Position numbers and translations under genes: made by a program
Notes under the pieces: generated by a model
Database searches by the model: none
The model's input: the letters and a program-made list of their open reading frames with translations, nothing else
What the model was told of the DNA's origin: nothing
NCBI GenBank assembly: GCA_020854065.1
Contig: JADZGF010000005.1
Coordinates: 8,925 to 72,924 of the forward strand
Direction of reading: 5' to 3'
DNA length: 64,000 bases
Origin: Candidatus Nomurabacteria bacterium
Lineage (GTDB): Bacteria > Patescibacteriota > Minisyncoccia > Phycocordibacterales > SBAW01
Shown here: positions 1 to 64,000 of the stretch, in pieces
How the letters are laid out: the number at the start of each line of letters is the position of its first letter
Numbering within the stretch: the first letter of the stretch is position 1

Positions 1-84
1 CCGGTGCAGGTTGGTACTCGCACGGATTGGTCGCAGGCGGCGATGGGTGCAGGTGTTTTAGGTCTGACGGAATAGCAACATTAC
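1..84 (+). CDS. C-terminal end of an upstream RCC1-repeat protein (partial)
   Basis: Frame 1 translates to PVQVGTRTDWSQAAMGAGVLGLTE followed by a stop. The PVQVGT..W motif matches the RCC1 blades of the next gene. Confidence 0.45.
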
Positions 85-501
85 ATGACAAAAATATCAT
101 CAGCGCGGATAGATATGGAGGGCGGTCGCGTAGACGACTCGGTACTTAAAAGTTTTGCTGAAACTTTGGTTGGTGGGGCAGCGGGGACTAACACCACCTC
201 GACCTACACCGTTGATATCCAAACAGGCAACACCTACCATCTTATTTTAAATGCAAACTGCACCTTTACGTTTAGTAACCCGACTCCAGCAGGCACCTCC
301 TGCTATATCACCATACTCTTGAAACAAGACGGCACTGGCGGGTGGACTGCAACCTGGCCCGCTACAGTGGTCTGGCCAGACGACACTGCTCCAACAGTGA
401 CCACCACTGCAAGTACATGGGTGCTGTATCATTTTTTTACCGTAAATGCGGGCAAGACGTGGTTTGGGGCGGCAACTAATCCTTCCTCTGTATATACATA
501 A
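85..501 (+). CDS. hypothetical protein (Thr/Asn-rich, no recognisable domain)
   Basis: 138 aa ORF with an ATG start, tightly packed between two RCC1 genes. No motif recognised. Confidence 0.4.
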   Translation: MTKISSARIDMEGGRVDDSVLKSFAETLVGGAAGTNTTSTYTVDIQTGNTYHLILNANCTFTFSNPTPAGTSCYITILLKQDGTGGWTATWPATVVWPDDTAPTVTTTASTWVLYHFFTVNAGKTWFGAATNPSSVYT

Positions 502-547
502 AAATATACATAAAAAGGCGAGGTGCGAATAGTTTATACTAATTACT

Positions 548-1654
548 ATGCTCCCGCATCGTGTGTTAACAGTTGCAACAATTCCGGAAGGAGGAAGTCT
601 TTGGGCAACCGGTGGATATGGTAATGGTGTTATCGGCAATAATACCAACAATAACTACTCCTCTCCAGTACAAGTGGGCACACTCGCTACTTGGTCGCAG
701 GTGTCGGCGGGGACTTTACACACCACCGCTGTTAAAACCGACGGTACGTTATGGGCGTGGGGAAATAACGGCGCAGGGCAGGTTGGCGACAACACTGTTA
801 TAACTCGCTCCTCACCAGTACAAGTAGGTACCCTCGCCGATTGGTCACAAGTCTCTGCTGGAGGTACTCATACTGCCGCGGTGAAGACCGATGGCACCTT
901 ATGGGCATGGGGTCAAGGCACGACTGGTGTTGTTGGCGACAATGATAACGTTAATCGTTCCTCTCCGGTTAAAGTGGGCACTCTTTCTACCTGGTCGCAG
1001 GTTTCCGCGGGAGGATCCCACACTGCAGCCGTTAGAACCAACGGCACTTTATGGGCGTGGGGGCAAGGAACCTTAGGTCGCATTGGCCAAAATAACACCA
1101 TCACTCGCTCATCGCCGGTGCAGATTGGTGCACTCACCACCTGGTCACAAGTGTCGGCAGGAGGAAGCCACACTGCCGCAGTTAAGACTGACGGTACTCT
1201 GTGGGTGTGGGGGTATGGCACGTTTGGTGCAGTAGGCGATAATACGAACACGATCCGCTCCTCTCCAGTGCAAGTAGGCACGCTCACCACATGGTTGCAG
1301 GTATCGGCGGGGAAATATCACACTGCCGCGGTGAAGACTGACGGCACCATTTGGGCATGGGGATATAACAGCGCAGGGCAGGTTGGCGACAACTCCACGA
1401 CCACTCGCTCATCGCCGGTGCAAGTAGGGACGCTCACTACTTGGTCACAAGTTTCTCTTCCTGTGGGGGCGAGTCACACTACCGCGATTAAGACCGACGG
1501 GACGCTTTGGGCATGGGGGCTTAATAGCTTTGGTTTTCTCGGTGACAATACTGCTGATAGCCGTTCCTCACCTGTACAAATTGGTTCACGTGTTTGGTCG
1601 AACGTTGCCGCGGGGGGTCTACATACGGTGGCTGTTGGAGGGTCAGTAGGTTAA
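548..1654 (+). CDS. RCC1 (regulator of chromosome condensation)-like beta-propeller repeat protein
   Basis: Seven tandem roughly 53 aa repeats of the form DGTLWAWG.N..GQ.GDN....RSSPVQVG.L..WSQVSAG..HTAAVKT, which is the classic RCC1 blade signature. Confidence 0.85.
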   Translation: MLPHRVLTVATIPEGGSLWATGGYGNGVIGNNTNNNYSSPVQVGTLATWSQVSAGTLHTTAVKTDGTLWAWGNNGAGQVGDNTVITRSSPVQVGTLADWSQVSAGGTHTAAVKTDGTLWAWGQGTTGVVGDNDNVNRSSPVKVGTLSTWSQVSAGGSHTAAVRTNGTLWAWGQGTLGRIGQNNTITRSSPVQIGALTTWSQVSAGGSHTAAVKTDGTLWVWGYGTFGAVGDNTNTIRSSPVQVGTLTTWLQVSAGKYHTAAVKTDGTIWAWGYNSAGQVGDNSTTTRSSPVQVGTLTTWSQVSLPVGASHTTAIKTDGTLWAWGLNSFGFLGDNTADSRSSPVQIGSRVWSNVAAGGLHTVAVGGSVG

Positions 1655-1660
1655 AGTCTT

Positions 1661-3613
1661 TTGTTGCGGGAGTTACTCCTTTTTATATACAATGCCTGCA
1701 TGCACAAAGACCCACTCGACCTACAGCTCGAGGCGAGCATCCGCGGCGACATAGATGAAGCATGGCGTTTATCACAGCTTCTTGAGCAAGAGCGGCCCAC
1801 GGACAACCGCGCTGCATTTAACCGCGGATGGCACTACCTGCGTCTTGGTGATTTACAAAAAGGTTTGGCGCTAACTGAACGAGGAAGACTGGAGGGCGTG
1901 TATGGTTCTCCTGCGCTGAAGACAACCAAACCGCGTTGGCAGGGGGAAGATGTACGCGGCAAAACAATATTACTCCGTCTTGAAGGCGGCTTTGGTGATG
2001 AAATTGTTTTTTCTCGTTTTGCAAAGACTTTTGCCGACAGGGGGGCTCGTGTGATACTTGCAGCTTCAGAATCTATTGTTCCGCTACTCTCTCGGGTGTC
2101 GGGTGTTGCGCAGGCGATGCCACATCGGTTTGTTACCGATGATATGTTTGACTACTGGGTGCCGGGCATGGCCGCACCTCTTGATCTTGGTTTTACATAC
2201 GACACATTGCCAGGTGAGCCGTATGTAGTGCCGCGTGCCGACGCAGTGGCGCACTGGGCGCAGATAATAAAAAGTGACAAGCTAAAAGTAGGTATCCGTT
2301 GGTCAGGTAATCCCAAGTTTGAACACGAGCAACATCGACGCTTTCCTTTTGATGAGTTTTTACAGGCGGTATCACTACCAGGTGTAGAGCTATACAGTCT
2401 CCAGCGCGACCACGATATACGCGACTTGCCGGAACATGTCATTGATCTTCAAGACAAGCTCGTAAGCTGGGAAGATACTGCCGCGGCAATTGCTAACCTC
2501 GATTTAGTTATTACTTCCTGCACCTCTATTGCGCATCTTGCAGCAGCAATGGGGAAGGAAACATGGATTATCATCCCTATACTTCCGTATTACTTATGGG
2601 CCCTGCCAGGTGAAGTGAGTCCATGGTATAAAACCGCGAGACTCTTTCGACAAGAGGTGTTTAAAAACTGGAATGCACCTCTGCAAGGTATACATCGAGC
2701 GCTTGCAGAAAGGGTAGGAGTAGAAGCGCGGGTGGACTATACTAAACCATCCCAAAATCCTATGCCCCCAGCCCCTACACCAACACTTTTTCATAAACCC
2801 CACAGCGCACCGGTGCACAAAAACACCATGCATTTTGTAGCAGGATTGCCGCGTTCAGGCTCGACCGCACTTATGTCAGTCATGGCGCAAAATCCGCGCA
2901 TATTCGCATCTCCTATCTCAGGGCTTGCAGGTATATTTGGCGGTGTACACGCTAATTGGGATAAAAGTGAGTTTCATCAAGAGTTGCCCAACATGGCTGC
3001 AAAGAAACGTACTCTCCGTGCGTTGCTTGAGAACTATCACGAGACTGACCGACCTGTCATTTTAGACAAAGACCGAATATGGGTAATGCATATTGCACTC
3101 CTTGAAGAGGTGCTGGGTCGGAGAGTAAAGATCATTGTGCCGGTGCGGCCCTTGGTTGAGGTCATTGCCTCGTTTGAAGTGCTGCGCCAAAAGAATCCTC
3201 TTGAGTTTACGGGTGCTGATGACTCATTGGGCCCCAGCTCGACACTCGAGAGTCGCGCAGCATATTTTACCGACACCAAGGGACCTATTGGGGTGGCGTA
3301 TAACGCGATGAAAGATGCGGTAACTGCTGGATACTTAGACCGCATGTTGTTTGTGGACTATGGTCGCCTTACCTCTGCCCCTAAAATGCAGCTAAAGCGC
3401 ATTTATGAGTTTTTAGAAGAGCCGTACTTTGAGCATGACTTTAATAAAATTGAGCAGGTTGCTAAAGGTAATAGTCGTGGCGCGCATAAGTTCGAAGGGC
3501 TCCACGATATACGTCCACAGTTTAAAAAAGAGAGCCGCTCGGCGCGCGAGGTGCTTGGCGATGTATATGCTAAATATGACCACCCTGAGCCATGGGCGCC
3601 TTGGATACTCTAA
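1661..3613 (+). CDS. fusion protein: TPR-like N-terminus + GT9 (heptosyltransferase-fold) glycosyltransferase + C-terminal sulfotransferase domain
   Basis: The N-terminal half has GT9-like motifs (KTILLRLEGGFGDEIVFSRF near the start of the catalytic domain; ITSCTSIAHLAAAMGKETWII in the C-lobe). The C-terminal third has a sulfotransferase PAPS-binding 5'-PSB motif (GLPRSGSTAL) and a downstream 3'-PB-like region. Confidence 0.65.
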   Translation: MLRELLLFIYNACMHKDPLDLQLEASIRGDIDEAWRLSQLLEQERPTDNRAAFNRGWHYLRLGDLQKGLALTERGRLEGVYGSPALKTTKPRWQGEDVRGKTILLRLEGGFGDEIVFSRFAKTFADRGARVILAASESIVPLLSRVSGVAQAMPHRFVTDDMFDYWVPGMAAPLDLGFTYDTLPGEPYVVPRADAVAHWAQIIKSDKLKVGIRWSGNPKFEHEQHRRFPFDEFLQAVSLPGVELYSLQRDHDIRDLPEHVIDLQDKLVSWEDTAAAIANLDLVITSCTSIAHLAAAMGKETWIIIPILPYYLWALPGEVSPWYKTARLFRQEVFKNWNAPLQGIHRALAERVGVEARVDYTKPSQNPMPPAPTPTLFHKPHSAPVHKNTMHFVAGLPRSGSTALMSVMAQNPRIFASPISGLAGIFGGVHANWDKSEFHQELPNMAAKKRTLRALLENYHETDRPVILDKDRIWVMHIALLEEVLGRRVKIIVPVRPLVEVIASFEVLRQKNPLEFTGADDSLGPSSTLESRAAYFTDTKGPIGVAYNAMKDAVTAGYLDRMLFVDYGRLTSAPKMQLKRIYEFLEEPYFEHDFNKIEQVAKGNSRGAHKFEGLHDIRPQFKKESRSAREVLGDVYAKYDHPEPWAPWIL

Positions 3614-3616
3614 AGT

Positions 3617-4186
3617 ATGAAAGAAACTGCAAAATGCAAAGCAATGCGCGCGGCACGCGGCGACTTTGCAAAGTACCTGCACGGTGATGGGATAGACATT
3701 GGAGCGGGAGACGACACTCTGGCGGTTGAGAGTGGAACAGTGCGAGGATGGGATCAAAAGGACGGCGATGCGCAAGTGCTTGCAGGTGTCCCTACTAATG
3801 CATATGACTTTGTGTACTCGTCGCATTGTCTCGAGCATATGCGCAACGTAGAGGAGGCGCTTGGAAACTGGACCCGCGTGCTTAAACCAAAAGGGTATCT
3901 GTACGTAGTAGTACCGGATTATATTTTGTACGAAAAACTCACCTGGCCTTCTTTGTATAACACTGACCATAAACAGAGTTTTTCTTTTTTGGTAACACGC
4001 AATATGGTGAAGAGAAGCAACCACTACCATCTCGAGCAAGACCTTTTTCCTTTGTTGCAGCGCTTAGGGTATCGGATACTCTCTGCGGGGATAGAAGATA
4101 CCAATTTTAATTACAACGAAGGGCATGCCGACCAAACACTGGGGAGTGCCTTAGCGCAATTGTGTATCATTGCACAAAAGGTATGA
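3617..4186 (+). CDS. class I SAM-dependent methyltransferase
   Basis: Motif I-like GIDIGAGDD and a downstream hCLEHM acidic motif, with a Methyltransf_11/23-like layout. The stop overlaps the next start (ATGA). Confidence 0.55.
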   Translation: MKETAKCKAMRAARGDFAKYLHGDGIDIGAGDDTLAVESGTVRGWDQKDGDAQVLAGVPTNAYDFVYSSHCLEHMRNVEEALGNWTRVLKPKGYLYVVVPDYILYEKLTWPSLYNTDHKQSFSFLVTRNMVKRSNHYHLEQDLFPLLQRLGYRILSAGIEDTNFNYNEGHADQTLGSALAQLCIIAQKV

Positions 4187-4959
4187 AGCTCGACATTGTT
4201 GTACGTACACACTCAAGAGGGAATGTGCATAACGCTAAAGAATGGGGCGAGCGGTATGTTGGTGCACCTAAAAACGAGGTGATGTTTCGATGTGTTAACT
4301 CACTTGTCACTTCAATCAATCTCGCCGAAGCAGATATACGCGTATGGGTGCTTGATGACAGCTCAGATGAAGCGTCATTGCAGACGTTGCACACCATTAT
4401 AAACAAGTGCCGCTACCCTACAGAATTAATACAACTCCCACCTGAGCAGTGTGGGGTGCAGGGGAGTGCCCTAGCGCAGTTTGAAGCTGGGAAGACGTAC
4501 GGGCGCGAGGTGGTGTACTTTGTCGAGGACGACTATTTGCACACATCAAGTGCGATACAGGAAATGATTGATATGTATGAGTTGGGCAAGAAAAATACCA
4601 AAGGCAAAGAGGTGGCACTTTTCCCTTGTGATTATCCGGATCGATACCAACCAGGCGGCATTAAGTCTTCTTTCATAGTGTATGGAAGCAGACGTCATTG
4701 GCGGACCATACAAGAATCGACCAATACCTGCATGCTTAGTCATGCTCTTTTAGTTGCACACTGGCATCAATTTGAAACACTTGCTAGAAACTATCAACTC
4801 GATCCTGCTGTTACGGAAGAAAACACCGTTAATACTGTATGGCGAGAGCATGCTGTTTTGTTTTCCCCCATACCATCGCTTGCACTCCATGTGCAGTTTA
4901 AGCAGCATAAAGATCCGTATATCGACTGGAAGAGTTGGTGGGACGCTGCGAGGTATTAA
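4183..4959 (+). CDS. family 2-like glycosyltransferase (GT-A fold)
   Basis: VWVLDDSSDE and VYFVEDDYLH (DXD) motifs. The start is placed at MKLDIVV (ATG 4183), overlapping the upstream stop. The ORF track shows an earlier in-frame Met at 4162. Confidence 0.6.
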   Translation: MKLDIVVRTHSRGNVHNAKEWGERYVGAPKNEVMFRCVNSLVTSINLAEADIRVWVLDDSSDEASLQTLHTIINKCRYPTELIQLPPEQCGVQGSALAQFEAGKTYGREVVYFVEDDYLHTSSAIQEMIDMYELGKKNTKGKEVALFPCDYPDRYQPGGIKSSFIVYGSRRHWRTIQESTNTCMLSHALLVAHWHQFETLARNYQLDPAVTEENTVNTVWREHAVLFSPIPSLALHVQFKQHKDPYIDWKSWWDAARY

Positions 4960-5555
4960 CCTTTCTTCCAAAGACTCAGTATCTGATTGTGGTTGCCAAG
5001 ATAGGGATAATATCCAACAAGGCTGAAGTGTTTGGTCATAAGATCAGAGACCTTGATACCATCGTCGTGCCATACGGCCATGCCATTTTTTGGTTCAGTG
5101 GGGACGTAACGTGCAGGCTCGTTAAGCAGCACCACTGTGCCGCCAGGTTTTAATACCGAGTTGATCTTTTTTATTTCTTCTTCAGGTTTCTCGGCATGTT
5201 GCAGCGCAAACGCCGCAAGTGCTATGTCGATGTTTTGTTCGTGATGGTTAAACTTTGGGTTAAAGCGGCCATCACTCACATATTTTTGTGCTTCATGAAG
5301 CATCCCCGCGCTTATATCAACCCCAATTACTTTGCAGCCCACGCGCTCGATAAGTCTCTTGGCCACACGACCCATGCCGCAGCCAAAGTCGAGCACTATC
5401 GATGATTGAATAAGAGGGACATTTTTTATCATAAACTCAACCAAATGGTCAGTTTCTTCTGCGAATTTGTGTGGTCGTGTTGGGTCGGGCACCAACACGA
5501 TATCTTTGGCATGCGCTAGGTTAAGAGGATCAAACGTTTCTTTGTGGTATTTCAT
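4956..5555 (-). CDS. class I SAM-dependent methyltransferase
   Basis: VLDFGCGMGR (motif I) and VLLNEP (motif IV-like) in a Methyltransf_11-like arrangement. Confidence 0.65.
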   Translation of the reverse strand: MKYHKETFDPLNLAHAKDIVLVPDPTRPHKFAEETDHLVEFMIKNVPLIQSSIVLDFGCGMGRVAKRLIERVGCKVIGVDISAGMLHEAQKYVSDGRFNPKFNHHEQNIDIALAAFALQHAEKPEEEIKKINSVLKPGGTVVLLNEPARYVPTEPKNGMAVWHDDGIKVSDLMTKHFSLVGYYPYLGNHNQILSLWKKG

Positions 5556-5935
5556 TGTGCGTAGTGCTTTTCGTCGCGGAGCGTCGAGCCTATGTGTTCG
5601 TCAATTTTTTGCTTAGTAGCGATTCGCTTTGCGTTGCTTTTGTGTACAAGTCCCGAATGTTTTGCAGCTTTCTCCCATTCCTTTTTGCGTAGGTATATGC
5701 GTACTTTGTCTTCAAGCTGCCATTGGCGCTTGTTGATGGTAAAGAGGGTGAGGTGTAATTTACGCAGTGCCTTGCTTTTAGGGAGGGTTTTGTAGATTTT
5801 TTTTAGCTCAGTTAAATGTTTTTTGGTATTAGCGATTTTTGCATGATCGGTAAAGTAGAGGAGTTTAATTTCGAGTATGGTTATGCGGTCGATGAGGTCG
5901 CCAGCCGATGAAGGTATTAGGATTTTCATACGCAA
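5552..5935 (-). CDS. hypothetical basic protein
   Basis: 127 aa ORF translationally coupled to its neighbours (4 nt overlap with the downstream gene). Lys-rich with predicted helices. No domain recognised. Confidence 0.4.
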   Translation of the reverse strand: MRMKILIPSSAGDLIDRITILEIKLLYFTDHAKIANTKKHLTELKKIYKTLPKSKALRKLHLTLFTINKRQWQLEDKVRIYLRKKEWEKAAKHSGLVHKSNAKRIATKQKIDEHIGSTLRDEKHYAQ

Positions 5936-7534
5936 CTACTGTACCTCTTGCGTGTATAGTGTTGCAACTTCTTTTGCCACCTCCTCAGGCTCTGGCAGAT
6001 ATACTGACCAATCAGCCACTGGGACATCGACGTGCATTGCCTCGCCATTGACTGGTTCGCCCAAAATGTCGTCGGCCAACAAGCGCTTGTAGAGCGCTTT
6101 TGTTTTGTATCCCGTTGACCCTTTGCGGTATGGAAAGACGAGGTCTGGGTGTTTGCAGGTAGCGAGCATAACTATCCAGTTATCAAACGCCCCTGCAAGC
6201 TGCACCGGTGAACTATCGTTCGTAAGTAATACCGGCGCAGCCTCCATGAGTGCAAAGAGCTCACCAAGCTCAAGAGTGTTGCGCAAGTCTGTACCGCTTG
6301 GTGGGCACACCACTGGCACAAGTCCTGTTTTGTCTCCATCAACAGACGAGTGGCCTTTGCCGATAAGGCATACGATAAGGCCCTCTTTGGCGAGAAGATC
6401 AACAGTCGATTGCCACCAAGGCAGTGGTAATGTTTTGCTTGCCCAACTTTTGCCGGCATGGACAAGTACTACCTTTGACATATCAATGCCCTGCATCCGC
6501 GCAGCAAGACGTTCACGGTCTGTAGCGTTAGGTACCAAACGGATTTCACGATCTTTAAGCGGAAGCATGCGCATGAGCATGGTCATGGCATGGAAGTCGA
6601 TCATGTGGGTAAGGAGAAACGACACCGAGCGAGAGAGTGCCGAGTCGGGGTTGGGGAGCGTCCAAAAGGTGCGGTATACAACTCCTTGAGGATTAAAGGA
6701 ATTGTGTACATGCACGGGTACACCTAAGTGTTCGTACATGCGTGGCCAAAAACAGGAGATACGAACATTGTCAGTTGGATACAGATGCTCGCGCAAGTAT
6801 CGGATAGCGGGCTCAGCAGAGGCGTGATCGCCCAACCCACCAAACACACTCACCATAATATTCTTCTTGTACTGGTGTTTACCTACATTGGCTGACCATG
6901 TTTCTAAATCATTGCGCATGACGGGCACAAGTACCTCGGGAGAAGGGTAATTACTGTAGTGGATGATATAAGAATCAAAGCGCTCTTCGCCTGTCGTGTC
7001 GAGTGCGGGGAGGCGGTTAAATACATAGGGCAGGGGCAGTATGGCGGTTTCTTTAGCGGCAAACACCGCGCTCATATATTGATTGATCGAAAAACCGAGC
7101 ATTGGGTCTTGTGGGTGCGCAAACAAGTCGCGGTTTTGTTTTGACACTACCAACACGCCGCTGTCATAGATGGTTGGTTTTGTAATTTCTGTACCAAGCA
7201 GCATGGTTGCCGATTGGGCAAGTTCTTTGGTTTTTTCATCAGCGTTTTGCAAAGGGTACGCTCCCACCTTTTCTTCGGCGACGATCTCAAACAGGTCGGG
7301 ACAATCTTCGCGCACGATACAATCGGGTGCTATGTATATGACACGGTCGTATTTCTCGAGTGCATCGTAGAGTTGCAATATGCCCCATGCAGGATGCACG
7401 CCTGATAGTTTTTCCTCCTTTATTTCATCAAAGTCGGCACCAATGCGGCTCGCGTACGCTTTAATCGAAGGCGCACTTACATCGGCAAGTGTTTTGTAGT
7501 CTCTCAGGGTTGAGGTAAGGACAAGTTTTTTCAT
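5936..7534 (-). CDS. two-domain glycosyltransferase: N-terminal GT-A (GT8/GT32-like, DXD) + C-terminal GT9-like (heptosyltransferase fold)
   Basis: The N-terminal half has VIYIAPDCIV and DSGVLVV, typical of GT-A nucleotide-sugar transferases. The C-terminal half has VVLVHAGKSWASKTLP....GLIVCLIGKG and LLTNDSSPVQLAGAFD, matching GT9 motifs. The start is placed at MKKLVLTS (7534), which overlaps the upstream gene's stop. The ORF track extends to 7582. Confidence 0.6.
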   Translation of the reverse strand: MKKLVLTSTLRDYKTLADVSAPSIKAYASRIGADFDEIKEEKLSGVHPAWGILQLYDALEKYDRVIYIAPDCIVREDCPDLFEIVAEEKVGAYPLQNADEKTKELAQSATMLLGTEITKPTIYDSGVLVVSKQNRDLFAHPQDPMLGFSINQYMSAVFAAKETAILPLPYVFNRLPALDTTGEERFDSYIIHYSNYPSPEVLVPVMRNDLETWSANVGKHQYKKNIMVSVFGGLGDHASAEPAIRYLREHLYPTDNVRISCFWPRMYEHLGVPVHVHNSFNPQGVVYRTFWTLPNPDSALSRSVSFLLTHMIDFHAMTMLMRMLPLKDREIRLVPNATDRERLAARMQGIDMSKVVLVHAGKSWASKTLPLPWWQSTVDLLAKEGLIVCLIGKGHSSVDGDKTGLVPVVCPPSGTDLRNTLELGELFALMEAAPVLLTNDSSPVQLAGAFDNWIVMLATCKHPDLVFPYRKGSTGYKTKALYKRLLADDILGEPVNGEAMHVDVPVADWSVYLPEPEEVAKEVATLYTQEVQ

Positions 7535-8760
7535 CGGTCGTTTCGTATATACGTGCAGGCGTGGTGCACAGCTCCTACCCAATCACCATACCTTGGCTGG
7601 CGCAGCGCAACCATGTTTGGGTACCATGGCGCACTGTCCAGTGGCAGCCAGTAGTGGTGTGGGGCGTGTGGCAAGAGTACGAGTGTTTTTTTACCCAAGT
7701 TGCCTGCCAAGTGTGCGGTCGAGGTGTCGTTAGTGACTATATAGTCCATAAGGCTCATTACCGAAGCTGTGCTCTCCCACGACGGGAGCCCCGCTTCGGT
7801 GTCATACACAGGAGCGTCTTTAGGGAGTGTGTTGTTGCCTGCGTCGCGCTGTAAGCTGTAGAGTTGCCCCACCTCGTTTAGTTTTAGTATTTCTTGTGCA
7901 GGAGGTGATTTGCGCTCGAGATAATCAAATGCCCAGTTTCCCTGCCAATGTATGCCAATCTTTACGCGGCCATTTGCTACTTCCGTAATTTTTGGTTCCC
8001 ATTTTTTAACCTCTTCCTTAAGTGGTGCAAAAGTAGGAAATTCCATACCAACCAAAGGATCCCTAATAGCAAAGAGCGGGATCATACTCATGGCGGGGAT
8101 GTAGTAGTCGTATTCGTCTGGGTTAATGGTTTTTATCGCCCGTACGTCTTTCATTCCGGACATGCGGGCGATAAGGGGAACAAGCCGTTGATGTGCGCCG
8201 ACTATGACCGTTGCGCCGTGTTTCTCGAGCCACGGGGCAAAGCGTGCGTAGGCCAGTTCATCGCCAAAGCCGCCTTCGAGTGCAAGTAATACTCTTTTGC
8301 CCTCAAGCAACATTCCTTTTATATACTTCTTCTCTATTGGTAGAGCGTGCGAGGCGTCTATGCGATAAATACCAATCTCTGGCTCGAGCTCGGTAAAGCC
8401 ATGAGCCGTGTCGCCATGTCTGAGCATGTGCCAGCCGGTAAGGTATGCGAGTCCAGGAGTCCCTCGAGGAACCTGGCGTGCGAGTCTTTCGCTTTCATCA
8501 AACTCGCCTATGTATCGAAGATAGTGCGCTAATTTTATTTGGTAATTAAAATTCCCTGGCTCTACAGCGAGCAGGGCTCTCATGATCGCCGCTGCTTCTG
8601 GTGCACGCATAAGATTAAAGAGGCACTCTGCTTCGACTGCTTGGAGCAGTTCATCAGTGCGGCCCAGCGCCTGCAGTTGTTTAACACACGCAAGTGCTTC
8701 ACTAAACTGTTTTTGCGCAAAGTACTCTTGGCCCCTGCGTATAAGCTCTTGTTCGTCCAT
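7531..8760 (-). CDS. TPR-repeat + GT9-like (heptosyltransferase-fold) glycosyltransferase
   Basis: N-terminal TPR-like helices. KRVLLALEGGFGDELAYARF and IVTNDTSTAHLAGNLGKKTLVLLP are paralogous to the N-terminal half of the 1661..3613 protein. Confidence 0.65.
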   Translation of the reverse strand: MDEQELIRRGQEYFAQKQFSEALACVKQLQALGRTDELLQAVEAECLFNLMRAPEAAAIMRALLAVEPGNFNYQIKLAHYLRYIGEFDESERLARQVPRGTPGLAYLTGWHMLRHGDTAHGFTELEPEIGIYRIDASHALPIEKKYIKGMLLEGKRVLLALEGGFGDELAYARFAPWLEKHGATVIVGAHQRLVPLIARMSGMKDVRAIKTINPDEYDYYIPAMSMIPLFAIRDPLVGMEFPTFAPLKEEVKKWEPKITEVANGRVKIGIHWQGNWAFDYLERKSPPAQEILKLNEVGQLYSLQRDAGNNTLPKDAPVYDTEAGLPSWESTASVMSLMDYIVTNDTSTAHLAGNLGKKTLVLLPHAPHHYWLPLDSAPWYPNMVALRQPRYGDWVGAVHHACTYIRNDR

Positions 8761-8762
8761 GG

Positions 8763-9401
8763 TTACAGTAAAGCCCCTGGGTTATGTCCCTGTGCCGCGA
8801 GCCACGCTGCTCCGCGCGCAGGCTTAACGACGCGAGGCTTCATAGTTATCTCTACACAAATATTGTTTTGATGTTGCTGCAAATGTTCCAGGTCGTTCAT
8901 GGTAAGGCGGCCCGCTTCTACCTCGGTAGCAATTTTTTGCGTGTAGCTGTAGTTGACGTCTTTTTGTTGCAGGTCGATGTCTACACCGGTGAAGAGTCCA
9001 AGCTTTGTCTCACGGATACCTTGCTCGGCCATCTGTATGTTGCGTGCCTGGTCAAACATAGCTATGCCAACTGGAGTAATTGGTCGCTTATGAGTTGGGT
9101 CATGGGCAAAGTTCTCATGATTCCAATGGGGGACGGTAATATCTATGACTGCACCATTTTTACAAATACGGTAGAGTTCCTTCCAGATATTTAAATAGGC
9201 CGCTGTAGTTTCGCCTAAGTGTTCAAGTGTGTGTTCAAGCTTCACCTCATCAACTGAACTATCTTCCCAAGGCCACGGTGTTTTCTCGAGGTCCCACACC
9301 ACATCAGGTTGGCACTCAGGGGCGGAGTCTACATTGATATAGCCCGGATACTTTTTAAATCCGCATCCGAGGTTGAGCAGTACGGTGGTTTGAGTACTCA
9401 T
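8763..9401 (-). CDS. class I SAM-dependent methyltransferase-like protein
   Basis: VLLNLGCGFKKYPGYINVD (motif I) and a later LEHTLEHL, consistent with Methyltransf_11/23. Confidence 0.55.
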   Translation of the reverse strand: MSTQTTVLLNLGCGFKKYPGYINVDSAPECQPDVVWDLEKTPWPWEDSSVDEVKLEHTLEHLGETTAAYLNIWKELYRICKNGAVIDITVPHWNHENFAHDPTHKRPITPVGIAMFDQARNIQMAEQGIRETKLGLFTGVDIDLQQKDVNYSYTQKIATEVEAGRLTMNDLEHLQQHQNNICVEITMKPRVVKPARGAAWLAAQGHNPGALL

Positions 9402-10792
9402 GATTGTTTTGGTTCGTCCTTAATTTGGGCGGCCCTGCGCCAATCGCTAAAGGGCTCGGCATCCTTCTTTTTATTATGCGCGAGTGTGGGAATAGGGCAG
9501 AGGGCTGGGACACTCCTTAGCTCATCGTATCCCTTTCGGGCTATGGACAGCAACTCTTGCGGGATAAACAACAATTCTTTGTGTGGGGTGCATACTCGCC
9601 AATGTTTTCGCGTGCCGAGTATGAGTTTAGAATCGACCAGTCTGTCCTTTTTATAATGCGTCGCATCATCTGCGGGGCACAAAAGGAGGGGACCAAGTTC
9701 TTTACTCAATAGTTTGTAGGTATAAAAAAGTTCATGCAGAGTCGATGCTTCATAGGCGTACTCCCCGGAAGCGAAAAACAAAAAATCGGCATCATGTGCG
9801 AGTGATACTGCCTGCTCCAAAAGATCTCCTTCCGGCGCGACTATCGTGTAGGGTACGGGGCACAATGACAGTATCTGCTCAACCTCACTTCCGTGAAGAT
9901 TCTCGGCTTCATATATAAAGGTGGCATTGATACGTACGGCGTTGTGCCTCTCGAGCAAGAGCAGCGAGTAGAGTAGTGACTTCAGTAGTTCGGGATATCC
10001 CTGGGGTGGTGCATACACAATATGGAGCGAAGGTTTTTCTGCGTCAGCGGGCAATGCGGCAGAGGCTTGTGGCACCGGCATGTCGTGGTGTTTGTAGTAC
10101 TCAGCGTTAAATACAAGGGCCCCTGATGAGTCAAGCGTGTAGGAAGAATGTCCGAAGTGTTTATGTTGATAGGCAAGTTTGCGCCCGACATCTTCGCGGC
10201 GCCACGTGTGATGTATAACTTTGGCAATCGAAGGTGGCACAATGCCGGGTATGCGAGTGTATAAAGAAGACCCGTCATTAAATGCTACTTCGTTGTCAAA
10301 TTTAAAGTTCCGGATGCCGCCGGAGCGATCGGTGCGGATAATGCGTGGGGGAAAGAATGCGCCAGGAGAGGAAACCCCAAACACGTGGTTATCAAAATGT
10401 ACGTGGTAGTAGTCAAACTGGGGAGTTTTTTCTACAAACGCAATAATGTCTTTTATCTGTTGCGCTGTGTAATGCTCGTCGCCATCAAGGATCCATATAG
10501 CATCGACTCCTTTTGCAAGAAGTGCATAGAGGACGAGTGATCGAACCTCTTTTTCATACATTGGTTGCTCATCAAGAAAGAGTGCATCAAAATGGCGACT
10601 GTTTGCCCGGAGTGCTTCTCGAGTTGTTTGGTCGTTGTCTGGGTAACCAAGTTCGGCGTACTCCTTAAACTGCACGCTTGCAGCGGCAAGAACAATATCG
10701 TATCCCTGCGCTTTAACCTCAAGCCATGGGGTGATAGTTCTCTCTAACAAGTCTGGTGCACCATAAAAACATCCCAAGACGCCGATTTTCAT
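9398..10792 (-). CDS. putative glycosyltransferase (GT-A-like, DXD motif ILDGDEH) with a C-terminal domain of unknown function
   Basis: A DGDEH acidic motif after a Rossmann-like N-terminus. Weak similarity only. Sits inside the glycosyltransferase cluster. Confidence 0.45.
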   Translation of the reverse strand: MKIGVLGCFYGAPDLLERTITPWLEVKAQGYDIVLAAASVQFKEYAELGYPDNDQTTREALRANSRHFDALFLDEQPMYEKEVRSLVLYALLAKGVDAIWILDGDEHYTAQQIKDIIAFVEKTPQFDYYHVHFDNHVFGVSSPGAFFPPRIIRTDRSGGIRNFKFDNEVAFNDGSSLYTRIPGIVPPSIAKVIHHTWRREDVGRKLAYQHKHFGHSSYTLDSSGALVFNAEYYKHHDMPVPQASAALPADAEKPSLHIVYAPPQGYPELLKSLLYSLLLLERHNAVRINATFIYEAENLHGSEVEQILSLCPVPYTIVAPEGDLLEQAVSLAHDADFLFFASGEYAYEASTLHELFYTYKLLSKELGPLLLCPADDATHYKKDRLVDSKLILGTRKHWRVCTPHKELLFIPQELLSIARKGYDELRSVPALCPIPTLAHNKKKDAEPFSDWRRAAQIKDEPKQS

Positions 10793-10869
10793 GGGGCTAT
10801 CATACTATAGAGGGCTTTGTATGGGTACAAAGGGACATTTTTTGCCTTGGCGTGGGCTATACTACAAAC

Positions 10870-11973
10870 ATGAGGTTCTTCAACTTCCTCAAATACAACA
10901 ACGCCGTACCGATCGGTCTTTTCTTGTTGTTTGGTATGGGAAGTGCTGCGCTGGCTTCTACCCCTGAGGTTCAGCAGGCGGTGTATAACACGCAAGAATC
11001 GGTGGTCAGTATCGACAACAGTTATATCGTCAATGCTGATATAGAAAATTTTGAGTATCAGCTCATGGTAACGGGCATAACCGAGGACGAAGAATTGTAT
11101 TACGTAACGTACACGTATCAGACGATTGATTTGCAACAAGAGGTTTGGCAAGAAGTTACAAAAGGAGGAACGCTTAAATTTACAAAAAAAGAATTAGAAG
11201 GTAGAGATCTTGGGCTTGAGGTAAGTAAGCAATTGGGCGAGCTTATCGCAAGCGAGATGAAGTATCTTGCCGACGTACAAAAGTATGAGCGTGCAAACGG
11301 CGAGTCCCGCAAAGTAGTTGCAACTGAGTACTCAGGACTCATCGGCCGTTTCTTCGATCCGACGCAAAAAGAATTCCCGGGGTATAAACCAGTAATTGAG
11401 CCACCGAAACCTGAAGAAGAGGAACAGACTGCTGCGGTAGCGAATGCGGTAACAGATCCTACACAACCTGTTCCTCCTGAGGAGAAGAAACCGAAAGAGA
11501 GCACGGTGTTAAGTCTCCAGGTGCTTGGCGAAAATCCGGTGCGCGTGGCGCTCGGCAGCGAATACCGCGACCTCGGCGCACTTTTAAGTGATCCAACTGA
11601 TCCATCAATAACCTACAAGGCGTTTGTAAACGGTGAGGAGAAAGTCGCTCCGATAACGGTGACCTCAAATGACGATGCGGTATTTGAAATTGAGTATCGT
11701 GCGGTTGATCAGAACGGCATAAAAGTATTTGTGCGTCGCATTGTGCTCTTCGGCGATGCTCCTGATCCAGGCACCGCAAAGACATTTGGAGGAAACCGCG
11801 ACCTACGACAGGAAGAACCACCTGCTGAAGAACCTCCAGCCGAAGAGCCACCGGCAGAGGAACCGCCCGCTGAAACTCCTCCTGCTGAAGAACCTCCCGC
11901 AGAGGAGCCACCTGCGGAAGAACCGCCTGTCGAAGAGTCGTCCACACCGCCTGCCGAAGAGCCGGCACAATAG
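10870..11973 (+). CDS. secreted protein with Ig-like (DUF5011-type) domain and C-terminal (P-A-E-E-P)n tandem repeats
   Basis: Signal peptide MRFFNFLKYNNAVPIGLFLLFGMGSAALAS. A segment LQVLGENPVRVALGSEYRDLGALLSDPTDPSITY resembles bacterial Ig-like surface domains. Eight or more EEPPA repeats precede the stop. Start chosen at ATG 10870; the upstream part of the ORF overlaps the convergent gene. Confidence 0.55.
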   Translation: MRFFNFLKYNNAVPIGLFLLFGMGSAALASTPEVQQAVYNTQESVVSIDNSYIVNADIENFEYQLMVTGITEDEELYYVTYTYQTIDLQQEVWQEVTKGGTLKFTKKELEGRDLGLEVSKQLGELIASEMKYLADVQKYERANGESRKVVATEYSGLIGRFFDPTQKEFPGYKPVIEPPKPEEEEQTAAVANAVTDPTQPVPPEEKKPKESTVLSLQVLGENPVRVALGSEYRDLGALLSDPTDPSITYKAFVNGEEKVAPITVTSNDDAVFEIEYRAVDQNGIKVFVRRIVLFGDAPDPGTAKTFGGNRDLRQEEPPAEEPPAEEPPAEEPPAETPPAEEPPAEEPPAEEPPVEESSTPPAEEPAQ

Positions 11974-11988
11974 CGGTATAGTTACACT

Positions 11989-14895
11989 ATGCGGCTTATG
12001 CCAAATCATCCGCCCCATGTTTTGCGCTACGCGGCGCTTCTAACGGGTGGAGTAATGCTCCTGGTTATGGTGGCGCTCGTAATGTCGGGTAATGTTCCCT
12101 TCGCTCCGAAATTCGTTAAAAATCTAGCAGGTACACTTGAAAGAAACCCAACCTCTCAGGCTGCGGGTATACCTTTTTATGCTGACCATTTTCCGATCTA
12201 CAATGGAGGCGACCCAAATCTGAGGCTGGTGAATGTTATCTTACCTGGTCACCCGGTACCCAATAACTGCGGACTTAATACCTGTGGAAATACAGGAAGC
12301 TGCAGCAATCCCTACATAGGACTCATTAGTATAAGCGATAGCTCCGGCACTAACGGACATGCCGCGCGCGTAAGATTCAACAATACTGTACAATACTTGC
12401 CGTCAACGGGTGTGTTTCAATCGCCATCCGGCAGTACTTTAACACTCAATTGGTCTTGTCAGGACAAGGTTATCAGGCATCAGCTTGACGCATATAATTG
12501 CAGTAACTATGTCGCCGATGGTGTCTGGTACTTCGACAGCGCTGTCGTAACGGGCCCTAGTGGCACCTTGTACAGCGGAACCAACAGGATCGGAAGCGTG
12601 CAAGTCCCTTTTAGTGGGAGTGTGGGCCAAACATTTAACTATACGTTGACGTGTCAAAGAAAAACCAACTCGTGGAGTGCCAGTGTTTCAGCTAGAATAA
12701 TGCCCCCTGCTCCTACTCTTAGTATTACGGGCCAAGTCGGTGCTTCTTCACCGGTAAGCGGTACGGTAAACATGACAGTGGGGCAGTCGGTGCTCATTAC
12801 AGGCACCTTTTCCGCTGCTTCAGGAGATTCCTTAACGGCCACTGCACTCAACGACTCTTCAAACAACGCGCTTCCTGGTGTGTCCAACACAACTAATACT
12901 TCACCAAAGACCTACACTTTTACTCCAACGACGGCGGGCACGTATGTTTTCTACCCAGCAGTTAGAACGACCTTGCATCCAACGTGGAATAATCATGGCA
13001 GTGCACTTACGGTACAAGTGGCCGCCGCTCCTTCAGGGTTCACCCTCACAGTCGACTCAAACGGCTCCTCAGGCGTTGCTATTGGCGGTACTTCAGGCTA
13101 CACCGGTACCACTAACTACACTAAGGTGGGTATCGCAAACGGGACGTCGGTTCAGCTTATCGCTCCTGCTACTACAGACACTGCCTACTTCTCTGGTTGG
13201 AACAACTGTAATTCAGGCAGTGGCACCACATGTACTGTCATCGTGAACTCCAGTAAGACGGTGACGGCAAACTTCGGCACTGGAGGTTACACACTCACCG
13301 TCAACACCTCCGGCGCGTCAGGGATATCCATAAGCGGTTCTCCGACACTTACTGGCGGTACTACTAACTACGTCCGCTCAGGTATTCCTGGCGGAAGTGT
13401 CATTGTCCTCACAGCACCTTCGACTTCGGGTACCGCCACCTTCTCCTCCTGGAGCGGCTGTACTTCGGCAAGTGGGGTCACATGCAACATTACAATGACG
13501 GGCGGGAATAAAACGGTAACGGCAAGCTATACCGCAACCGACCTTTGCCCATCTCTCAGCGGCACACAAACCTCATACCCATCAGGTTCGAGCCCGGCTA
13601 ACTCATGCACCTGTCCTAGTGGCTACACGTATAACAGTGTCTCCAACACGTGTGTTGCGCCGGCGACTGATCTCTGTCCATCACTTGCGGGAACACAAAC
13701 GTCATATCCGTCAGGTTCAAGTCCAGCAAACTCCTGCACCTGCCCCAGTGGGTATACGTACGACAGCGGTTCTAACGCTTGTGTTGCTCCGGACCTCTGC
13801 CCATCACTTGCAGGAACACAGACCTCATATCCATCAGGTTCAAGTCCAGTAAACTCCTGCACCTGCCCAAGTGGGTATACGTACAACAGTGGCTCCAACG
13901 CTTGTGTTGTCGCGAGCGACTCGTGTACGACCATGTATCCAAGTTATTACGGTCCTGTTGTTGTGACGGGTACTACTGCAGGGACTGTGTATGGTAGTGG
14001 TCCGTACCATTTTATCTCTACCACTGCCAAAGCGGCAGTACATGCTGGTATTATCTCTGTCGGACAGACTGCTACTATTATGCGCACAAGCGCTGGTACA
14101 GTAAGTTCTTTCACTGGCTCTACACAAAATGGAATCACTTCCTTTACGACTGGGTCCTCTGCGTGTGGTGTAACACTCTCTAACGCGGCGCCATCAATAC
14201 CTACCTTGACTCTTGCTTCGACGCAGAGTGCTGCCGAGGGTGGGTCAACGGGTATTTTTACTGTTACTGCAAACCAGACTTCAAGCAGCAATATTGCCGT
14301 TAACTACACTGTTACAGGCGGCACTGCCACCGAAGGTGTCGATTACACTTCGCTTTCGGGCTCAGTTACTCTTCCGGCGTACGAGACGAGCGTAACGATA
14401 CTGGTGAGTGCCATTAACGACACTGAGTACGAGGGTACTGAGACAATAGGATTGTCATTGGATTCTTCTTCCAGTTATGACCGTGGGAGTCCGTATACTG
14501 CGACCATGAACCTTATCGACAACGAAACAGCAGCTTCGCTCCCAACATTCTCCACCTGTGCAGACACCGGGACTCCTCCTACCTGCTCGTTGGCACTACT
14601 TTCAGGTCTTACTTCAGTTAATTGGATTAGACAGGGTCTTCCTGTAACTGTGTCCTGGAATGTAGACGGACTCGTCACTGGTTCTCCGGGTAATACTTGT
14701 ACGATACGATCAATTCCTTCTTCAGCATTCACCACGCGAAGCTGGCCACAGACCGGGAGTACGTGGGTGGGCACTGCAACGTCAAATAACATTATACAGA
14801 CTACGATCTTTACCCTCACCTGCACAGCGCCAAATGGTATAGAAACTACAACTGCACGAACGGTGCGCGTGGTGCCTCGCTTCAATGAGATCTAG
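11989..14895 (+). CDS. large multi-domain surface protein: N-terminal TM anchor, two InlB B-repeat-like domains, three Cys-rich roughly 40 aa repeats, Calx-beta-like domain
   Basis: TM helix at residues roughly 15-35. Two roughly 80 aa repeats of the form YTLTV..SG..G...SG......GT.NY.......G..V.L.A......F..W..C.SG..C....N..KTVTA.F (InlB B-repeat pattern). Three DLCPSLxGTQTSYPSGSSPxNSCTCPSGYTY(N/D)SxSNxCV repeats. A Calx-beta-like stretch VNYTVTGGTATEGVDYTSLSGSVTLPAYETSVTILVSAINDTEYEGTETIGLSL. Confidence 0.75.
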   Translation: MRLMPNHPPHVLRYAALLTGGVMLLVMVALVMSGNVPFAPKFVKNLAGTLERNPTSQAAGIPFYADHFPIYNGGDPNLRLVNVILPGHPVPNNCGLNTCGNTGSCSNPYIGLISISDSSGTNGHAARVRFNNTVQYLPSTGVFQSPSGSTLTLNWSCQDKVIRHQLDAYNCSNYVADGVWYFDSAVVTGPSGTLYSGTNRIGSVQVPFSGSVGQTFNYTLTCQRKTNSWSASVSARIMPPAPTLSITGQVGASSPVSGTVNMTVGQSVLITGTFSAASGDSLTATALNDSSNNALPGVSNTTNTSPKTYTFTPTTAGTYVFYPAVRTTLHPTWNNHGSALTVQVAAAPSGFTLTVDSNGSSGVAIGGTSGYTGTTNYTKVGIANGTSVQLIAPATTDTAYFSGWNNCNSGSGTTCTVIVNSSKTVTANFGTGGYTLTVNTSGASGISISGSPTLTGGTTNYVRSGIPGGSVIVLTAPSTSGTATFSSWSGCTSASGVTCNITMTGGNKTVTASYTATDLCPSLSGTQTSYPSGSSPANSCTCPSGYTYNSVSNTCVAPATDLCPSLAGTQTSYPSGSSPANSCTCPSGYTYDSGSNACVAPDLCPSLAGTQTSYPSGSSPVNSCTCPSGYTYNSGSNACVVASDSCTTMYPSYYGPVVVTGTTAGTVYGSGPYHFISTTAKAAVHAGIISVGQTATIMRTSAGTVSSFTGSTQNGITSFTTGSSACGVTLSNAAPSIPTLTLASTQSAAEGGSTGIFTVTANQTSSSNIAVNYTVTGGTATEGVDYTSLSGSVTLPAYETSVTILVSAINDTEYEGTETIGLSLDSSSSYDRGSPYTATMNLIDNETAASLPTFSTCADTGTPPTCSLALLSGLTSVNWIRQGLPVTVSWNVDGLVTGSPGNTCTIRSIPSSAFTTRSWPQTGSTWVGTATSNNIIQTTIFTLTCTAPNGIETTTARTVRVVPRFNEI

Positions 14896-14922
14896 GTAAA
14901 AATCATGCGCTAGAATAAGCGT

Positions 14923-15939
14923 ATGAGTGTTAAGGTTGCAATTAACGGCTTTGGACGTATCGGTCGCGCGTTCGTGCGCGCAGCGGTGCATGATCCGAAG
15001 ATCGAACTTGTTGCGATCAATGACCTGGGTGAGATTGATAATCTTGCGTATCTTCTTCAGTACGATTCGGTGTACCGGCGCTTTCCCGCACAAATTAAAG
15101 TAGAGGGTGGCGATCTGGTGATTGGCGCAAAGCCAGTTAAGTTTTTAAGCGTCAAAGATCCTGCACAATTGCCGTGGGGTCAGCTTGGTGTTGATGTAGT
15201 GATTGAATCAACAGGCGTGTTTGATAGTTTTGAAAAATCGCAGGCACATATAACAGCTGGCGCGAAGCGTGTGGTTATTACCGCTCCAGTTAAAGACGAG
15301 TTACAAAACGCCGCAACGGTGCTGGTCGGAGTGAATGAGGATAAGCTCCAAAATGTTACCGTTACTTCCAATGCGTCGTGCACCACCAACTCAGCATCTC
15401 CTCTGATTGCGATTCTTGATGAATCGATTGGGATTGAGAAGGCGTTACTTAACACCGTGCACGCATACACCGCAACACAGTCGTTAGTGGATGCGCCGGT
15501 TAAAGGGTCAGATAAACGACGTGGTCGTGCTGCAGCGCAAAACATTGTGCCCTCATCCACAGGCGCTGCAGTTGCGGTGACAAAAGCATATCCAAATCTT
15601 TCAGGACTTTTTGATGGTGTCTCGGTACGGGTACCTACAGTTTCTGGTTCGCTCGTTGATATTACGTTCGTCGCGAAACGTGCAACGACTGCTGAGGAAG
15701 TAAACGACATACTGCGCAAAGCAGCGCTCGAACCGCGCTGGCAGGGGATTTTTGCTGCAAGTGACGAGCCGCTTGTTTCTGGTGACATTATCGGCACTGA
15801 ACATGCATCAATTGCGGATCTTGAGATGACACGGGTGGTTGGAGGTACCCTCGTTAAGGTAATGGCGTGGTACGACAACGAAATGGGGTATGCGCATACA
15901 CTTCTTCGACACGTACAATTGCTCGGTGCGCATATATAA
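14923..15939 (+). CDS. gap: type I glyceraldehyde-3-phosphate dehydrogenase
   Basis: VAINGFGRIGR NAD-binding motif, catalytic ASCTTN, and full-length (338 aa) colinearity with GapA. Confidence 0.9.
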   Translation: MSVKVAINGFGRIGRAFVRAAVHDPKIELVAINDLGEIDNLAYLLQYDSVYRRFPAQIKVEGGDLVIGAKPVKFLSVKDPAQLPWGQLGVDVVIESTGVFDSFEKSQAHITAGAKRVVITAPVKDELQNAATVLVGVNEDKLQNVTVTSNASCTTNSASPLIAILDESIGIEKALLNTVHAYTATQSLVDAPVKGSDKRRGRAAAQNIVPSSTGAAVAVTKAYPNLSGLFDGVSVRVPTVSGSLVDITFVAKRATTAEEVNDILRKAALEPRWQGIFAASDEPLVSGDIIGTEHASIADLEMTRVVGGTLVKVMAWYDNEMGYAHTLLRHVQLLGAHI

Positions 15940-15946
15940 TAGAAGA

Positions 15947-16384
15947 GTGAAAATCTTCATTGCATCTGATCATGCAGGGTTTGAACTCAAAGAAACTCTT
16001 GGGCATTACTTGCGGATGAAAGGCCGCGAGGTGGAAGATCTTGGTCCTGCTGAATTTAATCCGGAGGACGACTATCCACATACCATTGCGCCGTTGGCTA
16101 AAAAAGTTGCAAAGACAAAAGGCGCCATGGGTATTGCGATTGGAGGTTCAGGACAAGGCGAGGCGATGGAATGTAATCGTGTGAAAGGAGTACGCGCTGC
16201 TGTCTTCTATGGTGGCTCCCATGAGATCCTTAAACTCTCACGCCAGCACAATAGCGCTAATGTACTCTCGCTTGGCGCGCGATTTCTTTCTCCAAAAGAA
16301 GCGATACAGGCAGTGGAGCTGTGGCTTTCAACTCCGTTTAGTCACGAAGAGCGCCATGCGCGCCGTATTAAAGAACTGGGATGA
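15947..16384 (+). CDS. rpiB: ribose-5-phosphate isomerase B (RpiB/LacAB family)
   Basis: KIFIASDHAGFELKE...GIAIGGSGQGEAMECNRVKGVRAA, which is RpiB family. A GTG start at 15947 is chosen just after the gap stop. The ORF track begins at 15890, overlapping gap. Confidence 0.8.
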   Translation: MKIFIASDHAGFELKETLGHYLRMKGREVEDLGPAEFNPEDDYPHTIAPLAKKVAKTKGAMGIAIGGSGQGEAMECNRVKGVRAAVFYGGSHEILKLSRQHNSANVLSLGARFLSPKEAIQAVELWLSTPFSHEERHARRIKELG

Positions 16385-17016
16385 TAAAAATAATTCCCGC
16401 CATTTTACCGAAGACGTTTGACGAACTCGTTTCGGGACTCGAGCGTTTAAGTAGTGTCTCAAATGAAATACAAATAGATTTGGTAGGAAGGAATGTGCTC
16501 AAGGATCAAGAGATGCCACACTGGCAGGAATTTGAGTTCGAAATTGATGTCATGCTTCCTGAGCCGCACACCGAATTGGATAGCATATTAGCACTTGGTC
16601 CTTCCCGTATTGTTATCCATGCAGCAAACCAGCACGCCAAAGAAGCGCTCACACAACTACAGAGTATGCGCGACGGAAATTACCCGACTCTTGTCGGTAT
16701 AGCGCTCTTACCCACCGCAGAGCCTGAGGTGCTTGATGAGTACGCAGGACTCTATGATTTCATACAAGTCATGGGTATTGATGAGGTTGGCGCACAAGGC
16801 AGGCCCTTTAATCCCAAAGCTATTGAGTTGGTCTCACGTCTCCGCGCGCTTCATCCTCAGGTACTTATACAGGTTGATGGTCATGCGGCTGGAAATGAAA
16901 AAGAGTTGGTTGCAGCGGGTGCTGAACGCTTAGTTATTGGCTCTGCAATATTGAATGCTGATAATCCAAAAGCAGCACTCCATGAAGCGCTCGCTCGTGC
17001 AAATGCCGGAGTATAA
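16381..17016 (+). CDS. ribulose-phosphate 3-epimerase-like TIM-barrel protein (divergent)
   Basis: The N-terminus KIIPAILPKTFDEL resembles the Rpe start (IAPSILSADF). The fold and length fit, and the context is pentose-phosphate. The canonical His/Asp metal-ligand motif (HxDxMDG) is not evident. Confidence 0.45.
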   Translation: MIKIIPAILPKTFDELVSGLERLSSVSNEIQIDLVGRNVLKDQEMPHWQEFEFEIDVMLPEPHTELDSILALGPSRIVIHAANQHAKEALTQLQSMRDGNYPTLVGIALLPTAEPEVLDEYAGLYDFIQVMGIDEVGAQGRPFNPKAIELVSRLRALHPQVLIQVDGHAAGNEKELVAAGAERLVIGSAILNADNPKAALHEALARANAGV

Positions 17017-17024
17017 TAGAGCAA

Positions 17025-17909
17025 ATGGCTCTGAGCGATACGCAGGTTAATAGCCTTGAACTGCGCGCGCGCGACATCCGCGCCACTATTATTGAGATGC
17101 TCACCGCTGCAGGCTCCGGGCACACCGCGGGACCTCTCGGCATGGCGGATATCTTTGCGGCGCTCTATTTTCACATCCTCTCGCACGATCCCGCACATCC
17201 TGAATGGGATTTGCGCGATCGTCTTATCCTCTCCAATGGCCACATCACGCCGGTACGCTATGCTGCGATGGCACATGCAGGCTATTTCCCCGTTGAAGAG
17301 TGTTTAACGCTTCGTAAGTTTGGGTCGCGTCTGCAAGGTCACCCGGAGCGTCAAAAGCTCCCTGGGGTAGAGACTACTTCAGGTCCTCTCGGTTCGGGAC
17401 TCGGTCAGGCTGCCGGATATGCATATGCGGCTCGGATGGACGGAAAGAAATTCCGCACCTTTTGTTTAATGAGCGACGGGGAACAAGATACCGGCAACAT
17501 CTGGGAGTCTGCGATGTTTGCGGGGAATAATCGACTGAGCAACCTCACCGCTATTATTGATCGCAACAATATTCAGATAAACGGAATGACGGAGAATGTT
17601 ATGCCACTTGAGAACATGCGTGCAAAATACGAAGCGTTTAACTGGCATGTACTTGAGATTGATGGACATAACATGCGTGCCATTGTTGATGCGTGTGATG
17701 AAGCAGCGGCAATTTATGAGCGTCCAACCGTAATCATTGCACACACCATCCCTGGCAGAGGAGTACGTGAAATAGAGTTTGACTATCGCTGGCATGGCGT
17801 GCCGCCGGGCAAAGGTCCAACTGACAAAGTTCCGGCAGACAAACAGGCAGAAGTGTTCTTAAAAGAACTCCGGACTTTGAAAGGCAAAATTCAAAGCGAA
17901 CATGAATAG
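17025..17909 (+). CDS. tktA: transketolase, N-terminal (TPP-binding) subunit
   Basis: GSGHTAGPLGMADIFAALYF......LSNGH matches the transketolase PP-domain motifs. 294 aa, typical of split Tkt. Confidence 0.9.
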   Translation: MALSDTQVNSLELRARDIRATIIEMLTAAGSGHTAGPLGMADIFAALYFHILSHDPAHPEWDLRDRLILSNGHITPVRYAAMAHAGYFPVEECLTLRKFGSRLQGHPERQKLPGVETTSGPLGSGLGQAAGYAYAARMDGKKFRTFCLMSDGEQDTGNIWESAMFAGNNRLSNLTAIIDRNNIQINGMTENVMPLENMRAKYEAFNWHVLEIDGHNMRAIVDACDEAAAIYERPTVIIAHTIPGRGVREIEFDYRWHGVPPGKGPTDKVPADKQAEVFLKELRTLKGKIQSEHE

Positions 17910-17916
17910 CTTTTTT

Positions 17917-18468
17917 ATGCGCAAATCGCGAGGTTTTACCCTTATCGAACTCCTGGTTGTTATTGCCATCATCGGCATACTTGCCTCTATTGTGATGGTT
18001 AGTCTCAATGGTGCGCGTGCTAAAGGGCGAGATGCTCGGCGACTTGCTGACTTGAAGTCATTTGAATTTGCACTCAATCTCTACTATGAGGCGAACGAAC
18101 ACTATCCATATACCAACTGCTCTGGCTCTAACAGCTGGGCCAGTTTTGACAGTCCTACCTATTCGCCCAATTTGGTATGTGATACGCCAGGTGGAGCAGG
18201 AGTTACGCTTTCACAAAAGATGAGCCCATACACCGATCCCTTAAAAGACCCGGGAGGTGCAACTGGTGATGCGGGTTATTTGTATATCAACCAAGGAGGA
18301 CGATTCGATTATTGCGTCTTGGTATGGCGCACCCCTGAAAACCTCAACAATTTCCCGCCTGAGACGATACCCGCATCTCAGTGCACTGCATGGAATAGTT
18401 CCGGAGTGTGCACCAGTGGCACTAATGCGTTGTATATAGGGAAAGGTATCTATCAAAACGGCTGTTAA
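17917..18468 (+). CDS. type IV pilin / pseudopilin (prepilin with class III signal peptide)
   Basis: MRKSRG|FTLIELLVVIAIIGILASIV: a short basic leader ending in Gly, Phe at +1, Glu at +5. A C-terminal Cys pair (CTAWNSSGVCTSG...NGC) is consistent with a disulfide-bonded D-region. The start overlaps the tktA stop by a few nt. Confidence 0.8.
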   Translation: MRKSRGFTLIELLVVIAIIGILASIVMVSLNGARAKGRDARRLADLKSFEFALNLYYEANEHYPYTNCSGSNSWASFDSPTYSPNLVCDTPGGAGVTLSQKMSPYTDPLKDPGGATGDAGYLYINQGGRFDYCVLVWRTPENLNNFPPETIPASQCTAWNSSGVCTSGTNALYIGKGIYQNGC

Positions 18469-18478
18469 TCTTGTATAT

Positions 18479-19462
18479 ATGCTCCACGCTACTTTTTCAC
18501 AAGATGTATTTGAGAAGCCCGATATGTCCGCAACACGTGATGGGTTTGGCAAGGCACTCTTAGAGCTGGGTGAGTCTAATAAAGATGTAGTGGTGGTCTG
18601 TGCCGACTTGGCTGAGAGTACGCGCGTATTAGCGTTTAAAGAAAAGTATCCTGAGCGGTATGTCGAAGCGGGTGTTGCCGAGCAAAATATGGCGACCGTA
18701 GCAAGTGGTCTCGCAAATTACGGAAAAGTCCCTTTTATTACTTCATATGCTGCATTTTCACCCGGGAGAAATAATGAGCAGATCCGTACCACTATTTCAC
18801 TCAATTATGTGCCGGTTAAAATTGTTGGTGCGCACGCTGGTATTTCAGTAGGACCTGACGGCGCAACACACCAAGCGCTTGAAGATATGGCGCTGATGCG
18901 TGTGCAGCCTAATATGTTGGTGCTTTCTCCATGTGATAGCGAAGAGGCGCGTAAAGCGACACTTGCTGCAGCAACGCATCCAGGACCCGTGTATATCCGT
19001 CTGACACGAGAAAAGTCTCCGGTCATGACTGCAACGGAAACTCCCTTTACACTCGGTGCCGCAAACGTGGCGTGGGAGAGCGACCATGCGCCTGAAGTGG
19101 TGGTGTTTGCGACTGGGCCTCTGCTCTACCATGCACTCCTTGCTGCGAAAGAGTTGGAACATGCGGTAGCAACGATGGTGGTGAATGTGCACACAATCAA
19201 ACCGCTTGATAGGGCAGTTATCGATTTTGCAAAACAAGCCGGGGCCGTCGTTACGGTGGAAGAACATCAGGTGGCTGGAGGGTTAGGAAGTGCAGTTGCT
19301 GAACTTTTGGCACAAGAGCATCCCGTACCAATTGAGTTTATCGGTGTGAAAGACCAGTTTGGGCAGTCCGGCGAGCCGTCTGAATTGTATGAGCACTACG
19401 GCATGGCGCCGAAGCACATTGTGGAGGCAATTAAAAAAGCAGAGAGTCGCAAAGTGAAGTAA
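18479..19462 (+). CDS. tktB: transketolase, C-terminal (Pyr + C-terminal domain) subunit
   Basis: YVEAGVAEQNMATVASGLA...GPDGATHQALEDMALMR are pyrimidine-binding-domain motifs of transketolase. Confidence 0.9.
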   Translation: MLHATFSQDVFEKPDMSATRDGFGKALLELGESNKDVVVVCADLAESTRVLAFKEKYPERYVEAGVAEQNMATVASGLANYGKVPFITSYAAFSPGRNNEQIRTTISLNYVPVKIVGAHAGISVGPDGATHQALEDMALMRVQPNMLVLSPCDSEEARKATLAAATHPGPVYIRLTREKSPVMTATETPFTLGAANVAWESDHAPEVVVFATGPLLYHALLAAKELEHAVATMVVNVHTIKPLDRAVIDFAKQAGAVVTVEEHQVAGGLGSAVAELLAQEHPVPIEFIGVKDQFGQSGEPSELYEHYGMAPKHIVEAIKKAESRKVK

Positions 19463-19467
19463 ACACT

Positions 19468-20001
19468 ATGCTGCATACGACGCATCGGTTTATAAAAAGG
19501 AGATTTGCAAAGCTCGGCATCGAGGGAGGCGTCATGGCGATATGCGCACTCATTCTCTTTAGTGGCGTTGTATATAAATACGGTGAGTACTCACAGAGTC
19601 TGCAGTGTTTAACGCATCTTTTGTATGTCGAAGCACGGGGCATGGATGAACAAGCGCAGTATGATGTGGCGCACTCGGTGATGAATCGTGTCGAAGCAAA
19701 CCGTCCGTATTTTGGTGGCAACACGGTGTGCGGTGTGGTGTATTACGTGCAAGATGGTGTACGTCAGTATTCGGGAGTGTCCCGTAACTTTGGTATGCCG
19801 GAGGATATGGAATCCTGGAAACGGTCAATGGCAATTGCGAGTGATGTGTTGACTGGCAGGGTGGAGCCTGTTGGCGCAATGCGGGATGCGCTCTATTATC
19901 TCAATCCTAAATATTCAAGCTCACGAAGTATTGTGTGGTTCAGAGCAAATCTCCGTGAGGTGGGATCCTCCGGTGCCCATATTTTTTACACTGACAGATA
20001 A
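19468..20001 (+). CDS. cell wall hydrolase, SleB/CwlJ (Hydrolase_2) family
   Basis: LYVEARGMDEQAQYDVAHSVMNRV matches the Hydrolase_2 core (AEARGE....VA.VILNRV). Confidence 0.55.
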   Translation: MLHTTHRFIKRRFAKLGIEGGVMAICALILFSGVVYKYGEYSQSLQCLTHLLYVEARGMDEQAQYDVAHSVMNRVEANRPYFGGNTVCGVVYYVQDGVRQYSGVSRNFGMPEDMESWKRSMAIASDVLTGRVEPVGAMRDALYYLNPKYSSSRSIVWFRANLREVGSSGAHIFYTDR

Positions 20002-20004
20002 AGG

Positions 20005-20994
20005 TTAGAGCGACTCGACGCTCCACGGTGCTGGGGGATTTGCTAAATTCTTTTCCAATTGCTCGCGCGTAAGGAGTCCTTTTTGTGCACCAATACCCTG
20101 CAAGACCGATGATGCGTTAACTGAGCCCCAACGCAACGCTTCTTCAAGTGTCTTCCCGAGGCTTAATGCAACCGTGGTGGTTGAGGCGAGTGCGTCTCCT
20201 GCGCCCGTTACCTCATACGGCTGCTTTGGATCGGGATAGCGGGGAAGATGAAACATTGCTCCTTGTTCGTCTCGTGCGTAGCATCCGTTGGTGCCGTCGG
20301 TAATGACGACGGTCTTGGGACCGAGTGCGTGCATAGCGTCAAGGAGCTGTTTAAATTCTTGTCCTGCGGGTAATCCTAAAATACGTTCAGCCTCCTCTTT
20401 GTTGCAGAAAAATAGATCGCTTCTTTTATACACCTCTGCAAGTGCTTCTTTACCCATCTTCATCTGGTATGTCCCCGGCTGGAAGGCGAGTTTCGTGTCT
20501 GGATACTTCTCAAGCATCTGCATCAAAGCGCGGTGATAGGGAAGCGAGGAGTCTCCGAGCGAGGAGAGATAGAGCCATTGTGGTTTCTCGCGCAAAGAGG
20601 GCACGGCATAATCGAACGTTTCGTGCTTAACCAATATAGTGCGTTGCGATTCATACCACAGTACGTAGTGGTAGTTGGTAAATTTGCCTGGCTGCGTTTC
20701 CATATACGCAACATCGACGCCTTCACGGCGCAACACTTCAATACATTGTGCACCGTATGCATCTTTGCCGACATATGCACGCAACCCTGAAGACACCCCA
20801 AGACGTGCTGCAGAAACTGCGGCATTTGCAGCGTTTCCCACTGCAGGCACGATCTCGTGGAGCTCATACGGGATCTTATCTCCCCACTTCATAGAGATCT
20901 CGCAATCTTCGTTATCAAGTCGGCAATGCACCCTCGCATCTTTAAGTCTGATAAAGGCGTCAGTCACTATGTCACCAACTGCAAAGAAGTTCAT
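20005..20994 (-). CDS. PfkB-family carbohydrate kinase (ribokinase/phosphofructokinase-B-like)
   Basis: A Gly-rich N-terminal motif and the C-terminal anion-hole motif EVTGAGDAL (DTxGAGD). 329 aa. Confidence 0.75.
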   Translation of the reverse strand: MNFFAVGDIVTDAFIRLKDARVHCRLDNEDCEISMKWGDKIPYELHEIVPAVGNAANAAVSAARLGVSSGLRAYVGKDAYGAQCIEVLRREGVDVAYMETQPGKFTNYHYVLWYESQRTILVKHETFDYAVPSLREKPQWLYLSSLGDSSLPYHRALMQMLEKYPDTKLAFQPGTYQMKMGKEALAEVYKRSDLFFCNKEEAERILGLPAGQEFKQLLDAMHALGPKTVVITDGTNGCYARDEQGAMFHLPRYPDPKQPYEVTGAGDALASTTTVALSLGKTLEEALRWGSVNASSVLQGIGAQKGLLTREQLEKNLANPPAPWSVESL

Positions 20995-21020
20995 GTTGTT
21001 TTCTATTATATAGTAAGTAC

Positions 21021-21887
21021 ATGAAGCCTCTCCGCGAGGTGCTCAAGGAGTACAGAAATGCCACCAAGGCGTTGGCGCATTTTAACTTCTCCGATTCTAA
21101 TCAACTCAAAGCAATTGCTGAGGCGAGTAAAGAAACAGGATTACCGGTACTCGCAGCGCTCTCGGAAGGTGAACGTGAGCATTTTCCTCTGGTGCATGCG
21201 CGCGCATTGATTGATGCGTACCAGCGTGAAGGGGTGCAGATGTACTTAAGTGCTGATCACACGTATTCACTTGAAAAAGCGAAAGCGGCTATTAATGCAG
21301 GAGTAGATGCGATTGTGGTTGATGGGGCAGAACTTAGTTTTGCCGACAATGAAAAGTTGCTTATGCAAGTCGTTGCATACGCGCACAGCAAAAAGCGCTT
21401 CCGCGGATACCACGACACCATTATTGAAGGAGAGTTGGGGTATATTGGTAAATCTTCGTCTTTACACGATTCACTCCCGGAGGGGGTGAGTGAAGCAAAC
21501 CTCACTACGCCCGAGGATGCGGCACGTTTGGTTAAAGAAACAGGTATCGATGCGCTTGCGCCAGCGGTGGGGAATGTACACGGCATGTTGAAGAATGCAA
21601 AAGAGCCACGATTGCACCCGGATCGGATGAAAGAGATTGCAAAAGCGGCGGGGGTTCCACTCGTATTGCATGGTGCTTCCGGAAACAGCGAAGAGGACAT
21701 TAAGGCTTGTATTGCGGTAGGTGTCTCAATTGTTCATATCAATACCGAGCTCCGGGTGCTCTATCGAGATTCACTCCGTGATTCACTAAAAGGAGAGGAA
21801 ACAACGCCGTATAAGTTTTTGACCCCGGCAGTCGATGCTATGCGCGAGTACCTTATCCACAGGGTGCGGTTATGTGCAGGTCTCTAG
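21021..21887 (+). CDS. fba: class II fructose-bisphosphate aldolase family protein
   Basis: EGELG, AIGNVHGM-like AVGNVHGM and LVLHGASG motifs of class II FBA/tagatose-bisphosphate aldolase. Confidence 0.8.
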   Translation: MKPLREVLKEYRNATKALAHFNFSDSNQLKAIAEASKETGLPVLAALSEGEREHFPLVHARALIDAYQREGVQMYLSADHTYSLEKAKAAINAGVDAIVVDGAELSFADNEKLLMQVVAYAHSKKRFRGYHDTIIEGELGYIGKSSSLHDSLPEGVSEANLTTPEDAARLVKETGIDALAPAVGNVHGMLKNAKEPRLHPDRMKEIAKAAGVPLVLHGASGNSEEDIKACIAVGVSIVHINTELRVLYRDSLRDSLKGEETTPYKFLTPAVDAMREYLIHRVRLCAGL

Positions 21888-21963
21888 CTATATACTTAAG
21901 CGAGTTACGGAGACGCTCTACGCATATCTGAATTTTTAAAAATTATAAACTGAGCTGCTTTTT

Positions 21964-22344
21964 ATGAATACATTTAACGGGATACTTATTGGGCTCATTG
22001 TAGCCATCGTCGCTTCGGCAGGTTCTTTTTATCTTGGGTACAGCATTAACCCCGCTGTTCTCGGGCCTTATATAGCACCAAATGCGGTAGAAGGTTTACC
22101 TGAGGGAGTTGTCCAGATTCTTGGTACGGTTGAATCTCAAGAAGCTGGAAATCTTACGGTCCGCCTCAATACCGGCGAGCAGCGCACAGTCATGCTTAAC
22201 GAAGATACTTCAGTGGTTGTAAGTGTCCTCGCGGCAGACCTCTCCGTTCTTATCCCAGGGACGGAAGTTTTGATCTCTGCATTTGAGCAGCAAGACGGCT
22301 CTCTGCAGACGGAATACATTACGGTAGTACCTCAAGACGAGTAA
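21964..22344 (+). CDS. small N-terminally anchored membrane protein
   Basis: TM helix ILIGLIVAIVASAGSFYLGY. The stop lies 3 nt before the start of the large surface protein, so probably co-transcribed. Confidence 0.4.
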   Translation: MNTFNGILIGLIVAIVASAGSFYLGYSINPAVLGPYIAPNAVEGLPEGVVQILGTVESQEAGNLTVRLNTGEQRTVMLNEDTSVVVSVLAADLSVLIPGTEVLISAFEQQDGSLQTEYITVVPQDE

Positions 22345-22346
22345 CA

Positions 22347-24587
22347 ATGGAGTTTTTTCCAAAACATAAGGGTCGTTTTATCGGCGCAAGCGTTGCTGCG
22401 GTGTATCTTCTTTTAATCGGTGCCGCATTTATCGGGAATGATTCATTGGCGCAGTTTGCGAACGTCTCTCCCGGTAGTCAGACAGCACTGTCGATCTGCG
22501 ACATTCCTGGTGTGGGTTGTGGAGATGGCATTATCTACACGAACGACCTGAAGGTAACCATAGTTTCTTGGGCACTCCCGCCATATGGTGGGAGTGGAGA
22601 ATTGTATGTAAAGACCCATGGTTATACGTCTTATACGGGGGTTAACGCGCTTTGTGTGTATAAAAATCTCACGACAGGCGTCGGGAGGACCGCGAAGAGT
22701 GGTGCTAAAGGAGAGGCTAGAATTAAAGATTTCGGTCCAATTAATGGCACTACACAAGTAAAGATTACCTGCACCAACTACTACGCTACGTACTCCTCTT
22801 CCGATTCGACCAAAATAACCCTTAAAAATGCGCCAGACATTACGTTCCAGGCGGACCCAACAGAGCTTACCTACAGCGGCGCTCCAGTCACGAGTAACAT
22901 TACGTGGAAGGTAGGGAACGATTACAAATGTCGACTGACGGGTCCTGGTGTTTCTATAAGTAAGACAGAGGCGGAGTGCCAAAATAGTACGGTAACTGCT
23001 GTGCCGTTTAGTAGCCCAGGTTCTTATACGTACGATCTTGAGTATGTTCCATATTCTGACAAAGACGGAAATGATGTATGGGCTACAATCCAGAGTGTAA
23101 CAGTTGATGTCTTGCCACCGGCCGACCTCTGTCCATCGCTTGCAGGTACACAGACCTCATATCCATCAGGTTCAAGTCCTGCAAACTCCTGCACCTGCCC
23201 CAGTGGGTATACGTACGACAGCGGTTCTAACGCTTGTGTTGCTCTGGACCTCTGCCCATCACTTGCAGGTACACAGACTTCGTATCCTTCTGGTTCGAGT
23301 CCTACAAACTCTTGTACGTGCCCCTCAACTTCGACCTACAACAGCTCAACGAATAGCTGTGCAGCCGCCACTGACCTTTGCCCGTCCCTCGGGGGCACAC
23401 AAACCTCATATCCATCAGGTTCAAGTCCTGCAAACTCTTGTACGTGCCCCGCGACATATACCTACAATAGTGGTACCAACAGATGCACAGCTCCTGTTGC
23501 CGCTGATCTCTGTCCATCACTTGCAGGCACACAGACTTCGTATCCTTCTGGTTCGAACCCACCTAATTCATGCACATGCCCTGGAGACTATATCAGCGCC
23601 ACTAATAGATGCATGGCTCCTGTAACGGGAACGCCAACGTTGAACATTACAGGCAACGGGCAGCAAAATACAGTAACTGTCACTCCAGGGACGCCGGTTA
23701 CTGTTGTTGGAACTTTTGTGGCTGCTTCCGGTGACTCTTTGGTAGCTACAGCTCTTAATGACAACGCAAGTAATCCACTTCCTGGCGTGCCAAACAGCAC
23801 TGCAACATCGCCTAAGACATATGTCTTTACGCCAACAGCAGTCGGTAGTTACGTATTTTATCCAGCGGCGAGGACTTCGGCATATCCATCATGGAACAAT
23901 TACGGCAAAGCGTTGGTCGTAAACGTAATACCTGCTAGCGTCTTTACCTGCACAGGCGCTGTTCCTTCAAACGCCACACTTTGTACTGCAGATGATACTG
24001 GTTTGACTTCCAATACCGCACGAACACTCACTTCTTCCTGCAGCATACCTAGGGGGAGTGCGCCAAAATGCCAATACACGTGCCAGTCGGGCTACACCAT
24101 ACAAGGCAGCACGTGTGAGCCAAACGCTACATGCTCAGGGGCACATCAGCTCGGTACGCCACCTAACTGCACCTGTGAAGTTGGATACATCATGCAGTAT
24201 GGAAGTTGTGTTGCTGTAGCTTGCCCGGGTGCGCATGAGGTTAACTATCCGGCATGTACCTGTGGGTCCGGCTACACTCGTGATGCCGGAAGTGGTCAAT
24301 GTGTTATGCAACCAGCGCTTGAGCTTCAAGTAAACGGAGCAGATGCAGCTCGGGTTCGTGCGGGGAGTGGGGTAGAGATTATATGGAATGCAACTGGAGT
24401 TCAGGCTGGATCCTGCACCGTACGCACTTCGGCTGGTACGACAATCTCAAGTGGAGTCAACAGCGGTTCTAGTGAGTACACTGTTGCGGGGCAGACAATC
24501 TTCCGCCTCAGCTGCCTTAATGATGCTGGTGGGGTAGTAACGGATGAAGCGGTCGTCAATATCATCCCTACCTTTATAGAGTCCTAG
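22347..24587 (+). CDS. large surface protein, paralog of 11989..14895 (TM anchor, four Cys-rich roughly 40 aa repeats, shared Ig-like domain, C-terminal Cys-rich modules)
   Basis: N-terminal TM helix. Four DLCPSL(A/G)GTQTSYPSGS.P.NSCTCP repeats. The domain TPGTPVTVVGTFVAASGDSLVATALNDNASNPLPGV...YVFYPAARTS is homologous to TVGQSVLITGTFSAASGDSLTATALNDSSNNALPGV...YVFYPAVRTT in the 968 aa protein. Confidence 0.75.
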   Translation: MEFFPKHKGRFIGASVAAVYLLLIGAAFIGNDSLAQFANVSPGSQTALSICDIPGVGCGDGIIYTNDLKVTIVSWALPPYGGSGELYVKTHGYTSYTGVNALCVYKNLTTGVGRTAKSGAKGEARIKDFGPINGTTQVKITCTNYYATYSSSDSTKITLKNAPDITFQADPTELTYSGAPVTSNITWKVGNDYKCRLTGPGVSISKTEAECQNSTVTAVPFSSPGSYTYDLEYVPYSDKDGNDVWATIQSVTVDVLPPADLCPSLAGTQTSYPSGSSPANSCTCPSGYTYDSGSNACVALDLCPSLAGTQTSYPSGSSPTNSCTCPSTSTYNSSTNSCAAATDLCPSLGGTQTSYPSGSSPANSCTCPATYTYNSGTNRCTAPVAADLCPSLAGTQTSYPSGSNPPNSCTCPGDYISATNRCMAPVTGTPTLNITGNGQQNTVTVTPGTPVTVVGTFVAASGDSLVATALNDNASNPLPGVPNSTATSPKTYVFTPTAVGSYVFYPAARTSAYPSWNNYGKALVVNVIPASVFTCTGAVPSNATLCTADDTGLTSNTARTLTSSCSIPRGSAPKCQYTCQSGYTIQGSTCEPNATCSGAHQLGTPPNCTCEVGYIMQYGSCVAVACPGAHEVNYPACTCGSGYTRDAGSGQCVMQPALELQVNGADAARVRAGSGVEIIWNATGVQAGSCTVRTSAGTTISSGVNSGSSEYTVAGQTIFRLSCLNDAGGVVTDEAVVNIIPTFIES

Positions 24588-24642
24588 CGGTCAGGTCCTC
24601 TAGCTTGCCGCGTATAGGTTTTTCTGTTACAGTACCTCCGTT

Positions 24643-25293
24643 ATGGAGTTGACCGTCAATAAGCGCGAAACTACGCAAAATCCTAATACCCTACGCCGCG
24701 AGGGCTTCTTGCCTGCGGTTATCTATGGTTGTGCCGCAGAGTCCACTCCGGTTACGATCGACCGCAAGACCTTCCAGAAAGTCTATAAGGCTGCAGGCGA
24801 GTCGAGCGTTATCACCATTAAGGGCCTTGGTGAGGATAAAGACGCCCTTATCCACGATGTACAGCACGATGCAGTAACGGGTGAGCCGTTGCATGCAGAT
24901 TTTTATGCAATTCAGAAGGGTCAAACGGTGACGGTCTCCGTACCACTCGAGTTCGATGGTGTCGCTCCTGCAGTGAAGGATCTTGGTGGTATTTTGACCA
25001 AAGTCATGCACGAGCTTGAAATCACGGTACAACCGAAAGATCTCCCACATGCTATTCATGTAGACATTTCTGCATTGAAGACCCTTGAAGATCAGATTAA
25101 GGTCTCTGACCTTAAACTTCCGGCATCTGCTGAGATATCTGCTGATCCTGAGGAGGTTGTTGCAATGGTATCGACTGCAACGGAAGAGCCTGCGGAGCCT
25201 GCAGCACCAATTGATCTCTCGGCAATCGCTATCTCCGAAGAGCGCGGCAAGAAGGAGGAAGAAGCTCCTGCTGAAGGCGAAACAAAAGAGTAA
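24643..25293 (+). CDS. rplY: 50S ribosomal protein L25 / general stress protein Ctc
   Basis: RREGFLPAVIYG....PVTID and HADFY..Q...V.V.VPLEF match the L25/Ctc signatures. An acidic C-terminal tail is typical of the Ctc form. Confidence 0.8.
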   Translation: MELTVNKRETTQNPNTLRREGFLPAVIYGCAAESTPVTIDRKTFQKVYKAAGESSVITIKGLGEDKDALIHDVQHDAVTGEPLHADFYAIQKGQTVTVSVPLEFDGVAPAVKDLGGILTKVMHELEITVQPKDLPHAIHVDISALKTLEDQIKVSDLKLPASAEISADPEEVVAMVSTATEEPAEPAAPIDLSAIAISEERGKKEEEAPAEGETKE

Positions 25294-25298
25294 CAAAA

Positions 25299-25325
25299 GC
25301 GACCCTGAAAGGGGTCGTTTTAGGT
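25299..25325 (+). terminator. putative rho-independent terminator after rplY
   Basis: GCGACCC-TGAAA-GGGGTCG hairpin followed by TTTTAGG. Confidence 0.45.
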
Positions 25326-25378
25326 CTTCATAAGTAATTTTTGAGAGTCTCTTGCGTCTGTTAAGATATAAAGAACGC

Positions 25379-26719
25379 ATGAGTTTTAAGCTCTCCATAG
25401 GGGCTCTGTTCCTCTTCCTGGCACTCTCAGGTGCCGCTATGGCGCAGACCCTCTCTCCGGAGGAACGCGCAAAACTCCAAGCTGAATACGACCAACTGCA
25501 AGAGGAAATAGTAAAGTGGCAGAAAGTGCTCGACGAGACGCGAGCAAAGAAGAACACCATTCAAGGAGATGTGTCTGCCCTTGATGCACAGATTAAGAAG
25601 GCGCAGGCTGAGATTAATCAACGTAATAATACTATTTCGCGGCTCTCTTCTGAGATTCGCCAAAAATCAGCACGCATCTCTACATTAGAAGAGCGCCTTG
25701 ATCGGGGGAAAGAGTCTTTGGCAAAACTTCTGCGTGAAAAATACCAGAGTGATCAACAGTCGCTTGCGGTATTAGCACTCTCAGCACAAGACCTTTCTGA
25801 TTTCTATGCCACCGTCGACTCTATCGACATTATCGACCGCGAGTTGCAATCCCTTTTTGATGAGCTCCGTGGCGTTAAACAGCAGACTGAGGAAGAGAAG
25901 GCGGCATTAGCCGAGCGCCAGGATAAAGAGTTTGATGCGCGCTATGAGGTGGAGGTAAAAAAGAAGGAGATAGCAACGGACCAGGCACAAAAGAAGGAAT
26001 TGCTCGCCGTCACCGCAAGCGAAGAGAGATCATACAGCCAGGTGCTGGCGGATAGGCAGCGTAGAGCTGAGGAAATCCGTAGCGCACTCTTCGAGTTGCG
26101 TGACACGCAAGGTATTTCCTTTGAGACCGCACTTGCGTACGCACAAGAGGCTTCCGGCAAAACAGGAGTACGTGCTGCCTTTATTCTCGGCATTCTGCGC
26201 CAAGAGTCTAACTTGGGTAAAAACGTAGGGCAGTGTCTCTTAACCGATGCTACAACCGGGGCTGGCAAGGGTAAAAATACCGGTACACCATTTGCTCGGG
26301 TAATGCGTGCGGATGAGGTACGTAACGACGCTGCAGTCTTCCTCAACTTAATGCAAAAACTTGGTCGCGATCCGTACTCGACCCCGGTGTCCTGTCCTAT
26401 TGCAGGAGTGGGGTATGGCGGCGCTATGGGACCGTCCCAATTTATCCCCACCACCTGGGTTGGGCTTGAGAGCCGCATCAGCTCCCTCGTCGGTGTATCG
26501 ACTCCTGATCCGTGGAGCCCGAAACACGCCATTCATGCAACCGCTCTTTTCTTAGCAGATCTCGGTGCGGGCAGGGGTACGCCAAGCGCCGAGCGCGAGG
26601 CTGCAGGCCGATACTATGCGGGAGGCAATTGGGCTACCTTGGGGCTTGGGTATGCCAATTCGGTCTTAGGTTTTGCCGCCGAATACCAGGCAAATATCGA
26701 CTTCTTGAACGACTTGTAA
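25379..26719 (+). CDS. secreted coiled-coil protein fused to an MltB-like lytic transglycosylase domain
   Basis: Signal peptide [23 protein letters not shown] roughly 230 aa coiled-coil (heptad-rich, Q/E/K/R). C-terminal motifs ILRQESNLG and [13 protein letters not shown] match the lytic murein transglycosylase B family (ESxxG ... GAMGQxQFMPST). Confidence 0.6.
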
Positions 26720-26741
26720 TCGTGTGTTACACTGCTCACAC

Positions 26742-26954
26742 ATGAAAAAGGAGACCCATCCGACATATTTTGCCAAAGCCACCGTTGCGTGCGTATGCGG
26801 GGCGTCTTTTCCGGTGGGTTCGACCAAAGAAAAACTGGAGGTTGAGATCTGCTCGAGCTGCCATCCGTTCTATACGGGGAATGAGAAGATCCTCGATGCC
26901 GCTGGTCGTGTCGAGAAGTTTAAGGCTCGTCGCGCTGCAGCAAAGAAGAAATAA
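26742..26954 (+). CDS. rpmE: 50S ribosomal protein L31 (Zn-ribbon type)
   Basis: [10 protein letters not shown]...VACVCG...[12 protein letters not shown]. Confidence 0.8.
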
Positions 26955-26996
26955 CTACGCTACACTGAGAGCGTAGAAGAAGTAAGTCGAAAGGGC

Positions 26997-27896
26997 TTGG
27001 CTTCTACGAAGCTACCCATGGACGATTTGCAAAAATACAAAGAAAACCCAAAAACTGCCTATATGGTGGAGACGTTGCAGTACCTTACCAACGAGTCTGA
27101 TCGTGCAGCACTCATCACGCAGATGGATGAGATTCTCAAAGCAGAAGAGGGGAGCGATGAACTCCCGAACGAAGCTATTTTAGAAGTCCGTGCCGGTGTG
27201 GGTGGGCAAGAAGCTGCCCTCTTTGCTGAAGAGTTGGCAAACATGTACCAGGCATATGTGGTGGCGCAGGGGTGGAGTGTCCGCACGCTCTCTGAGGCAA
27301 AAACTGATCTTGGGGGGTATAAAGAGGCGGTATTTGAAATTCGGGGGAAGGGAGTGTATGAAAAATTGCGGTATGAGACAGGGGTACATCGCATCCAGCG
27401 TGTTCCTGCAACTGAAAAGAGTGGTCGTGTGCACACGTCCACTGCATCGGTTGCAATCTTGCCGATCCGTAAGAAGCACACCATTGTTATAAATCCCGCT
27501 GATATTGAGTGGGAGTTTTCGCGTGCAGGGGGTGCCGGTGGCCAAAACGTGAATAAGGTTGAGACTGCTGCGCGGGTGATACACAAACCAACGGGTCTTG
27601 ATGCCCGCTCGCAAGCAGAGCGTTCGCAAAACGCCAACCGCGAGCGCGCCATGGCTGTCCTTATGGCCAGACTTGAGCAGCTTGAGGAGGAGAAAGAGGC
27701 TCAAAAATATGCTGCGCATCGTGCATCCCAAATTGGTACCGCGGATCGCTCTGAGAAGATTAGAACCTATAACATCCTGCAGGATCGCGTAACCGACCAT
27801 CGCATCAAGCAGGACTGGCATAATCTTCCTAAAATTTTTGCAGGTTCGCTTGACCCTATTATTGATGCCCTACTCTCGTATACAGCGACTGAGTAA
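26997..27896 (+). CDS. prfA: peptide chain release factor 1 (short N-terminal domain)
   Basis: GGQ motif ([14 protein letters not shown]), a PAT tripeptide ([14 protein letters not shown], which is RF1-type rather than the SPF of RF2), and [13 protein letters not shown]. Confidence 0.85.
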
Positions 27897-28866
27897 ACAG
27901 GCGGGTGTTGCCGCTGTAGCGCTGGTGGCAGCATTTGGTTTGGCGCAAGGTACTGCCGAGGCACCTCACGCTTTTATTTCTCAACAGAATGCCACCGATA
28001 TTCTTTTCTTAGGGGATGTCATGCTCGATCGGGGTGTTGCGCGTCGTGCTGCAACCACAACGCCTGGGCTTGGTGGTGGAGCAATGGTCTCCGGTATGCA
28101 ACCGTTAGTGCATAGTGCCGATGTGGTGGTACTTAATTTCGAAGGCACTATTACCACCAATCCTTCAATTGCACAGCAAGACAACACTATTTTGCGCTTT
28201 ACCTTTACACCTGAGCTTGCCAAGACAATCCTCGAAGCGCTCGAGGTAGATGTGGTTTCCTTAGCAAACAACCATGCACTCGATTTTTATGCAGCGGGGT
28301 ATGAAAGTACCAAGACGTATTTAGACGAGTGGGGAATTGGTCATTTTGGGCATCCGTTAAACAGTCAACATCTCTCCACTATATTTGAGCACGAAGGGAG
28401 AGTGTTGTGCTTTGTGGGATACCACGAGCTCTATGATGCGAATACCGCTTCTGTCGTTGCGGAGATTATTCGTCTGCGCCCGGAGTGCACGAAGATTATC
28501 GTCTTCCCGCACTGGGGTCCGGAATATGAGCCCCTTCCAAGCGCTTCTCAAGTGTCCGAAGCACATGCGTTTATCGATGCAGGTGCCGATATGGTTATTG
28601 GGGCTCACCCCCATGTCGTGCAGCCAATTGAGGTGTACAACGGGAAGCCAATCGCGTACTCCTTGGGCAACTTTATCTTCGACCAGGACTTTTCTTGGGA
28701 GACCAGGCACGGGTTAGCCCTTATGGTGCGCTTACGCGACGAGGGTACCCGTATAACCCTCATCCCTATTGCTATAGAGGGGTCGCGTCCGAGCCCTGCT
28801 CTCGGGGAAGAGAGGACCCGGATTATTGAGGCTGCAGGTGGAGTGGACACCCTAGAGCTGCCATGA
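27865..28866 (+). CDS. CapA/PGA_cap family metallophosphatase (poly-gamma-glutamate-capsule-synthesis-like), secreted
   Basis: A signal-peptide-like N-terminus ([27 protein letters not shown]), [19 protein letters not shown] and SLGNFIF motifs. Start uncertain: the ORF track starts at 27838, overlapping the prfA end. Confidence 0.65.
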
Positions 28867-28876
28867 TATGGTAGCT

Positions 28877-28900
28877 GCACAAGGGCTTGTGCCCTTTTTT
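28877..28900 (+). terminator. putative rho-independent terminator
   Basis: GCACAAGGGCTTGTGCC hairpin followed by CTTTTTT. Confidence 0.5.
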
Positions 28901-28908
28901 GTTACAGC

Positions 28909-29598
28909 ATGACTAAAAACACCTTAATTGAGCGGCTTTTCAGCGTTGGCGCGCATTTTGGCTATGCGGCCCGCTACCGCCATCCATCAACTACTTCGTT
29001 TCTCTTTGGTGCAAAGGGCTCGGTGGAGCTTTTCGATCTTGAGAAGACGGCATCTCTTCTTGATCAGGCACTTGCGTTCGTCAAATCTCTCGCAGCGGAG
29101 AAAAAGGTTATTCTCTTCGTCTCTGGCAAAGCTGAGTCTCGCGATACTCTTCGCAGGGTTGCGGAACGCATTGGCCAGCCATATGCTTCAGGTCGTTGGA
29201 TAGGAGGTACCCTCACTAACTGGAATGAGATTAAAAAGCGCCTCGCTCGTTTAGAGGAGCATATCGCTATGCGTGATGGTGGGCAGCTTGCCAAGTTCAC
29301 TAAGCGTGAGCGCCTCCTTATCGATCGCGAGATCACTGATCTTGAGGCTATGTTTGGGGGTCTTCGTGGTATGAGTAAACTCCCTGATGCACTTGTTATC
29401 GTCGACCCACGAGCTGAGAAGGGTGCAGCCGAGGAGGCACGTCAACTCAATATCCCGGTGGTTGCTTTTCTTAACTCTGATTGCGATGCCTCGAGTATTC
29501 AGTATCCAATCCCCGGCAACGATGCGTCTGCAGCGGCAGTCACACTTGTGCTTGATGAAATTGCGAAAGCATATCAGGACGCGACTCCTGCAGCATAA
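28909..29598 (+). CDS. rpsB: 30S ribosomal protein S2
   Basis: LFSVGAHFGY...R..P....F..G.......DLEKT and GGTLTNW, full S2 colinearity. Confidence 0.9.
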   Translation: MTKNTLIERLFSVGAHFGYAARYRHPSTTSFLFGAKGSVELFDLEKTASLLDQALAFVKSLAAEKKVILFVSGKAESRDTLRRVAERIGQPYASGRWIGGTLTNWNEIKKRLARLEEHIAMRDGGQLAKFTKRERLLIDREITDLEAMFGGLRGMSKLPDALVIVDPRAEKGAAEEARQLNIPVVAFLNSDCDASSIQYPIPGNDASAAAVTLVLDEIAKAYQDATPAA

Positions 29599-29615
29599 GG
29601 CACTATAATAGGGTA

Positions 29616-30065
29616 ATGATTACGACGGAGCAAATAAAAGAACTTCGGGAGAAGACCGGTATTTCGATTGCTGAGTGCAAGAAGGCACTTGAGGCAACAG
29701 AAGGAGACATGGCAAAGGCTATGGATATTCTGCGCGAGCGTGCTGCTGCTGCAGTGGGTAAGAAGGCTGATCGTGACTTGGGTGCAGGCTCTGTTGCATC
29801 CTATGTACACGGCACTGCCCAGGTGGGTGCCATGGTTAAGTTGGCCTGCGAGACTGACTTCGTATCCAAGAATGAAGAGTTCGTAGCCCTTGCTCGCGAC
29901 ATTGCTATGCACGCCACTGCGATGAAGCCAACATCAATCGTTGAGCTTCTCGAGCAGCCGTTCATCAAGAACCCTGAGAGTATGATTAAAGACCTCATTT
30001 CTGCCGCTACGCAGAAGTTTGGCGAGCGTATTGAGGTCTCGGAACTCAGTGTTTTCTCCGTCTAA
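29616..30065 (+). CDS. tsf: elongation factor Ts (short form, 149 aa)
   Basis: ITTEQIKELREKTGISIAECKKALEATEGDMAKAMDILRE is the N-terminal UBA-like EF-Ts signature. Immediately downstream of rpsB (conserved rpsB-tsf pairing). Confidence 0.85.
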   Translation: MITTEQIKELREKTGISIAECKKALEATEGDMAKAMDILRERAAAAVGKKADRDLGAGSVASYVHGTAQVGAMVKLACETDFVSKNEEFVALARDIAMHATAMKPTSIVELLEQPFIKNPESMIKDLISAATQKFGERIEVSELSVFSV

Positions 30066-30084
30066 ACTGGTACAATAAGGGGGT

Positions 30085-30495
30085 ATGGCAACCTTCTTCA
30101 TGGCAACCCTTGCCGTCTCAATTGTGGGACTTATCACCCTTATCTCGCTTAAGCATTGGGAACTGACCAGCGGTAAAGTCGTTCTAGGAAGTATTCGTCC
30201 CACCGTGGGAGAGTTTCTTCACAGACTTGTGTACTTCTTTGAGTATTCGCTTCCGCTCCTTATCAAAGCATTCATCGTGCGCGCTATCGCAGCGCTGCGT
30301 CGCGGCATGCACGCTGCAGTTGCGTGGGCCGTCTTCTTCACCGAGCGAGTTCTTGAATCAACCTTGGTTCGCTTGCGTCGCAAGACAGATCTTCCGTTAG
30401 TGCGTCGCACCCAGTCATCTCACTTCTTGCGCGAGGTTGCGGAGCATAAGAAAAAGCTCCAGGAGATAGAAGATCGGGCTATCTACGAGGATTAA
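30085..30495 (+). CDS. hypothetical membrane protein
   Basis: 136 aa with two predicted TM helices. No motif recognised. Confidence 0.35.
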   Translation: MATFFMATLAVSIVGLITLISLKHWELTSGKVVLGSIRPTVGEFLHRLVYFFEYSLPLLIKAFIVRAIAALRRGMHAAVAWAVFFTERVLESTLVRLRRKTDLPLVRRTQSSHFLREVAEHKKKLQEIEDRAIYED

Positions 30496-30530
30496 AAATA
30501 GGGTATAGTAACCCCGTTCCGCACTCTTTT

Positions 30531-30606
30531 GCCGGAGTAGCTCAGTTGGTAGAGCGCCGCTTTTGTAAAGCGAGGGTCGCCGGTTCAAGCCCGGCCTCCG
30601 GCTCCA
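30531..30606 (+). tRNA. tRNA-Thr (anticodon TGT), CCA encoded
   Basis: Cloverleaf folds by hand: acceptor GCCGGAG/CTCCGGC, D-arm GCTC-AGTTGGTA-GAGC, anticodon stem CCGCT/AGCGA with loop TTTGTAA (U33, anticodon TGT, A37), 5 nt variable loop, T-arm GCCGG-TTCAAGC-CCGGC, discriminator T and a CCA tail. Confidence 0.8.
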
Positions 30607-30608
30607 AT

Positions 30609-31286
30609 TTATCGTTCCGTGGTCGTTGCAGTGGTCGTCGAGAGCGTAGAAAGTTCAGGGATGAGCTCTTCCATCTGCTCGAGATTGCGGAAGCCGTATA
30701 CCGGTGCGCGATCGTTGATGATCAGTGCAGGGAGGTCGCCGCGTACTTTACGCAAGGCGATCAGTGTCTGAAGTGCCGAGAGGTTTAGATTGTAGTCAAA
30801 CGAGTATACGCGGAGTCCCGGGTACGTCTGGCGCAAGTAGGTGAGTACTTCGCCGAGGCGAGCACAGTCGGTGCAGTCTCCCGTGTTGCTGTAGAAGTAG
30901 AGCACATATACCGGCTCAAAAGATGAGCACTTCTGTGACACCTCTTGGAGGAGAAGATAGTCTTTGATCTGGAGAAGTGAGTATTGTTTCTTAAGAGAAA
31001 TTACTTCTGCGTTGTCGCTGCCGAGGTTTCCTTCTGCGACACTGAGGCGACTTGCAAGCTCATCAAGCTCATCCGAGAGAACTGGATTATCTGCAATGAT
31101 GGAGCAGGGCAAGTTGCCCAATAGATCAAACTGAGTTTCAAGCGAGAGTATGTCGATAGAGACTGCCTCTTGCGTTGCGCGAATATCCGCGACGCGGGCG
31201 CTATCAAATCGTGCGGCAATATAAAAGGCTGTGCCGAAAATGGCAGCAGTAATACCAAACGCAAGGATATATTTTTGCCAACTCAT
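30609..31286 (-). CDS. membrane-anchored thioredoxin-like CxxC protein (putative)
   Basis: N-terminal TM helix (ILAFGITAAIFGTAFYIAA) and a CTDC motif in an otherwise thioredoxin-sized soluble domain. Weak. Confidence 0.35.
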   Translation of the reverse strand: MSWQKYILAFGITAAIFGTAFYIAARFDSARVADIRATQEAVSIDILSLETQFDLLGNLPCSIIADNPVLSDELDELASRLSVAEGNLGSDNAEVISLKKQYSLLQIKDYLLLQEVSQKCSSFEPVYVLYFYSNTGDCTDCARLGEVLTYLRQTYPGLRVYSFDYNLNLSALQTLIALRKVRGDLPALIINDRAPVYGFRNLEQMEELIPELSTLSTTTATTTER

Positions 31287-31298
31287 GACGTACGTGTT

Positions 31299-32531
31299 TT
31301 ACCGCCAAACGCTCTCGCGCGCAAGGAGTGCACCCCAAGCCGCCTTTACAAGCCACAATGGTGCGATAAAGCCGTAGAGTGCAAAGTATGCAACAAACGA
31401 GCGGGGTTTAAGAGAGGTTTGAGATATTTTGGCACCCATATAGATCGCAAAGAGTGTCAGTGAGATCACCGTTACGGTGACGAAGATAATCATACTGGTT
31501 TGGATGTAGAACCAATCAAAGTGGAAGGATGGCATGTGAAGTGGAATGCCCGTTGCTGAGTAATCTGCGATGCGATTCACTATGAGCGACGTTACGGTGT
31601 AGAGCATGTATCCTGCGGTATAGAGACCTGCGGCAAATGCAGCAAGACCAAAGGGCAGGACGAGCATACCGAAGTTTCCATATTTGCGATTAAAGAACAT
31701 GTGTGCGTAGTCTTTGCTGTTTTGGAGGAACCCTTGTGACCAGCGTGTTCGCTGCTTTACCAACGCACGCACTGTTTTCGGTACGGTCGTGTATACATAC
31801 GCAGTGTGTGCATTCACAATCTTGAGTCCATGAGAGTGCATGCGGAATGCGATTTCCATGTCTTCGGTGTTGTGCGCGTGTTTAAAGAGACCAATCTTTT
31901 TAAATACCTCGCGGCGATAGAGAGAGAAGGGGCCAGGCAATACTGAGATAGCCGAGAGGTTGTCGAACATTTTTTTATAGAAAATACCGAATGTATATTC
32001 GACTGCCTGCATCAGTTCAAGTGCATTCTTTGGCTCATGTACCTTCATTGCTGGAGTAATGGCCATGATGCTCGGATTATCATTTAAACTCTTTATCACT
32101 TCGATCAGCGCATCTTGAGCAACAAACGAGTCAGCGTCCAGGCATCCCACAATGTCTGCAGTTGCGTTCTCGATACCGAAGTTAAGTGCAGTGTATTTGC
32201 CACCATTTTCTTTGGTGTAGAAACGGACGTTTGGATATTTTGCAGCATAGGTCTGGGCAATAGAAGCGGTATTATCCGTGGATCCATCATCAACAACTGT
32301 CACGGTCAATTTGTCCTGCGGATACTCCATCGCAAGGAGAGATTCGATGGTCTTGCCTACCGTCTCTTGCTCGTTAAAGCAGGGCACCAAGATATCTACC
32401 GTCGGGTAGAAGGCAGGACGGAGCGCGCTCTTTTTGCTAGGGCGTTTTTCTAGGAAGCTAATGAGCAAAAACACCTCAAAGTAGAGGGCAATAAAAAGAC
32501 ACACATACAGGCCAAGGGCCCCGATTTCCAT
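31299..32531 (-). CDS. processive family 2 glycosyltransferase (cellulose/chitin/PNAG synthase-like) with C-terminal TM helices
   Basis: VDILVPCFNE...VVDDGSTDNT (DXD region), the Q(Q/R)XRW motif as KQRTRWSQG, and multiple TM segments at both ends. Confidence 0.75.
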   Translation of the reverse strand: MEIGALGLYVCLFIALYFEVFLLISFLEKRPSKKSALRPAFYPTVDILVPCFNEQETVGKTIESLLAMEYPQDKLTVTVVDDGSTDNTASIAQTYAAKYPNVRFYTKENGGKYTALNFGIENATADIVGCLDADSFVAQDALIEVIKSLNDNPSIMAITPAMKVHEPKNALELMQAVEYTFGIFYKKMFDNLSAISVLPGPFSLYRREVFKKIGLFKHAHNTEDMEIAFRMHSHGLKIVNAHTAYVYTTVPKTVRALVKQRTRWSQGFLQNSKDYAHMFFNRKYGNFGMLVLPFGLAAFAAGLYTAGYMLYTVTSLIVNRIADYSATGIPLHMPSFHFDWFYIQTSMIIFVTVTVISLTLFAIYMGAKISQTSLKPRSFVAYFALYGFIAPLWLVKAAWGALLARESVWR

Positions 32532-32587
32532 ACGCTACAGTATAGCATTTTTGCCCATATTTGACACCCCCTAGCTTTGTGGTCCGA

Positions 32588-33721
32588 TTATCGGACCTGG
32601 GCACCATATTCGGCAGCGGTTTTCTGCTCAAGTGCTTTATGGAGCGCGTCTACCTCCTCACTGGTGAGTGTTCGATCAAGTGAGCGGTACACAATGCGAT
32701 ACGTGTAGCTTATCTTATCCGCCCCGAACTTTTCTGCACTTTCGAACTTGTCTAAAAGGGAGACTTCTTCGATGAGATCTTCGCCCACAGTCTCGCGGAT
32801 AAGGTCAAAGTAGTCATTGGGGGCAAAACGTTTGTCGACAATGAAAGAAATGTCGCGCACTACTGCTGGGTACTTGCTAACCTCTTTGTACTTCTGCCCA
32901 AGCTTCAGCTGAGCTGTTACGCGCGGGTCTGTGGACCATAAAAGGCGTATGTCAGGGAGTTCCATGCTGATAATAGCAAGACGCTCTAACCCAAAGCCGA
33001 ACGCCCATCCGTTGTATCCCTCAAGCCCCATCTTTTTGAGTACTGATTTCTTTGGCATACCGCTGCCAAGAATCTCAATCCAGCGATCTCCCACCTTTAC
33101 CTCAACTTGGAGCGACGGATCAGTGTAGGGGAAAGTATCATCCAAAAAGCGGTATTCAATACCACTGCCAAAGAGTCCTTCAACGACTTCGGTTAAGACA
33201 CGCTTCAATTCATCAAGCGGCATGATGCCTTTTGAATCAGGCTGCAAGAGCCATCCACCAAACTGGTGGAAGACATTCATGTGACGATTATCTATCTCGT
33301 CTTTGCGGTATACCTTGCCATAGCAGACGCAACCGACATCTTCGCCGCGAGCAATACGCTCTTTAACCTCGGGCAAATTGAGGTAGTAATACCACATGAC
33401 CGTGTCATGGGGGCGTAAGATATCAGTCTTAGTTGCGTAGTAGGTGTCCGAGGGGCTGCGTGCCGGGTGATCAGGAGGGAAATCAAAGAGATCAAAGGCA
33501 ATGGTGGTCGGTACGATCTCCGGAATGATGATGTTGTCGAGTGTTGAGAGGGTAGGAGTTGCCCGGGCACGCTCTACTAACTCATAGAGCGGGTGTCCAG
33601 GTGTGCGGGAGAGATCCGGCATCGACAATACGCGCTTCATACGCAAAGCGTCGGTGTCTTGCCGTGACTCAAGACTTTTTTTGGTCTCCTCTTCGGTCTT
33701 TGTGTCTATACGGTATTCCAT
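32588..33721 (-). CDS. pheS: phenylalanine--tRNA ligase, monomeric mitochondrial-like type (PheS catalytic core + C-terminal FDX-ACB anticodon-binding domain)
   Basis: Class II PheRS alpha motifs (DHPARSPSDTYY, LRPHDTVMWYYY, GKVYRKDEIDNRHMNVFHQFGG, GFGLERLA). The C-terminal roughly 95 aa (SKYPAVVRDISFIV...NDYFDLIRETVGEDLIEEVSLLDKF...YRIVYRSLDRTLTSEEV) matches the FDX-ACB domain that ends monomeric mitochondrial PheRS. Confidence 0.75.
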   Translation of the reverse strand: MEYRIDTKTEEETKKSLESRQDTDALRMKRVLSMPDLSRTPGHPLYELVERARATPTLSTLDNIIIPEIVPTTIAFDLFDFPPDHPARSPSDTYYATKTDILRPHDTVMWYYYLNLPEVKERIARGEDVGCVCYGKVYRKDEIDNRHMNVFHQFGGWLLQPDSKGIMPLDELKRVLTEVVEGLFGSGIEYRFLDDTFPYTDPSLQVEVKVGDRWIEILGSGMPKKSVLKKMGLEGYNGWAFGFGLERLAIISMELPDIRLLWSTDPRVTAQLKLGQKYKEVSKYPAVVRDISFIVDKRFAPNDYFDLIRETVGEDLIEEVSLLDKFESAEKFGADKISYTYRIVYRSLDRTLTSEEVDALHKALEQKTAAEYGAQVR

Positions 33722-33754
33722 AAAATGTCGCTCTCATACTATATGATAAGTCAT

Positions 33755-33790
33755 TAAAAAAGAAGACCGCCATGTGATTACATGGCGGAA
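33755..33790 (-). terminator. putative rho-independent terminator downstream of 33803..34246 (minus strand)
   Basis: CCGCCATGT-GATT-ACATGGCGG hairpin. On the minus strand it is followed by UCUUCUUUUUU. Confidence 0.5.
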
Positions 33791-33802
33791 GTGGTAAAAG
33801 AT

Positions 33803-34246
33803 TCAGCAGCGCTTGTAGAAACCGTTCAGTACGCTTGCTGGCATCATTTTCAGATCTTGTGTCAGGCCACCTTGGTGCCTAATCCACTCCTGCACCACTT
33901 TCGGGTAAGAGTTCATCATGGAGTTGGTGACCTTTGGGTTGGGGCCAGCGTAGTGCTGGGTCGCGAAGAATCCGTAATTGCGCAGCTCCACATCGAATGC
34001 CGCATGGAAACCAAAGACTGCACGGTTCGTGACACACACCTTCTTGCGCGGCACGTAGCTCAGGACCAGTGTGCAGGCCGAGAGGCATTTTCCGTCGATC
34101 ATCACCGAGTATCCGGCTGCCCGGATACCTTTGTATAACTCGATGTACGCTTCAACTCTGCCGCCCGGGTCATCACTAATTCGGACCTGGGCGTGTGCCG
34201 GAGCACTCATGAGTGCCGCAAAGAGCAAAAGCAAAACGTATCGCAT
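33803..34246 (-). CDS. secreted ClpP/SppA-like (crotonase-fold) protease-family protein, putative
   Basis: Signal peptide MRYVLLLLFAALMSAPAHA. DDPGGRVEAYIELYKGIRAAGYSVMIDGKCLSACTLVL resembles the INSPGG....Y......GxAAS region of ClpP/S49 peptidases. Start taken at the internal Met; the ORF track extends to 34378. Confidence 0.4.
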   Translation of the reverse strand: MRYVLLLLFAALMSAPAHAQVRISDDPGGRVEAYIELYKGIRAAGYSVMIDGKCLSACTLVLSYVPRKKVCVTNRAVFGFHAAFDVELRNYGFFATQHYAGPNPKVTNSMMNSYPKVVQEWIRHQGGLTQDLKMMPASVLNGFYKRC

Positions 34247-34394
34247 AGGAGTCCTTCTCCTCCACCAGTTGCTCTGCCACAACGGTACCACTTTATCCTT
34301 ATTTAGCAAGCTTATTTGTGGGTGGAGGGGCTTCCAAAAAGGGTTAAAATTTGTTAATATATAGGGGTAGGCCCGCATAGGGTTTAGCTAACTA

Positions 34395-36452
34395 ATGGCC
34401 GAGGAAAAGACTAAAAAATCCAATTACGGTGCCGACGCCATTACCGTCCTCGAGGGTCTCGAGGCAGTCCGGCGCCGTCCGGGTATGTACATCGGTACCA
34501 CGGGTCCCGATGGTCTTCATCATTTGCTCTGGGAGGTATTTGATAACAGCCGGGATGAAGCAATGGGTGGTTTTGCTGATGAAATTGAGGTCGTGCTCTT
34601 GCCGGGCAACATGGTTCGCAATGCGGACAATGGGCGTGGTATTCCGGTTGAAGTACACAAGCAAACCAAGGTTTCTACACTTGAGACCGTTCTCACGATT
34701 TTGCATGCGGGTGGTAAGTTCGGTGGTGAAGGATACAAAGTATCCGGCGGTTTACACGGTGTCGGTGTCTCGGTGGTGAACGCGCTTTCAACGAAGCTGG
34801 TTGCGGAGGTTCATCGCGATGGGGCAGCCCATGTGCAGGAGTACTCAATTGGCAAACCGAAAGGGAAGATAAAAAAGATAGGAGCAAGTAAACTCCACGG
34901 TACCGTTATTACCTTCACCCCAGACGATTCCATCTTTACAGGGGGTATCGAAATGAGCTTCGAAAAAATAGTCTCGCATTTGCGTGAGCAAGCATATCTC
35001 GTCAAAGGGCTGCGCATTCGGATTATTGATGCACGTAACTCTTCGGTAAAAATCCCTGCATCAGGCGAAGAGCTATTTGTGGGGCATCTGTTCACCGATT
35101 GTCCATCGCAAACCTTCTATTTCGAAGGAGGCCTTCGTTCGCTCATTTCCTTCCACAACCGATACCTCAAACCGATTCATAAGAATATCTTCTATATCGA
35201 GAAGGAGATAGATGATGTATCAGTCGAGATTGCACTCCAATATGTAGATGACATCTCTTCCCGCGTATTTCCGTTTGCAAACAACATATACAACACCGAG
35301 GGAGGTACCCATATCACGGGTTTTAAGACTGCACTTACCCGCACTCTTAACTCATATGGCCGCAAGGCAGGGATTGTAAAAGAGAGTGAAGAAAACTTCA
35401 CCGGGGATGACGTGCTTGAGGGTCTCTCGGCAGTCGTATCGGTAAAACTTCGGGAGATTCAATTCGAAGGCCAGACCAAAGGCAAACTTGGGTCTGTTGA
35501 AGCACGTGGCGCTGTTGAAAGCGTCTTTAGCGAAGCATTCGGGGTTTTTCTCGAAGAGAACCCTGACGATGCAAAAGCGATAATCAGCAAGTCGGTCTTG
35601 GCGATGAAGGCGCGTAAAGCGGCTAAAGCTGCCAAAGACTCGATATTGCGCAAAGGCGCACTTGAGGGCATGACGCTCCCAGGCAAACTCGCTGATTGCC
35701 AAAGCAAAGATGCATCAGAGTCTGAGCTCTTTGTGGTGGAGGGCGATTCTGCAGGTGGTTCAGCAAAAATGGGTCGTGATCGCCGTACACAAGCAATCTT
35801 GCCGCTTCGTGGCAAGATCCTCAACGTTGAACGTGCACGGCTCGATAAGATGCTGGGCTCTGAGCAGATCAAAAACTTGGTCGTGGCGTTAGGCACCGCA
35901 ATCGGTGAGACATTTAATATCGAGAAACTCCGCTACCATAAAATCATCCTCGCTACCGATGCCGATGTTGACGGTGCACACATTCGCACACTGCTTTTGA
36001 CACTACTCTTCCGCCATTTCCGACCCATCATCGAGGGTGGTTTTGTCTACATTGCACAACCACCGCTCTATAAGATTAAGAAGGGTAAAGAGGTTCACTA
36101 CGCATACTCTGATGAGGAGAAGTTTAAGATCGTCGGCGATGAGCCGGTTGAGGAAGGCGAACCACAGGAGTCTCCAGAAGGGGAAACACCAACTGAAGAA
36201 GCGGAGGAGAAAGCAGCGTCTAACCCTAAGAAATCAAAATTCCAAATCCAGCGCTACAAAGGTCTTGGAGAGATGAACCCTGAGGAATTGTGGGAGACCA
36301 CGATGAACCCGGAAAACCGCGTGCTTAAACAAGTTACGATCGACGATGCAGCGGATGCAGATCGTGTATTCGATATTTTGATGGGTGAGGATGTTTCAAG
36401 CCGCAAGAGCTTTATCCAAAGCAATGCGAAGTCGGCAAACTTGGATATCTAA
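34395..36452 (+). CDS. gyrB: DNA gyrase subunit B (type IIA topoisomerase ATPase subunit)
   Basis: GHKL ATPase motifs (LHHLLWEVFDNSRDEA, GLHGVGVSVVNALS), TOPRIM (EGDSAGGSA, LATDADVDGAHI) and C-terminal QRYKGLGEMNPE. Confidence 0.9.
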   Translation: MAEEKTKKSNYGADAITVLEGLEAVRRRPGMYIGTTGPDGLHHLLWEVFDNSRDEAMGGFADEIEVVLLPGNMVRNADNGRGIPVEVHKQTKVSTLETVLTILHAGGKFGGEGYKVSGGLHGVGVSVVNALSTKLVAEVHRDGAAHVQEYSIGKPKGKIKKIGASKLHGTVITFTPDDSIFTGGIEMSFEKIVSHLREQAYLVKGLRIRIIDARNSSVKIPASGEELFVGHLFTDCPSQTFYFEGGLRSLISFHNRYLKPIHKNIFYIEKEIDDVSVEIALQYVDDISSRVFPFANNIYNTEGGTHITGFKTALTRTLNSYGRKAGIVKESEENFTGDDVLEGLSAVVSVKLREIQFEGQTKGKLGSVEARGAVESVFSEAFGVFLEENPDDAKAIISKSVLAMKARKAAKAAKDSILRKGALEGMTLPGKLADCQSKDASESELFVVEGDSAGGSAKMGRDRRTQAILPLRGKILNVERARLDKMLGSEQIKNLVVALGTAIGETFNIEKLRYHKIILATDADVDGAHIRTLLLTLLFRHFRPIIEGGFVYIAQPPLYKIKKGKEVHYAYSDEEKFKIVGDEPVEEGEPQESPEGETPTEEAEEKAASNPKKSKFQIQRYKGLGEMNPEELWETTMNPENRVLKQVTIDDAADADRVFDILMGEDVSSRKSFIQSNAKSANLDI

Positions 36453-36489
36453 CGGAGTTGAGTATAATCGGGGAAGAAAGGAGAACACT

Positions 36490-36732
36490 ATGCGGTACAA
36501 AGATGCGCGCCGGAATGTGGATCTCGCTCATCGTGGGTATCGGTATGAACGAGTTGTTTGGGCATGCCAAAACCTCTTTGTGCTCGGTGTGCCTATCTCG
36601 TACAAAGCAATTGCTCGGTGGCTGGGCCTGACTATCGACCATTTCTATCGAGTCTGGCTCCGGCGAAGCCTCCTGCTCACCAATGTTGTTCACCACTATA
36701 GAAAGCTGCAGAGAACACTAGCGGCAGCATAA
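36490..36732 (+). CDS. small hypothetical protein with HTH-like segment
   Basis: An 80 aa ORF with a strong Shine-Dalgarno (AAAGGAG, 9 nt before ATG 36490) lying inside the 3' end of gyrB. ISYKAIARWLGLT resembles an HTH recognition unit. The ORF track starts at 36385, inside gyrB. Confidence 0.35.
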   Translation: MRYKDARRNVDLAHRGYRYERVVWACQNLFVLGVPISYKAIARWLGLTIDHFYRVWLRRSLLLTNVVHHYRKLQRTLAAA

Positions 36733-36748
36733 TATGTTTCGATAACGA

Positions 36749-36780
36749 AAAACCCCGGCCAGGAGCCGGGGGTTTTTGTT
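36749..36780. terminator. bidirectional rho-independent terminator
   Basis: AAAACCCCGGCC-AGGA-GCCGGGGGTTTTTGTTTT lies between convergent genes (36732 + / 36781 -), with A-run and T-run flanks. Confidence 0.7.
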
Positions 36781-37824
36781 TTAGTAGAAGCTGCGGGAGG
36801 CAGTGTTGTTTACCTCATTCATCTCCGGGACGATATTGTATGGATCCACATGGATCGTTACGCTCTGTGATCCGTAGTCGTAGTTGTATACGTTGTAGCT
36901 TGAATGGCATGGTGCAACGTAGCTTGCGTTCGGACCGTAGTAGCTTGGTGGGCAGTAGCTGTTCGTCCAGTTGCCGGTTGCTTGATATCCCATTGTAAAG
37001 ACAATGCGATCGCCAGGGTAGAGTGCCTGCTGCGTTGGCGATTGATAGGTGTATCCACCATCGATCGGCAAGTTTGCGGTGAAGAACCAATTTGCTGGAG
37101 CAACATTGGTGCCAATGTTTTGCACGGTAAACTGGATCGCTGCACGTCCACTAGAGACGTATGCTGAGTTAATACCAACTTGGAGGTCAGAGTATCCGTA
37201 GAGGTTTTGGGTACGGCCACTTGGGTAATATGTTGAAGCAGGTTTTGCAGTCGAGGTTGCAGGTTTTGGAGTGGTGGTCGTTGTCTTTGCTGCTGCTACC
37301 GTCGTGCCGCCGGTCGAAGTTGCCGTGATTGCGCCGGTGCTGTCAGTTGCGGCAACGCTCACACCGATTGGTGTAGCAGTGGTGCCTGCGAGCGTTGGGG
37401 TGATGCGCACGGAGCTGGTTGCACCATCGAGTTTAAACGGCGTATCGCAAGCAACCTTTTGCGCTGCCTTACCCGGCAGTGTTACCTCAAAGGAAACCCC
37501 TTCTTTACACTGATATGCCAAACCATAGGTACGGCTGCCGGATGCGTTGCGGCTTGCCCACGAAAGAGTGAAGGCATCACCTGAAGTAGTTTGTGCAGGC
37601 AAAGAGAGTGTTACTGCCTCTTTTGCGGGCTCACCCTTAAAGATCCCACCGATTGAACCGGTTACATTGCCCACCAAAGAGGGGAGCCAAAATGCGAGCT
37701 GGATAATACCCCAGGCGCCTAAGAGTAAAACGACGATAAGTCCTAACACTGCGACGATGCGCAGCACGTTATCTTTAAACGTATGCATATCCGGCAAGGT
37801 ACCACTAGTGAATAAACTTGTCAA
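36781..37824 (-). CDS. N-terminally anchored surface protein with Thr/Ala-rich linker and C-terminal CARDB-like domain
   Basis: TM helix LRIVAVLGLIVVLLLGAWGII. The low-complexity T/A/S stretch (TTTTTPKPATSTAKPAST) looks like a glycosylation-linker. The C-terminus AAIQFTVQNIGTNVAP....DPYNIVPEMNEVNNTASRSF matches the CARDB pattern (V.N.G...A......D..N.V.EsNE.NN). Confidence 0.6.
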   Translation of the reverse strand: MTSLFTSGTLPDMHTFKDNVLRIVAVLGLIVVLLLGAWGIIQLAFWLPSLVGNVTGSIGGIFKGEPAKEAVTLSLPAQTTSGDAFTLSWASRNASGSRTYGLAYQCKEGVSFEVTLPGKAAQKVACDTPFKLDGATSSVRITPTLAGTTATPIGVSVAATDSTGAITATSTGGTTVAAAKTTTTTPKPATSTAKPASTYYPSGRTQNLYGYSDLQVGINSAYVSSGRAAIQFTVQNIGTNVAPANWFFTANLPIDGGYTYQSPTQQALYPGDRIVFTMGYQATGNWTNSYCPPSYYGPNASYVAPCHSSYNVYNYDYGSQSVTIHVDPYNIVPEMNEVNNTASRSFY

Positions 37825-37870
37825 ATCTTATAAAACGTGGTTTTATATACCATACTATACTATCACAAAT

Positions 37871-38485
37871 ATGAAATTCCTCGGATTTCTCGCAACATTT
37901 GTCATCCTCTTTTTTGTTACCGTCGCCTTTTTGGGCGTGGTTGATGCGCTGCCTGAGCCAATTGGGGGAAATGGCGAGTCTGTACCGCAAGAAGAAAACC
38001 GTGCGTTTCGGGTGGAGAGTGACAGTACGCTCCCAGAAGGGGGCGAGTTTCCTACCCGCGTTGTCTCCAAGGCAATCGACATGGATGTAACAGTCTTAAA
38101 CACTCCTTCGACTGACGTTGTTGCCCTTGATGCTGATTTACTCAAAGGAGCGGTGCGCTATCCAAGTTCCGGCAGACTTGGCACAAATGGCACCGTGCTT
38201 TTGCTTGGTCATAGCTCATATTTGCCGGTGGTTCGCAACCAAAATTACAAAGCGTTTAATAATATTCAAAAACTCAAAGCAGGTGATGAGATTTCAGTCT
38301 ACTCAGACGCGCGCGAGTACCGCTATGAGGTCACGGGCGTACGACTTGCCGATGCAAGTGAAGATGTCGTAGAGTTGCCCACGGACGGCATGTACCTTAC
38401 CTTGGTAACCTGCAATACCTTTGCCGCAAAGACTGCACGCTATGTAGTCACGGCAAAACTCTCTTCGGTAAGCGAAGTTCAGTAA
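37871..38485 (+). CDS. sortase (transpeptidase) family protein
   Basis: N-terminal TM anchor, conserved His in VLLLGHSSY, the catalytic TLVTC motif (TLxTC) and the conserved Arg in TARYVVTAKL. Confidence 0.75.
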   Translation: MKFLGFLATFVILFFVTVAFLGVVDALPEPIGGNGESVPQEENRAFRVESDSTLPEGGEFPTRVVSKAIDMDVTVLNTPSTDVVALDADLLKGAVRYPSSGRLGTNGTVLLLGHSSYLPVVRNQNYKAFNNIQKLKAGDEISVYSDAREYRYEVTGVRLADASEDVVELPTDGMYLTLVTCNTFAAKTARYVVTAKLSSVSEVQ

Positions 38486-38565
38486 CGCTTCATCTAAAGA
38501 GCGCATCGTGGGCAGTAGATACCTACGGGTGCTGTTCTTCAAATCAAACACAAGGAGACGGTGAT

Positions 38566-38868
38566 ATGGCGAAAGCCACTAAGAAAGATGACGAAGTGGA
38601 CTCAATGGCTCAAGAAGCACATGAAGTGATCGAAGGGCTTCTTCAAAAGCTCAAAAGCTCGGAAGACGAGAAGGCTAAGATCAAAGAGAACAATGAGAAG
38701 GCCAAAGGCATACTTAAGTCCGCTATCGAGTTAGGGAGAAAATCCCTCTTGGTATTGTTCTTTATAGGCACCTTCGCGCTCACTCTCTACTACATGCCGA
38801 AGAGTGCTCCGACGGAGGAGGTGGCGGCTAACCCGCCTGCACATTTTCTCCTGAGCTTGGTCGCATAG
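38566..38868 (+). CDS. small membrane protein, hypothetical
   Basis: 100 aa with a Lys/Glu-rich N-terminus and one TM helix (LLVLFFIGTFALTLYY). Confidence 0.35.
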   Translation: MAKATKKDDEVDSMAQEAHEVIEGLLQKLKSSEDEKAKIKENNEKAKGILKSAIELGRKSLLVLFFIGTFALTLYYMPKSAPTEEVAANPPAHFLLSLVA

Positions 38869-39147
38869 CGGCTGAGCTAAAGGCCGATATTGCTGCGGTT
38901 GTTGCGCAGAATAACGACCTCCAGAAGGCACTTAATGCCCTCAGTGAACGACTGAAGGCTTCACAGGAAGAAGCCTTGCAGGACAAGGCGGAATGGGGTA
39001 AAACCCTAACAGATTTGGAGGCCCGTCAAGAGGGGCTTGACAAAAGGCTAACTTCGGTATATACTGATCTCAGCGAAACAGTAAAGCAGGTCGAGGGTTT
39101 GAAAGCCCAAATTTCGACTCTGCCAAAACAAGAGGAGATCAGAGAAA

Positions 39148-39392
39148 TGAAGAAGCAGCTTTTAGCGGTTTGCGCCGCTTTCGTTGCTCTTGCTGGCGCC
39201 GGTTGTACGCAGTATGGCGTGCAGGCGAATGCTCAGTCTTATCACCACAACAACCGTGGCCCGATCGCCCCACAGCGACTCATCACTGAGCACGCACCGC
39301 GGGAGGAAGGCCAGTTCCGCTGCAATGCAGATGGGACTCCTAGTGGGGGACCGGGTACTGGTACTGGCTGGTGCATGCGCCGAAGTCAGTAA
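39148..39392 (+). CDS. small lipoprotein (lipobox LAGAGC)
   Basis: MKKQLLAVCAAFVALAGAG|C carries a type II signal peptide with a lipobox. A strong SD (AAGAGGAG) sits 9 nt upstream of ATG 39148. The ORF track frame is open upstream to 38976 (MQDK...), giving an alternative longer product with a coiled-coil N-extension. Confidence 0.5.
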
Positions 39393-39400
39393 CATCGTGC

Positions 39401-39440
39401 GGGGCTTGTCCATGGACAAGCCCCCACAATTCTTTTCGTT
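39401..39440 (+). terminator. putative rho-independent terminator
   Basis: GGGGCTTGTCC-ATG-GACAAGCCCC perfect hairpin followed by a T-rich stretch (TTCTTTTCG). Confidence 0.55.
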
Positions 39441-39525
39441 AGAGACTTTTGTAAACCTTAGATGAGGTTTCCAATATGACTCTCGCGATTCGAGAGTAAC
39501 AGCTTTACAGACAAGGAGTAAGCTG

Positions 39526-39948
39526 ATGATCAAGTACTTTGCAATCGTGTTAGTGGTCGCAGGATTCTGTTCTACCGCTCAGGCTGAGCAGAACCGGCTC
39601 GACCAAGCTGTCGAGGCGTGCAAATATCGCGGTGCCATCCTCAAACAGAGGATTGCGACCGGTCAACTGTCTCGTGCTGAAAACGAACAGTATTTCGACA
39701 AAATGACCGCTGATCAATTTCGCCAGTTTCTGGTGAAGTGTCATCAGACGGACAACCGTTTCGTCGAGCCTCGGGCACCTAAAAATACAATCATGGCGTG
39801 TCCCTCTGGTCCTCCGCAACAAATTGTTGCTCGGCCTGGTGGCGCACCCATGAGCGAATGCTACAGGTGCAATGCAGAAACCAAGTTGCCCGATATTAAC
39901 GGCACGAAAATCTGCGGACCGCTGCACGCATCTCATCGCAAACAATGA
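39526..39948 (+). CDS. small secreted Cys-rich protein, hypothetical
   Basis: Signal peptide MIKYFAIVLVVAGFCSTAQA, and six Cys in the mature part. Confidence 0.45.
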   Translation: MIKYFAIVLVVAGFCSTAQAEQNRLDQAVEACKYRGAILKQRIATGQLSRAENEQYFDKMTADQFRQFLVKCHQTDNRFVEPRAPKNTIMACPSGPPQQIVARPGGAPMSECYRCNAETKLPDINGTKICGPLHASHRKQ

Positions 39949-40077
39949 TGGTCCATGGGCCATCTACTGGGGTTACTTCGGTAGCCCCTCATTCTCTGGT
40001 CTTAATAGATTTCTATTGAGTCCGGAGCGTGAGTATTCATTATTAGGTTCGTCGTTTACAATTAATTAATAGCAATT

Positions 40078-41190
40078 ATGACTCGCTATAACCACTTCGT
40101 TCGGAATAGCACCATCGCACTCCTTGCGTTTATGGCACTTGCTCTTCCGACTGCCTTTGTCCAAGCGGACTTCGGCGATGATATTGGTGTGTGGGATATG
40201 GGTGGCGGTTACGACTACTATCCGGATACGTATACTGATTACTACCCGGACACGTACACTGACTATTACCCAGATACGTACACTGATTATTACCAGGATT
40301 CGTACTCTGATTACTACACTGCTCCTTCGTACAGCTCAGGTTACTCGTCTGGTGGCTCGTACTCGTATCCTTCGTACAGCTCGGGTTACTCGTACGGTTC
40401 TTCGTACAGCACCCCTTCGTACTCGGTACCGTCGTACAGCTACTCCAATACGAATGTTGAGACTTGCAATGCTACAAATAGCTGCAACGACAACAGCGTA
40501 GAGGACAACGATACGTACGAGGATAACGACACTCATACGGAGACTTGTTCGGCAACGAACAGCTGTAACGATAACAGCAACCACTCGTACGATTACACGT
40601 CGAACTACACGTCGACTTGGACTGACAACAGTGTCCACGACTACAGCTCTACGTGGATTGACAACTCGGTGTTCCACAGCGATGACCACTCGGTGGTAAA
40701 CATCCAGAACCCGGCTCCACAGCCATACATCGTATACAAAGACCGCGAGCGTGATCGTGACCGTGATCGTGATGACGATCGTCACTACGACCGCGACTAC
40801 GATGTCTGCTACAACCTTCCAGGTTTCCAGGACTACGTACCAAATGGTTACTATGTCTCTGGTGGTAACTGCTTCTACCAGCAGTACAACACTCCCGCTC
40901 CGTACGTATCTCTCTCGGCTGTGCCATACACTGGCCTCGAGATGGGTCCTACCGCAGCCGCTCTCTACTGGGGCTTCCTGGTACTGTGGTGCGCAGTAGC
41001 GGCATACCTCATCGCAGTGAAGAAGGTTCAGAACAAGCTCGTGAATGGTCTCAACACCTTCCTCTTCCCGGCAACTGCTCATACTTCGAGCCATGCTCAG
41101 GTATCGGTTTCCGAGACCAAAGAGGTAGCAAAGACCAATACCGATGGTATTGACCCCTTCATCGCTTCGCAGCTCGGCAAATATCGCTAA
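40078..41190 (+). CDS. secreted low-complexity protein (YYPDTYTD x4, Ser/Tyr-rich, CN(A/D)TNSCNDNS x2, RD-repeat) with C-proximal TM helix
   Basis: Signal peptide ALLAFMALALPTAFVQA. In-frame tandem repeats are visible at the nucleotide level at 40207-40310. A hydrophobic helix AAALYWGFLVLWCAVAAYLIAV followed by KK sits 55 aa from the C-terminus. Confidence 0.55.
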   Translation: MTRYNHFVRNSTIALLAFMALALPTAFVQADFGDDIGVWDMGGGYDYYPDTYTDYYPDTYTDYYPDTYTDYYQDSYSDYYTAPSYSSGYSSGGSYSYPSYSSGYSYGSSYSTPSYSVPSYSYSNTNVETCNATNSCNDNSVEDNDTYEDNDTHTETCSATNSCNDNSNHSYDYTSNYTSTWTDNSVHDYSSTWIDNSVFHSDDHSVVNIQNPAPQPYIVYKDRERDRDRDRDDDRHYDRDYDVCYNLPGFQDYVPNGYYVSGGNCFYQQYNTPAPYVSLSAVPYTGLEMGPTAAALYWGFLVLWCAVAAYLIAVKKVQNKLVNGLNTFLFPATAHTSSHAQVSVSETKEVAKTNTDGIDPFIASQLGKYR

Positions 41191-41243
41191 GCGCGATTAA
41201 AGCGGATGCAGGGCTCACGGCTCTAGACTCCAAAACATTGTAG

Positions 41244-41284
41244 CAAAACCCCCCGGCACTACGCCGGGGGGTTTTGCATTTTCT
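41244..41284. terminator. bidirectional rho-independent terminator
   Basis: AAAACCCCCCGGC-ACTAC-GCCGGGGGGTTTTGCATTTT between convergent genes (41190 + / 41296 -). Confidence 0.7.
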
Positions 41285-41295
41285 CATGTGGAGCT

Positions 41296-42561
41296 TTATG
41301 CCCTCGTCTTAATCTCCTCAACCAATTTTGAAACAATCTCAGTAACAGGGAGTACTCCTACTTTACCTTTGTCGCGACTCTCTAAACTTGCGGTGCCTGC
41401 CGATACTTCAGCGTCACCAATAACGAGCGTGTAGGGGATTTTTTCTGCTTTAGCTTCACGGATCTTCTTACCCAAACTCTCGCCACCTGCATCAATGTCG
41501 GCACGGATTCCTGCATCTTTAAGTTGGGCAAGCACCTCTTCTGCAAATGCAGCGTGCCCTTCACCGATAGGGAGGACGCGTGCTTGTACCGGAGAGAGCC
41601 AGGTAGGGAAGGCGCCTGCGTAGTGTTCAATCAAGAAAGCCATGATGCGCTCAATGGCGCCGATTGAAGAACGGTGTATTACAAATGCGCGATGTGGTTT
41701 GCCGTCCTCACCTACATAGGTCAAATCGAAGCGGTCTGGCATGCAGAAGTCGTATTGGACGGTAAAGGCAGTGTCTTCCTTGCCGTTTACGTTTTTCATC
41801 TGCACATCGATCTTGGGGCCGTAAAATGCTGCCTCATCTTTTGCTTCTTCGAATTCAACACCACGGCTTACCATGTGCTTGCGCAAGAGATCCTCAGCTT
41901 TTTCCCACGCAGCATCGTTCTTGTAGTATTTCTCGCTGTTACTGCGATCGCCAAGCGAAAGGCGGAAGCGGTAATGCTCGCCCATCTTAAGTCCAAATAC
42001 GCCAGCCATGTGCTCGATAAGATCAAGAGCTTTGCCGGCTTCTTCAACTGCTTGTTCTTCGCTCGTACAAATAATGTGCGCGTCTGCGAGGCAGAAGGTG
42101 CGTACACGCTGGAGACCCATAAGTTCACCAGACTGTTCGTAGCGGTACAGCTGCGCTAGCTCAGCGATACGCATAGGAAGTTCGCGGTAGCTGTGGGGAC
42201 GCGAGAGGTAGAGTTGGAAGTGATGCGGACAGGTCATCGGTCGGAGCATGAATTGCTCGTCGTCGATAACGATAGGTGCGTACATGCTGTCCTTGTAGTG
42301 TGGGTAGTGACCTGATTTTTCATAGAGCTCTAGCCGAGCCAGGTCTGGTGTGTGTACGTGGCTGTAGCCACGTTTGGTCTCCTCCTCAATTACAAAGTTC
42401 TCAAGCTCGCGTTTAACGATTGCTCCTTTAGGCAAGAACATTGGCAGTCCTTTGCCGATAGTCTGGTCGATATAAAAGAGTCCCAGCTCGGGACCTAGTT
42501 TTTTATGATCGCGCTCCTCCATATATTCTTCATATACTACCTCTTTAAGGTGTTTTGGCAA
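41296..42561 (-). CDS. thrS: threonine--tRNA ligase, minimal form (catalytic + anticodon-binding domains only; no TGS/editing domains)
   Basis: ERDHKKLGPELGLF (ThrRS RDHRKLG motif), class II motifs 2/3, MTCPHH (Zn-binding CPxH), and a C-terminal anticodon-binding domain. 421 aa versus roughly 640 for canonical bacterial ThrRS. The ORF-track start at 42561 is TTG. The first in-frame ATG is at 42522 (MEERDHKKLG). Confidence 0.8.
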   Translation of the reverse strand: MPKHLKEVVYEEYMEERDHKKLGPELGLFYIDQTIGKGLPMFLPKGAIVKRELENFVIEEETKRGYSHVHTPDLARLELYEKSGHYPHYKDSMYAPIVIDDEQFMLRPMTCPHHFQLYLSRPHSYRELPMRIAELAQLYRYEQSGELMGLQRVRTFCLADAHIICTSEEQAVEEAGKALDLIEHMAGVFGLKMGEHYRFRLSLGDRSNSEKYYKNDAAWEKAEDLLRKHMVSRGVEFEEAKDEAAFYGPKIDVQMKNVNGKEDTAFTVQYDFCMPDRFDLTYVGEDGKPHRAFVIHRSSIGAIERIMAFLIEHYAGAFPTWLSPVQARVLPIGEGHAAFAEEVLAQLKDAGIRADIDAGGESLGKKIREAKAEKIPYTLVIGDAEVSAGTASLESRDKGKVGVLPVTEIVSKLVEEIKTRA

Positions 42562-42597
42562 AAGCGAAAGGCCCGTACTCTCTGGTGAGTACGGGCC
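42553..42597 (-). terminator. intrinsic terminator / attenuator hairpin immediately upstream of thrS (minus strand)
   Basis: 11 bp perfect hairpin GGCCCGTACTC-(6 nt loop)-GAGTACGGGCC, followed on the minus strand by UUUCGCUUUUGCC, which abuts the thrS start. Confidence 0.55.
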
Positions 42598-42832
42598 GAA
42601 GTATCAAGTTGAAATTCTCTTTTTTTGGCGGCCGGGCGACCGCATCTGCTGAACGATGTCGTCCAGCATTGCCGTGGTTTTCTGATCCCGCATCTCTGCA
42701 GAATCGAAATCTGTTTGAGCGCTGTCGCGCTCGGACGGTACGCCAAACTCAGCAGGCAGTGATTCGCGGATATTCTCCACAGAAACCTCCCTCGTTGATC
42801 ATGGAGACCCTACCAAAGTTCTTTCATTTATA

Positions 42833-42860
42833 AGTATAGCAAATTTAAGCTAAATGTCAA
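42833..42860 (-). promoter_or_regulatory. candidate sigma70-type promoter driving the thrS leader (minus strand)
   Basis: On the minus strand: TTGACA - 16 nt - TATACT, located about 15 nt downstream of the dnaE stop. Confidence 0.4.
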
Positions 42861-42872
42861 GTGAAGGTGTGT

Positions 42873-45812
42873 TTATAGCGCTTTCATAGCTTCGGTCACT
42901 AAGGAGAGTTCTCCGTTGCGGTTGCTTAATCTTCCTTTGAGCGCAACACATGCGTCGGGTTTTAGTATCTCGCGATATTCAACAAAGCTTTTCGGGAAGA
43001 CCACCGCCTCTATCGTATCGCCTTCGTCTGCCAATTTGATAAACGCCATCTGGTCACCGCCTTTGGTGAGTATAGTGCGTATGTCGCTGATCATCCCTGC
43101 AGCCACAGCGCTGGTGCCTGGTATTGCTCGTTCGCGTAGATCTTTGATGGAATGAGCTGCTCCTTTCTTGCGTGCAGCATCGAGACGTTCGCGGTGTGCA
43201 TCAAGTGGATGTCCCGAGACATAGAGTCCGAGCAACTCCTTCTCCCATGCAAGCCGCTCTTTCATTGGTGTCTCGGGTGCAGGAGGAAGGGTTAACTCCA
43301 TCACTTCATCCATGCCCATAAAGAGGGAATCGTGGCCATGATCTTCAACTGCATCGCGGTGATACTTCAACAACATCTCCATGTGAGCGTGCATAGCGCC
43401 CCGCTCGCCAAAGGAGTCGAGCGCCCCGCACATAATGAGTGCCTCAAGAGATTTCTTGTTGAGGTGCTGTGTGGTTATGCGTTTCAGAAAATCAGAGAGC
43501 GAGACAAAGGCACCTGCGTTTCGCTCAGCGATGATTTGATCTGCAATACCTCTGCCAAAGTTTTTGATTGAGTAGAGGCCGAAGCGGATAGCGCCGGATT
43601 CTGGGATGACTGTAAAGTCACCGAAGCTTTCATTGATATCAGGTGGCAAGATGGTAATGCCCATTCGTTTGCATTCATTCACCATGATAGAGACGGTATC
43701 GATGTCTCCTGCTTCTGCCGTTAACACCGCTGCCATGTACTCCACCGGGTAGTTGGCTTTCATGTATGCAGTTTGGTATGCCACACGACCATAGCTTGCG
43801 GCATGTGCTTTGTTAAACCCGTACGCGGCAAACGGTTCAATTAATTTCCAGAGTTTTTCTGCAAGTGGTTTGGAGAGTTTTCCATATTCGATAAATCCTT
43901 TGATCAGTTTTTCTTTCTCTGCGGCCATAACCTCAGGAATCTTCTTACCCATCGCTTTGCGCAACTTATCAGCTTCAAGCCAGCTATATCCGGCAAGTTT
44001 AATAGCGGTCAAAAGCACGTCGTCCTGATACACCAACACGCCGTATGAGAAGTCGAGATATTCCTTCATGCGTGGGTCGAGGTAGTGAATGAGTGCAGCG
44101 TTATGTTTGCGCTCAATATACATAGGAATGGTTTCCATTGGTCCCGGGCGGAAGAGCGCCACCATGGCGTTAATATCGTGAATGGTCGAAGGCTTCAGTT
44201 CTTTGAGGCAGCGCGTCATACCCGCACCGTTTAACTGGAATGTTCCTTCAGTCTCACCACGGGAGAGCATTTCAAATGTCTTTGTGTCCGCAACATCAAT
44301 GTTTTCGATATCAATCGTGATGCCGCGTGTCTTCTGCACCATCTTCACGGTGTGCGCCAATATGGCCAGGTTGCGGATGCCAAGGAAGTCAAACTTCAAA
44401 AGTCCCGCTTCCTCAATTGAGTACATGTCGTACTGGGTGATGACTTTTCCGCCCTTCGGGTCGAGCTGTATCGGAGAGAAGTCGGTTAACGGAGTCGGGG
44501 CGATAACCACACCGGCAGCGTGCACTCCCACGTGGCGCGCACAGCCTTCAATCTTTTTGCCGAGATCAATAATCTCGCGCACGTCACGCTCTGCTTTATA
44601 CATTTTGGCGAGTTCAGGATTTTCACTCAGCGCGCGCTCCAGAGTCATGGGAAACCCTTGCGAACCAAACGGAACTTCTTTGGCGATGCGATCTCCAAGA
44701 CCATAGGGATATCCGAGTGCACGGGCAACGTCGCGCACGACGCCGCGTGCAAGCATGGTGCCAAAAGTACCAATTTGTCCTACTTGTTCAGTCCCATAGG
44801 TTCTACGTGCGTAATCAATCATTTCGTCACGGCGATCGTCGGCGTAGTCCATGTCGATATCGGGAGCGGACGGACGTTCAGGGTTTAGGAAGCGTTCAAA
44901 GGGGAGTTTGTATTCAAGTGGGTTTACGTTGGTAATGCCTGTTACGTATGTGACGAGACTTCCGGCGACGGAACCGCGGATGGTGGTGAGGATTCCGCTT
45001 TCTCTTGCGTATCGTAAAAGATCGGCGACCACCAAGAAATATGGTGCGTATCCTTTGTCGATAATAATTTTGTACTCGTATTCAATACGCTCCCGCACTG
45101 CAGGGTCTTGGTCGAGACCACGACGCACAAGTCCATTTTCAATTAAGTTGCGTAACTCTTGGTTGTAGTTTGAACCTTCAGGGATGGGGAGATTAGGGAA
45201 CACCCACTGGCCAAGTTTCAACTCTACGTTGCACTCTGCTGCAAGGTCCACTGTTTTTTGCAGAGCCTCAGGACTAAAACGACTCCCCATATCTTCGGCA
45301 GAACGAAAATAAAAACCTTCGTCATCGTCCGTTAGGTCGCCCTCTTCAGCGGGGCCGCGATTTTCAATGGCACGGATAGTTTCCCATGCGCGACGATCTT
45401 CAGGGTTGAGATAAAATACTTCACTTAATGCAATGGAGGGATCCTTGGGGTCAACCATTAAGAGTCCCTCGCCATGCTCCTTCAGCATCTCTTGAGTAAT
45501 GGGAGTTCCTTGTGCGTCAGTTAAATGAGAAATAGAAACTAACTTAATGAGATTTTTATACCCCTCATTGTTTTTCGCATACAACAGTAACCGCTTGCCA
45601 TCACCTATGTTTGCGTCAAGTCCGATGATCGGTTTAATGCCTGCATCTTTGCACTCTTTATAAAACTCAATGGCACCATAGAGATTGTCTATGTCGGTTA
45701 GTGCAAGTGCTTCGCAACCCATCTCTTTGGCACGCGCCACGAGTTCAGGGACTTTTGGCAGAGCCTTCAGGAGTGAGTAATGCGAATGTACGTGTAAGGG
45801 GACAAACGCCAT
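42873..45812 (-). CDS. dnaE: DNA polymerase III alpha subunit (short, 979 aa)
   Basis: N-terminal PHP domain (VPLHVHSHYSLL), polymerase core motifs and colinearity with DnaE. Lacks much of the C-terminal extension of E. coli DnaE. Confidence 0.9.
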   Translation of the reverse strand: MAFVPLHVHSHYSLLKALPKVPELVARAKEMGCEALALTDIDNLYGAIEFYKECKDAGIKPIIGLDANIGDGKRLLLYAKNNEGYKNLIKLVSISHLTDAQGTPITQEMLKEHGEGLLMVDPKDPSIALSEVFYLNPEDRRAWETIRAIENRGPAEEGDLTDDDEGFYFRSAEDMGSRFSPEALQKTVDLAAECNVELKLGQWVFPNLPIPEGSNYNQELRNLIENGLVRRGLDQDPAVRERIEYEYKIIIDKGYAPYFLVVADLLRYARESGILTTIRGSVAGSLVTYVTGITNVNPLEYKLPFERFLNPERPSAPDIDMDYADDRRDEMIDYARRTYGTEQVGQIGTFGTMLARGVVRDVARALGYPYGLGDRIAKEVPFGSQGFPMTLERALSENPELAKMYKAERDVREIIDLGKKIEGCARHVGVHAAGVVIAPTPLTDFSPIQLDPKGGKVITQYDMYSIEEAGLLKFDFLGIRNLAILAHTVKMVQKTRGITIDIENIDVADTKTFEMLSRGETEGTFQLNGAGMTRCLKELKPSTIHDINAMVALFRPGPMETIPMYIERKHNAALIHYLDPRMKEYLDFSYGVLVYQDDVLLTAIKLAGYSWLEADKLRKAMGKKIPEVMAAEKEKLIKGFIEYGKLSKPLAEKLWKLIEPFAAYGFNKAHAASYGRVAYQTAYMKANYPVEYMAAVLTAEAGDIDTVSIMVNECKRMGITILPPDINESFGDFTVIPESGAIRFGLYSIKNFGRGIADQIIAERNAGAFVSLSDFLKRITTQHLNKKSLEALIMCGALDSFGERGAMHAHMEMLLKYHRDAVEDHGHDSLFMGMDEVMELTLPPAPETPMKERLAWEKELLGLYVSGHPLDAHRERLDAARKKGAAHSIKDLRERAIPGTSAVAAGMISDIRTILTKGGDQMAFIKLADEGDTIEAVVFPKSFVEYREILKPDACVALKGRLSNRNGELSLVTEAMKAL

Positions 45813-45867
45813 GGGCTCAGTATACGCTTCATGCTTCCTCTTGTACCACCACTGATATAATGGTGGT

Positions 45868-46497
45868 ATGCAGCGATGGATGATAGGGGTCGACGAGGCG
45901 GGCCGTGGCCCTCTTGCGGGCCCTGTCGCCGTTGGACTTATTGCCGCACCAGCGGATCTCGATATCCTTGAAGCATTTCCGGGGGTTGCTGATTCAAAGC
46001 GCTTAACCGCTGGTGCTCGTGAAAATATCTATGCGTTAGTTGAGATGCGAGCACGTCGTGGCGACATCAAGTTTGTTGCGCGTTTCGCATCCGCCCGCTT
46101 TATCGACCGATATGGCATTACGCGTGCTGTGGAGCGGGCAACAGTTAACGGGATGCGTCGTCTCGATATTCCGTCCAAAAGCGCTCACGTGATGCTCGAT
46201 GGATTGCTCAAAGCGCCACCGCACTATTCGCAAGAGACTATTGTGCGGGGTGATGCCGCGGTTCCACTTATCTCACTTGCATCCGTTGTCGCAAAAGTAC
46301 GACGCGATCGACTCATGCGCCGCTTAGCTGCAGAGTATCCACAGTGGGGTTTTGAAGTGCATAAGGGATATCCCACAGCGGGACACTATGCCGCGCTCAC
46401 GGAGTGGGGATTAAGCGATATTCATCGACGTAGTTTCTGCAAGAAGTTTGTCCTTGACTCGTCTCTTGATGTAGGAGTACCATTGATATCCAGGTAG
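45868..46497 (+). CDS. rnhB: ribonuclease HII
   Basis: IGVDEAGRGPLAGPV is the RNase HII N-terminal catalytic motif. 209 aa. Confidence 0.85.
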   Translation: MQRWMIGVDEAGRGPLAGPVAVGLIAAPADLDILEAFPGVADSKRLTAGARENIYALVEMRARRGDIKFVARFASARFIDRYGITRAVERATVNGMRRLDIPSKSAHVMLDGLLKAPPHYSQETIVRGDAAVPLISLASVVAKVRRDRLMRRLAAEYPQWGFEVHKGYPTAGHYAALTEWGLSDIHRRSFCKKFVLDSSLDVGVPLISR

Positions 46498-46575
46498 TTC
46501 GTTTATCCGTTTTCGACCCTTGTACGCCATGGGGACGTACGGGACATTCACCACCAGACCGAAGGGCATCGGTAC

Positions 46576-46824
46576 ATGACGTCTATTATTAGACGGAAGG
46601 CTCTCCGAGAAGAGCCAAAGACGAACTGGAAGATTCCATGCGAGCGTAACTGCCCGCATTATGAAAAAGGAGGAAGTGCGACCAAGGTCGCCTGCGGCGT
46701 GAATGGTACCTTTTGTACCCGTCCTGCGCCGGAGAAATCAAGCTTTATATCTTGTCCTGATCATCCGGACTTCAAGCCGGACCCTGCACATCGTGTTCCA
46801 ATTGCTCAGCTCCTTCGGGTCTGA
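46576..46824 (+). CDS. hypothetical small Cys-containing protein
   Basis: 82 aa ORF between rnhB and rpmF. No motif recognised. Confidence 0.25.
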   Translation: MTSIIRRKALREEPKTNWKIPCERNCPHYEKGGSATKVACGVNGTFCTRPAPEKSSFISCPDHPDFKPDPAHRVPIAQLLRV

Positions 46825-46837
46825 GCCCCCTCACCAG

Positions 46838-46871
46838 AGCCCCCGCCAACAGGTGGGGGTTCCTTATTTTA
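46838..46871 (+). terminator. putative rho-independent terminator
   Basis: CCCCGCC-AACAG-GTGGGGG hairpin followed by TTCCTTATTTT. Confidence 0.45.
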
Positions 46872-46895
46872 TAGAGATATGCTATATATAGAGCC

Positions 46896-47132
46896 ATGGT
46901 AGTCCGAATGAGACACACCCGGTCGCACACGGCTAATCGCCGTTCGCACCATGCCCTCAAGGCGCAAAAGCTCGCAACCTGCGAGTGTGGCGCTGCGCGC
47001 GTGTCTCACCGCGCTTGTGCGTCGTGCGGTCGCTACCGTGGACGTGTTGTAGTTGACCTTGCTGCAAAACAGCAGGCAAAGGCTGCAAAGCGTGCAAAGA
47101 AGGAGGGGAATAAGGCCGAGGCGCAGAAGTAA
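46896..47132 (+). CDS. rpmF: 50S ribosomal protein L32 (Zn-ribbon type)
   Basis: MVVRMRHTRSHTANRRSHHALKA (L32 N-terminal RRSH.AL signature) plus a C..C...C..C motif. Confidence 0.8.
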   Translation: MVVRMRHTRSHTANRRSHHALKAQKLATCECGAARVSHRACASCGRYRGRVVVDLAAKQQAKAAKRAKKEGNKAEAQK

Positions 47133-47180
47133 ATCTGCATTGGGCTTTGTTTCCGGTTCGCAGGTCGTTCTTTTACACAT

Positions 47181-48080
47181 ATGGCCAATAGGCATCTATC
47201 ACGCTCAGTAGTTCTCCAATCGCTCTTCGAGCGGGATGTGCGCCATTTGTCAGCCCCTGCAACCAAAGAAGCACTCGTGCGTATTGCCGGAGAGTTTGCT
47301 CCCGGTGGCTCTGACCTTTCTTTTATGGAAGGTTTGCTTGGTGGCATCATTGATCGAGAAAAAGATCTTGATCTCGTGATTGAAAAGGCTGCTCCGGAGT
47401 GGCCCATTGATCGGATTGCACCGGTTGATCGCAACGTGCTCCGTTTAGGTCTCTACGAACTTCTGTTTGCTGATCGTTCTGTGGTTCCGGCTAAGGTAGC
47501 AATCAACGAAGCGATTGAGCTTGCCAAGAGTTTTGGTGGCGATCATTCAGGTCGCTTTGTAAACGGTGTGTTGGGTGCAGTGTATAAAGAGCTGGGCGAA
47601 CCGGGTAAAGACGAGACGAGTAAGAAAAAGAAGGATGTTCCGTGGGAGGAGATGCCACAGGAGCGATTGGTGGGAGCGGTAGTCTATGCCCGCAACGGTG
47701 GTGAACTCTATCTCGCTCTGGTACACGATATCTTTGGCCATTGGACGCTCTCCAAGGGCAAGCTCGTTCCAGAGGAAACTCCCGAGGATGGCGTAGTCCG
47801 CAAGATTAAAGAGGAGATCGGACTTGATATTACGCCCATCGAACGTCTGGGAGAGAATGAGTATGTTGCCAGCGATCCCAAGGAGGGCAAAAAACGCAAA
47901 CATGTGATATTCTTCCTCGCCGAGAGTCCCTTTATGGAAGTGGCCTTGGCAAAGAAGGGTGGACTTGATGACGCCCGCTGGTTTAAGGTAAAAGACGCAA
48001 TTGACCTCAACTTTTATGAGGACATGCTTCCCATCGTTCAAAAAGGAGTCCAAAAACTCTCACAAACAATAAATACATAA
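47181..48080 (+). CDS. nusB: fusion protein: transcription antitermination factor NusB domain + NUDIX hydrolase domain
   Basis: The N-terminal roughly 140 aa carry NusB motifs (RNVLRLGLYELLF....VP.KVAINEAIELAKSFGG...GRFVNGVLG). The C-terminal roughly 150 aa carry a Nudix box GKLVPEETPEDGVVRKIKEEIGL (Gx5Ex7REUxEExGU). Confidence 0.7.
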   Translation: MANRHLSRSVVLQSLFERDVRHLSAPATKEALVRIAGEFAPGGSDLSFMEGLLGGIIDREKDLDLVIEKAAPEWPIDRIAPVDRNVLRLGLYELLFADRSVVPAKVAINEAIELAKSFGGDHSGRFVNGVLGAVYKELGEPGKDETSKKKKDVPWEEMPQERLVGAVVYARNGGELYLALVHDIFGHWTLSKGKLVPEETPEDGVVRKIKEEIGLDITPIERLGENEYVASDPKEGKKRKHVIFFLAESPFMEVALAKKGGLDDARWFKVKDAIDLNFYEDMLPIVQKGVQKLSQTINT

Positions 48081-48086
48081 AATACC

Positions 48087-48779
48087 GTGCCAAAAGATTT
48101 TTCTGCATTTGAGCGGGCAATAAATATTTCGTTTAACGAGGCTGAGCTTTTGTGTCAAGCGTTTACGCATCGCTCGTATCTCAACGAACACCGGGGCGAA
48201 GTACAAGGACACAACGAACGGTTGGAGTTTTTGGGGGATGCCGTACTTGAGTTGGTCATCACCCATTTTCTCTACAAACAGTTTCCTGAGAAGCCGGAAG
48301 GTGAACTAACGGCGTATCGCGCAGCATTGGTTAATGCCACGACGTGCGCAGAAGTTGCAAACGACATTGGTATGAACGAATATTTGCTCCTCTCTCGTGG
48401 TGAGGCGAAAGACACCGGTCGTGCACGCGGTGTACTTCTCGCGAATGCACTTGAAGCATTGGTTGGTGCAATCTATATCGATCAGGGCTACGAAGCTGCT
48501 GAACGTTTTATCAAAGAGCGTCTCGCTCCAAAACTCGACGATATTTTGAAGCAACGTTTGTGGCAGGATCCGAAGTCGGCTCTACAAGAGAAAGCACAAG
48601 AAGAGGAAGGAGTTACACCTTCATATGCCGTATTAAAGGAAGAGGGTCCAGACCACGACAAACAATTTACAGTTGGCGTCTATTTACGTGAAGAGCTTCT
48701 TGCGGAGGGTATTGGTCGCAGCAAGCAGGAGGCTGAGGCAGCGGCTGCAAAGGCAGCGCTCGGAGCGCGCGGGTGGTAA
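48087..48779 (+). CDS. rnc: ribonuclease III
   Basis: RNase III signature ERLEFLGDAVLELVI plus a C-terminal dsRBD. Conserved rnc-smc adjacency. Confidence 0.85.
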   Translation: MPKDFSAFERAINISFNEAELLCQAFTHRSYLNEHRGEVQGHNERLEFLGDAVLELVITHFLYKQFPEKPEGELTAYRAALVNATTCAEVANDIGMNEYLLLSRGEAKDTGRARGVLLANALEALVGAIYIDQGYEAAERFIKERLAPKLDDILKQRLWQDPKSALQEKAQEEEGVTPSYAVLKEEGPDHDKQFTVGVYLREELLAEGIGRSKQEAEAAAAKAALGARGW

Positions 48780-48788
48780 CATAGCAGC

Positions 48789-50918
48789 ATGCGTCTTCTT
48801 TCGATCGAGCTTTCAGGCTTTAAATCGTTTGCAAAAAAGACCACTCTCGAGTTTGGTTCTGCCATAACCTCGGTAGTGGGTCCCAATGGCTCCGGCAAAT
48901 CAAACGTTGCCGAGTCATTTCGTTTTGTCTTGGGCGAGCAGTCAATGAAATCAATGCGCGGCAAGCGCGGAGAGGACATGATTTGGAATGGTTCCGGATC
49001 TGTGCCACGCGCAGGTCGCGCGGGAGTGAAGCTTGTGTTTGATAACACTGACCGTGCACTGAATCTCGACTTTGATGAAGTAGCGATTGAGCGTGTTGTG
49101 CACCGGGACGGTAACAACGAATATCTCCTTAATGGTTCTCAGGTGCGTCTGCGCGACATTTCTGAGCTTCTTTCGCGTGCCAATATTGGCGCCTCGGGCC
49201 ACCATATTATTTCTCAGGGTGAAGCTGATCGTGCGCTTTCTGCTTCTTCACGAGAGCGCCGAGAAATGCTCGAAGATGCACTCGGCCTCACGACCTATTT
49301 GTATAAGCGCGAAGAGGCTGAGAAGAAACTGGAGAAGACTGCAGAGAACATGCGCGAGGTTGAATCTTTGCGTCGTGAACTCTCTCCGCATCTTAAGTTC
49401 TTAAACGCACAGGTTAAGAAGATTGAAGATGCACATGTGTTGCGCGAAGAACTCTTTGAGCGCTATACCGATTATCTTTCTCGCGAACATATTTATTTGC
49501 GTTTGGCACGTGCAGAACTTGGAGAGGGTAAAGAGCTTGAGGACGAACACACGACGCTCGATCACCGTATAACTCAGTTACGCAAAGAGCTTGAGAAGAA
49601 GCATGATGCAGGAAGTGATGAGTTGATGGCGCTTGAGCGTGAAGGTCGCGAGACTGCTCATGCACGTGAGGCCGCAGTTCGAGAATTAGGCGGTATTGAA
49701 GGCGAGCTACGCGCGCTTGAGCGCATGCAAGGTGATGGTCCTGCGCTTCCTGCGCGTGAAGCACGAGACTTTGCTGAATCCATCCTTAGCCTTGCGGAAG
49801 GTTCAAAGATTTCAGAACTTATTTCATTAGCCCGTTCTTTTATTCAAAAACTGTCCGTCTCGAGCGGTGTTCATTCACGTGCCGAGTTGCTTGAAAAGAA
49901 ACAAGTACTTGAGTCTCAATTGAAGGATCTTCAAGAAAAGGAAGAGCATGTTGCGGGGGAGGTGTCCGTGCTGCGCAAAAAGATAGAAGGGGAGAAGGAT
50001 GCGTCGCGCGAGGCTGAGCGTGAACTGTTTGCTGCAATGGCACGTCGCTCTGAATTGGAAGGTGCGCGTATGGCACTGCGTGCGCGTGAAGATGCGCTCA
50101 AGTTGGAAGAGGAGCGCTTTAAAGAAGAGTTGCGTGAAGCAGCAATCCTTCTTGAGCGAGTTCCCGACTATGAGCAAGAAACAATGTTTGAAGATGAGCC
50201 ACGCAGTGCGCAGGAAGAGCGTCGTCGCAAACTTGAGAGACAAAAGATCCGGCTTGAGGAGGCTGGGTTAGGAAACTCTGCTGAGATATTGAAAGAACAC
50301 CAAGAAACTACTGAGCGTGATCAGTTCCTTCTGCGAGAACTTGCAGATCTTGAGACAAGTGCACAATCGCTTCGCCTACTCATTGAGGACTTAACCGCAA
50401 CGCTTGAAGAGCGTTTTGTGGGAGGTGTTGAGAAGATTAATGCAGAGTTCGATGCGTTCTTTAAACTCATGTTTGGTGGGGGCTCAGCGTCACTGCAAGT
50501 GGTGAAAGAGACGAAGTTAAGACGCGGTGTGAGTGAAGAAGGAAGTGAGGATATGGATGTTGAGGAAGGTGTCGAAATTAGCGTTACGTTGCCGCATAAG
50601 CGTATCAAAGGACTCCATATGCTCTCGGGTGGTGAGCGTGCGCTTACTTCGATTGCGCTTATCTTTGCGATGAGTCAGGTCAACCCGCCTCCATTCCTTA
50701 TTCTCGATGAGACGGATGCAGCACTCGATGAAGCAAACTCTCGCCGCTATGGTGACATGATTGAAACGTTGGCGAAGAAGTCTCAGCTCATTTTGATCAC
50801 GCACAATCGTGAGACGATGTCTCGGGCAAGTGTCCTCTATGGTGTGACGATGGGATCTGATGGCGTTTCGAAGTTACTCTCCGTTAAGTTTGAAGAAGCG
50901 GTAGCGGTTGCAAAATAA
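48789..50918 (+). CDS. smc: SMC-like ATPase, short hingeless form (709 aa)
   Basis: N-terminal Walker A (GPNGSGKSN), a long coiled-coil, and a C-terminal ABC signature plus Walker B (LSGGERALTSIALIFAM....FLILDETDAALD). No hinge domain is recognisable. Confidence 0.65.
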   Translation: MRLLSIELSGFKSFAKKTTLEFGSAITSVVGPNGSGKSNVAESFRFVLGEQSMKSMRGKRGEDMIWNGSGSVPRAGRAGVKLVFDNTDRALNLDFDEVAIERVVHRDGNNEYLLNGSQVRLRDISELLSRANIGASGHHIISQGEADRALSASSRERREMLEDALGLTTYLYKREEAEKKLEKTAENMREVESLRRELSPHLKFLNAQVKKIEDAHVLREELFERYTDYLSREHIYLRLARAELGEGKELEDEHTTLDHRITQLRKELEKKHDAGSDELMALEREGRETAHAREAAVRELGGIEGELRALERMQGDGPALPAREARDFAESILSLAEGSKISELISLARSFIQKLSVSSGVHSRAELLEKKQVLESQLKDLQEKEEHVAGEVSVLRKKIEGEKDASREAERELFAAMARRSELEGARMALRAREDALKLEEERFKEELREAAILLERVPDYEQETMFEDEPRSAQEERRRKLERQKIRLEEAGLGNSAEILKEHQETTERDQFLLRELADLETSAQSLRLLIEDLTATLEERFVGGVEKINAEFDAFFKLMFGGGSASLQVVKETKLRRGVSEEGSEDMDVEEGVEISVTLPHKRIKGLHMLSGGERALTSIALIFAMSQVNPPPFLILDETDAALDEANSRRYGDMIETLAKKSQLILITHNRETMSRASVLYGVTMGSDGVSKLLSVKFEEAVAVAK

Positions 50919-51110
50919 GCATGCTACAGTCGAATCAGCTGCACCATTGTTGTGTTGCAGCAGAACGCACGAGGTTCCAATGCTCCAGAACGCTGTCGCT
51001 CATAGTGCAACAACGGACAGGAGGACACGGCCCAAAGTTCTTTTTCTCATCGTCGCGCTTTCTCGCGAAAGGGGGTAGTCCCGCACTACGCATCCAGTTT
51101 TGATATTCAG

Positions 51111-51142
51111 AACGCCCGGCGAGTATGCCGGGCGTTTTCTTA
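51111..51142 (+). terminator. putative rho-independent terminator after smc
   Basis: AACGCCCGGC-GAGTAT-GCCGGGCGTT hairpin followed by TTCTT. Confidence 0.6.
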
Positions 51143-51357
51143 TGCAGTTCTTATGCTTGCTTTTGTACTCCGGTTGGTGTTTAGTGAATGTGGCAAACAG
51201 GGGAGTTGTGCCAATGGATACCTACAAACGGGAGATGGAACGGGTGTTCAGTAAGCAGGGTTCGACTTATCCCGAGCCCCGGGAAGATAAGAGAGACGAA
51301 GATGCTCGGTGGGTGGTCCGCTCTCAAGCGGCCCAAAAAGAAGCGGGCGAAGGTCCC

Positions 51358-53313
51358 TTAAGCTAGCTCGAAGTCGAGCTGCCGTGCCGAGAGATCGGCG
51401 TTCACTAGTTTTATACGCACTCGATCTCCGAGTGCGTATTTCTTTTTATTCCGCTGGCCCACAAGGGCATACTCTCTCTGAACGAAGTTATAGAAATCAT
51501 TTCCAATGGTTGAGACGCGTACCAATCCTTCTGCGGCACTCTCATCTTCCTCCACATAGAGACCCCACTCAGTTACACCACTGATGGTGCCCTCAAAGGT
51601 CTGGCCAATTTTAGGCAACATATACTCCACTTGTTTGTAGCGGATACTCTCACGCTCAGCATCTACCGCTTTAGCTTCAGCGGCGCTTGCTTCAAGGCAG
51701 AGTTTTTCTAGGTTGCTAAACTCGGTGCGGGTAATCGGTTTACCATCGAGATGGCTCTCCAAGATGCGGTGTGCCAACATGTCCGGATAGCGCCGAATAG
51801 GAGAGGTGAAGTGGGTGTAGTATTCAAAACTCAAACCAAAGTGACCAATATTTTTGGTGCTGTAAATTGCTTTGGCCATGCTGCGGAGCGTTGCGGTGCG
51901 AATGAGATGTTCTTCCGGCTTACCCTCAACTTGTTTAAGGAGTTTTTGAATATCCTTGGTCGAGTACTTCTTTTGTTTCTCACGTCCGAACTCATAGCCA
52001 ATAGCGCGTACGAACGTCGCTAACTCTTCAATGCGGTCAGCTTTTGGTTCGTCGTGGATTCGGTAGAGGAAGATGAGATTTTTCTCAGGAACCTTTTCCG
52101 CCAATTTAGATACATACAAGGATACCTCACGGTTGGCCAAGAGCATGAACTCCTCAATGAGCCAGTTTGTATCGATTCGCTTTTTGCGGATAACACGAAT
52201 CGGCTTGCCTTGTGCATCAAGTTCAAATCTGACCTCGTTATCACCAAAGTCGATAGCGCCTTCTTGGCTGCGTCGGGTACGCATCTCGGTTGCAATTGAA
52301 AGGAGAGTATTAAGCTCCTTGAGATACGGTCCATCTTGCGCATCCAATACTGCCTGCGCTGCTTCATAGCTAAAGCGCTTCTTTGAGCGGATCACGGTCT
52401 TTTCAAATTTCTTCTCAAGTACGTGGCCTTTGCTGTCGAGCGTAAAGAAGGCGGAGAAGGCGAGGCGGTCCTCATCAGGTTTGAGCGATGCAACGCCTGC
52501 TGATATCTCATGCGGGAGCATGGGGATCGTTGCGTCTACGAGATAGACGCTAGTGCCTCGTCTCTTTGCTTCATCATCAATTGCAGTGCCGGGACGGCAA
52601 TAGTAGCTTGCGTCTGCAATATGCACGCCCACCTCAAAGGTGCCGTTCTCGAGCGTGCGTACGTGGAGGGCATCGTCAAAGTCTTTGGCGTCCACCGGGT
52701 CGATCGTCATTATGTCGAGATCGCGGCAGTCGCGGCGTACCTGTAACTCTTTTTGAATAGTCTCAGCGTGAGCGGCCTCTATTCTTTGTGCTTCAAGTGC
52801 TACTTCAACCGGAAATGTGGTGGAGAAGCCGTGTTCGATAACAATGGCATTCATTTCGGCGCGATGTTCTCCTGCGCGACCGATAATGCCAACGAGGCTT
52901 CCATGCGCTTCGGTGCCATCAAAGCTCTCAAGTCGTATTAGTACTTTGTCGCCTTCGTTGGCTTGCAAGTCTTCAGCGTTAAGCGGTACGTGAATCGGTG
53001 CGTAAAACTTTTGATCAGCAGGTATTGCTTTCCCGCCTTTTATAGTTGCAACGAATTCAGTCTTGGCACGTGAGATGACTTGTACAATCTTGCCCTTGGG
53101 GCGAGGGAAGAGAGCGGTGAGTTCGACTGCTACCTCGTCGCCGTTTAGGGCGCCACGGAGATCCTCTTTACGGATTTCTATATCCTCTGTATGTTCCTCC
53201 CACGGTAAAAAGCCTCGACCCGAGCGGGTGAGTTGTAGAATGCCTACTATCTTCTTTTTCGGTACGTCCCCCTTCTTTGGGAGCTCTCTAGCACGGGACA
53301 TTAGTGGCGCCAC
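51358..53313 (-). CDS. rnr: ribonuclease R / RNase II family 3'-5' exoribonuclease
   Basis: Central RNB domain motifs (DPVDAKDFDDALHV), N-terminal cold-shock/OB region and a C-terminal S1 domain (GTISGVTEWGLYVEE). Confidence 0.85.
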   Translation of the reverse strand: MAPLMSRARELPKKGDVPKKKIVGILQLTRSGRGFLPWEEHTEDIEIRKEDLRGALNGDEVAVELTALFPRPKGKIVQVISRAKTEFVATIKGGKAIPADQKFYAPIHVPLNAEDLQANEGDKVLIRLESFDGTEAHGSLVGIIGRAGEHRAEMNAIVIEHGFSTTFPVEVALEAQRIEAAHAETIQKELQVRRDCRDLDIMTIDPVDAKDFDDALHVRTLENGTFEVGVHIADASYYCRPGTAIDDEAKRRGTSVYLVDATIPMLPHEISAGVASLKPDEDRLAFSAFFTLDSKGHVLEKKFEKTVIRSKKRFSYEAAQAVLDAQDGPYLKELNTLLSIATEMRTRRSQEGAIDFGDNEVRFELDAQGKPIRVIRKKRIDTNWLIEEFMLLANREVSLYVSKLAEKVPEKNLIFLYRIHDEPKADRIEELATFVRAIGYEFGREKQKKYSTKDIQKLLKQVEGKPEEHLIRTATLRSMAKAIYSTKNIGHFGLSFEYYTHFTSPIRRYPDMLAHRILESHLDGKPITRTEFSNLEKLCLEASAAEAKAVDAERESIRYKQVEYMLPKIGQTFEGTISGVTEWGLYVEEDESAAEGLVRVSTIGNDFYNFVQREYALVGQRNKKKYALGDRVRIKLVNADLSARQLDFELA

Positions 53314-53387
53314 TATAGCACGGTTGACCCGTCCTGGCTAATCTGGTAGGGTAGAGCCAACCCCGGACGGGGTCATTTTTTCGAAAC

Positions 53388-53825
53388 ATGCTAACTATTC
53401 GTCTCACCCGCGTCGGCAAAAAGAAAGACAGCTCTTTCCGCGTGGTTGTCGTAGACAGCAAACGGAAGGTTCAGGCAGGCAACTACCTTGAGATGGTGGG
53501 GTCATATGACCCGCGCGTTGATACGGTGTCGCTTAATGCCGAGCGTATCAAGCATTGGATTTCCAATGGTGCGCAGCCTTCGGACACCGTCCACAATCTC
53601 CTCGTATCTCAAAAGGTCATTGATGGAAAGAAGAGAAACGTTCTTCCTAAGAAGACAGTCGCAAAAGTTGAGGAGCCTGCTCCTGCAGCTGAGGCAGTAG
53701 CGCCGGTTGTTGCGGAAGCAGAGGAAACTCCTGCTGAAACTCCTGTCGTTGCTGATGCCCCTGTGGCAGATGCTCCTGCAAGTGCTGACGCTGGTGCTTC
53801 GGGCGGCGATGGTGCAAGTGCATAA
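53388..53825 (+). CDS. rpsP: 30S ribosomal protein S16 with Ala/Glu-rich C-terminal extension
   Basis: MLTIRLTRVGKKK..FRVVVVDS..KRDG..LE.VG.YDP is the S16 signature. Confidence 0.85.
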   Translation: MLTIRLTRVGKKKDSSFRVVVVDSKRKVQAGNYLEMVGSYDPRVDTVSLNAERIKHWISNGAQPSDTVHNLLVSQKVIDGKKRNVLPKKTVAKVEEPAPAAEAVAPVVAEAEETPAETPVVADAPVADAPASADAGASGGDGASA

Positions 53826-53886
53826 GTGACTTCCGCAGATTTTTTTCACGGTACACTACAGGTAGTTATCAACTAAATATCCCGCT

Positions 53887-54243
53887 ATGGCAGAAAGAGA
53901 TCAGGAATTTCTAGAGTTTGTTGTTAAAGGTTTGGTTGAACATCCGGAAGATGTAAAGATTGTACGTGTAGTGGATGAGATGGGAGTCCTTTTGACCCTC
54001 GATCTTAATGCCGAGGACATGGGTAAGGTTATCGGCCGCTCAGGTAATACTGCGAAGGCCATCCGCACTCTTCTTCGCGTCGTTGGCATGAAGCACAATG
54101 CGCGCGTTAACCTCAAAATTAACGAACCTGAAGGTGGTATGCGCGGAAGTGCAAACACCGGTTGGGACGGGACGCACGAAGCACCAGCTACTCTTCAAAT
54201 GAAGTCAGTCGATGAGGCCATGGAGGACCTCTCCAAGTTTTAA
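53887..54243 (+). CDS. KH-domain RNA-binding protein (KhpA/YlqC, UPF0109 family)
   Basis: VKGLVEHPEDVKI.....VLLTLDLNAEDMGKVIGRSGNTAKAIRTLL contains the KH GxxG loop (GRSG). Canonical position after rpsP. Confidence 0.7.
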   Translation: MAERDQEFLEFVVKGLVEHPEDVKIVRVVDEMGVLLTLDLNAEDMGKVIGRSGNTAKAIRTLLRVVGMKHNARVNLKINEPEGGMRGSANTGWDGTHEAPATLQMKSVDEAMEDLSKF

Positions 54244-54254
54244 CTGAAAGAATA

Positions 54255-54288
54255 AGGCCCCCTGAAAAGGGGGCCGATTTCGTTCTTG
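54255..54288 (+). terminator. putative rho-independent terminator
   Basis: GGCCCCC-TGAAAA-GGGGGCC hairpin followed by GATTTCGTTCTT. Confidence 0.5.
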
Positions 54289-54571
54289 GGCTATTTCTTT
54301 TTCTTTTTTGCGCGAGCGTCTTTGCCGTTCGCAAGGAGCTTGAGTCCCGCGATGATCCATCGACGCCCTCGGCTACTGATCGTGGCAGCAGGGGCACGGT
54401 CACCACTAGGGACCTCGATCACGGCGTTTTTGAGAGCCGCGGCCAGAGCCAAGATATCCTCACGCTGCTTCATACGTTCCTCCTGAGCTGTTCTGGCACA
54501 GTTGTACTCATTTTTGTAATCAAACACAAGCGCAGCTTTTGTTTTTGAGGCTTTCACGCTAGTCTAACTGT

Positions 54572-55006
54572 ATGGAAAAGGGTCTTATTCGAATTTCAGT
54601 AATAGCAATTTGTCACGACGGCAAAGGTAAATATCTGTTGGGTAGACGATCAATGTCTTGTCGCGATGAGCAGGGGAAATGGGATCCAGTTGCAGGTGGT
54701 GGACTCAAATTTGGTGAGAGTATTGAGGATGCTGCTCGCCGAGAGATAAAAGAGGAAGGTTGTGCTGATGTTGAGGAACTTGAGTTCATGGGGTATCGAG
54801 ATGTTTTTCGTGAACAGGATGGCCAGCAAACACACTGGGTTGCTTTTGATTTCCGCGCTAAGATCGACCCTGCCCAGGCAAAAATAGGTGAGCCTCATAA
54901 ATGTGATGAGCAGCGCTGGGTCTCCATTGCTGAGTTAGAAGTAATGGACAACCTGCACTCTCAATTTCCAGCTTTCATCGAAAAATATCGTGAAAAATTA
55001 ATATGA
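54572..55006 (+). CDS. NUDIX hydrolase
   Basis: Nudix box GGGLKFGESIEDAARREIKEEGC. 144 aa. The stop overlaps the trmD start (ATGA). Confidence 0.7.
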   Translation: MEKGLIRISVIAICHDGKGKYLLGRRSMSCRDEQGKWDPVAGGGLKFGESIEDAARREIKEEGCADVEELEFMGYRDVFREQDGQQTHWVAFDFRAKIDPAQAKIGEPHKCDEQRWVSIAELEVMDNLHSQFPAFIEKYREKLI

Positions 55007-55650
55007 CATTTCATGTCGTCACCCTATTTCCTGAAGTTATTGAAAGCTACGCACAGGCGTCGATCGTAGGTCGTGCCCAAAAAGCAAAACTTCTGAAAGT
55101 AAAAACATATCAGTTGCGCGATACGGCAGGTAATAAATGGGGAAAAGTTGATGAGCGTCCCTATGGTGGGGGTCCCGGCATGGTGTTGCGCGCTGAGCCA
55201 GTTATCAAGGCGGTGCAGAAGATTGCGAAAGGCAAAAAGGTAAAAGTCATTATCACCTCTGCCGGGGGGAAACCCTTGACCAATGCATACGCCAAAGCGC
55301 TCACCAAACACAAAGATGTCGTTATTGTCTGCGGTCGCTACGAAGGAATCGATGCCCGGGCCAAGGCAGCATTGAAAGCCGAAGAAGTCTCCGTGGGTCC
55401 ATATATATTGACTGGAGGTGAACTTCCAGCCCTTTCTATCATCGATGCCACTGCACGACAGGTAAAAGGAGTGTTGGGGAAGTTCGAGAGTCTTGAAGAA
55501 GGTCGGGTTGCCTCCCACGACGTATACACCCGTCCCGAAGTACTCACTGTTAAAACAAAGTCATACCGCGTACCGAAGGTTCTGCTCTCTGGTCACCATG
55601 CCAAAAAGGATGAGTGGAAGGGGAAGCGCCGCAGCAATCCGGGTGCATAA
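55003..55650 (+). CDS. trmD: tRNA (guanine37-N1)-methyltransferase
   Basis: HVVTLFPE...GGGPGMV...CGRYEGID...ILTGGELPA are TrmD SPOUT motifs. Confidence 0.85.
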   Translation: MTFHVVTLFPEVIESYAQASIVGRAQKAKLLKVKTYQLRDTAGNKWGKVDERPYGGGPGMVLRAEPVIKAVQKIAKGKKVKVIITSAGGKPLTNAYAKALTKHKDVVIVCGRYEGIDARAKAALKAEEVSVGPYILTGGELPALSIIDATARQVKGVLGKFESLEEGRVASHDVYTRPEVLTVKTKSYRVPKVLLSGHHAKKDEWKGKRRSNPGA

Positions 55651-56195
55651 CCACTGTTGTCTTAACGCTCTAAATACGGTATCTTCATCGGTGGTAATTC
55701 TGACGTAGGGAGGTTACGGTATGCCCCAACAGGAGCATGGCACGCAAGGTGAAATCCCCACCGGTTGGAAGAAGGATCTCAGTCTCAAGTACATTTTTGC
55801 CCATCCCATCGTCCCCCGCGACACCCCTCCGCCTCGGCGGCCCGGCACGGTGCCGTTTATCAAGACCGAGGAGTGAACTCCTCCATGGCCGCCCTCATCA
55901 GGGCGGCCATTACTGTTCAAGGCTAAAACCCACGGGGAAGAGCAGTTTGACAACCCTCTGGGGCCGAGTATACTCACTATTGAAACCAACAGGGCTGCGA
56001 TTGTGTATCGAGGAGGGGGTTTCGATACAAATAGAGTGCTAAGGATTTTATCCTAAAGCTTCATATAAGAAGCGAGCGGGAGCGTTACGCGCGCCCGAAA
56101 TTTTCGTGTATTAGGACTGTGCATAACGTTCTTGCGTTTAAGGTCAAAAATTAGTAGCCGCAATTTATCACTAAGCCGCTTCACGAAATTGTCAT
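55651..56195. other. 545 nt GC-rich, highly structured region without a credible long ORF (candidate structured ncRNA and/or rpoBC leader)
   Basis: Multiple strong local hairpins, for example GAGGAG-TGAA-CTCCTC, GGCCGCCCT-CATCA-GGGCGGCC and GTATCGA-(10)-TCGATAC. The two ORF-track ORFs here (55714-55989 on the minus strand, 55737-56042 on the plus strand) have implausible composition. A 50-codon ORF (ATG about 55721) has an AGGGAGG SD. Confidence 0.3.
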
Positions 56196-63044
<6,849 letters not shown>

Positions 63045-63056
63045 TAGAAAAGAAAA

Positions 63057-63088
63057 AACACCGGCCCAGAAATGGGTCGGTGTTTTTG
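63057..63088. terminator. bidirectional rho-independent terminator after rpoBC
   Basis: AAAAAACACCGGCCCA-GAAA-TGGGTCGGTGTTTTTG between convergent genes. Confidence 0.7.
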
Positions 63089-63094
63089 AACAAG

Positions 63095-63427
63095 TCAGAG
63101 AGGATCAAATTTCTCAAGCCCCATGTTTTTGAGCGCGATTGATGTTGCTTTCGCGCCAAACGCTACGCGGCTTTGAAGTATGCCTTCCCGGACCGCTTTC
63201 TCGACGACGGGCCAGGGATGGTTGGTGGGGTAGAGGAGCAGTTCCTTGGTCGCATCCGCAAGCCGCTCGCGGATGACGCGATACGCTTCGCCTGGTGCCT
63301 GCGATTCTCGCAGCTTTCTGATTTCGTCGAGAGAGGAGAGTCCTCTCGTTGTGATTGGATGTCTGCGTCGAACAGGTCTCACGGTGCCCTCCTTGTGAAC
63401 GCCAATAGTATTCTCCATATAATTCAT
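63095..63427 (-). CDS. hypothetical protein
   Basis: 110 aa ORF convergent with rpoBC. No motif recognised. Confidence 0.35.
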   Translation of the reverse strand: MNYMENTIGVHKEGTVRPVRRRHPITTRGLSSLDEIRKLRESQAPGEAYRVIRERLADATKELLLYPTNHPWPVVEKAVREGILQSRVAFGAKATSIALKNMGLEKFDPL

Positions 63428-63456
63428 AATTATGTCAAGTGTTATACTATAGCTCT

Positions 63457-64000
63457 GTGGACTCAGACGTACAGAAAGTAAAGGACCGTCTTAACATCAC
63501 CGATGTAATCGGGCAGTACGTGCAATTGCGTCGTGCAGGACGCACGTATATTGGCCGTTGTCCGTTCCATAAAGAGCGGACACCATCTTTCCACGTGTCT
63601 CCTGAGCGAGGCACGTTTAAGTGTTTTGGTTGCGGGGAAGGTGGTGATGTCTTTACCTTCATAGAAAAGATCGATGGTGTCGATTTTAAAACTGCCCTTA
63701 AACAGTTGGCCGAAAAGGCAGGCGTCACACTTGATCAAAGCAGCTATGCACCGAAAGACCCGGGCGTTAAAGAATATGAGGAGCGGTTGCGCGAGGTGTG
63801 CGAATCTGCCACACAGTTTTTTGAACTTGAATTACGCCGCCGCAAAGACGTGAGCGACTATCTCCATACTCGCGGACTTCTTGAGGCAACCGCAACGCAC
63901 TGGCGATTGGGGTATGCGCCGGCGAGCTGGGATACACTCTCGCTCCATCTACAAAAGCTTGGCTACTCTGCGGAAGAAATAGTTGATGCGGGCTTTGCGG
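63457..64000 (+). CDS. dnaG: DNA primase (N-terminal zinc-binding domain; partial, continues beyond window)
   Basis: ITDVIGQYVQLRRAGRTYIGRCPFHKERTPSFHVSPERGTFKCFGCGEGGDVF is the DnaG zinc-ribbon signature (CPFH.E.TPSF...CFGCG). The start is set at GTG 63457; alternative in-frame TTG/GTG starts exist at 63430 and 63439. Confidence 0.75.
   Translation, partial: MDSDVQKVKDRLNITDVIGQYVQLRRAGRTYIGRCPFHKERTPSFHVSPERGTFKCFGCGEGGDVFTFIEKIDGVDFKTALKQLAEKAGVTLDQSSYAPKDPGVKEYEERLREVCESATQFFELELRRRKDVSDYLHTRGLLEATATHWRLGYAPASWDTLSLHLQKLGYSAEEIVDAGFA

Follow-up and report, generated by a model that had tools for sequence, protein, structure and literature searches.

What do the enzymes of a glycan-modification island in an ultra-small bacterium act upon? 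The island lies at positions 1-11973 of the window, by which we mean the whole 64,000-nucleotide stretch of DNA analyzed, taken from a CPR MAG named Candidatus Nomurabacteria at NCBI. It encodes RCC1 propeller proteins together with three GT9-like domains, GT-A transferases, a sulfotransferase, and three methyltransferases (Table 1). The window starts inside the locus, the DNA 5' of position 1 being unseen. An earlier note on this DNA had proposed that pilins or other surface proteins are modified and had listed the RCC1 proteins as mere components of the cluster.

Composition and chromosomal setting of the island

A gene cluster of the composition claimed in the earlier note is real, and Pfam, PHROG, and paralogue comparisons show its enzymes to be what they had been called. 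Residues 392-598 of ORF2 score 40.7 bits against Sulfotransfer_1 (cut-off 22) and 40.2 bits against Sulfotransfer_3 (cut-off 27), match phrog_27463 at 4.5e-45, and exhibit two motifs invariant across four orthologues, GLPRSGST and VRP...S, which we take to be 5'-PSB-like and 3'-PB-like PAPS-binding motifs, respectively. The three methyltransferases and two further GT-A transferases were borne out as well, the methyltransferase at 8763-9401 via PHROG, its Methyltransf_11 score of 18.1 bits being below the Pfam cut-off of 21.2. This last enzyme is of the type found downstream of the GT9-like gene in phages and Bdellovibrio. ORF4, with 19 bits against Glycos_transf_2 (under cut-off), is a paralogue of the C-terminal half of ORF10 (23% identity, E 2e-7) and has an intact DxD motif (VEDDY); in ORF10, the N-terminal domain displays DGDE, and the C-terminal DxD is replaced by SGE in this clade. 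The combination of a GT-A fold and a DxD motif that marks GT-A/GT2 enzymes is found in the island. The methyltransferase at 4956-5555 is 48% identical to its orthologue in the related CPR locus L003, and the adjacent small protein is 43% identical to its L003 orthologue and 40% identical to a gene of the S-SRM01 phage island. All island enzymes are predicted to be soluble, without transmembrane or signal segments, and a Pfam scan detected no flippase or polymerase (Wzx/Wzy), polyprenyl-phosphate transferase, or oligosaccharyltransferase in or near the island.

Table 1. Features at the 5' end of the window, with the evidence for each assignment
Position	Strand	Feature	Evidence or remark
1..75	+	C-terminal 24 codons and stop of upstream RCC1-repeat protein, cut by window edge	Frame-1 translation
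85..501	+	138-aa protein, phage tail-fibre C-terminal-like domain (PF26209 Phage_phiTE_241_C type)	
548..1654	+	368-aa seven-repeat RCC1 β-propeller, proposed glycosylation substrate	PF00415, E 3.6e-68, 7 stretches
1700..2740	+	ORF2 N-half: short helical N-domain and GT9-like GT-B glycosyltransferase	
2816..3613	+	ORF2 C-half: PAPS-type sulfotransferase domain	Pfam above cut-offs
3617..4186	+	Class I SAM methyltransferase, 189 aa	Methyltransf_23 42.7 bits, Methyltransf_11 41.4 bits, both above cut-offs
4183..4959	+	ORF4: GT-A glycosyltransferase, 258 aa	Listed start GTG 4162
4956..5555	-	Class I SAM methyltransferase, 199 aa	Methyltransf_25 58 bits, Methyltransf_11 54.9 bits, above threshold
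5552..5929	-	DUF6165/DUF4254-like small protein	Pfam matches below threshold
5936..7534	-	ORF7: weak GT8-like (GT-A) N-half and divergent GT9-like C-half (5936-6877)	
7531..8760	-	ORF8: TPR (residues 1-137) and GT9-like GT-B glycosyltransferase, 409 aa	
8763..9401	-	Methyltransferase, 212 aa	phrog_6636 methyltransferase, 4.3e-12
9398..10792	-	ORF10: double GT-A glycosyltransferase, 464 aa	
10870..11973	+	N-terminally anchored Ig-like surface protein, PAEEP-repeat tail	Listed start 10756

As for the GT9-like enzymes, three paralogues had been announced. Three GT9-like domains are indeed present, but the C-terminal half of ORF7 is related only distantly to the other two, which leaves two true paralogues, the N-terminal half of ORF2 and ORF8 (35% identity over 319 aa, E 6e-53), and one divergent domain. 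Family assignment by Pfam succeeded in part: ORF7 scores 22.7 bits against Glyco_transf_9 (PF01075), just above the cut-off of 22, but ORF8 stays below it at 17.3 and ORF2 gives no match; precomputed PF01075 matches exist on some homologues. ORF7 also scores 17.9 bits against Glyco_transf_8, its C-terminal half matches WaaF (1psw) in a profile comparison (E 1.9e-4), and a single protein of the CPR locus L005 contains an ORF8-like domain followed by one of this type. ORF2 likely starts at ATG 1700 rather than at the listed TTG 1661; its orthologue in the CPR locus L001 begins MHKDPLD. In a structure model of the ORF8 monomer, residues 3-137, where TPR Pfam matches fall, form helices. The best Foldseek matches are XcOGT and SPY, and the GT-B fold is nearest to heptosyltransferases, with TibC among the top structural matches; a GT41-type catalytic domain was not found in this TPR-GT-B enzyme.

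The Pfam scan of the 64-kb window covered ORFs of at least 150 aa, and of at least 80 aa in the first 14 kb. Among these ORFs we found the sortase and the pilin that had been reported, and no LPS gene, as had also been stated; the CARDB protein is present, but its match is weak. The picture of giant surface-protein neighbors fared less well, the 2282-aa ORF at 56196-63044 being a fused rpoB-rpoC that we rejected as a surface protein. No equivalents of gmhA, hldE, or gmhB occur within the window, where the PfkB encoded at 20005-20994 gets its higher score as a ribokinase, nor does an APS kinase for PAPS supply. For this genome, a heptose donor is putative, though HldE/HldD-like genes do occur in related CPR islands. 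These encode an RfaE-I-like kinase, an RfaE-II-like adenylyltransferase, and an HldD-like epimerase (298-330, 137, and 215 bits, respectively, in L003/L005, all just below the curated NCBIfam cut-offs), and also an APS kinase, found in L005.

Among the CPR relatives examined, the island keeps one and the same chromosomal position. The locus adjoins gapdh-rpiB-rpe-tkt not only in the window but also in L003, L005, and L006, although its proteins are only 35-60% identical; L001 is syntenic with the window up to the end of its contig. In GC content, the island matches the remaining window sequence. Every ORF is intact, and the intergenic region shows conservation with L001. At the far end of the island, the Ig-like protein, with a single, N-terminal hydrophobic segment, shares 37-39% identity with its orthologues in L003 and L005, in which PF16403 is present, and has no relatives in the viral, metagenome, and other bacterial loci.

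RCC1 proteins and GT9-like enzymes across bacteria and phages

The seven-repeat RCC1 protein (548-1654) displays 25% Ser+Thr and no predicted signal peptide, transmembrane, or hydrophobic segment. With RCC1 proteins of the cyanophages BUCT-ZZ01 and S-SRM01 it shares 46-50% identity, and it matches PHROGs 4219, 7220, and 16766 at E 9e-39. The protein cut by the window edge (frame-1 translation PVQVGTRTDWSQ...*) corresponds to a syntenic orthologue in L001 that exceeds 839 aa, contains 12-13 RCC1 repeats, and has a PF26209-like N terminus. Between the two lies the 138-aa protein, which matches the PHROG tail-fibre families phrog_9017 (4.8e-15) and phrog_7760 (2e-10), and whose L001 orthologue has PF26209 on record. 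With residues 1-129 of the 855-aa RCC1 protein encoded in L003, this protein shares 57% identity; in other CPR islands, the same type of domain is fused to the N terminus of the RCC1 protein. It has relatives in 23 of the 80 viral loci.

The RCC1-repeat protein is the only non-enzyme partner that travels with the GT9-like family in CPR, Bdellovibrionota, Bacteroidota, Planctomycetota, and phages. An RCC1 gene adjoins a gene of the ORF2/ORF8 family in all CPR loci, two loci of Bacteroidota (L008, L010), three of Bdellovibrionota (L011, L014, L015), and one of Planctomycetota (L016). The ORF2 N-terminal half is 41-46% identical to these non-CPR genes, except in L015 (37%), and shows a median identity of 45.8% to its 80 viral relatives. 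RCC1 genes are found on 75 of the 80 closest viral contigs, that is, in all 29 clusters at 70% identity, and lie within 1.5 kb of the GT9-like gene in 26 of these clusters, usually directly upstream on the same strand where gene order was listed. These contigs come from IMG/VR and may include misassigned cellular DNA, but two cultured cyanophages, BUCT-ZZ01 and S-SRM01, confirm the module, with the RCC1/GT9-like pair beside tail-fibre genes. Among 50,697 deposited phage records, the best four RCC1 matches and the best four glycosyltransferase matches are the same records (three phages, S-SRM01 having been deposited twice). The coupling holds for a subfamily only, since more distant family members (at most 39% identity) are RCC1-linked in just 8 of 65 metagenome clusters. 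The 150 best representatives of the family include no RCC1-glycosyltransferase fusion.

In phages, the module is ordered tail-fibre domain, RCC1 protein, GT9-like enzyme, sulfotransferase, methyltransferases. The plus-strand operon of the window is colinear with it, the succession 85-501, 548-1654, 1700-3613, 3617-4186 matching L103-L130, L182, and L183. Accessory genes recur too: relatives of the sulfotransferase in 37, of the 8763-type methyltransferase in 49, and of the ORF4-type GT-A enzyme in 24 of the 80 viral loci, which also carry FkbM and Methyltransf_24 methyltransferases and an APS-kinase-like gene (present in L103). The sulfotransferase is fused to a glycosyltransferase in L115, as is the 8763-type methyltransferase in BUCT-ZZ01. 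By these comparisons, the chromosome harbors a copy of a tail-fibre-associated module that is widespread in tailed phages and of which no description was found in the literature searched. The hairy jumbo coliphage phAPEC6 has RCC1-like proteins of ~40 kDa among those detected in its virions, and the authors of that study guessed at a role in DNA condensation (PMC7247149). No glycosylation is reported for these proteins, and phAPEC6 is not among the phages with a GT9-like gene in the 50,697 records.

Candidate substrates of the enzymes

Two groups of known enzymes help to interpret the island. TibC and AAH are bacterial autotransporter heptosyltransferases that act on TibA/AIDA-I repeats. Their autotransporter substrate adjoins the enzyme, whereas the window has no autotransporter and the adjoining partner is an RCC1 β-propeller. 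In contrast to TibC/AAH, whose similarity is undetectable by sequence profile search, the island enzymes exhibit an N-terminal TPR or helical domain, are accompanied by GT-A, sulfotransferase, and methyltransferase genes, and would have a heptose donor only putatively. FlmG and the OGT/SPY-type enzymes are cytoplasmic protein O-glycosyltransferases. They share with ORF8 an N-terminal TPR domain, a C-terminal GT-B domain, and solubility. In FlmG, the flagellin glycosyltransferase of Caulobacter, the TPR domain binds the protein substrate (PMC7591256).

The soluble enzymes, the missing flippase and polymerase, and the TPR/helical N-terminal domains together favor cytoplasmic protein glycosylation with methylated and sulfated sugars. 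This much of the surface glycosylation proposed earlier stands, while its pilin, sortase/CARDB, and S/T-rich targets lack comparative support. We consider the chances evenly balanced that the island encodes a cytoplasmic system that glycosylates the island's own RCC1 proteins rather than pilins or sortase substrates; most likely, the soluble transferases encoded beside RCC1 fibre proteins decorate those very proteins. The RCC1 proteins would fold in the cytoplasm and be bound by the ORF2 N-half, ORF8, and the ORF7 C-half via their TPR/helical N-domains, and these GT9-like GT-B enzymes would put the first sugars on Ser/Thr of the RCC1 repeats, perhaps from a nucleotide-heptose donor, in the manner of TibC/AAH on AIDA-I/TibA and of FlmG on flagellins. 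The glycan would then be extended by the GT-A enzymes (ORF4, ORF10, ORF7 N-half) and capped with sulfate and methyl groups by the ORF2 sulfotransferase domain and the three methyltransferases, and the decorated propellers may become exposed fibre or adhesin components. In Bdellovibrio, the RCC1 partners carry twin-arginine (Tat) signals, which implies export after cytoplasmic folding; in the CPR RCC1 proteins, no recognizable export signal was found, which leaves their surface exposure putative.

Gene adjacency is also compatible with RCC1 proteins that act as lectins or scaffolds for the product of the enzymes. Such a product might be a free, lipid- or wall-linked sulfated and methylated glycan (capsule, S-layer, or teichoic-like) or a small glycoside, which we find improbable. 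Five or six transferase domains with capping enzymes resemble polysaccharide loci, nucleotide-sugar genes occur in related islands, GT9 enzymes classically act on glycolipids, and PilX2 has an RCC1 domain similar to a fucose-binding lectin (PMC11623550). However, an initiating phosphoglycosyl transferase, flippase, polymerase, ABC exporter, and ligase are absent from the island and from the CPR and phage counterparts examined, the enzymes are all predicted to be soluble, the TPR-GT-B architecture is typical for protein-modifying enzymes, and a phage would gain little from a free polysaccharide made beside its fibre genes. We also doubt that the targets are those of the earlier note, namely pilins, sortase-anchored/CARDB proteins, or neighboring S/T-rich membrane-anchored proteins glycosylated before export, a group in which the candidates include the Ig-like protein (10870-11973) and the 968-aa protein at 11989-14895. 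Soluble TPR enzymes without lipid-linked machinery would suit these targets too, the window holds a pilin and a sortase, and O-glycosylation has been predicted for saccharibacterial pilins (PMC11623550). But pilin and sortase lie 7-27 kb from the island among housekeeping genes, and the 968-aa protein, for all its 30% Ser+Thr, is not conserved in related CPR islands, which counts against the neighboring S/T-rich giant as a target. The Ig-like protein is kept in the CPR islands examined (L001, L003/L004, L005, L006), divergent from ORF10 where ORF10 is present; it is missing from every phage, Bdellovibrio, Bacteroidota, and Planctomycetota locus with the glycosyltransferase/sulfotransferase/methyltransferase set and so cannot be the general substrate of the family, although it could be an additional CPR-specific target or anchor.

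Might the region instead belong to a prophage as its tail-fibre end, or be what is left of a decaying phage, with no role in the CPR cell? Its colinearity with the phage module at 44-46% identity, the tail-fibre-type domain at 85-501, a tail-fibre-like 1005-aa protein in L006, and the unseen upstream side speak for this reading, which we nevertheless hold to be quite unlikely. The shared site next to gapdh-rpiB-rpe-tkt despite the divergence of its proteins, the intact ORFs, the conserved intergenic region, and the unchanged GC content argue against it, and no capsid, portal, terminase, or integrase was detected in the 64-kb window (Pfam), the 10-kb flanks of L003 and L005 (precomputed Pfam, a few PHROG scans), or the flank of L006 (BLAST against annotated neighbors). 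Ordinary heptosylation of the LPS inner core is almost certainly not the function, even though the GT9 fold and the HldE/HldD-like genes of related islands would agree with it. To our knowledge, a CPR bacterium such as this one would not be expected to have LPS genes, and the Pfam-scanned ORFs of the 64 kb include no lpx, kds, or waa gene. The sequences are too far from WaaC and WaaF for detection by profile search; relative to these enzymes and the Veillonella GT9 protein 3tov (PF01075), ORF2 and ORF8 fall under the Pfam threshold, have extra N-domains (TPR in part), and belong to a family coupled to RCC1 even in phages.

Attachment to other cells is the way of life of both CPR episymbionts and Bdellovibrio predators. 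More tentatively, RCC1 propellers with sulfated, methylated, and possibly heptose-based glycans might represent a previously unrecognized class of glycoprotein fibres or adhesins common to tailed phages and these bacteria, the CPR locus being a domesticated phage fibre-plus-glycosylation cassette for host recognition. Within CPR, efficient host binding by a Saccharibacterium requires the minor pilin PilX2, which combines a seven-bladed RCC1 propeller with a non-canonical signal and is predicted to be O-glycosylated (PMC11623550). Compared by description, the RCC1 proteins of the window differ from PilX2 in having no pilin-like N terminus and in carrying or adjoining a phage tail-fibre-type domain. 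Cultured carriers of the module exist, which opens the proposed modification of RCC1 proteins to test.

Gene content of the island and families of its enzymes

Listing the ORFs and scanning them against Pfam and PHROGs resolves the island into two convergent operons, the components of which are listed below. ORF8 and ORF10 are identical in sequence to the NCBI proteins IT396_01400 and IT396_01410, respectively, which belong to a Candidatus Nomurabacteria MAG. None of the island enzymes contains a hydrophobic segment.

Features of the island (window positions; GT, glycosyltransferase)
Feature	Positions	Strand	Remarks
RCC1 protein, final 24 codons only	1-75	+	Cut by the window edge
138-aa protein with a phage tail-fibre PHROG match	85-501	+	phrog_9017, 4.8e-15
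RCC1 propeller, seven repeats	548-1654	+	
ORF2, GT9-like N-terminal half, sulfotransferase C-terminal half	1661/1700-3613	+	Sulfotransfer_1/3 above threshold; phrog_27463, 4.5e-45
Methyltransferase	3617-4186	+	
ORF4, GT-A-like protein	4183-4959	+	
Methyltransferase	4956-5555	-	
DUF6165-like protein	5552-5929	-	
ORF7, GT8-like and GT9-like	5936-7534	-	
ORF8, TPR and GT9-like	7531-8760	-	
Methyltransferase (MT_8763)	8763-9401	-	
ORF10	9398-10792	-	Without a Pfam match
N-anchored Ig-like protein	10870-11973	+	Divergent from ORF10

The N-terminal half of ORF2 shares 35% identity with ORF8. The C-terminal half of ORF7 is barely above the Pfam GT9 threshold, and a four-sequence profile of this half matches WaaF (E 1.9e-4). 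These fold checks therefore bear out the enzyme inventory drawn up in the earlier note. When compared with the ORF2/ORF8 family using hhalign, the C-terminal half of ORF7 displays a weak but colinear similarity, via the GGxGD and TNDSSP..AGA motifs, and because of this weakness we do not consider ORF7 a close paralogue of the other two. Searches of PDB sequences with ORF2, ORF7 and the GT-domain profile A4 gave no match, the full-length GT profile A1 retrieved TPR proteins only, and no significant solved relative of the sulfotransferase domain emerged. The GT family comprises 18,386 representative clusters (E of 1e-10 or better), and no RCC1-GT9 fusion is found among its 150 best representatives. 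Many members (P0206-P0350) are giant proteins of 1200-3100 aa in which the GT domain is repeated three to six times in tandem.

In the second GT-A domain of ORF10 (residues 340-346), SGE replaces the EDD (DxD) motif that is present at this site in 18/25 aligned homologues, a change shared only with its three closest relatives. ORF4, a stand-alone paralogue in which EDD is kept, may act in place of this domain. A 968-aa N-anchored protein encoded at 11989-14895 (+) is 30% Ser+Thr, exhibits LCCL and Calx-beta domains and three copies of a Cys-containing segment ('CPSLxGTQTSYPSGSSP'), and is not conserved in related CPR islands.

The island in other CPR genomes and RCC1 neighbours in other bacteria

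Five CPR loci (L001/L002, L003/L004, L005/L007 and L006) also carry the island, with enzyme sets that differ between loci. Identity between L001/L002 and the window is 89% for ORF8 and 79-98% for the other island proteins, and the chromosomal place next to gapdh-rpiB is the same in the window, L003, L005 and L006. Domain fusions link several components of the island. The fusion of a GT9-like domain to a sulfotransferase is present in all related CPR loci; in L005, domains similar to ORF8 and to the C-terminal half of ORF7 are also fused in one protein. In related islands, the tail-fibre-type domain usually makes up the N-terminal part of an RCC1 protein (484-915 aa), and such proteins are often encoded in tandem. 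In the window and L001, this domain and the propeller are encoded by separate ORFs in different frames, with an AT-rich spacer conserved between the two loci, and in L003, L006 and L007 they are one protein. A 1005-aa protein encoded upstream of the RCC1 genes in L006 (39-3056) matches phage tail-fibre PHROGs (E about 1e-21), a further sign that the locus resembles phage fibre regions.

The L003 and L005 islands carry additional genes, encoding a kinase resembling RfaE domain I (330 and 298 bits against a cut-off of 345), an adenylyltransferase resembling RfaE domain II (137 against 181.5), an epimerase resembling HldD (215 against 275), PseB/RmlD-like enzymes and an APS kinase. This suggests a supply of heptose and PAPS; no such genes were found in the window. 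The L003 kinase (469-1827) is fused to a C-terminal cupin domain of the mannose-6-P-isomerase type. This fusion is very common in CPR, with more than 120 clusters at 50% identity or more in Paceibacterota, Liptonbacteria, Daviesbacteria and Parcubacteria, a frequency suggesting that bacteria lacking LPS may have a pathway of the heptose type. Among the 120 matches listed, none is from the same MAG as the window (IT396).

A scan for the ORF2 family, using one genome per species, identified 16 loci. The nearest relatives outside CPR, which are 37-46% identical, lie directly beside large RCC1-repeat genes. For example, the GT9-like gene of Bdellovibrio bacteriovorus Bd16 has as neighbours two RCC1 genes, at about CP168971:2,820,900-2,827,600, with products of 1091 and 1073 aa. 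RCC1 neighbours also occur in two other Bdellovibrionota, two Bacteroidota and one Planctomycetota MAG. In three Bdellovibrionota loci (L011, 11604-18240; L014, 11008-13335; L015, 11930-13075), an RCC1 protein next to the GT, of up to 1091 aa, starts with a twin-arginine (Tat) signal and is therefore predicted to be exported already folded.

The module in phages

Scanning IMG/VR with a GT-domain profile yielded at least 521 confirmed viral relatives, the 80 best of which were used for locus counts. RCC1-repeat ORFs, with up to 48 repeats, are present in 75/80 (HMM) or 77/80 (tblastn) of these loci, and in the loci with a listed gene order, the RCC1 ORF is usually upstream on the same strand, its end lying within a few hundred bases of the GT. 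After clustering these 80 GTs at 70% identity, RCC1 is in the locus in all 29 viral clusters and within 1.5 kb in 26 of them. This coupling of GT and RCC1 genes is what the analysis shows, along with the fold assignments and the solubility predictions. Since distant members of the GT family are mostly not linked to RCC1 (which is found in 8/65 metagenome clusters), the coupling defines a subfamily only.

The viral module consists, in order, of a tail-fibre protein with a PF26209-like domain, a phage tail assembly chaperone, the RCC1 protein, a GT9-like enzyme of about 350 aa, a sulfotransferase of about 265 aa, an MT_8763-type methyltransferase, and further methyltransferases (Methyltransf_24, FkbM) with an APS-kinase-like gene. 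GT-sulfotransferase and GT-methyltransferase fusions occur in two viral loci (L115 and L116) and in BUCT-ZZ01. In two cultured T4-like cyanophages, BUCT-ZZ01 and S-SRM01, the module is beside annotated tail-fibre genes. BUCT-ZZ01 encodes an RCC1 protein (annotated "BNR repeat") followed by a 571-aa fusion of GT9-like and methyltransferase domains, and S-SRM01 encodes three RCC1 proteins, 47-50% identical to that of the window, together with a TPR-GT9-like protein, a sulfotransferase, glycosyltransferases, a DUF6165-like gene and an epimerase. As seen from the recurring viral gene order and these cyanophage loci, the plus-strand operon of the window is colinear with the phage module, to which it is 44-46% identical. 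Of the 50,697 phage records deposited, the same four, from three phages, are the best matches both to the RCC1 protein of the window and to its GT.

A candidate pathway for glycosylation of RCC1 proteins

In phages and in four bacterial phyla alike, the RCC1-repeat gene is the only non-enzyme gene that accompanies these transferases. The enzymes are predicted to be soluble, and two of them have TPR or helical N-terminal domains, of the kind that in FlmG binds the protein substrate (PMC7591256). TibC, which heptosylates repeats of an adhesin encoded adjacent to it, is among the closest folds. We therefore propose that the GT9-like enzymes would glycosylate RCC1 propellers in the cytoplasm, that the GT-A enzymes would lengthen the glycan, and that the sulfotransferase and methyltransferases would cap it, the products being putative components of exposed fibres or adhesins. 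The acceptor, the donor, the order of steps, the export route in CPR and the biological role are those we infer. Ser/Thr residues are strongly conserved in 2006 aligned RCC1 repeats (RSSP, G-S/T-S/T-S/T-W), which may be general to RCC1 repeats. In support of an exposed role, we count the predicted Tat export of the Bdellovibrio RCC1 partners and two published findings. The virion proteome of phAPEC6, a hairy jumbo phage, includes RCC1-like proteins of ~40 kDa (PMC7247149), and the Saccharibacterium minor pilin PilX2, which has an RCC1 propeller, is needed for efficient host binding (PMC11623550).

The earlier note had favored glycosylation of surface proteins or pilin. For pilin or sortase substrates as targets, the comparative loci offer no support, although the conserved Ig-like protein could be an extra, CPR-specific target or anchor. 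Synthesis of an LPS core is effectively excluded for this window, with no LPS genes among the ORFs scanned. A free glycan, to which the RCC1 proteins would bind as lectins, is possible; against it, export and lipid-carrier machinery is absent from the locus, no flippase, polymerase or lipid-carrier transferase having been found in the island. The phage-like genes might also be read as a plain prophage remnant, which is unlikely since the chromosomal position is kept in divergent CPR genomes, the island ORFs are intact, GC content is ordinary, and neither the window from position 1 onward nor the flanks in relatives contain phage hallmark genes. GC is 0.456-0.526 in island bins vs 0.488-0.534 elsewhere in the window, only the 4-6 kb bin being slightly low, and on this GC evidence a recent horizontal transfer is rejected.

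Glycosylation of RCC1 propellers would make the module, as we rate it, akin to systems such as TibC/AIDA-I and FlmG/flagellin, which are dedicated to glycosylating proteins in the cytoplasm. In contrast to these, it would add a new substrate class, sulfation and methylation, and its distribution joins phages, CPR episymbionts and Bdellovibrio predators. Glycosylation of virion proteins is rare among phages, as is sulfation of protein glycans among bacteria. In the literature searched (CPR heptose and glycosylation, Bdellovibrio RCC1, and RCC1 with phage tails or glycosylation), we found no description of an RCC1/GT9-like/sulfotransferase module. The S-SRM01 paper reports generic glycosyltransferase matches only, in PHROGs, phage RCC1 families are placed by name alone under DNA metabolism, as "regulator of chromosome condensation", and according to the phAPEC6 paper nothing is known of RCC1-like proteins in prokaryotes (PMC7247149). 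RCC1-repeat proteins of phages and bacteria are numerous and without assigned function. That they are accompanied, in hundreds of viral contigs and in four bacterial phyla, by a dedicated cassette for glycosylation, sulfation and methylation provides the first concrete, testable hypothesis, that they are glycosylated fibres. Little is understood of how CPR bacteria attach to their hosts, and for them the module suggests a candidate, an adhesin system of the phage type. The idea is open to direct testing in culturable carriers, namely B. bacteriovorus Bd16 and the Synechococcus phages BUCT-ZZ01 and S-SRM01.

Outside the island, the window holds housekeeping genes (gapdh, rpiB, rpe, gyrB, dnaE, fused rpoBC, a split transketolase and those for ribosomal proteins), together with genes for a sortase, a pilin and a protein with a weak CARDB match. 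The 2282-aa ORF at 56196-63044 (+) is the rpoB-rpoC fusion and not a surface protein; in it, the full set of RNA polymerase beta (Rpb2) domains precedes the full set of beta-prime (Rpb1) domains. A search for an RF2 frameshift motif near 26997 did not find one. The transketolase (17025-19462, +) is split into an N gene (17025-17909) and a C gene (18479-19462), between which lies a type IV pilin-like gene with an N_methyl motif (17902-18468); a pilin gene in the gapdh-rpiB-rpe neighbourhood is also present in L005 and L006. The 299-aa ORF at 47181-48080 (+) is a fusion of NusB with a NUDIX hydrolase domain.

What the first reader, a model, noticed from the sequence alone, without database searches (positions are those of the whole stretch)
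1661..3613. Single polypeptide combining a GT9-like glycosyltransferase and a PAPS-type sulfotransferase
The 650 aa ORF has a TPR-like N-terminus, a full GT9-like catalytic region (RLEGGFGDEIVFSRF ... ITSCTSIAHLAAAMGKETWII), and then, after a Pro-rich linker (PMPPAPTPTLFHKP), a sulfotransferase domain with the PAPS 5'-phosphosulfate-binding loop GLPRSGSTAL. A covalent fusion would couple sugar transfer and sulfation of the same acceptor. I do not know of a characterised GT9-sulfotransferase fusion.
Basis: partly seen in the sequence, partly recalled or inferred. Interest (0 to 1): 0.7.

Follow-up and report, generated by a model that had tools for sequence, protein, structure and literature searches.

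The report
Fused sugar-transferase/sulfotransferase beside an RCC1 adhesin
One protein of an uncultured ultra-small bacterium really does join a heptosyltransferase-like sugar-adding domain to a sulfate-adding domain, and its relatives in phages, predatory bacteria and other ultra-small bacteria nearly always sit next to a propeller-shaped (RCC1) adhesin gene, which suggests an undescribed system that decorates attachment proteins.

Summary
ORF 1661..3613 is uninterrupted, and its probable start is the ATG at 1700, giving 637 aa. It is GenBank MCC7500434.1, annotated only as "sulfotransferase domain-containing protein", from a Candidatus Nomurabacteria genome.

- **Not a chimera:** among 264 retrieved relatives, 58 have the same domain order and 63 the reverse order. 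Split adjacent genes also occur, including in cultured cyanophages.
- **GT domain:** it keeps the GT9 catalytic Gly-Asp. It carries an invariant Cys where WaaC has Asp261, and it scores below Pfam's GT9 threshold.
- **New finding:** this Cys-type domain lies within 1.5 kb of an RCC1-repeat gene in 78 of 80 viral loci. The same pairing occurs in Bdellovibrio and Patescibacteria. Methyltransferase, APS-kinase and ADP-heptose-synthesis genes often accompany it.
- **Best reading:** a cytoplasmic enzyme heptosylates an RCC1-type adhesin or fibre and then sulfates the glycan. The acceptor and the donor are inferred, not shown.
- **Novelty:** an uncharacterised variant built from known enzyme kinds.

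The parts
1661..3613 (+). Whole ORF. It is 650 aa from the TTG at 1661; the probable real start is the ATG at 1700, giving 637 aa (MCC7500434.1).
1718..1897 (+). TPR-like N-terminal module: four helices forming two hairpins.
   Evidence: AF2 helices at model residues 5-65; consensus TPR proteins hit at profile positions 15-59, E 2.4e-5; weak Pfam TPR_16 match
1898..2716 (+). GT9-like GT-B glycosyltransferase domain of the Cys-type subfamily.
1982..2002 (+). EGGFGDE motif. Asp113 lies at the position of the GT9 catalytic Asp (WaaC D13).
   Evidence: Asp at this column in 546 of 553 aligned family domains, and in all 119 ST-fused ones; aligned to the N-terminal GD of WaaF and 3tov
2465..2566 (+). 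C-terminal nucleotide-sugar motif SWEDT...DLVITSCTSIAHLAAAMGKETW. Cys287 replaces WaaC Asp261.
   Evidence: Pfam GT9 positions 175-204 match here; the profile alignment places WaaC VSVDTGLSHL on this stretch; Cys in 115/119 ST-fused domains against Asp in 399/427 domains of the multi-copy giants
2744..2824 (+). Disordered Pro-rich interdomain linker.
   Evidence: pLDDT below 50 at model residues 349-372; length varies among homologues
2825..3610 (+). PAPS-type sulfotransferase domain with a TPST-like fold.
2843..2866 (+). 5'-phosphosulfate-binding loop GLPRSGST, containing Arg398.
   Evidence: aligned to TPST GVPRSGTT; conserved in at least 90% of 126 ST domains
3131..3178 (+). 3'-phosphate-binding strand and helix. 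Arg496 and Ser504 have the same +8 spacing as TPST2 R183 and S191.
   Evidence: the TPST2 residue numbers are from memory of the literature
548..1654 (+). RCC1-repeat beta-propeller protein, ending 7 nt before the ORF. It is the conserved partner gene and the proposed acceptor.
   Evidence: Pfam RCC1 and WD40_RLD; partner-gene census
85..501 (+). Tail-fibre-like domain protein. It is fused to the RCC1 propeller as a single protein in locus L001.
   Evidence: phrog_9017 tail fiber, E 4.8e-15; L001 855-aa protein
3617..4186 (+). SAM methyltransferase.
4162..4959 (+). GT2-like glycosyltransferase (weak match), conserved in 14 related loci.
4956..5555 (-). SAM methyltransferase.
5552..5935 (-). 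DUF6165/DUF4254-like small protein, also present in L001.
5936..7582 (-). Two-domain protein: GT8-like plus GT9.
   Evidence: Pfam GT9 22.7 bits and GT8 17.9 bits
7531..8760 (-). Paralogous TPR + GT9-like protein, 35% identical, of the Asp type (TNDTSTAHL).
8763..9401 (-). Methyltransferase-like protein. The same family is fused to the GT domain in cyanophage BUCT-ZZ01, lies next to it in Bdellovibrio, and is present in 67/80 viral loci.

Best explanation
The ORF encodes a soluble, cytoplasmic, bifunctional tailoring enzyme. It belongs to a conserved module whose constant partner is an RCC1-repeat beta-propeller protein, which is a fibre or adhesin component.

Proposed mechanism:
1. The short TPR module docks the protein substrate.
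2. The GT9-like GT-B domain transfers a sugar, most likely a heptose from ADP-heptose, onto the RCC1-type protein. It would use Asp113 as the catalytic base.
3. The C-terminal PAPS-dependent sulfotransferase then O-sulfates that glycan. The neighbouring methyltransferases and glycosyltransferases extend and methylate it.
4. The decorated adhesin is then exported or assembled.

What is shown: the three-part architecture, the intact PAPS-binding residues, the GT9 fold with its catalytic Gly-Asp, repeated fusion and fission of the two domains, and the gene context.

What is inferred: that the acceptor is the RCC1 protein, that the donor is ADP-heptose, and that the sulfate goes onto the sugar rather than onto the protein.

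For: **Catalytic residues.**
- Asp113 is conserved in all 119 ST-fused domains, and His292, Gln248, Thr273 and Trp214 are invariant among the ST-fused and single-domain relatives.
- The ST residues R398, K470, R496 and S504 are conserved in at least 90% of 126 domains. They correspond to TPST2 R78, K158, R183 and S191.

**Functional coupling of the two domains.**
- Among 264 retrieved relatives there are 58 GT-ST and 63 ST-GT single polypeptides.
- Adjacent split genes occur in many viral contigs.
- In cultured cyanophage S-SRM01 the two are separate genes about 4 kb apart, each following an RCC1 gene.
- A GT-methyltransferase fusion occurs in cyanophage BUCT-ZZ01, and ST-GT-MT triple fusions also exist.
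- A neighbour-joining tree suggests several independent fusions.

**RCC1 partner.**
- An RCC1-like gene lies within 1.5 kb in 78/80 viral loci, 26/47 genome loci (19/22 with enough flank carry one somewhere in the locus) and 8/8 context loci.
- It is the immediately upstream gene in the window, L001, L003, L004 and BUCT-ZZ01.
- It occurs only once in the 64-kb window.
- In Bdellovibrio Bd16 the neighbouring RCC1 proteins begin with twin-arginine-like signal sequences (read by eye). That would fit modification of a folded protein in the cytoplasm before export.

**Donor and cofactor supply.**
- HldE-like genes occur in 18 related loci and ADP-heptose 6-epimerase-like genes in 13. In 17 of the 18 HldE loci the Cys-type GT motif was found; the motif search found none in L048.
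- APS-kinase-like genes occur in 28/80 viral loci.

**No lipid-linked machinery.** None of the 11 proteins encoded between 85 and 10792 has a TM-like segment. The Pfam scans of the cluster found no flippase or polymerase, and none appeared among the 25 commonest families in the viral neighbour census.

**Host background.** The host is a Candidatus Nomurabacteria bacterium. By established knowledge of Patescibacteria, this group lacks LPS, which is the usual GT9 acceptor.

Against: - No experiment or structural complex links the enzyme to the RCC1 protein. Adjacency could instead mean that the propeller binds or processes the same glycan.
- Pfam's GT9 threshold is not met.
- The WaaC Asp261 position is Cys, so the donor or the chemistry may differ from characterised GT9 enzymes.
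- No ADP-heptose or PAPS-synthesis gene lies in the 64-kb window.
- The best structural match of the ST is a protein-tyrosine sulfotransferase, so sulfation of the protein rather than the sugar is not excluded.
- The published view of glycosyltransferases in the tail-fibre regions of T4-like marine phages is modification of the host O-antigen (PMC7029224).
Confidence: 0.45

Rival explanations
1. There are two independent protein modifications. The GT9-like domain O-glycosylates the adhesin. The TPST-like domain sulfates tyrosine (or another side chain) of the same protein rather than the sugar.
Against: In the HMMER alignment, the position of the TPST catalytic Glu (TPST2 E99) falls in the segment around the conserved Ser-Gly-Leu (S420), and no Glu is conserved there. 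The window's RCC1 protein has few Tyr residues in acidic contexts (read from the sequence). In other relatives a methyltransferase takes the ST's place as the fusion partner of the GT domain. That pattern is typical of glycan tailoring.
Confidence: 0.17
2. The module builds or modifies a non-protein surface glycan, belonging either to the organism itself or, in phages, to the infected host (for example LPS core or O-antigen, to block superinfection). The RCC1 propeller would be a lectin or enzyme for that glycan rather than the acceptor.
For: All LPS-type GT9 enzymes act on glycolipids. Phage papers interpret rfaE and the glycosyltransferases of tail-fibre hypervariable regions as host O-chain modification (PMC7029224; PMC7378029). 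GT25, RfbT-like and FkbM methyltransferases in the viral loci are typical of LPS clusters. The RCC1 propeller of the Saccharibacteria pilin PilX2 resembles lectins (PMC11623550).
Against: The window organism is a Nomurabacteria bacterium, a group without LPS by established knowledge. The cluster has no membrane protein, flippase, polymerase or initiating phosphoglycosyltransferase. The same pairing occurs in Bdellovibrio, Patescibacteria and phages with unrelated hosts. A TPR module points to a protein partner.
Confidence: 0.2
3. The GT9-like domain is a non-catalytic scaffold or substrate-recruiting domain, and only the sulfotransferase is active.
Against: The catalytic Gly-Asp, R225, Q248, T273, H292 and Cys287 itself are strictly conserved across sequences only about 40% identical. 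The domain also occurs without any ST, in Bdellovibrio and in cyanophage BUCT-ZZ01. ADP-heptose synthesis genes co-occur with it.
Confidence: 0.1
4. The fusion is an assembly or gene-calling artefact that joins two neighbouring genes.
For: In many viral contigs the GT and ST are adjacent separate ORFs, so a lost stop codon could mimic a fusion.
Against: The ORF is continuous. The exact protein is in a cluster of four sequences from separate sources. P0001 (90% identical) was seen on 7 contigs. There are 58 same-order and 63 reverse-order single polypeptides from NCBI, JGI, ENA and Logan assemblies. The linker is conserved as a variable Pro-rich spacer.
Confidence: 0.02

Closest known systems
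LPS heptosyltransferases WaaC/WaaF and other CAZy GT9 enzymes (PDB 2h1f, 1psw, 3tov)
   Different: The sequence scores below Pfam's GT9 threshold. Cys replaces WaaC Asp261. A TPR module and a fused sulfotransferase are present. The host has no LPS, and the gene context is an RCC1 adhesin gene rather than a core-LPS operon.
Bacterial autotransporter heptosyltransferases TibC/Aah (PDB 4rap)
   Different: No sequence-level match was found. TibC's iron-binding dodecamer features were not tested. The acceptor here would be a beta-propeller rather than a beta-helix autotransporter. TibC has no TPR module and no sulfotransferase.
Tyrosylprotein sulfotransferases TPST1/TPST2 (PDB 5wri, 3ap3)
   Same: They are the best fold and sequence matches for the C-terminal domain. 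The PSB loop contains Arg, and the Lys, Arg and Ser equivalents of K158, R183 and S191 are conserved.
   Different: Identity is only 14%. The catalytic Glu99 position is not conserved. The window's domain is cytoplasmic and bacterial, not Golgi-lumenal. It is fused to a glycosyltransferase.
TPR-plus-GT-B protein glycosyltransferases (OGT/SPINDLY of GT41; Caulobacter FlmG)
   Different: The GT domain is of the GT9 type, not GT41. Only about two TPR hairpins are present.
Multi-copy TPR-GT9-like giant proteins (1,300-3,100 aa, with 3-6 tandem copies)
   Same: They belong to the same domain family. The search returned 36,213 representatives at E<=1e-3, and these giants made up most of the 150 listed. 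Pfam GT9 is above threshold there.
   Different: Those domains keep Asp at the WaaC D261 position (399/427), and none among the 135 retrieved carries an ST. The window's domain belongs to a distinct Cys-type subfamily.
NDST (heparan sulfate N-deacetylase/N-sulfotransferase) and the ST domains of CurM/OLS polyketide synthases
   Different: The partner domains and the pathways differ. None of them is fused to a glycosyltransferase of the GT9 type.

Membership tests
CAZy GT9 / Pfam PF01075 (heptosyltransferases) | GT-B fold whose closest structural neighbours are GT9 enzymes | tested here: met
CAZy GT9 / Pfam PF01075 (heptosyltransferases) | Sequence score at or above Pfam's gathering threshold | tested here: not met
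   13.9 bits against 22, E 0.034, with only aa 271-300 matched. A profile of the wider family puts WaaF, 3tov and WaaC on top, but at E 0.1-0.6.
CAZy GT9 / Pfam PF01075 (heptosyltransferases) | N-terminal Gly-Asp catalytic base (WaaC Asp13; residue role recalled from the literature) | tested here: met
   Asp113 is conserved in 119/119 ST-fused domains and 420/427 giant-protein domains. It aligns to the GD of WaaF and 3tov.
CAZy GT9 / Pfam PF01075 (heptosyltransferases) | Acidic residue in the C-terminal 'D(T/S)G..H' motif (WaaC Asp261; residue role recalled from the literature) | tested here: not met
   Cys287 occupies this position. It is Cys in 115/119 ST-fused domains and 7/7 single-domain relatives. 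The column was identified by a profile alignment to WaaC VSVDTGLSHL.
CAZy GT9 / Pfam PF01075 (heptosyltransferases) | Basic residue in the 'K.WP' motif (WaaC Lys192) | tested here: inconclusive
   R225 in 'RRFP' is R or K in all family members. The equivalence rests on motif matching by eye, not on a computed alignment.
CAZy GT9 / Pfam PF01075 (heptosyltransferases) | Use of ADP-heptose as donor | not testable with these tools
   Indirect support only. HldE-like and ADP-heptose 6-epimerase-like genes lie within 6 kb in 18 and 13 related loci, almost all carrying the Cys-type GT motif. None is in the window.
PAPS-dependent sulfotransferases (Pfam PF00685 / PF13469) | Score above the curated thresholds | tested here: met
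   40.7 bits (cutoff 22) and 40.2 bits (cutoff 27)
PAPS-dependent sulfotransferases (Pfam PF00685 / PF13469) | 5'-phosphosulfate-binding loop and 3'-phosphate-binding Arg/Ser | tested here: met
   GLPRSGST aligns to TPST GVPRSGTT. R398, R496 and S504 are conserved in at least 90% of 126 domains.
PAPS-dependent sulfotransferases (Pfam PF00685 / PF13469) | Sulfotransferase fold rather than a generic P-loop NTPase | tested here: met
Tyrosylprotein sulfotransferase (TPST) | Catalytic Glu after the PSB loop (TPST2 Glu99; residue role recalled from the literature) | tested here: not met
   The HMMER alignment shows no Glu conserved at that position, which falls in the segment around the conserved Ser-Gly-Leu (S420). 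I therefore file the domain as TPST-like in fold, not as a TPST.
Tyrosylprotein sulfotransferase (TPST) | Protein tyrosine as acceptor | not testable with these tools
Bacterial autotransporter heptosyltransferases (TibC/Aah) | Soluble GT9-fold enzyme encoded next to the repeat adhesin it modifies | tested here: inconclusive

The most novel reading that the evidence does not exclude
The Cys-type GT9-like enzyme, its fused or adjacent sulfotransferase and the partner methyltransferase form a dedicated cytoplasmic system. This system would O-heptosylate RCC1 beta-propeller receptor-binding proteins and then sulfate and methylate the sugar. It would be shared by T4-like cyanophages, other phages, Patescibacteria episymbionts and predatory Bdellovibrio. 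If so, it is a previously unrecognised class of sulfated glycoprotein adhesin used by organisms that must attach to other cells. Some phages would bring their own ADP-heptose and PAPS supply.
Probability: 0.3. Interest if true: 0.8.

Novelty: new variant of a known kind. Interest (0 to 1): 0.58.

Why it matters
Sulfated glycans are rare and poorly understood in bacteria and are, to my knowledge, undescribed on phage particles. If correct, this finding gives a specific and widespread enzyme module: 434 IMG/VR contigs, many Patescibacteria and many Bdellovibrionota. The module would chemically decorate the propeller-type adhesins that these organisms probably use to bind their hosts or prey.

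That would bear on three questions: phage host range, how ultra-small episymbiotic bacteria recognise their hosts, and how Bdellovibrio recognises prey.

The idea is directly testable, because split or alternative versions exist in cultured systems: Synechococcus phages S-SRM01 and BUCT-ZZ01, and Bdellovibrio bacteriovorus Bd16. It would also correct the public annotation, which currently names only the sulfotransferase half.

Tried and rejected
- **Phage origin of the window.** Early hits suggested a phage (tail-fibre PHROG, DNA polymerase PHROG). I rejected this. The window carries DnaE, a fused RpoB-RpoC, ribosomal proteins S2 and L25, a release factor, tRNA synthetases and pentose-phosphate enzymes. 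Exact look-up gives Candidatus Nomurabacteria. Megablast against phage genomes found nothing.
- **Assembly chimera.** Rejected.
- **Membership in the TPST family.** Rejected because the catalytic Glu is missing.
- **APS kinase, HldE or HldD in the window.** tblastn found none.
- **PfkB kinase at 20005..20994 as an HldE-type heptose kinase.** It scores better as a generic ribokinase and is far below all cutoffs, so it is not informative.
- **NCBIfam scan of the ORF.** No family matched.
- **Foldseek against AFDB.** The library was unavailable. The BFVD viral library has no full-length two-domain match, only matches to each half.
- **Literature searches**. Terms covered GT9-sulfotransferase fusions, phage sulfotransferases, Patescibacteria sulfation, RCC1 in Bdellovibrio and Patescibacteria, and phage heptosylation. 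No description of this module turned up. The S-SRM01 genome paper does not mention the genes.
- **A glycosylation sequon in the RCC1 repeats.** The 'SSPVQ(V/I)G' motif recurs in each blade, but similar 'S/T-x-P-V' strings are common in RCC1 repeats generally. I draw no conclusion.
- **My first count of 'GS' viral loci** lumped true fusions with adjacent split genes. This was corrected after ORF calling.
Full report
**1. The observation**

The ORF listing shows one uninterrupted ORF at 1661..3613 on the + strand, 650 aa from a TTG. The in-frame ATG at 1700 is the likelier start, for two reasons. Homologues begin at the equivalent Met. The exact 637-aa sequence is in GenBank as MCC7500434.1, 'sulfotransferase domain-containing protein [Candidatus Nomurabacteria bacterium]', on a 92-kb contig.

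The window is therefore a piece of a Patescibacteria chromosome, not a phage. It also carries DnaE, a fused RpoB-RpoC, GyrB, RNase R, ribosomal proteins S2 and L25, a release factor, tRNA-Thr and pentose-phosphate enzymes.

**2. Domain identity**

- **Sulfotransferase half.** Pfam places aa 392-598 in Sulfotransfer_1 (40.7 bits, cutoff 22) and Sulfotransfer_3 (40.2 bits, cutoff 27). PHROGs matches aa 388-645 to phrog_27463, of unknown function, with E 4.5e-45.
- **N-terminal half by sequence.** It gives only a sub-threshold GT9 hit (13.9 bits against 22, aa 271-300) and weak TPR hits. It is 35% identical (E 6e-53) to the neighbouring 409-aa TPR/GT9-like ORF 7531..8760.
- **Model.** An AlphaFold2 model built on 52 same-order homologues has mean pLDDT 89.3 and pTM 0.72. 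Only the linker (model residues 349-372) is below 50.
- **Profile search of PDB sequences.** This agrees: TPST1 at E 6.6e-7, and consensus TPR proteins at profile positions 15-59.

**3. Catalytic residues**

I aligned 553 GT-domain segments from the retrieved relatives.
- The Gly-Asp of EGGFGDE (Asp113) is invariant in the ST-fused domains and nearly so elsewhere.
- A family profile searched against the PDB returns only GT9 heptosyltransferases at the top, though weakly (E 0.1-0.6). It aligns this Gly-Asp with the N-terminal GD of WaaF and 3tov, and it aligns the family's 'vDT..aHLA' with WaaC 'VSVDTGLSHL'.
- From the literature as I recall it, WaaC Asp13 and Asp261 are the two key residues. 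The window keeps the first. It has Cys287 at the second.
- That Cys is present in 115/119 ST-fused domains and in 7/7 closely related single-domain proteins. By contrast, 399/427 domains of the multi-copy TPR-GT9 giant proteins keep Asp.

The window's domain thus belongs to a distinct 'Cys-type' subfamily of a very large family. That family has 36,213 representatives at E<=1e-3, and its giant members do pass Pfam GT9.

In the ST domain, G395-L-P-R398-x-G400-x-T402, K470, R496 and S504 are conserved in at least 90% of 126 domains. These correspond to TPST2 R78, K158, R183 and S191, including the +8 spacing from Arg to Ser. The TPST catalytic Glu99 position falls in the segment around a conserved Ser-Gly-Leu, and no Glu is conserved there. 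PAPS binding is therefore well supported. Membership in the TPST family is not.

**4. Not an artefact, and not rare**

The search for homologous proteins returned 1,818 hits. Among the 264 sequences retrieved across searches, the architectures were as follows.

| Architecture | Count |
|---|---|
| GT-ST single polypeptide (window's order) | 58 |
| ST-GT single polypeptide (reverse order) | 63 |
| GT domain alone | 7 |
| ST domain alone | 1 |
| Multi-GT giant proteins | 135 |

Further points:
- Triple ST-GT-methyltransferase fusions exist: P0065, 795 aa, and locus L021.
- In many IMG/VR contigs the two domains are adjacent separate ORFs of about 345 aa and about 264 aa. Others, such as L067 and L079, are fused.
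- In cultured Synechococcus phage S-SRM01 they are separate genes about 4 kb apart: gp338, a 'TPR protein' of the Cys type, and gp345, a 'sulfotransferase' 31% identical over 260 aa to the window's ST half. Each directly follows an RCC1 gene in the tail-fibre region.
- In cultured phage BUCT-ZZ01 the Cys-type GT domain (44% identical) is fused to a methyltransferase-like domain instead. That domain is homologous to window ORF 8763..9401.
- An unsupported NJ tree places GT-ST fusions in two clades and ST-GT fusions in at least two, which suggests repeated fusion and fission.

This is the classic signature of two activities that work on one pathway.

**5. Conserved context, the main new result**

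In the window, the gene ending 7 nt upstream (548..1654) is a seven-repeat RCC1 beta-propeller. It is the only RCC1 gene in 64 kb.

The immediately upstream gene is also an RCC1-repeat protein in:
- L001, a 353-kb contig;
- L003, a 982-kb Patescibacteria contig, where the protein is 1,090 aa;
- L004-6, phage contigs of 45-64 kb;
- BUCT-ZZ01, where it follows the tail fibre and a tail-assembly-chaperone-like gene.

A tblastn census gave these counts.

| Feature | Viral loci (80) | Genome loci (47) | Context loci (8) |
|---|---|---|---|
| RCC1-like gene within 1.5 kb of the GT gene | 78 | 26 | 8 |
| RCC1-like gene in locus, among loci with at least 3 kb on both flanks | 59/59 | 19/22 | 8/8 |
| MT_8763-like methyltransferase in locus | 67 | 9 | 5 |
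| APS-kinase-like gene in locus | 28 | 0 | 3 |

In Bdellovibrio bacteriovorus Bd16 (a complete genome) the gene order is: a 1,038-aa fibre-like protein, then a 336-aa Cys-type GT, then that methyltransferase, then two RCC1 proteins of about 1,080 aa. Both RCC1 proteins begin with twin-arginine-like signal sequences, as read by eye.

A Pfam census covered 139 neighbouring ORFs from 15 dereplicated viral loci. It shows T4 neck and gp15 genes, tail assembly chaperones, FkbM and RfbT-like methyltransferases, GT25, APS kinase, and PfkB, cytidylyltransferase-like and epimerase genes. NCBIfam identifies the last group as follows:
- an HldE-like protein (E 5.7e-87), whose adenylyltransferase domain TIGR02199 scores 182.4 bits against a cutoff of 181.5;
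- an ADP-glyceromanno-heptose 6-epimerase-like protein (E 2.4e-60, below its cutoff).

HldE-like genes occur in 18 related loci and epimerase-like genes in 13. The Cys-type motif was found in 17 of the 18 HldE loci; the motif search found none in L048.

**6. Mechanism**

All 11 proteins encoded between 85 and 10792 lack TM-like segments. The Pfam scans of the cluster found no flippase, polymerase or initiating phosphoglycosyltransferase. Patescibacteria lack LPS, by established knowledge. A GT9-fold enzyme with a TPR module, encoded next to a repeat adhesin, resembles TibC/Aah, which heptosylate autotransporter adhesins in the cytoplasm.

My preferred reading follows from this. The GT domain heptosylates the RCC1-type adhesin or fibre protein. 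The fused ST, together with the partner methyltransferases, tailors the sugar. Phages often supply their own ADP-heptose and PAPS.

A paper on Saccharibacteria shows that an RCC1-propeller minor pilin (PilX2) is needed for host binding. That pilin is predicted, in silico only, to be O-glycosylated (PMC11623550).

The acceptor, the donor and the site of sulfation are inferences. I give this reading 0.45. The rivals are:
- tyrosine sulfation together with glycosylation (0.17);
- a non-protein glycan, with the propeller acting as a lectin, which is also the published view for phage tail-fibre-region glycosyltransferases (PMC7029224) (0.20);
- a non-catalytic GT domain (0.10);
- an artefact (0.02).

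**7. Novelty and verdict**

Two corrections apply: the GT9 similarity is structural and incomplete (Cys replaces Asp, and the Pfam score is below threshold), and the fusion is common in metagenomes.

Public annotation names only the sulfotransferase half. I found no paper describing the fusion or the RCC1-linked module.

It is a new variant of known enzyme kinds. The conserved association with RCC1 adhesins across phages, Patescibacteria and Bdellovibrio raises its interest, and cultured systems are available to test it.

Noticed in passing
window 56196..63044 (+): A single 2,282-aa ORF carries all RpoB domains followed by all RpoC domains, so the RNA polymerase beta and beta' subunits are fused.
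   Followed up: no
window 85..501 and 548..1654 (+): A tail-fibre-like domain ORF (phrog_9017) and the RCC1 ORF lie 46 nt apart in different frames. In L001 one 855-aa protein carries both parts, so the window's pair may be a split or frameshifted gene, or a true two-gene version.
   Followed up: partly
window 17025..19462 (+): Transketolase is split into N-terminal (17025..17909) and C-terminal (18479..19462) genes, with a pilin-like gene carrying an N-terminal methylation motif (17902..18468) between them.
   Followed up: no
window 47181..48080 (+): NusB and NUDIX hydrolase domains are fused in one 299-aa protein.
   Followed up: no
window 32588..33721 (-): A 377-aa protein best matches NCBIfam 'PheS-related mystery ligase SrmL' (232 bits, below the cutoff of 300). 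It lies next to a PgaC/cellulose-synthase-like GT2 at 31299..32531.
   Followed up: no
window 11989..14895 (+) and 10756..11973 (+): Just past the soluble glycosylation cluster lie two other proteins. One is a 968-aa protein with an N-terminal hydrophobic segment and Calx-beta, LCCL and EGF-like domains. The other is a Pro-rich extensin-like 405-aa protein with one TM-like segment. Both are possible surface proteins and alternative acceptors.
   Followed up: no
window 5936..7582 (-) and 7531..8760 (-): The same cluster holds two further GT9-related proteins. One is a GT8-like plus GT9 two-domain protein. The other is an Asp-type TPR-GT9 paralogue of the finding. The cluster therefore carries three GT9-fold domains in a bacterium expected to lack LPS.
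   Followed up: partly
L063:8570-9403 (and 31 other loci, mostly viral): A 277-292-aa protein joins an APS-kinase-like N-terminal half to an NMN-adenylyltransferase/cytidylyltransferase-like C-terminal part. It could be a miniature PAPS-synthesis enzyme encoded by phages. The matches are weak.
   Followed up: partly
proteins P0121-P0264 (from the representative search): The TPR-GT9-like domain family is very large, with 36,213 representatives at 50% identity. The listed hits are dominated by proteins of 1,300-3,100 aa with 3-6 tandem copies of TPR plus a GT9-like domain. Their function appears to be uncharacterised.
   Followed up: partly
L073:200-5938 and equivalent ORFs in T4-like viral loci: Proteins of 1,400-1,970 aa made almost entirely of RCC1 repeats (26 repeat matches in L073) lie beside neck and tail genes and directly upstream of the GT/ST genes.
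   Followed up: partly

Follow-up and report, generated by a model that had tools for sequence, protein, structure and literature searches.

An 81–89 nt patch appears to have been copied non-reciprocally from one surface protein gene (PA) into a second (PB) in a CPR/Patescibacteria bacterium, where it would have replaced the 3' part of the first of four Cys-rich units encoded by PB. The two genes are 9.3 kb apart, with a central-metabolism block between them, and lie in a window of 64 kb, the whole stretch of DNA that was analysed. We consider it probable that PA and PB are old paralogous surface proteins built with disulfide-stapled spacer units, that their arrays evolve through homologous recombination between units, and that a patch has recently passed from PA to PB. 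The initial annotation had described two giant surface proteins with a shared Cys-rich repeat. Both open reading frames are found where it placed them, with tandem units in the numbers that it gave (three in PA and four in PB), while the word giant overstates proteins of 968 and 746 residues. The features of the two loci are listed below, with the basis of each assignment in brackets.

10870..11973, plus strand: gene of a secreted or TM protein with a C-terminal (PAEEP)n repeat (3' end 15 nt before PA)
11989..14895, plus strand: PA, 968-aa surface protein (ORF, Pfam and domain comparisons)
12031..12087, plus strand: N-terminal hydrophobic segment of PA, residues 15–33, signal anchor or signal peptide (Kyte-Doolittle)
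12682..13050, plus strand: Ig-like "TALND" domain of PA, common to PB (PA/PB comparison)
13039..13533, plus strand: two ~82-aa InlB B-repeat-like domains, PA residues 351–515 (homology to P0104)
13540..13914, plus strand: PA array of three 41-aa 4-Cys units (A1 13540–13662, A2 13669–13791, A3 13792–13914)
13726..13814, plus strand: putative donor stretch in PA, comprising the 3' part of A2, the linker and the 5' part of A3 (match to PB 23181–23269)
13978..14157, plus strand: LCCL domain, PA residues 664–723 (Pfam PF03815)
14245..14523, plus strand: Calx-beta domain, PA residues 753–845 (Pfam PF03160)
14596..14892, plus strand: family C-terminal beta domain of PA, ending ...VVPRFNEI-COOH (alignment to PB C-terminus; shared terminal motif)
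21964..22344, plus strand: gene of a 126-aa TM protein, 3' end 2 nt upstream of PB (same position in the relative L001, 1326–1706)
22347..24587, plus strand: PB, 746-aa surface protein (ORF; NCBI protein identity)
22377..22433, plus strand: N-terminal hydrophobic segment of PB, residues 11–29 (Kyte-Doolittle maximum 2.37; AF2 helix at 8–28)
23124..23618, plus strand: PB array of four units (B1 23124–23246, B2 23247–23369, B3 23373–23495, B4 23505–23618)
23181..23269, plus strand: putative converted patch in PB (informative sites against the relative; unit identity matrix)
23595..23954, plus strand: Ig-like "TALND" domain of PB, residues 417–536, kept across the PB family (alignment; AF2 beta strands, low confidence)
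23955..24302, plus strand: C-terminal Cys-rich region of PB with further CxCxxGY...C EGF-like hairpins (invariant Cys/Gly/Tyr columns; weak EGF-family Pfam matches)
24303..24584, plus strand: family C-terminal beta-sandwich domain of PB, ending ...IIPTFIES-COOH (AF2 pLDDT 85–91)

PA and PB each possess a single hydrophobic segment near the N-terminus, the TM anchor recognized at the outset; that of PA reaches a Kyte-Doolittle 19-residue maximum of 2.35 and is the only such segment in the protein. In PA, the anchor is followed by an N-terminal region, the TALND-type Ig-like domain, two InlB B-repeat-like domains, three Cys units, an LCCL domain, a Calx-beta domain and the family C-terminal domain. 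With their N-terminal membrane anchors and all-beta extracellular domains, PA and PB are likely to be exposed on the cell surface. Both contain an even number of Cys residues (28 and 38), and a scan of the 64-kb window found no further ORF with the 4-Cys unit. PB is identical to an NCBI entry (hypothetical protein IT396_01475, Candidatus Nomurabacteria bacterium), while PA is absent from the protein database, though PB of the same contig is present. A scan for promoters and terminators found more sites in shuffled sequence than in the real one and was uninformative.

Comparison with relatives suggests that PA and PB are old, positionally conserved paralogues. A surface protein gene lies upstream of the GAPDH-RpiB-Rpe-Tkt block in L003, L005 and L008. 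In the first two of these, a PB homologue comes after FBA, with L25 and SLT next in order; the L008 contig stops short of that position. The Ig-like domain common to PA and PB is 56% identical in protein and 57.4% identical in codon-aligned DNA (64% by blastn). Its sharing is probably old, because the same codon is used at a fraction of just 0.39 of the conserved residues (0.37 for the C-terminal domain). An assembly duplication, which had been named beforehand as the explanation that would overturn the existence of two distinct genes, is rejected, given the distinct, syntenic flanks and a similarity limited to about 200 nt.

The near-identity of the repeat DNA that was first reported is confined to A2, A3 and B1, three of the seven units; other unit pairs are 63–80% identical, with synonymous sites near saturation. 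The best DNA alignment between PA and PB has 89.5% identity over 200 nt. It was claimed originally that stretches of more than 60 nt are identical between the loci, and the longest exact match is indeed 64 nt (13726–13789 and 23181–23244), the next longest being 32 nt; the 61-nt string quoted at that time occurs at 13729 and 23184. At conserved residues, the fraction of identical codons is 0.79 for A2/B1, 0.78 for A3/B1 and 0.73 for A2/A3.

It could be argued that no transfer took place and that an identical protein sequence (39 of 39 residues between A2 and B1) combined with strong codon preference, or with selection at the mRNA or DNA level, keeps the units alike; the stretch encoding NSCTCP is, after all, conserved in DNA across all units. 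We therefore generated 200,000 back-translations of the B1 protein from the codon usage of the window. The longest in-register match to A2 had a mean of 10 nt and a maximum of 36 nt in these simulations, compared to the 64 nt observed, and 12.5 of the 39 codons were expected to be identical, compared to 31 observed; none of the 200,000 draws reached the observed values. Protein identity alone thus lacks the power to keep the DNA alike, as had been asserted. Moreover, other unit pairs with 31–35 identical residues share just 29–59% of those codons, and the orthologous unit in the relative L001 departs from B1 in its 3' half ("ATYTYNSGTN") and in the length of its linker. Codon bias as the source of the A2/B1 identity is ruled out by the simulation together with the outgroup comparison, and we regard the broader no-transfer explanation as hardly credible.

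The relative L001 is syntenic with this genome and 89.5% identical in DNA over 6.6 kb. However, the units of PB and L001 are just 79–82% identical when compared by position; B3 and the L001 unit R1 are 89% identical, and R1 and R2 of L001 are 99% identical. The informative sites of PB unit 1 are of the relative's type up to 23180 and of the PA type from 23189, a clean switch. The tract extends at minimum from 23189 to 23244 and at maximum from 23181 to 23269; over this maximum, PB differs from the PA stretch 13726–13814 at one of 89 positions. The copied patch would correspond to the 3' part of A2 and the linker, possibly with the start of A3, and A2 and A3 themselves appear to have been homogenised with each other inside PA.

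No PA orthologue was found in L001, and a GTDB scan with PA returned no close relative. Since the L001 orthologue was not found, the assignment of PA as donor rests on the PA-type "GYTYNS" units in A1–A3 and on a distant PA-like protein (P0034). The codon-level excess, the sharp breakpoint relative to the outgroup and the conserved flanking synteny support a recent non-reciprocal transfer between PA and PB, in agreement with the recombination or gene conversion between loci that had been proposed from the initial reading.

The same pattern might also arise through an assembly or polishing artefact, in which reads from A2/A3 of PA were misplaced on B1. The source may be a MAG (it is probably a metagenome assembly, its close relatives are MAGs, and the NCBI protein matching PB lies on a contig of 92 kb), repeats are the usual site of such errors, and a patch of 81–89 nt is shorter than a typical read. 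However, each gene is syntenic on both sides with relatives that were assembled independently, which excludes a mis-join, and a patch requires two switches rather than one. A2 and B1 differ at 8 sites in the 117-nt unit core, and one mismatch falls within the patch itself. Similar mosaicism is seen in two independent assemblies, in R1/R2 of L001 and in the units of L008. We consider the artefact unlikely, and a genuine transfer from PA to PB remains the preferred explanation.

Unit turnover is observed in the relatives. In the L008 protein P0011, two 5' halves and two 3' halves are combined in every possible way across four units. The half-units join in the stretch that encodes NSCTCP, which is also where the left breakpoint in PB falls; NSCTCP is the most conserved stretch of the unit. 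Copy number is four in both PB orthologues (this genome and L001). The N-terminal ectodomain of PB is 76% identical in amino acids to that of L001 with a dN/dS of 0.29, compared to 0.04–0.11 for its neighbours, while the C-terminal domain is 100% identical in protein (dN 0).

These observations raise the question of whether the arrays serve as reciprocal donor cassettes for programmed variation, with half-unit shuffling selected to vary the surface presented to a host cell, phages or grazers. Unit composition and order do differ between genomes that are 89.5% identical, P0011 displays the complete set of half-unit combinations, and the PB ectodomain evolves faster than its neighbours. On the other hand, dN/dS is below 1 everywhere and PB copy number is the same in both orthologues. 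The DNA adjoining the genes showed no invertase, DGR or dedicated recombinase. Cassette-type antigenic variation uses one expression site with multiple silent, truncated donor cassettes, whereas the 64 kb analysed here contain two unit arrays, both inside complete genes with a start codon and an anchor, and no silent cassettes. The single transfer in this window homogenises PA and PB rather than diversifying them. Programmed variation is thus, in our view, a doubtful explanation.

Concerted evolution and gene conversion among repeats are known in bacterial surface protein genes. Compared with the tandem-repeat adhesins of Gram-positive cocci and with paralogous outer-surface families, the arrays described here likewise show a short non-reciprocal patch, homogenisation within a gene and turnover between relatives. 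They differ from those repeat families in their CPR host, in the location of the genes 9.3 kb apart around a central-metabolism block, and in the exchange of half-units at the NSCTCP junction. The conversion patch is real but represents fairly ordinary repeat evolution; it is a modest finding and reveals no new mechanism.

The 41-aa unit has four invariant Cys residues (alignment columns 5, 25, 27 and 40). It was described at first as belonging to no recognised family, and it is indeed not covered by any Pfam-A or NCBIfam model; its two halves, however, have recognisable relatives, and the unit is only partly novel. Columns 1–20 are homologous (hhalign probability 97.2%, E 4.6e-11) to a 2-Cys repeat that is widespread among bacterial surface proteins, with the consensus DxCPNxxGxQxxxPxG, or DxCPN[IL]xGxQxxVPxGxxxxxxGxC in its fuller form of ~30 aa, which has no Pfam-A or NCBIfam model either. 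Tandem copies of this repeat are found in various surface or secreted proteins, among them pseudopilin-like, VWA/DUF11 and SdrD-B proteins (for example P0015, P0016, P0036 and P0042). It shares with the 4-Cys unit the invariant D3, C5, G10, Q12, P16 and G18 and their spacing, as well as the extracellular, tandem arrangement. The position after Cys-Pro is Ser in the units of the window and an invariant Asn in the 2-Cys repeat; variant units of the relatives also have Asn there. The first loop is closed after 20 residues with "NSC" in the window's unit, whereas a single closing Cys follows ~22 residues on in the 2-Cys repeat. The second Cys pair, which is EGF-like and extends the unit to 41 aa and four Cys, is absent from the 2-Cys repeat.

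The second half of the unit is an EGF-like hairpin. Six of the seven units contain CTCPSGYTYDSGSNAC, the CxCxxGYx8C hairpin; B4 is shortened by a 3-aa deletion. The hairpin fits the EGF C-terminal signature CxCxx[GP][FYW]x(4,8)C (PROSITE PS01186). The best Pfam match on all units is cEGF (PF12662), below threshold in PA at 24.2 bits compared to a cut-off of 26.6, with 14.6 bits for PB and 17.1 bits for the isolated PB array. EGF-like/cEGF domains have the same C-terminal hairpin as the 4-Cys unit, and hairpins of a related kind are known from furin-like Cys-rich repeats and CBM14/peritrophin-A. However, EGF-like domains contain six Cys and three disulfides (1-3, 2-4, 5-6), compared to four Cys in the window's unit, and the first half of the unit has no EGF counterpart. 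A 4-Cys version is also found in an unrelated subtilase (P0088). An exhaustive profile search among 1.84 billion proteins yielded 88 representatives, many of which match one half of the unit only; a cluster look-up returned no taxonomy for the proteins that bear the repeat.

The AF2 model of the unit (pLDDT 89.4) contains one hairpin, at residues 32–34 and 39–41. A Foldseek search of this model against the PDB gave no significant match (best E 0.66). The top, non-significant neighbours were EGF modules of factor Xa, LRP6 and fibrillin, the CR region of the insulin receptor and the CBM14 of chitotriosidase, with local alignments, likewise non-significant, of 17–24 residues and rmsd of 0.8–2 Å. 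Neither the unit profile nor PB had a significant match among PDB sequences, and a metagenome scan with a degenerate DNA pattern of the unit had no match. A word-indexed homologue search with the three-unit array of PA found none and missed the PB units too, probably a filter or composition effect in view of the 88 representatives from the profile search. Searches of the literature on CPR Cys-rich surface proteins and on the motif string turned up nothing relevant.

The disulfides are likely to pair sequentially, Cys1-Cys2 and Cys3-Cys4, because Cys3 and Cys4 have been lost together from a degenerate unit in P0034 that keeps Cys1 and Cys2, and because the 2-Cys relatives retain the first Cys pair only; the even Cys totals of PA and PB fit such pairing. 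The unit would then consist of a D-x-C-P-x-L-x-G-x-Q-x3-P-x-G loop closed by the first disulfide and an EGF-like beta-hairpin closed by the second. A knottin has at least three disulfides, one of which threads a ring formed by the other two. The disulfide-knotted fold suggested initially was rejected, since each unit has four Cys that are lost in sequential pairs.

EGF modules are typically used in tandem as rigid spacers. Most relatives have one unit between Ig-like domains (single units flank such domains in P0004 to P0009 and P0021), and the most likely role of the 4-Cys unit is therefore that of a stiff, disulfide-stapled spacer or stalk element. In this genome, the unit has been amplified to three tandem copies in PA and four in PB.

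The Calx-beta assignment in PA was confirmed by Pfam (49.3 bits against a gathering threshold of 27, E 5.9e-13) and this region also has a PDB sequence match to the NCX1 CBD. The LCCL domain (31.7 bits against a cut-off of 22.6, E 1.8e-7) had been overlooked. The two InlB B-repeat-like domains hold by homology but not by direct search: PA residues 349–516 alone matched no Pfam family at E≤5, including PF18998, while residues 351–515 are 49% identical to residues 29–200 of P0104 (E 2e-30). P0104 itself scores PF18998 (Divergent InlB B-repeat) with an E of 2.7e-34 over 5 stretches, the aligned region being PF18998, and many other matches likewise carry this family.

The low-confidence model of full-length PB (AF2, pLDDT 54) matches strings of Ig/FN3 domains in adhesins and S-layer proteins (GhpA, SbsB, SiiE). 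Such modular Ig-like/Calx-beta/InlB-B-repeat proteins resemble PA and PB in their all-beta Ig-like strings, and PA also in its Calx-beta domain. They carry T1SS, sortase or SLH signals, the place of which is taken by an N-terminal TM anchor in PA and PB; unlike the SiiE/GhpA/SbsB type, PA and PB also have a family-specific C-terminal domain. This domain, which matches no curated family, ends in the motif [IV]Px(F/V/L)xEx-COOH, common to all family members.

CPR bacteria are believed to spend their lives attached to other cells, and PA and PB may have a role in contact with a partner cell; the adhesin function and antigenic diversification put forward initially are at most candidate roles. To our knowledge, the surface proteins of CPR bacteria are almost entirely unannotated. 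PA and PB provide a coordinate-level example of how such proteins may be built, with Ig-like domains parted by disulfide-stapled spacers, and of how they may change, through the conversion of short patches and the shuffling of half-units at a conserved junction in the middle of the unit. It is conceivable, if rather speculative, that the 4-Cys unit, the TALND domain and the C-terminal domain together define a surface-display and adhesion system specific to one clade of CPR bacteria, in which homology-guided half-unit exchange, inside a gene as well as from one paralogue to another, is selected to re-tune stalk length and surface epitopes for host contact and the C-terminal domain acts as a new sorting or attachment signal. 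Two unmodelled families, the DxCPNxxGxQ repeat with its 4-Cys variant and the C-terminal domain, are worth a Pfam entry, and HMMs of both would improve the annotation of many surface proteins.

Two paralogous surface-protein genes, PA and PB, were found exactly at the positions and lengths given in the initial annotation, and their four-cysteine (4-Cys) units, three in PA (A1–A3) and four in PB (B1–B4), are arranged as follows:

11989–14895 (+), PA ORF, 968 aa
13540, 13669 and 13792 (+), starts of the three PA units, ∼41 aa each
22347–24587 (+), PB ORF, 746 aa
23124, 23247, 23373 and 23505 (+), starts of the four PB units, the fourth with a 3-aa deletion

Twenty-six of 41 columns, including the four cysteines, are invariant over the seven units. 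No further ORF in the 64-kb window carries the unit or the shared domains. The N-terminal TM anchor proposed for both proteins agrees with a single hydrophobic segment in each (PA residues 15–33, PB residues 11–29); the AF2 model of PB has a helix at 8–28, with the remainder all-beta. Total cysteine counts are even (PA 28, PB 38). The full-length PB model (overall pLDDT 54) resembles the Ig/FN3 domain strings of adhesins and S-layer proteins. PB is 100% identical to the NCBI entry 'hypothetical protein IT396_01475 [Candidatus Nomurabacteria bacterium]'. PA has no self-match in a collection of 5.8 billion proteins in which PB, from the same NCBI contig, is present; the public annotation may have left PA uncalled, called it differently or treated it as a pseudogene.

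The Calx-beta domain claimed for PA is matched in Pfam (E 5.9e-13), and an LCCL domain (PA 664–723, 31.7 bits, cut-off 22.6) had been overlooked. The claimed InlB B-repeats were not detected directly, but are supported by homology: PA 351–515 aligns with part of the database protein P0104 at 49% identity (E 2e-30), and this part of P0104 matches PF18998 with E 3e-34. Sharing of the Ig-like domain between PA and PB is confirmed (56% identity, E 2e-29); the domain belongs to no Pfam family, and confidence in its model is low. A C-terminal beta domain of ∼95 aa (14596–14892 in PA, 24303–24584 in PB), likewise without a matching Pfam family, also occurs in homologues P0002–P0012 and loci L003–L006, and every family member ends in [IV]-P-x-[FVLY]-x-E-x-COOH. 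It is the best-modelled part of PB (pLDDT 85–91), is 100% conserved (dN 0) against an 89.5%-identical relative, and may act in sorting, attachment or binding. Four consecutive genes at 90–10855 of L004, a 754-kb contig of a 'Candidatus Saccharibacteria' MAG, carry the family C-terminal motif (PEYQEI, PEVEEL, PEYQEL and PEVIEQ), forming a local cluster of paralogous surface proteins.

The identical stretches of >60 nt reported between PA and PB are present: the longest exact match is 64 nt (13726–13789 = 23181–23244), the runner-up is 32 nt, and the 61-nt string originally quoted is found at 13729 and 23184. As a measure of DNA identity beyond protein conservation, we took, among the conserved residues, the share encoded by the same codon in both copies.

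Same-codon share at conserved residues
A2 / B1: 0.79
A3 / B1: 0.78
A2 / A3: 0.73
All other unit pairs: 0.29–0.59
Shared Ig-like domain, PA vs PB: 0.39
C-terminal domain, PA vs PB: 0.37

DNA identity thus exceeds the expectation from protein conservation only for A2, A3 and B1, and the claim of near-identical repeat DNA holds for these three but not for the other unit pairs. In 200,000 back-translations of the B1 protein, drawn from the codon usage of the window itself, 12.5 of 39 codons were expected to be identical to A2 (31 observed), and the longest in-register run had a mean of 10 nt and reached at most 36 nt (64 observed).

The PB homologue P0002 (87% identical) lies on contig L001 (GCA_964459415.1), which is collinear with window 20642–27205 at 89.5% DNA identity. 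Vertical descent would give ∼90% identity between same-position units, but these fall short (B1/R1 82%, B2/R2 79%, B3/R3 81%, where R1–R3 are units of the relative), so the arrays are not purely vertical in descent. Off-position pairs reach 89% (B3/R1) and 85% (B2/R3), identity between R1 and R2 is 99%, and linker lengths are also unlike between the two arrays. In a three-way map of the sites that distinguish PA from the relative, PB is relative-type up to 23180 and PA-type from 23189 to at least 23244; the match to PA extends to 23269 (89 nt, one mismatch). PA is the likely donor of this patch, judging from the PA-type 3' half 'PSGYTY(D/N)SGSNAC' and short linker, present in all three PA units, and from the 'GYTYNS' form in P0034, a distant PA-like protein; a close PA orthologue to prove the direction was not found. 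With the codon excess and the sharp switch in B1 against L001, the gene conversion suggested at first reading, here probably from PA to PB, is well supported by the assembled sequence, pending reads.

It is improbable that assembly or polishing created the patch: such an artefact would need two switches and leaves the remaining differences unexplained, and the same mosaicism occurs in two further independent assemblies. At L008 5356–6192, two 5' halves and two 3' halves occur in each of their four possible pairings among four units of P0011. The halves meet at the NSCTCP-coding stretch AACTCCTGCACTTGCCC, which is also where the left breakpoint of the window lies; the L008 region further contains a 255-nt tandem duplication (95% identity). 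Duplication or mis-joining of the genes themselves is ruled out by gene order kept in relatives. In L003, L005 and L008, a surface protein gene precedes GAPDH, RpiB, Rpe, TktN, TktC and a hydrolase; the order continues with FBA, a PB homologue, L25 and SLT in L003 and L005, while the L008 contig stops before these. The L005 gene at the PA position (500 aa, zero units) can be aligned with PA over its Calx-beta and C-terminal region. PA and PB are therefore old positional paralogues, between which only a patch has moved.

Other features of the window are:

5936–10792 (−), upstream of the PA locus, genes with scant or zero Pfam signal (464-aa and 212-aa ORFs without match, a weak TPR, a weak glycosyltransferase family 9)
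10870–11973 (+), just upstream of PA, protein bearing a signal or TM segment, weakly matched to a bacterial Ig-like domain, with an acidic C-terminal tail of ∼8 P-A-E-E-P repeats (15-nt period, 11812–11937)
17902–18468 (+), 188-aa type IV pilin-like gene with N-terminal methylation motif (E 1.5e-10), splitting the transketolase halves 17025–17909 and 18479–19462
40078–41190 (+), 370-aa ORF without Pfam match, with 24-nt and 45-nt tandem repeats at 40216–40422
56196–63044 (+), 2282-aa ORF with all RpoB domains (20–1048) followed by all RpoC domains (1067–2162)

The last is a fused RNA polymerase beta-beta' gene. No gene occupies the pilin-like position in L003, L005 or L008. The genes at 5936–10792 may serve cell-envelope glycosylation next to the surface-protein locus.

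No Pfam-A or NCBIfam model reaches threshold on the 4-Cys unit. A profile search run exhaustively against 1.84 billion representative proteins gave 88 matches (E≤1e-3); only ∼10 of them take in the complete unit as one continuous match, and the others cover columns 1–17 or 24–40. The first-half matches are tandem ∼30-aa 2-Cys repeats, 'DxCPN[IL]xGxQxxVPxGxxxxxxGxC', in pseudopilin-like, VWA/DUF11, SdrD-B-containing and other surface or secreted proteins, again without a Pfam or NCBIfam model. They share the invariant D, C, G, Q, P and G with the window's unit, and profile-profile comparison (31 4-Cys against 33 2-Cys units) aligns columns 1–20 with a probability of 97.2% (E 4.6e-11). An EGF-like hairpin, CxCPxGYxYxxxxNxC, makes up the second half: among Pfam families cEGF matches the unit best, yet below cut-off, and CBM14 matches the hairpin where it is repeated on its own (P0018, P0039). 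The AF2 model from the 31-unit alignment (pLDDT 89.4) has one hairpin (residues 32–34 and 39–41). Foldseek found no significant match to it in the PDB (best E 0.66); the top matches, EGF modules, furin-like Cys-rich repeats and a CBM14, align the hairpin alone. Since Cys3 and Cys4 are lost together, and Cys1 and Cys2 kept, in a degenerate unit of P0034, and 2-Cys relatives carry the first pair only, the disulfides are likely paired 1–2 and 3–4, which would not form a knot. Six 4-Cys copies ahead of a subtilase domain in P0088 indicate that the composite unit is not confined to this clade. The claim of a novel family thus narrows: the unit joins an EGF-like hairpin to a 4-Cys variant of a repeat that is itself widespread, and neither the variant nor the repeat has a curated model.

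Members of the PB family (P0003 to P0010, P0021, and loci L002, L003, L005 and L006), several labelled 'Candidatus Saccharibacteria' MAGs, have 1–3 units, each single and located at Ig-like domain borders. This placement, the small disulfide-stapled fold and the analogy with EGF suggest that the unit is a stiff spacer, and the tandem arrays of the window would form a longer stalk.

PB has evolved unevenly between the two close genomes, the window and L001, with dN/dS above 1 in none of the regions compared.

Divergence between the window and L001
PB N-terminal ectodomain, residues 36–165: 76% amino acid identity, dN/dS 0.29
PB C-terminal domain, residues 653–746: 100% amino acid identity, dN/dS 0 (dN = 0)
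Neighbours FBA, 126-aa gene and L25: 92–98% amino acid identity, dN/dS 0.04–0.11

Both PB orthologues have four units. Programmed antigenic variation is not supported, as both silent cassettes and a nearby dedicated recombinase are absent. The event in the window makes PA and PB more alike; as the L008 mosaic makes clear, new combinations can also arise when half-units are shuffled. The pair is a tidy, modestly interesting illustration of how repeats in the surface proteins of a CPR bacterium evolve.

Follow-up and report, generated by a model that had tools for sequence, protein, structure and literature searches.

Recombination switches surface determinants at fixed chromosomal positions in several bacteria, as at the capsule locus of pneumococci, which dexB and aliA flank, and at the O-antigen loci between galF and gnd. 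Transketolase is encoded by separate genes for its N- and C-terminal subunits in archaea, many Firmicutes and Patescibacteria. Pilins can also vary at a fixed site: in Pseudomonas aeruginosa, pilA allele groups and their accessory genes reportedly share a conserved site that lies between pilB and a tRNA gene, as described by Kus et al. in 2004. The diversity of PilA has been noted (bioRxiv 10.64898/2026.03.17.712343). Among the Saccharibacteria, Nanosynbacter lyticus TM7x has two type IV pilus systems and 12 predicted pilins at four loci, with an orphan pilin among them (PMC11623550), and in the Paceibacteria family UBA5633 pilin genes form clusters with pilBCDMT (PMC9763046). A non-oxidative pentose-phosphate cluster is conserved in Parcubacteria (PMC4508563).

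Here we analyze a 64-kb stretch of DNA, referred to throughout as the window, from an uncultured, ultrasmall bacterium of the Patescibacteria. In it, a split transketolase has a type IV prepilin gene lodged between the genes for its two halves. A variable pilin locus is of a known kind, and its placement inside a split-transketolase operon is apparently new: we found no description in the searchable literature of a pilin nested with transketolase or pentose-phosphate genes in CPR, Parcubacteria or Paceibacteria, and the author of a first-pass annotation of this DNA had likewise been aware of none. On balance, we favor the explanation that this is a real pilin in a promiscuous operon slot, where it is transcribed with the operon and its head domain has been exchanged between fixed enzyme flanks.

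A prepilin gene in a pentose-phosphate gene array

Genes for glyceraldehyde-3-phosphate dehydrogenase, pentose-phosphate enzymes, the prepilin and a cell-wall hydrolase form a packed array on the forward strand, with spacings of −8 to +10 nt. The features of the array are as follows:

14923–15939, forward strand: gap, glyceraldehyde-3-phosphate dehydrogenase (PF00044 and PF02800, E = 1e-36 and 5e-51), with which the conserved genes of the array begin
15947–16384, forward strand: rpiB, ribose-5-phosphate isomerase B (PF02502, E = 5e-42), with a probable GTG start
16381–17016, forward strand: rpe-like gene, divergent member of the ribulose-phosphate 3-epimerase family (PF00834, E = 1.5e-13, above the Pfam cut-off)
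17025–17909, forward strand: tktN, thiamine-diphosphate-binding half of transketolase (PF00456, E = 1e-54; NF004559 positions 11–270)
17902–17909, forward strand: 8-nt overlap ATGAATAG, with the pilin start codon inside the last tktN codons (GAA CAT GAA TAG); putative translational-coupling site
17902–18468, forward strand: type IV prepilin gene, 188 aa (PF07963 N_methyl, 40.7 bits; TIGR02532, 36.5 bits); an alternative start at 17917 gives 183 aa
18479–19462, forward strand: tktC, pyrimidine-binding and C-terminal half of transketolase (PF02779, E = 1e-40; PF02780, E = 2e-24; NF004559 positions 308–623)
19468–20001, forward strand: cell-wall hydrolase gene (PF07486, E = 1e-13), the last of the co-directional array

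A 968-aa surface-protein ORF lies upstream of gap, with 27 nt between them. The start of rpiB is most likely the GTG at 15947, modeled on the gene call in the 92%-identical contig L081, and the end of rpiB overlaps the start of the rpe-like gene by 4 nt; the latter scores under the NCBIfam rpe equivalog cut-off. The pilin stop is followed after 10 nt by tktC, and the hydrolase gene starts 5 nt past tktC, in the same order in L081 and near downstream of tktC in L091. The order from gap to tktC had been recognized in the first-pass annotation; the array also takes in the hydrolase gene.

Because the two transketolase genes map to separate ranges of the 627-position model NF004559, we consider them a true split at the linker between the PP and Pyr domains; the two polypeptides jointly supply the enzyme's PP, Pyr and C-terminal domains. 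ORFs and domains thus agree with the original description of tkt as an N-half (17025–17909) and a C-half (18479–19462) with a complete prepilin gene between them. The order tktN–pilin–tktC, with the same 8-nt overlap, recurs in six other assemblies (L081, L082/L083, L085, L089, L090 and L091) that differ in sample and pipeline (NCBI, ENA and Logan), so the synteny check suggested at the outset came out in favor of the arrangement. L081 belongs to a different lineage, with 92.5% nucleotide identity to the window, and the arrangement in L082/L083 (P0009) alone occurs on 13 contigs. We therefore reject misassembly, and a chimeric contig that placed the pilin between the tkt halves is hardly credible.

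The pilin ATG was initially said to overlap the tktN stop. This is true of the ATG at 17902, which gives the leader MNSFFMRKSRG, and does not apply to the leader quoted at the time, MRKSRG, which begins at 17917, 7 nt past the stop. Because the overlapping ATG is the sole possible start in seven relatives (L085, L018, L028, L082, L089, L090 and L091), we favor 17902 over 17917, the downstream ATG used in the 183-aa P0001 gene call. The same overlap begins the pilin in L018, L028, L081–L083, L085 and L089–L091, other cargo genes in L008, L036, L037 and L074, and tktC itself in L015, L020, L062, L079 and L080. The pilin would start at the kind of ATGA overlap from which tktC begins in some relatives, and through these 8 nt translation of the pilin is most likely coupled to that of tktN.

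Our scan of positions 9300–21200 for promoters and terminators gave no match at the tktN/pilin/tktC junctions, in a phylum whose promoter consensus is poorly known, and promoter-like sites in the scanned region were rarer than in shuffled sequence. An Rfam scan of the window returned one tRNA only, with no riboswitch or leader. Farther downstream, a search ahead of the short release-factor gene at 26997 detected no programmed frameshift. The array has one strand, minimal spacing and no consensus promoter or terminator at its junctions, as a single operon would. Because there is no space for a promoter or terminator of its own and its start lies inside tktN, the pilin is most likely transcribed with the operon, as had been proposed for tktN, pilin and tktC. 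Spacing and conservation together suggest that the whole array, from gap through the hydrolase gene, is most likely co-transcribed, and an internal promoter inside tktN possibly contributes to pilin expression.

Identity of the inserted protein

The pilin is the only ORF in the 64-kb window with a prepilin motif, and its scores exceed the curated cut-offs of both N-methylation models (21.2 bits for PF07963 and 16.3 bits for TIGR02532). Its parts are:

17902–17934, forward strand: class III signal peptide leader MNSFFMRKSRG, read from the sequence and ending in Gly(−1), with a predicted prepilin peptidase cut before the Phe at 17935
17935–18000, forward strand: FTLIELLVVIAIIGILASIVMV, the hydrophobic alpha1-N segment, which carries Glu at +5
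18001–18468, forward strand: variable pilin part, comprising the rest of the alpha1 helix and a globular head domain with 6 Cys, swapped in relatives

The junction reads MNSFFMRKSRG/FTLIELL, with a short basic leader, and among 87 homologues F7 and E11 are invariant and G6 nearly so (numbering from the 17917 start). The alpha1-N profile matches solved type IV pilins and GspG at E = 1e-16 to 1e-9, over residues 4–68 only. Toward the C terminus, Cys133, 156, 165 and 183 are kept in 84–87 of the 87 homologues, and these four conserved cysteines make a C-terminal disulfide loop plausible. The AlphaFold2 model (pLDDT 93.7) has a helix over residues 9–60 followed by a beta sheet of five strands, which is the lollipop fold. 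When this model was compared with the PDB by Foldseek, the ten best matches were all pilins or pseudopilins, but the scores were weak (E = 0.07–0.6, TM 0.3–0.55), suggesting that the head domain is divergent.

Alternatively, the protein might be a different prepilin-peptidase substrate, such as a secretion or competence pseudopilin or a surface protein with only an N-methylation signal. The sequence match to known pilins is limited to the N-terminal ~65 residues, and the weak whole-model Foldseek matches (E = 0.07–0.4) are led by the GspG/EpsG pseudopilins. However, the protein falls below the cut-offs for GspG, the major pseudopilin of the type II secretion system (TIGR01710, 43.9 versus 88.85 bits, with a match to residues 5–66 only), for ComGC (the competence pilin model NF040999, 21.1 bits versus a cut-off of 75) and for ComGE, and it is far under the PilA equivalog cut-offs. 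These bacteria have no outer membrane and no secretin-type type II secretion system (PMC7143001), and the model shows the canonical long helix and beta sheet of a pilin. A role other than pilus subunit is, in our view, very unlikely. We conclude from sequence and predicted structure that the ORF at 17902–18468 encodes a bona fide type IV pilin subunit, and its identification as a prepilin, made in the first-pass annotation, is upheld by the N-methylation domains and the confident lollipop model.

The further designation as a major pilin finds no support: this is an orphan pilin, and a Pfam scan of 50 of the larger ORFs across the 64-kb window, a search for pilus machinery that had been recommended, detected no PilB, PilC, PilD, PilM or PilT gene. 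The machinery that assembles the pilin would be encoded elsewhere in the genome.

Slot contents and head-domain replacement in relatives

We surveyed 80 species genomes, 76 of which have both tkt halves. The halves are adjacent in 39 of these 76, separated by a pilin in six and separated by other cargo in 31, including PCC-domain proteins, toxin–antitoxin genes, an IS200 transposase and MazG-like genes; CBS and four-helix-bundle genes also occur as cargo across the operon slots. Over all operon junctions, N_methyl proteins account for 28 of 130 inserted ORFs, with PCC the runner-up at 8, and 88 inserts lie on the forward strand versus 19 on the reverse. Pilins are about six-fold denser in the operon (31 in a span of 353 kb) than in control flanks of 6 kb on each side of the tktN match (8 in 541 kb). 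The corresponding binomial probability, 4e-7, counts related genomes as independent, and the number of independent events is probably nearer 8–10. In many relatives, the pilin is accompanied by a small single-pass membrane protein, encoded upstream of it, as a two-gene cassette, and the presence of pilins in the slot is patchy on the tkt tree (neighbor-joining, without support values). As part of our favored explanation, and held with the same measured confidence, operon junctions in Paceibacteria serve as landing slots for small accessory genes, with pilins as the commonest cargo.

This picture bears on the earlier proposal that pilin expression is tied to the pentose-phosphate operon. In a functional version of this idea, the pilus takes up host-derived DNA or nucleosides, ribose enters glycolysis through RpiB, Rpe and transketolase, and co-regulation has been selected. 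It would fit the enrichment of pilins in the operon relative to its flanks, their rank as top cargo in each slot type and the MazG-like nucleotide pyrophosphohydrolase genes that L076 and L087 carry in the tkt slot. It would also fit the place of type IV pili, ComEC and DprA in the Parcubacteria core, for which DNA uptake has been proposed (PMC4508563, PMC7143001), and the natural competence of Saccharibacteria (PMC10187176). However, about half of the relatives have no insert, and the toxin–antitoxin, IS200-type transposase, CBS, PCC and four-helix-bundle cargo follows no such logic. In other genomes, close homologues of the window pilin are found beside ftsH, in the vicinity of an integrase or as part of a separate pair of pilins close to rpsB–tsf, and the ComGC score (21 versus 75 bits) does not point to a competence pilin. 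We regard selected functional coupling as unlikely, and a connection of pili to the pentose-phosphate pathway, whether regulatory or metabolic, as the less likely reading; the proposed tie is weakened by adjacent halves in about half of the relatives, by unrelated cargo and by homologues elsewhere. Because the slot is a fixed address at which differing pilins and other small genes swap, it does not amount to an arrangement dedicated to linking pili with sugar metabolism, and gene neighborhood at tkt gives no ground for assigning such a link.

Closely related genomes carry different pilins in this slot. TktN is 92–94% identical among L091, L018 and L028, whereas their pilins are 42–64% identical over partial alignments only (78–112 aa, mostly the conserved N-terminal region). 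Conversely, the L091 pilin is 63% identical to the window pilin over its full length with TktN at only 80%, and the L028 and L008 pilins share 61% identity with TktN at 78%. Nucleotide identity among L091, L018 and L028 drops to ~35% in the variable pilin part while the tkt flanks hold 80–90%, and in the L091/L018 and L018/L028 profiles the collapse is confined to the pilin 3′ portion, ~400 nt. Pairwise identities and profiles thus show incongruent relationships of cargo and flanks together with sharp identity breakpoints, the marks of an exchanged variable locus. Because close TktN proteins carry unrelated heads while distant genomes share pilin types, we infer cassette replacement between conserved flanks. 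The conserved enzyme halves would act as these fixed flanks, with the pilin head domain exchanged among lineages, likely by homologous recombination. As a result, a surface subunit that diversifies would be expressed constitutively, with no promoter of its own, from a chromosomal position that stays fixed.

We also considered a single orthologous pilin lineage in the slot and rejected it, as the heads found in L003, L008, L018, L028 and L043 show only a weak relationship to that of the window. Neither the rank of pilins among cargo over the operon junctions nor the replacement of the head domain in the tkt slot between close relatives had been remarked on in the first-pass annotation. One further tract of high identity emerged in the comparison with L081:

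17750–18420, no strand: tract 97–100% identical to L081 by sliding-window identity, extending from the 3′ end of tktN through most of the pilin, with flanks at 85–92%

Between the window and L081, dS is 0.105 for the pilin, 0.386 for tktN and 0.382 for tktC. Beyond the pilin, too, the window and L081 show mosaic identity, so this tract cannot be taken as specific evidence for an exchange of pilins.

The promiscuity of the slot, which admits transposases and toxin–antitoxin modules, and the patchy distribution on the tkt tree might suggest that the pilin is a neutral, transient insertion, recently acquired as a selfish or hitch-hiking gene and serving no lasting function at this site. However, the same pilin family persists in the slot with the same overlapping start at 59–69% sequence identity, its dN/dS is 0.17 (versus L081), its composition is normal and close spacing is kept on either side. 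We consider such an insertion improbable. A recent foreign origin was rejected on composition, the pilin having a GC content of 0.48 and its neighbors 0.47–0.52.

A bolder possibility is that the gap and pentose-phosphate junctions, including the split transketolase, are a dedicated platform for expressing and exchanging pilin cassettes in Paceibacteria. We hold this proposal only tentatively and find it somewhat doubtful. If it were true, the enzyme halves would supply transcription, a start codon already coupled, and arms of homology through which natural transformation could act, and host-attachment pilin types could be swapped between lineages. Such a platform would be a housekeeping-operon analogue, in ultrasmall episymbionts, of antigenic or serotype switching loci.

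For the explanation that we favor, a real pilin in a promiscuous slot, we envision several implications. First, among the known organelles of Patescibacteria, type IV pili are the principal means of attaching to hosts and of moving, and pilin diversity probably affects host range. Second, tktN and tktC could be used as anchors for recovering and comparing pilin alleles from metagenomes. Finally, streamlined, promoter-poor genomes may express accessory surface genes by means of core-operon junctions and an existing coupled start codon.

Comparison with known systems

The locus resembles the pilin locus of P. aeruginosa. Both have a fixed address with conserved flanks, a conserved pilin N terminus joined to unrelated heads in close relatives and an occasional accessory gene, here the small membrane protein of many relatives. 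However, the flanks here are the halves of a split metabolic enzyme instead of a pilus gene and a tRNA gene, and the window pilin, which begins within the preceding gene, seems to lack its own promoter. The tkt slot also takes non-pilin cargo, and whereas the P. aeruginosa protein has major-pilin status, ours is at most a candidate for it.

Within the same superphylum, TM7x shares with this locus lollipop pilins and pilin genes that in some cases lie apart from the machinery genes, but its pilins are in pilus loci or orphan, and nesting in a metabolic operon was not reported there. Family UBA5633, of the same class, likewise has multiple genes with pilin signal peptides; its pilins cluster with the machinery, whereas the window pilin stands alone, with no PilB/C/D/M/T within 64 kb. 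Like other split transketolases, this one breaks at the PP/Pyr linker, and in 39 of the 76 relatives the two genes lie side by side in tight coupling; what differs is that at least one foreign gene comes between them in the window, as it does in about half of the relatives.

Finally, the locus resembles capsule and O-antigen loci in placing a hypervariable surface determinant between conserved genes that could be used as homology arms, and in the incongruent phylogenies of cargo and flanks. It differs from them in that recombination here is deduced from sequence comparison and in that the cargo is one small gene instead of a multi-gene biosynthetic locus.

The prepilin gene within a split transketolase

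Seven plus-strand genes, each with an assignment backed by Pfam, lie between 14923 and 20001.

Genes of the array in the window
14923-15939, + strand, gap
about 15947-16384, + strand, rpiB
16381-17016, + strand, divergent rpe-family gene
17025-17909, + strand, tktN (N-terminal half of transketolase)
17902/17917-18468, + strand, prepilin ORF
18479-19462, + strand, tktC (C-terminal half of transketolase)
19468-20001, + strand, cell-wall hydrolase gene

In a 627-position transketolase model, one piece aligns to 11-270 and the other to 308-623, so the enzyme is split at the PP/Pyr domain linker. The best TktN relatives (70-80% identity) come from Paceibacterota metagenome-assembled genomes labelled Adlerbacteria, Kaiserbacteria and similar, which places the organism in the Patescibacteria (CPR). 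ORFs, Pfam domains and recurrence elsewhere bear out the first-pass annotation of a complete prepilin gene between the halves, the only prepilin-type ORF that a motif scan found in the whole 64 kb window.

This protein exceeds the curated thresholds of both PF07963 and TIGR02532. After the Gly that closes its leader comes FTLIELLVVIAIIGILA, in which Glu occupies +5. Across 87 aligned homologues F7, T8, L9 and E11 are invariant, G6 is nearly so, and Cys 133, 156, 165 and 183 are kept in 84-87 of the 87. The family profile matches solved type IV pilins and GspG over the alpha1 helix only. Using the 87-homologue alignment as input, AlphaFold2 confidently predicts (pLDDT 93.7) a pilin fold, in which a helix of 52 residues is joined by a sheet of five strands. 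A Foldseek search of the PDB with this model has nothing but pilins and pseudopilins (EpsG/GspG, Clostridioides difficile PilA1) among its ten best matches, with weak scores, so the head domain is divergent. The protein falls below the equivalog cut-offs of the GspG, ComGC and PilA models, and we file it as a type IV pilin-family member, either major or minor. It is under purifying selection (dN/dS 0.17 versus 0.02-0.06 for the enzymes).

Several other plus-strand genes of the window were also noted. In a single 2282-aa ORF (56196-63044) the full set of RpoB domains precedes the full set of RpoC domains, an apparent rpoB-rpoC fusion, and another ORF (47181-48080) joins a NusB domain (residues 7-136) to a NUDIX hydrolase domain (residues 163-283). 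The sugar-metabolism genes lie between genes for two large predicted surface proteins (11989-14895 and 22347-24587), each with several copies of one Cys-rich module of about 40 aa (DLCPSLAGTQTSYPSGSSPxNSCTCPSGYTYxSGSNxCVAP); the two proteins have another similar segment in common. A 368-aa RCC1-repeat protein (548-1654; PF00415, PF25390) adjoins sulfotransferase, methyltransferase and glycosyltransferase genes (1661-10792). The peptide-chain release factor (26997-27896) is shortened to 299 aa and matches the PCRF profile from position 61 onward; a search for a programmed-frameshift motif ahead of its gene found none. EF-Ts (29616-30065) is also short, at 149 aa.

The overlapping start codon and its recurrence

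The first-pass annotation had the pilin ATG overlapping the tktN stop. Such an ATG exists at 17902, inside the end of tktN (GAA C[ATG AAT AG]); the leader quoted with it, MRKSRG, starts at a different ATG, 17917. In relatives with a pilin at the same place (L085, L018, L028, L082, L089, L090 and L091, where L numbers denote loci or contigs carrying tkt genes or pilin homologues), the overlapping ATG is the sole possible start, giving N-termini such as MNKRGFTLIE (L085), MNKFKKKGFTIIE (L018), MNKHYSRGFTL (L028) and MNNYSSYKARGFTL (L082). This comparison favours 17902 as the pilin start in the window as well, which corrects the first-pass annotation. The same codon opens unrelated cargo genes in L008, L036, L037 and L074, and tktC itself in L015, L020, L062, L079 and L080. 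In relatives where no gene starts at the overlap, the last tktN codons are mostly CAC-GAA or CAT-CAA, destroying the ATG; a few (L004, L010, L063) keep it unused. Pilin stop and tktC ATG lie 1-10 nt apart in relatives with a readable junction, and a sequence scan of the tktN/pilin/tktC junctions found no promoter- or terminator-like site. From the shared ATG, the tight spacing and the lack of such sites, we infer that the three genes are co-transcribed and coupled, in that order, by termination-reinitiation.

Order, spacing and overlapping ATG all recur. Six other assemblies among those checked have tktN-pilin-tktC with the identical 8-nt overlap, which rules out an assembly artefact. The NCBI contig L081 is only 92.5% identical to the window over 7.2 kb and is therefore a different lineage; the ENA contigs L082 and L083 represent at least two samples, with the pilin present on 13 contigs; and L085, L089, L090 and L091 are Logan contigs. 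For the last three, the order was predicted from pilin N-termini beginning MNK, the footprint of the ATGAATAA overlap, and was borne out in 3 of 3.

The arrangement is real, clade-conserved and apparently undescribed. Published accounts include a conserved pentose-phosphate cluster and type IV pili in the core of Parcubacteria (PMC4508563), pilin/pilBCDMT clusters in Paceibacteria (PMC9763046) and orphan pilins in Saccharibacteria (PMC11623550); our literature search found no description of pilins nested in a gap/pentose-phosphate operon, in agreement with the first-pass annotation.

Contents of the operon junctions

Every operon junction was mapped in the 80 closest species-level genomes, with genes called adjacent when the gap was under 200 bp.

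Occupancy of operon junctions in relatives
tktN-tktC: adjacent 39, pilin 6, other insert 31
rpiB-rpe: adjacent 43, pilin 11, other insert 4
rpe-tktN: adjacent 42, pilin 7, other insert 14
gap-rpiB: adjacent 38, pilin 3, other insert 13

In the synteny check proposed earlier, a pilin between the halves recurs in a clade, but 39 relatives have the halves adjacent and 31 have another insert. Pfam typing of 50 ORFs from the tktN-tktC slot gave N_methyl 6, PCC domain 6, 23S_rRNA_IVP four-helix bundle 3, CBS 2 and PsbP_2 2, with a Gp49/HTH toxin-antitoxin pair, a MazG-like protein and an IS200-type transposase as further cargo; among 80 ORFs from the remaining slots, N_methyl accounted for 22 and the next families for 2 each. 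With 28 of 130 ORFs, pilins thus predominate among the cargo, yet they are far from its sole kind. Their density is 31 per 353 kb in operon spans versus 8 per 541 kb in flanks (binomial p 4e-7), and they occur inside the operon at 22 of 80 loci and in the longer flanks at 7 of 80, figures that overstate the number of events because related genomes are counted as independent. Most inserted ORFs read in the operon's direction (88 on + versus 19 on -, an unbiased count), and some operons are crowded by pilins, five in L054 and four in L003.

The slot is therefore promiscuous and favours pilins. The first-pass interpretation holds in part; the arrangement is no evidence for its proposed tie between expression of a major pilin and the pentose-phosphate operon. 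A rival, less likely reading links pili to nucleic-acid scavenging and ribose catabolism, which would fit both the pilin enrichment and the MazG-like neighbours; such a link leaves unexplained why toxin-antitoxin genes, transposases and other cargo are inserted, why so many slots are empty, and why homologues of the window pilin (53-62% identity) occur at other sites. One such homologue is flanked by an amidohydrolase gene and ftsH (L084), one shares its region with an integrase (L086), one forms a divergent pair with a second pilin gene close to rpsB-tsf (L088), and one occupies the operon's own gap-rpiB junction, at a locus whose tkt slot holds a MazG-like gene (L087). We favour viewing the arrangement as a single state of an insertion slot that is promiscuous, prefers pilins and undergoes cassette exchange.

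Other features of these loci deserve mention. Three to five pilin genes interleave the operon in L054:1-12439 (gap-pilin-rpiB-pilin-rpe-pilin-pilin-tktN), L003:1-8340 (with a frameshifted copy at about 5444-5891) and L051:1-12879. PCC/DUF296 proteins (PF03479) equal the pilins in number in the tkt slot (6 of 50; L019, L024, L026, L030, L057, L073) and have two more copies at other operon junctions. A small Cys/His-rich membrane protein recurs in this slot in a Yanofskybacteria-like clade (L002:6983-7270, L056:7940-8296, L068:7722-8015, L072:6954-7301, L078:6559-6807); most copies terminate in CGDCGRCK, and Pfam typing of slot ORFs matched none of them. Many relatives encode, immediately ahead of pilin genes in and outside the operon, a family of 60-95 aa single-pass membrane proteins (L031:5039-5296, L048:4610-4855, L075:4488-4733, L087:3718-3999, L086:2205-2624 and about 20 more places), with a motif of roughly GKLVSWGLVS..QAEYVL before the transmembrane helix and longer versions with FLxEMxxRR in L003, L008 and L011. 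It had no Pfam match in the typing of operon inserts and no copy in the window; with the pilin it looks like a two-gene cassette.

Probable pilin exchange between conserved flanks

In L082, L085, L089, L090 and L091 the tktN-tktC slot is taken by a pilin related to the window's over its full length (59-69% identity); the tkt-slot pilins of L003, L008, L018, L028 and L043 resemble it in the N-terminal region only. Pilin and flank relationships are incongruent. Among L091, L018 and L028, TktN is 92-94% and TktC 85-86% identical, and the pilins share 42-64% identity over partial alignments (78-112 aa, mainly the conserved N-terminal region). L091 and the window have pilins 63% identical over their full length and TktN just 80%; L028 and L008 have pilins 61% and TktN 78% identical. 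Nucleotide identity profiles among L091, L018 and L028 run at 80-90% in tktN and about 70% in the pilin's first ~130 nt, collapse to about 35% in its last ~400 nt, and recover within ~60 nt of tktC. Against L081, the window's pilin tract (about 17750-18420) is 97-100% identical between flanks of 85-92%, with dS 0.105 for the pilin and 0.38-0.39 for both tkt halves. Taken together, these results point to alleles or cassettes having been replaced between conserved flanks, and away from divergence in situ. Pilin state is scattered among adjacent-halves lineages in a neighbour-joining tree of TktN+TktC, which carries no support values and from which gain versus loss is not read.

The wider region (13917-21100) is a mosaic relative to L081, with 97-100% tracts (about 16840-17070, 17750-18420, 19170-19470 and 20590-20890) alternating with 84-92%, a pattern that suggests frequent homologous recombination among related lineages.

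In the mechanism that we envision, the pilin would be transcribed from the operon promoter, its translation would be coupled to the upstream gene, and exchange would proceed by homologous recombination with the tkt halves as arms, a plausible route given that natural competence occurs among Patescibacteria (PMC10187176). The pay-off could be constitutive, promoter-free expression of a diversifying surface subunit. In behaviour, the nearest analogues are the variable pilA locus of Pseudomonas aeruginosa and surface-antigen loci where recombination in housekeeping flanks brings about switching. What is new here is the address, a split-enzyme junction within an operon of core metabolism, together with the takeover of a coupled start codon.
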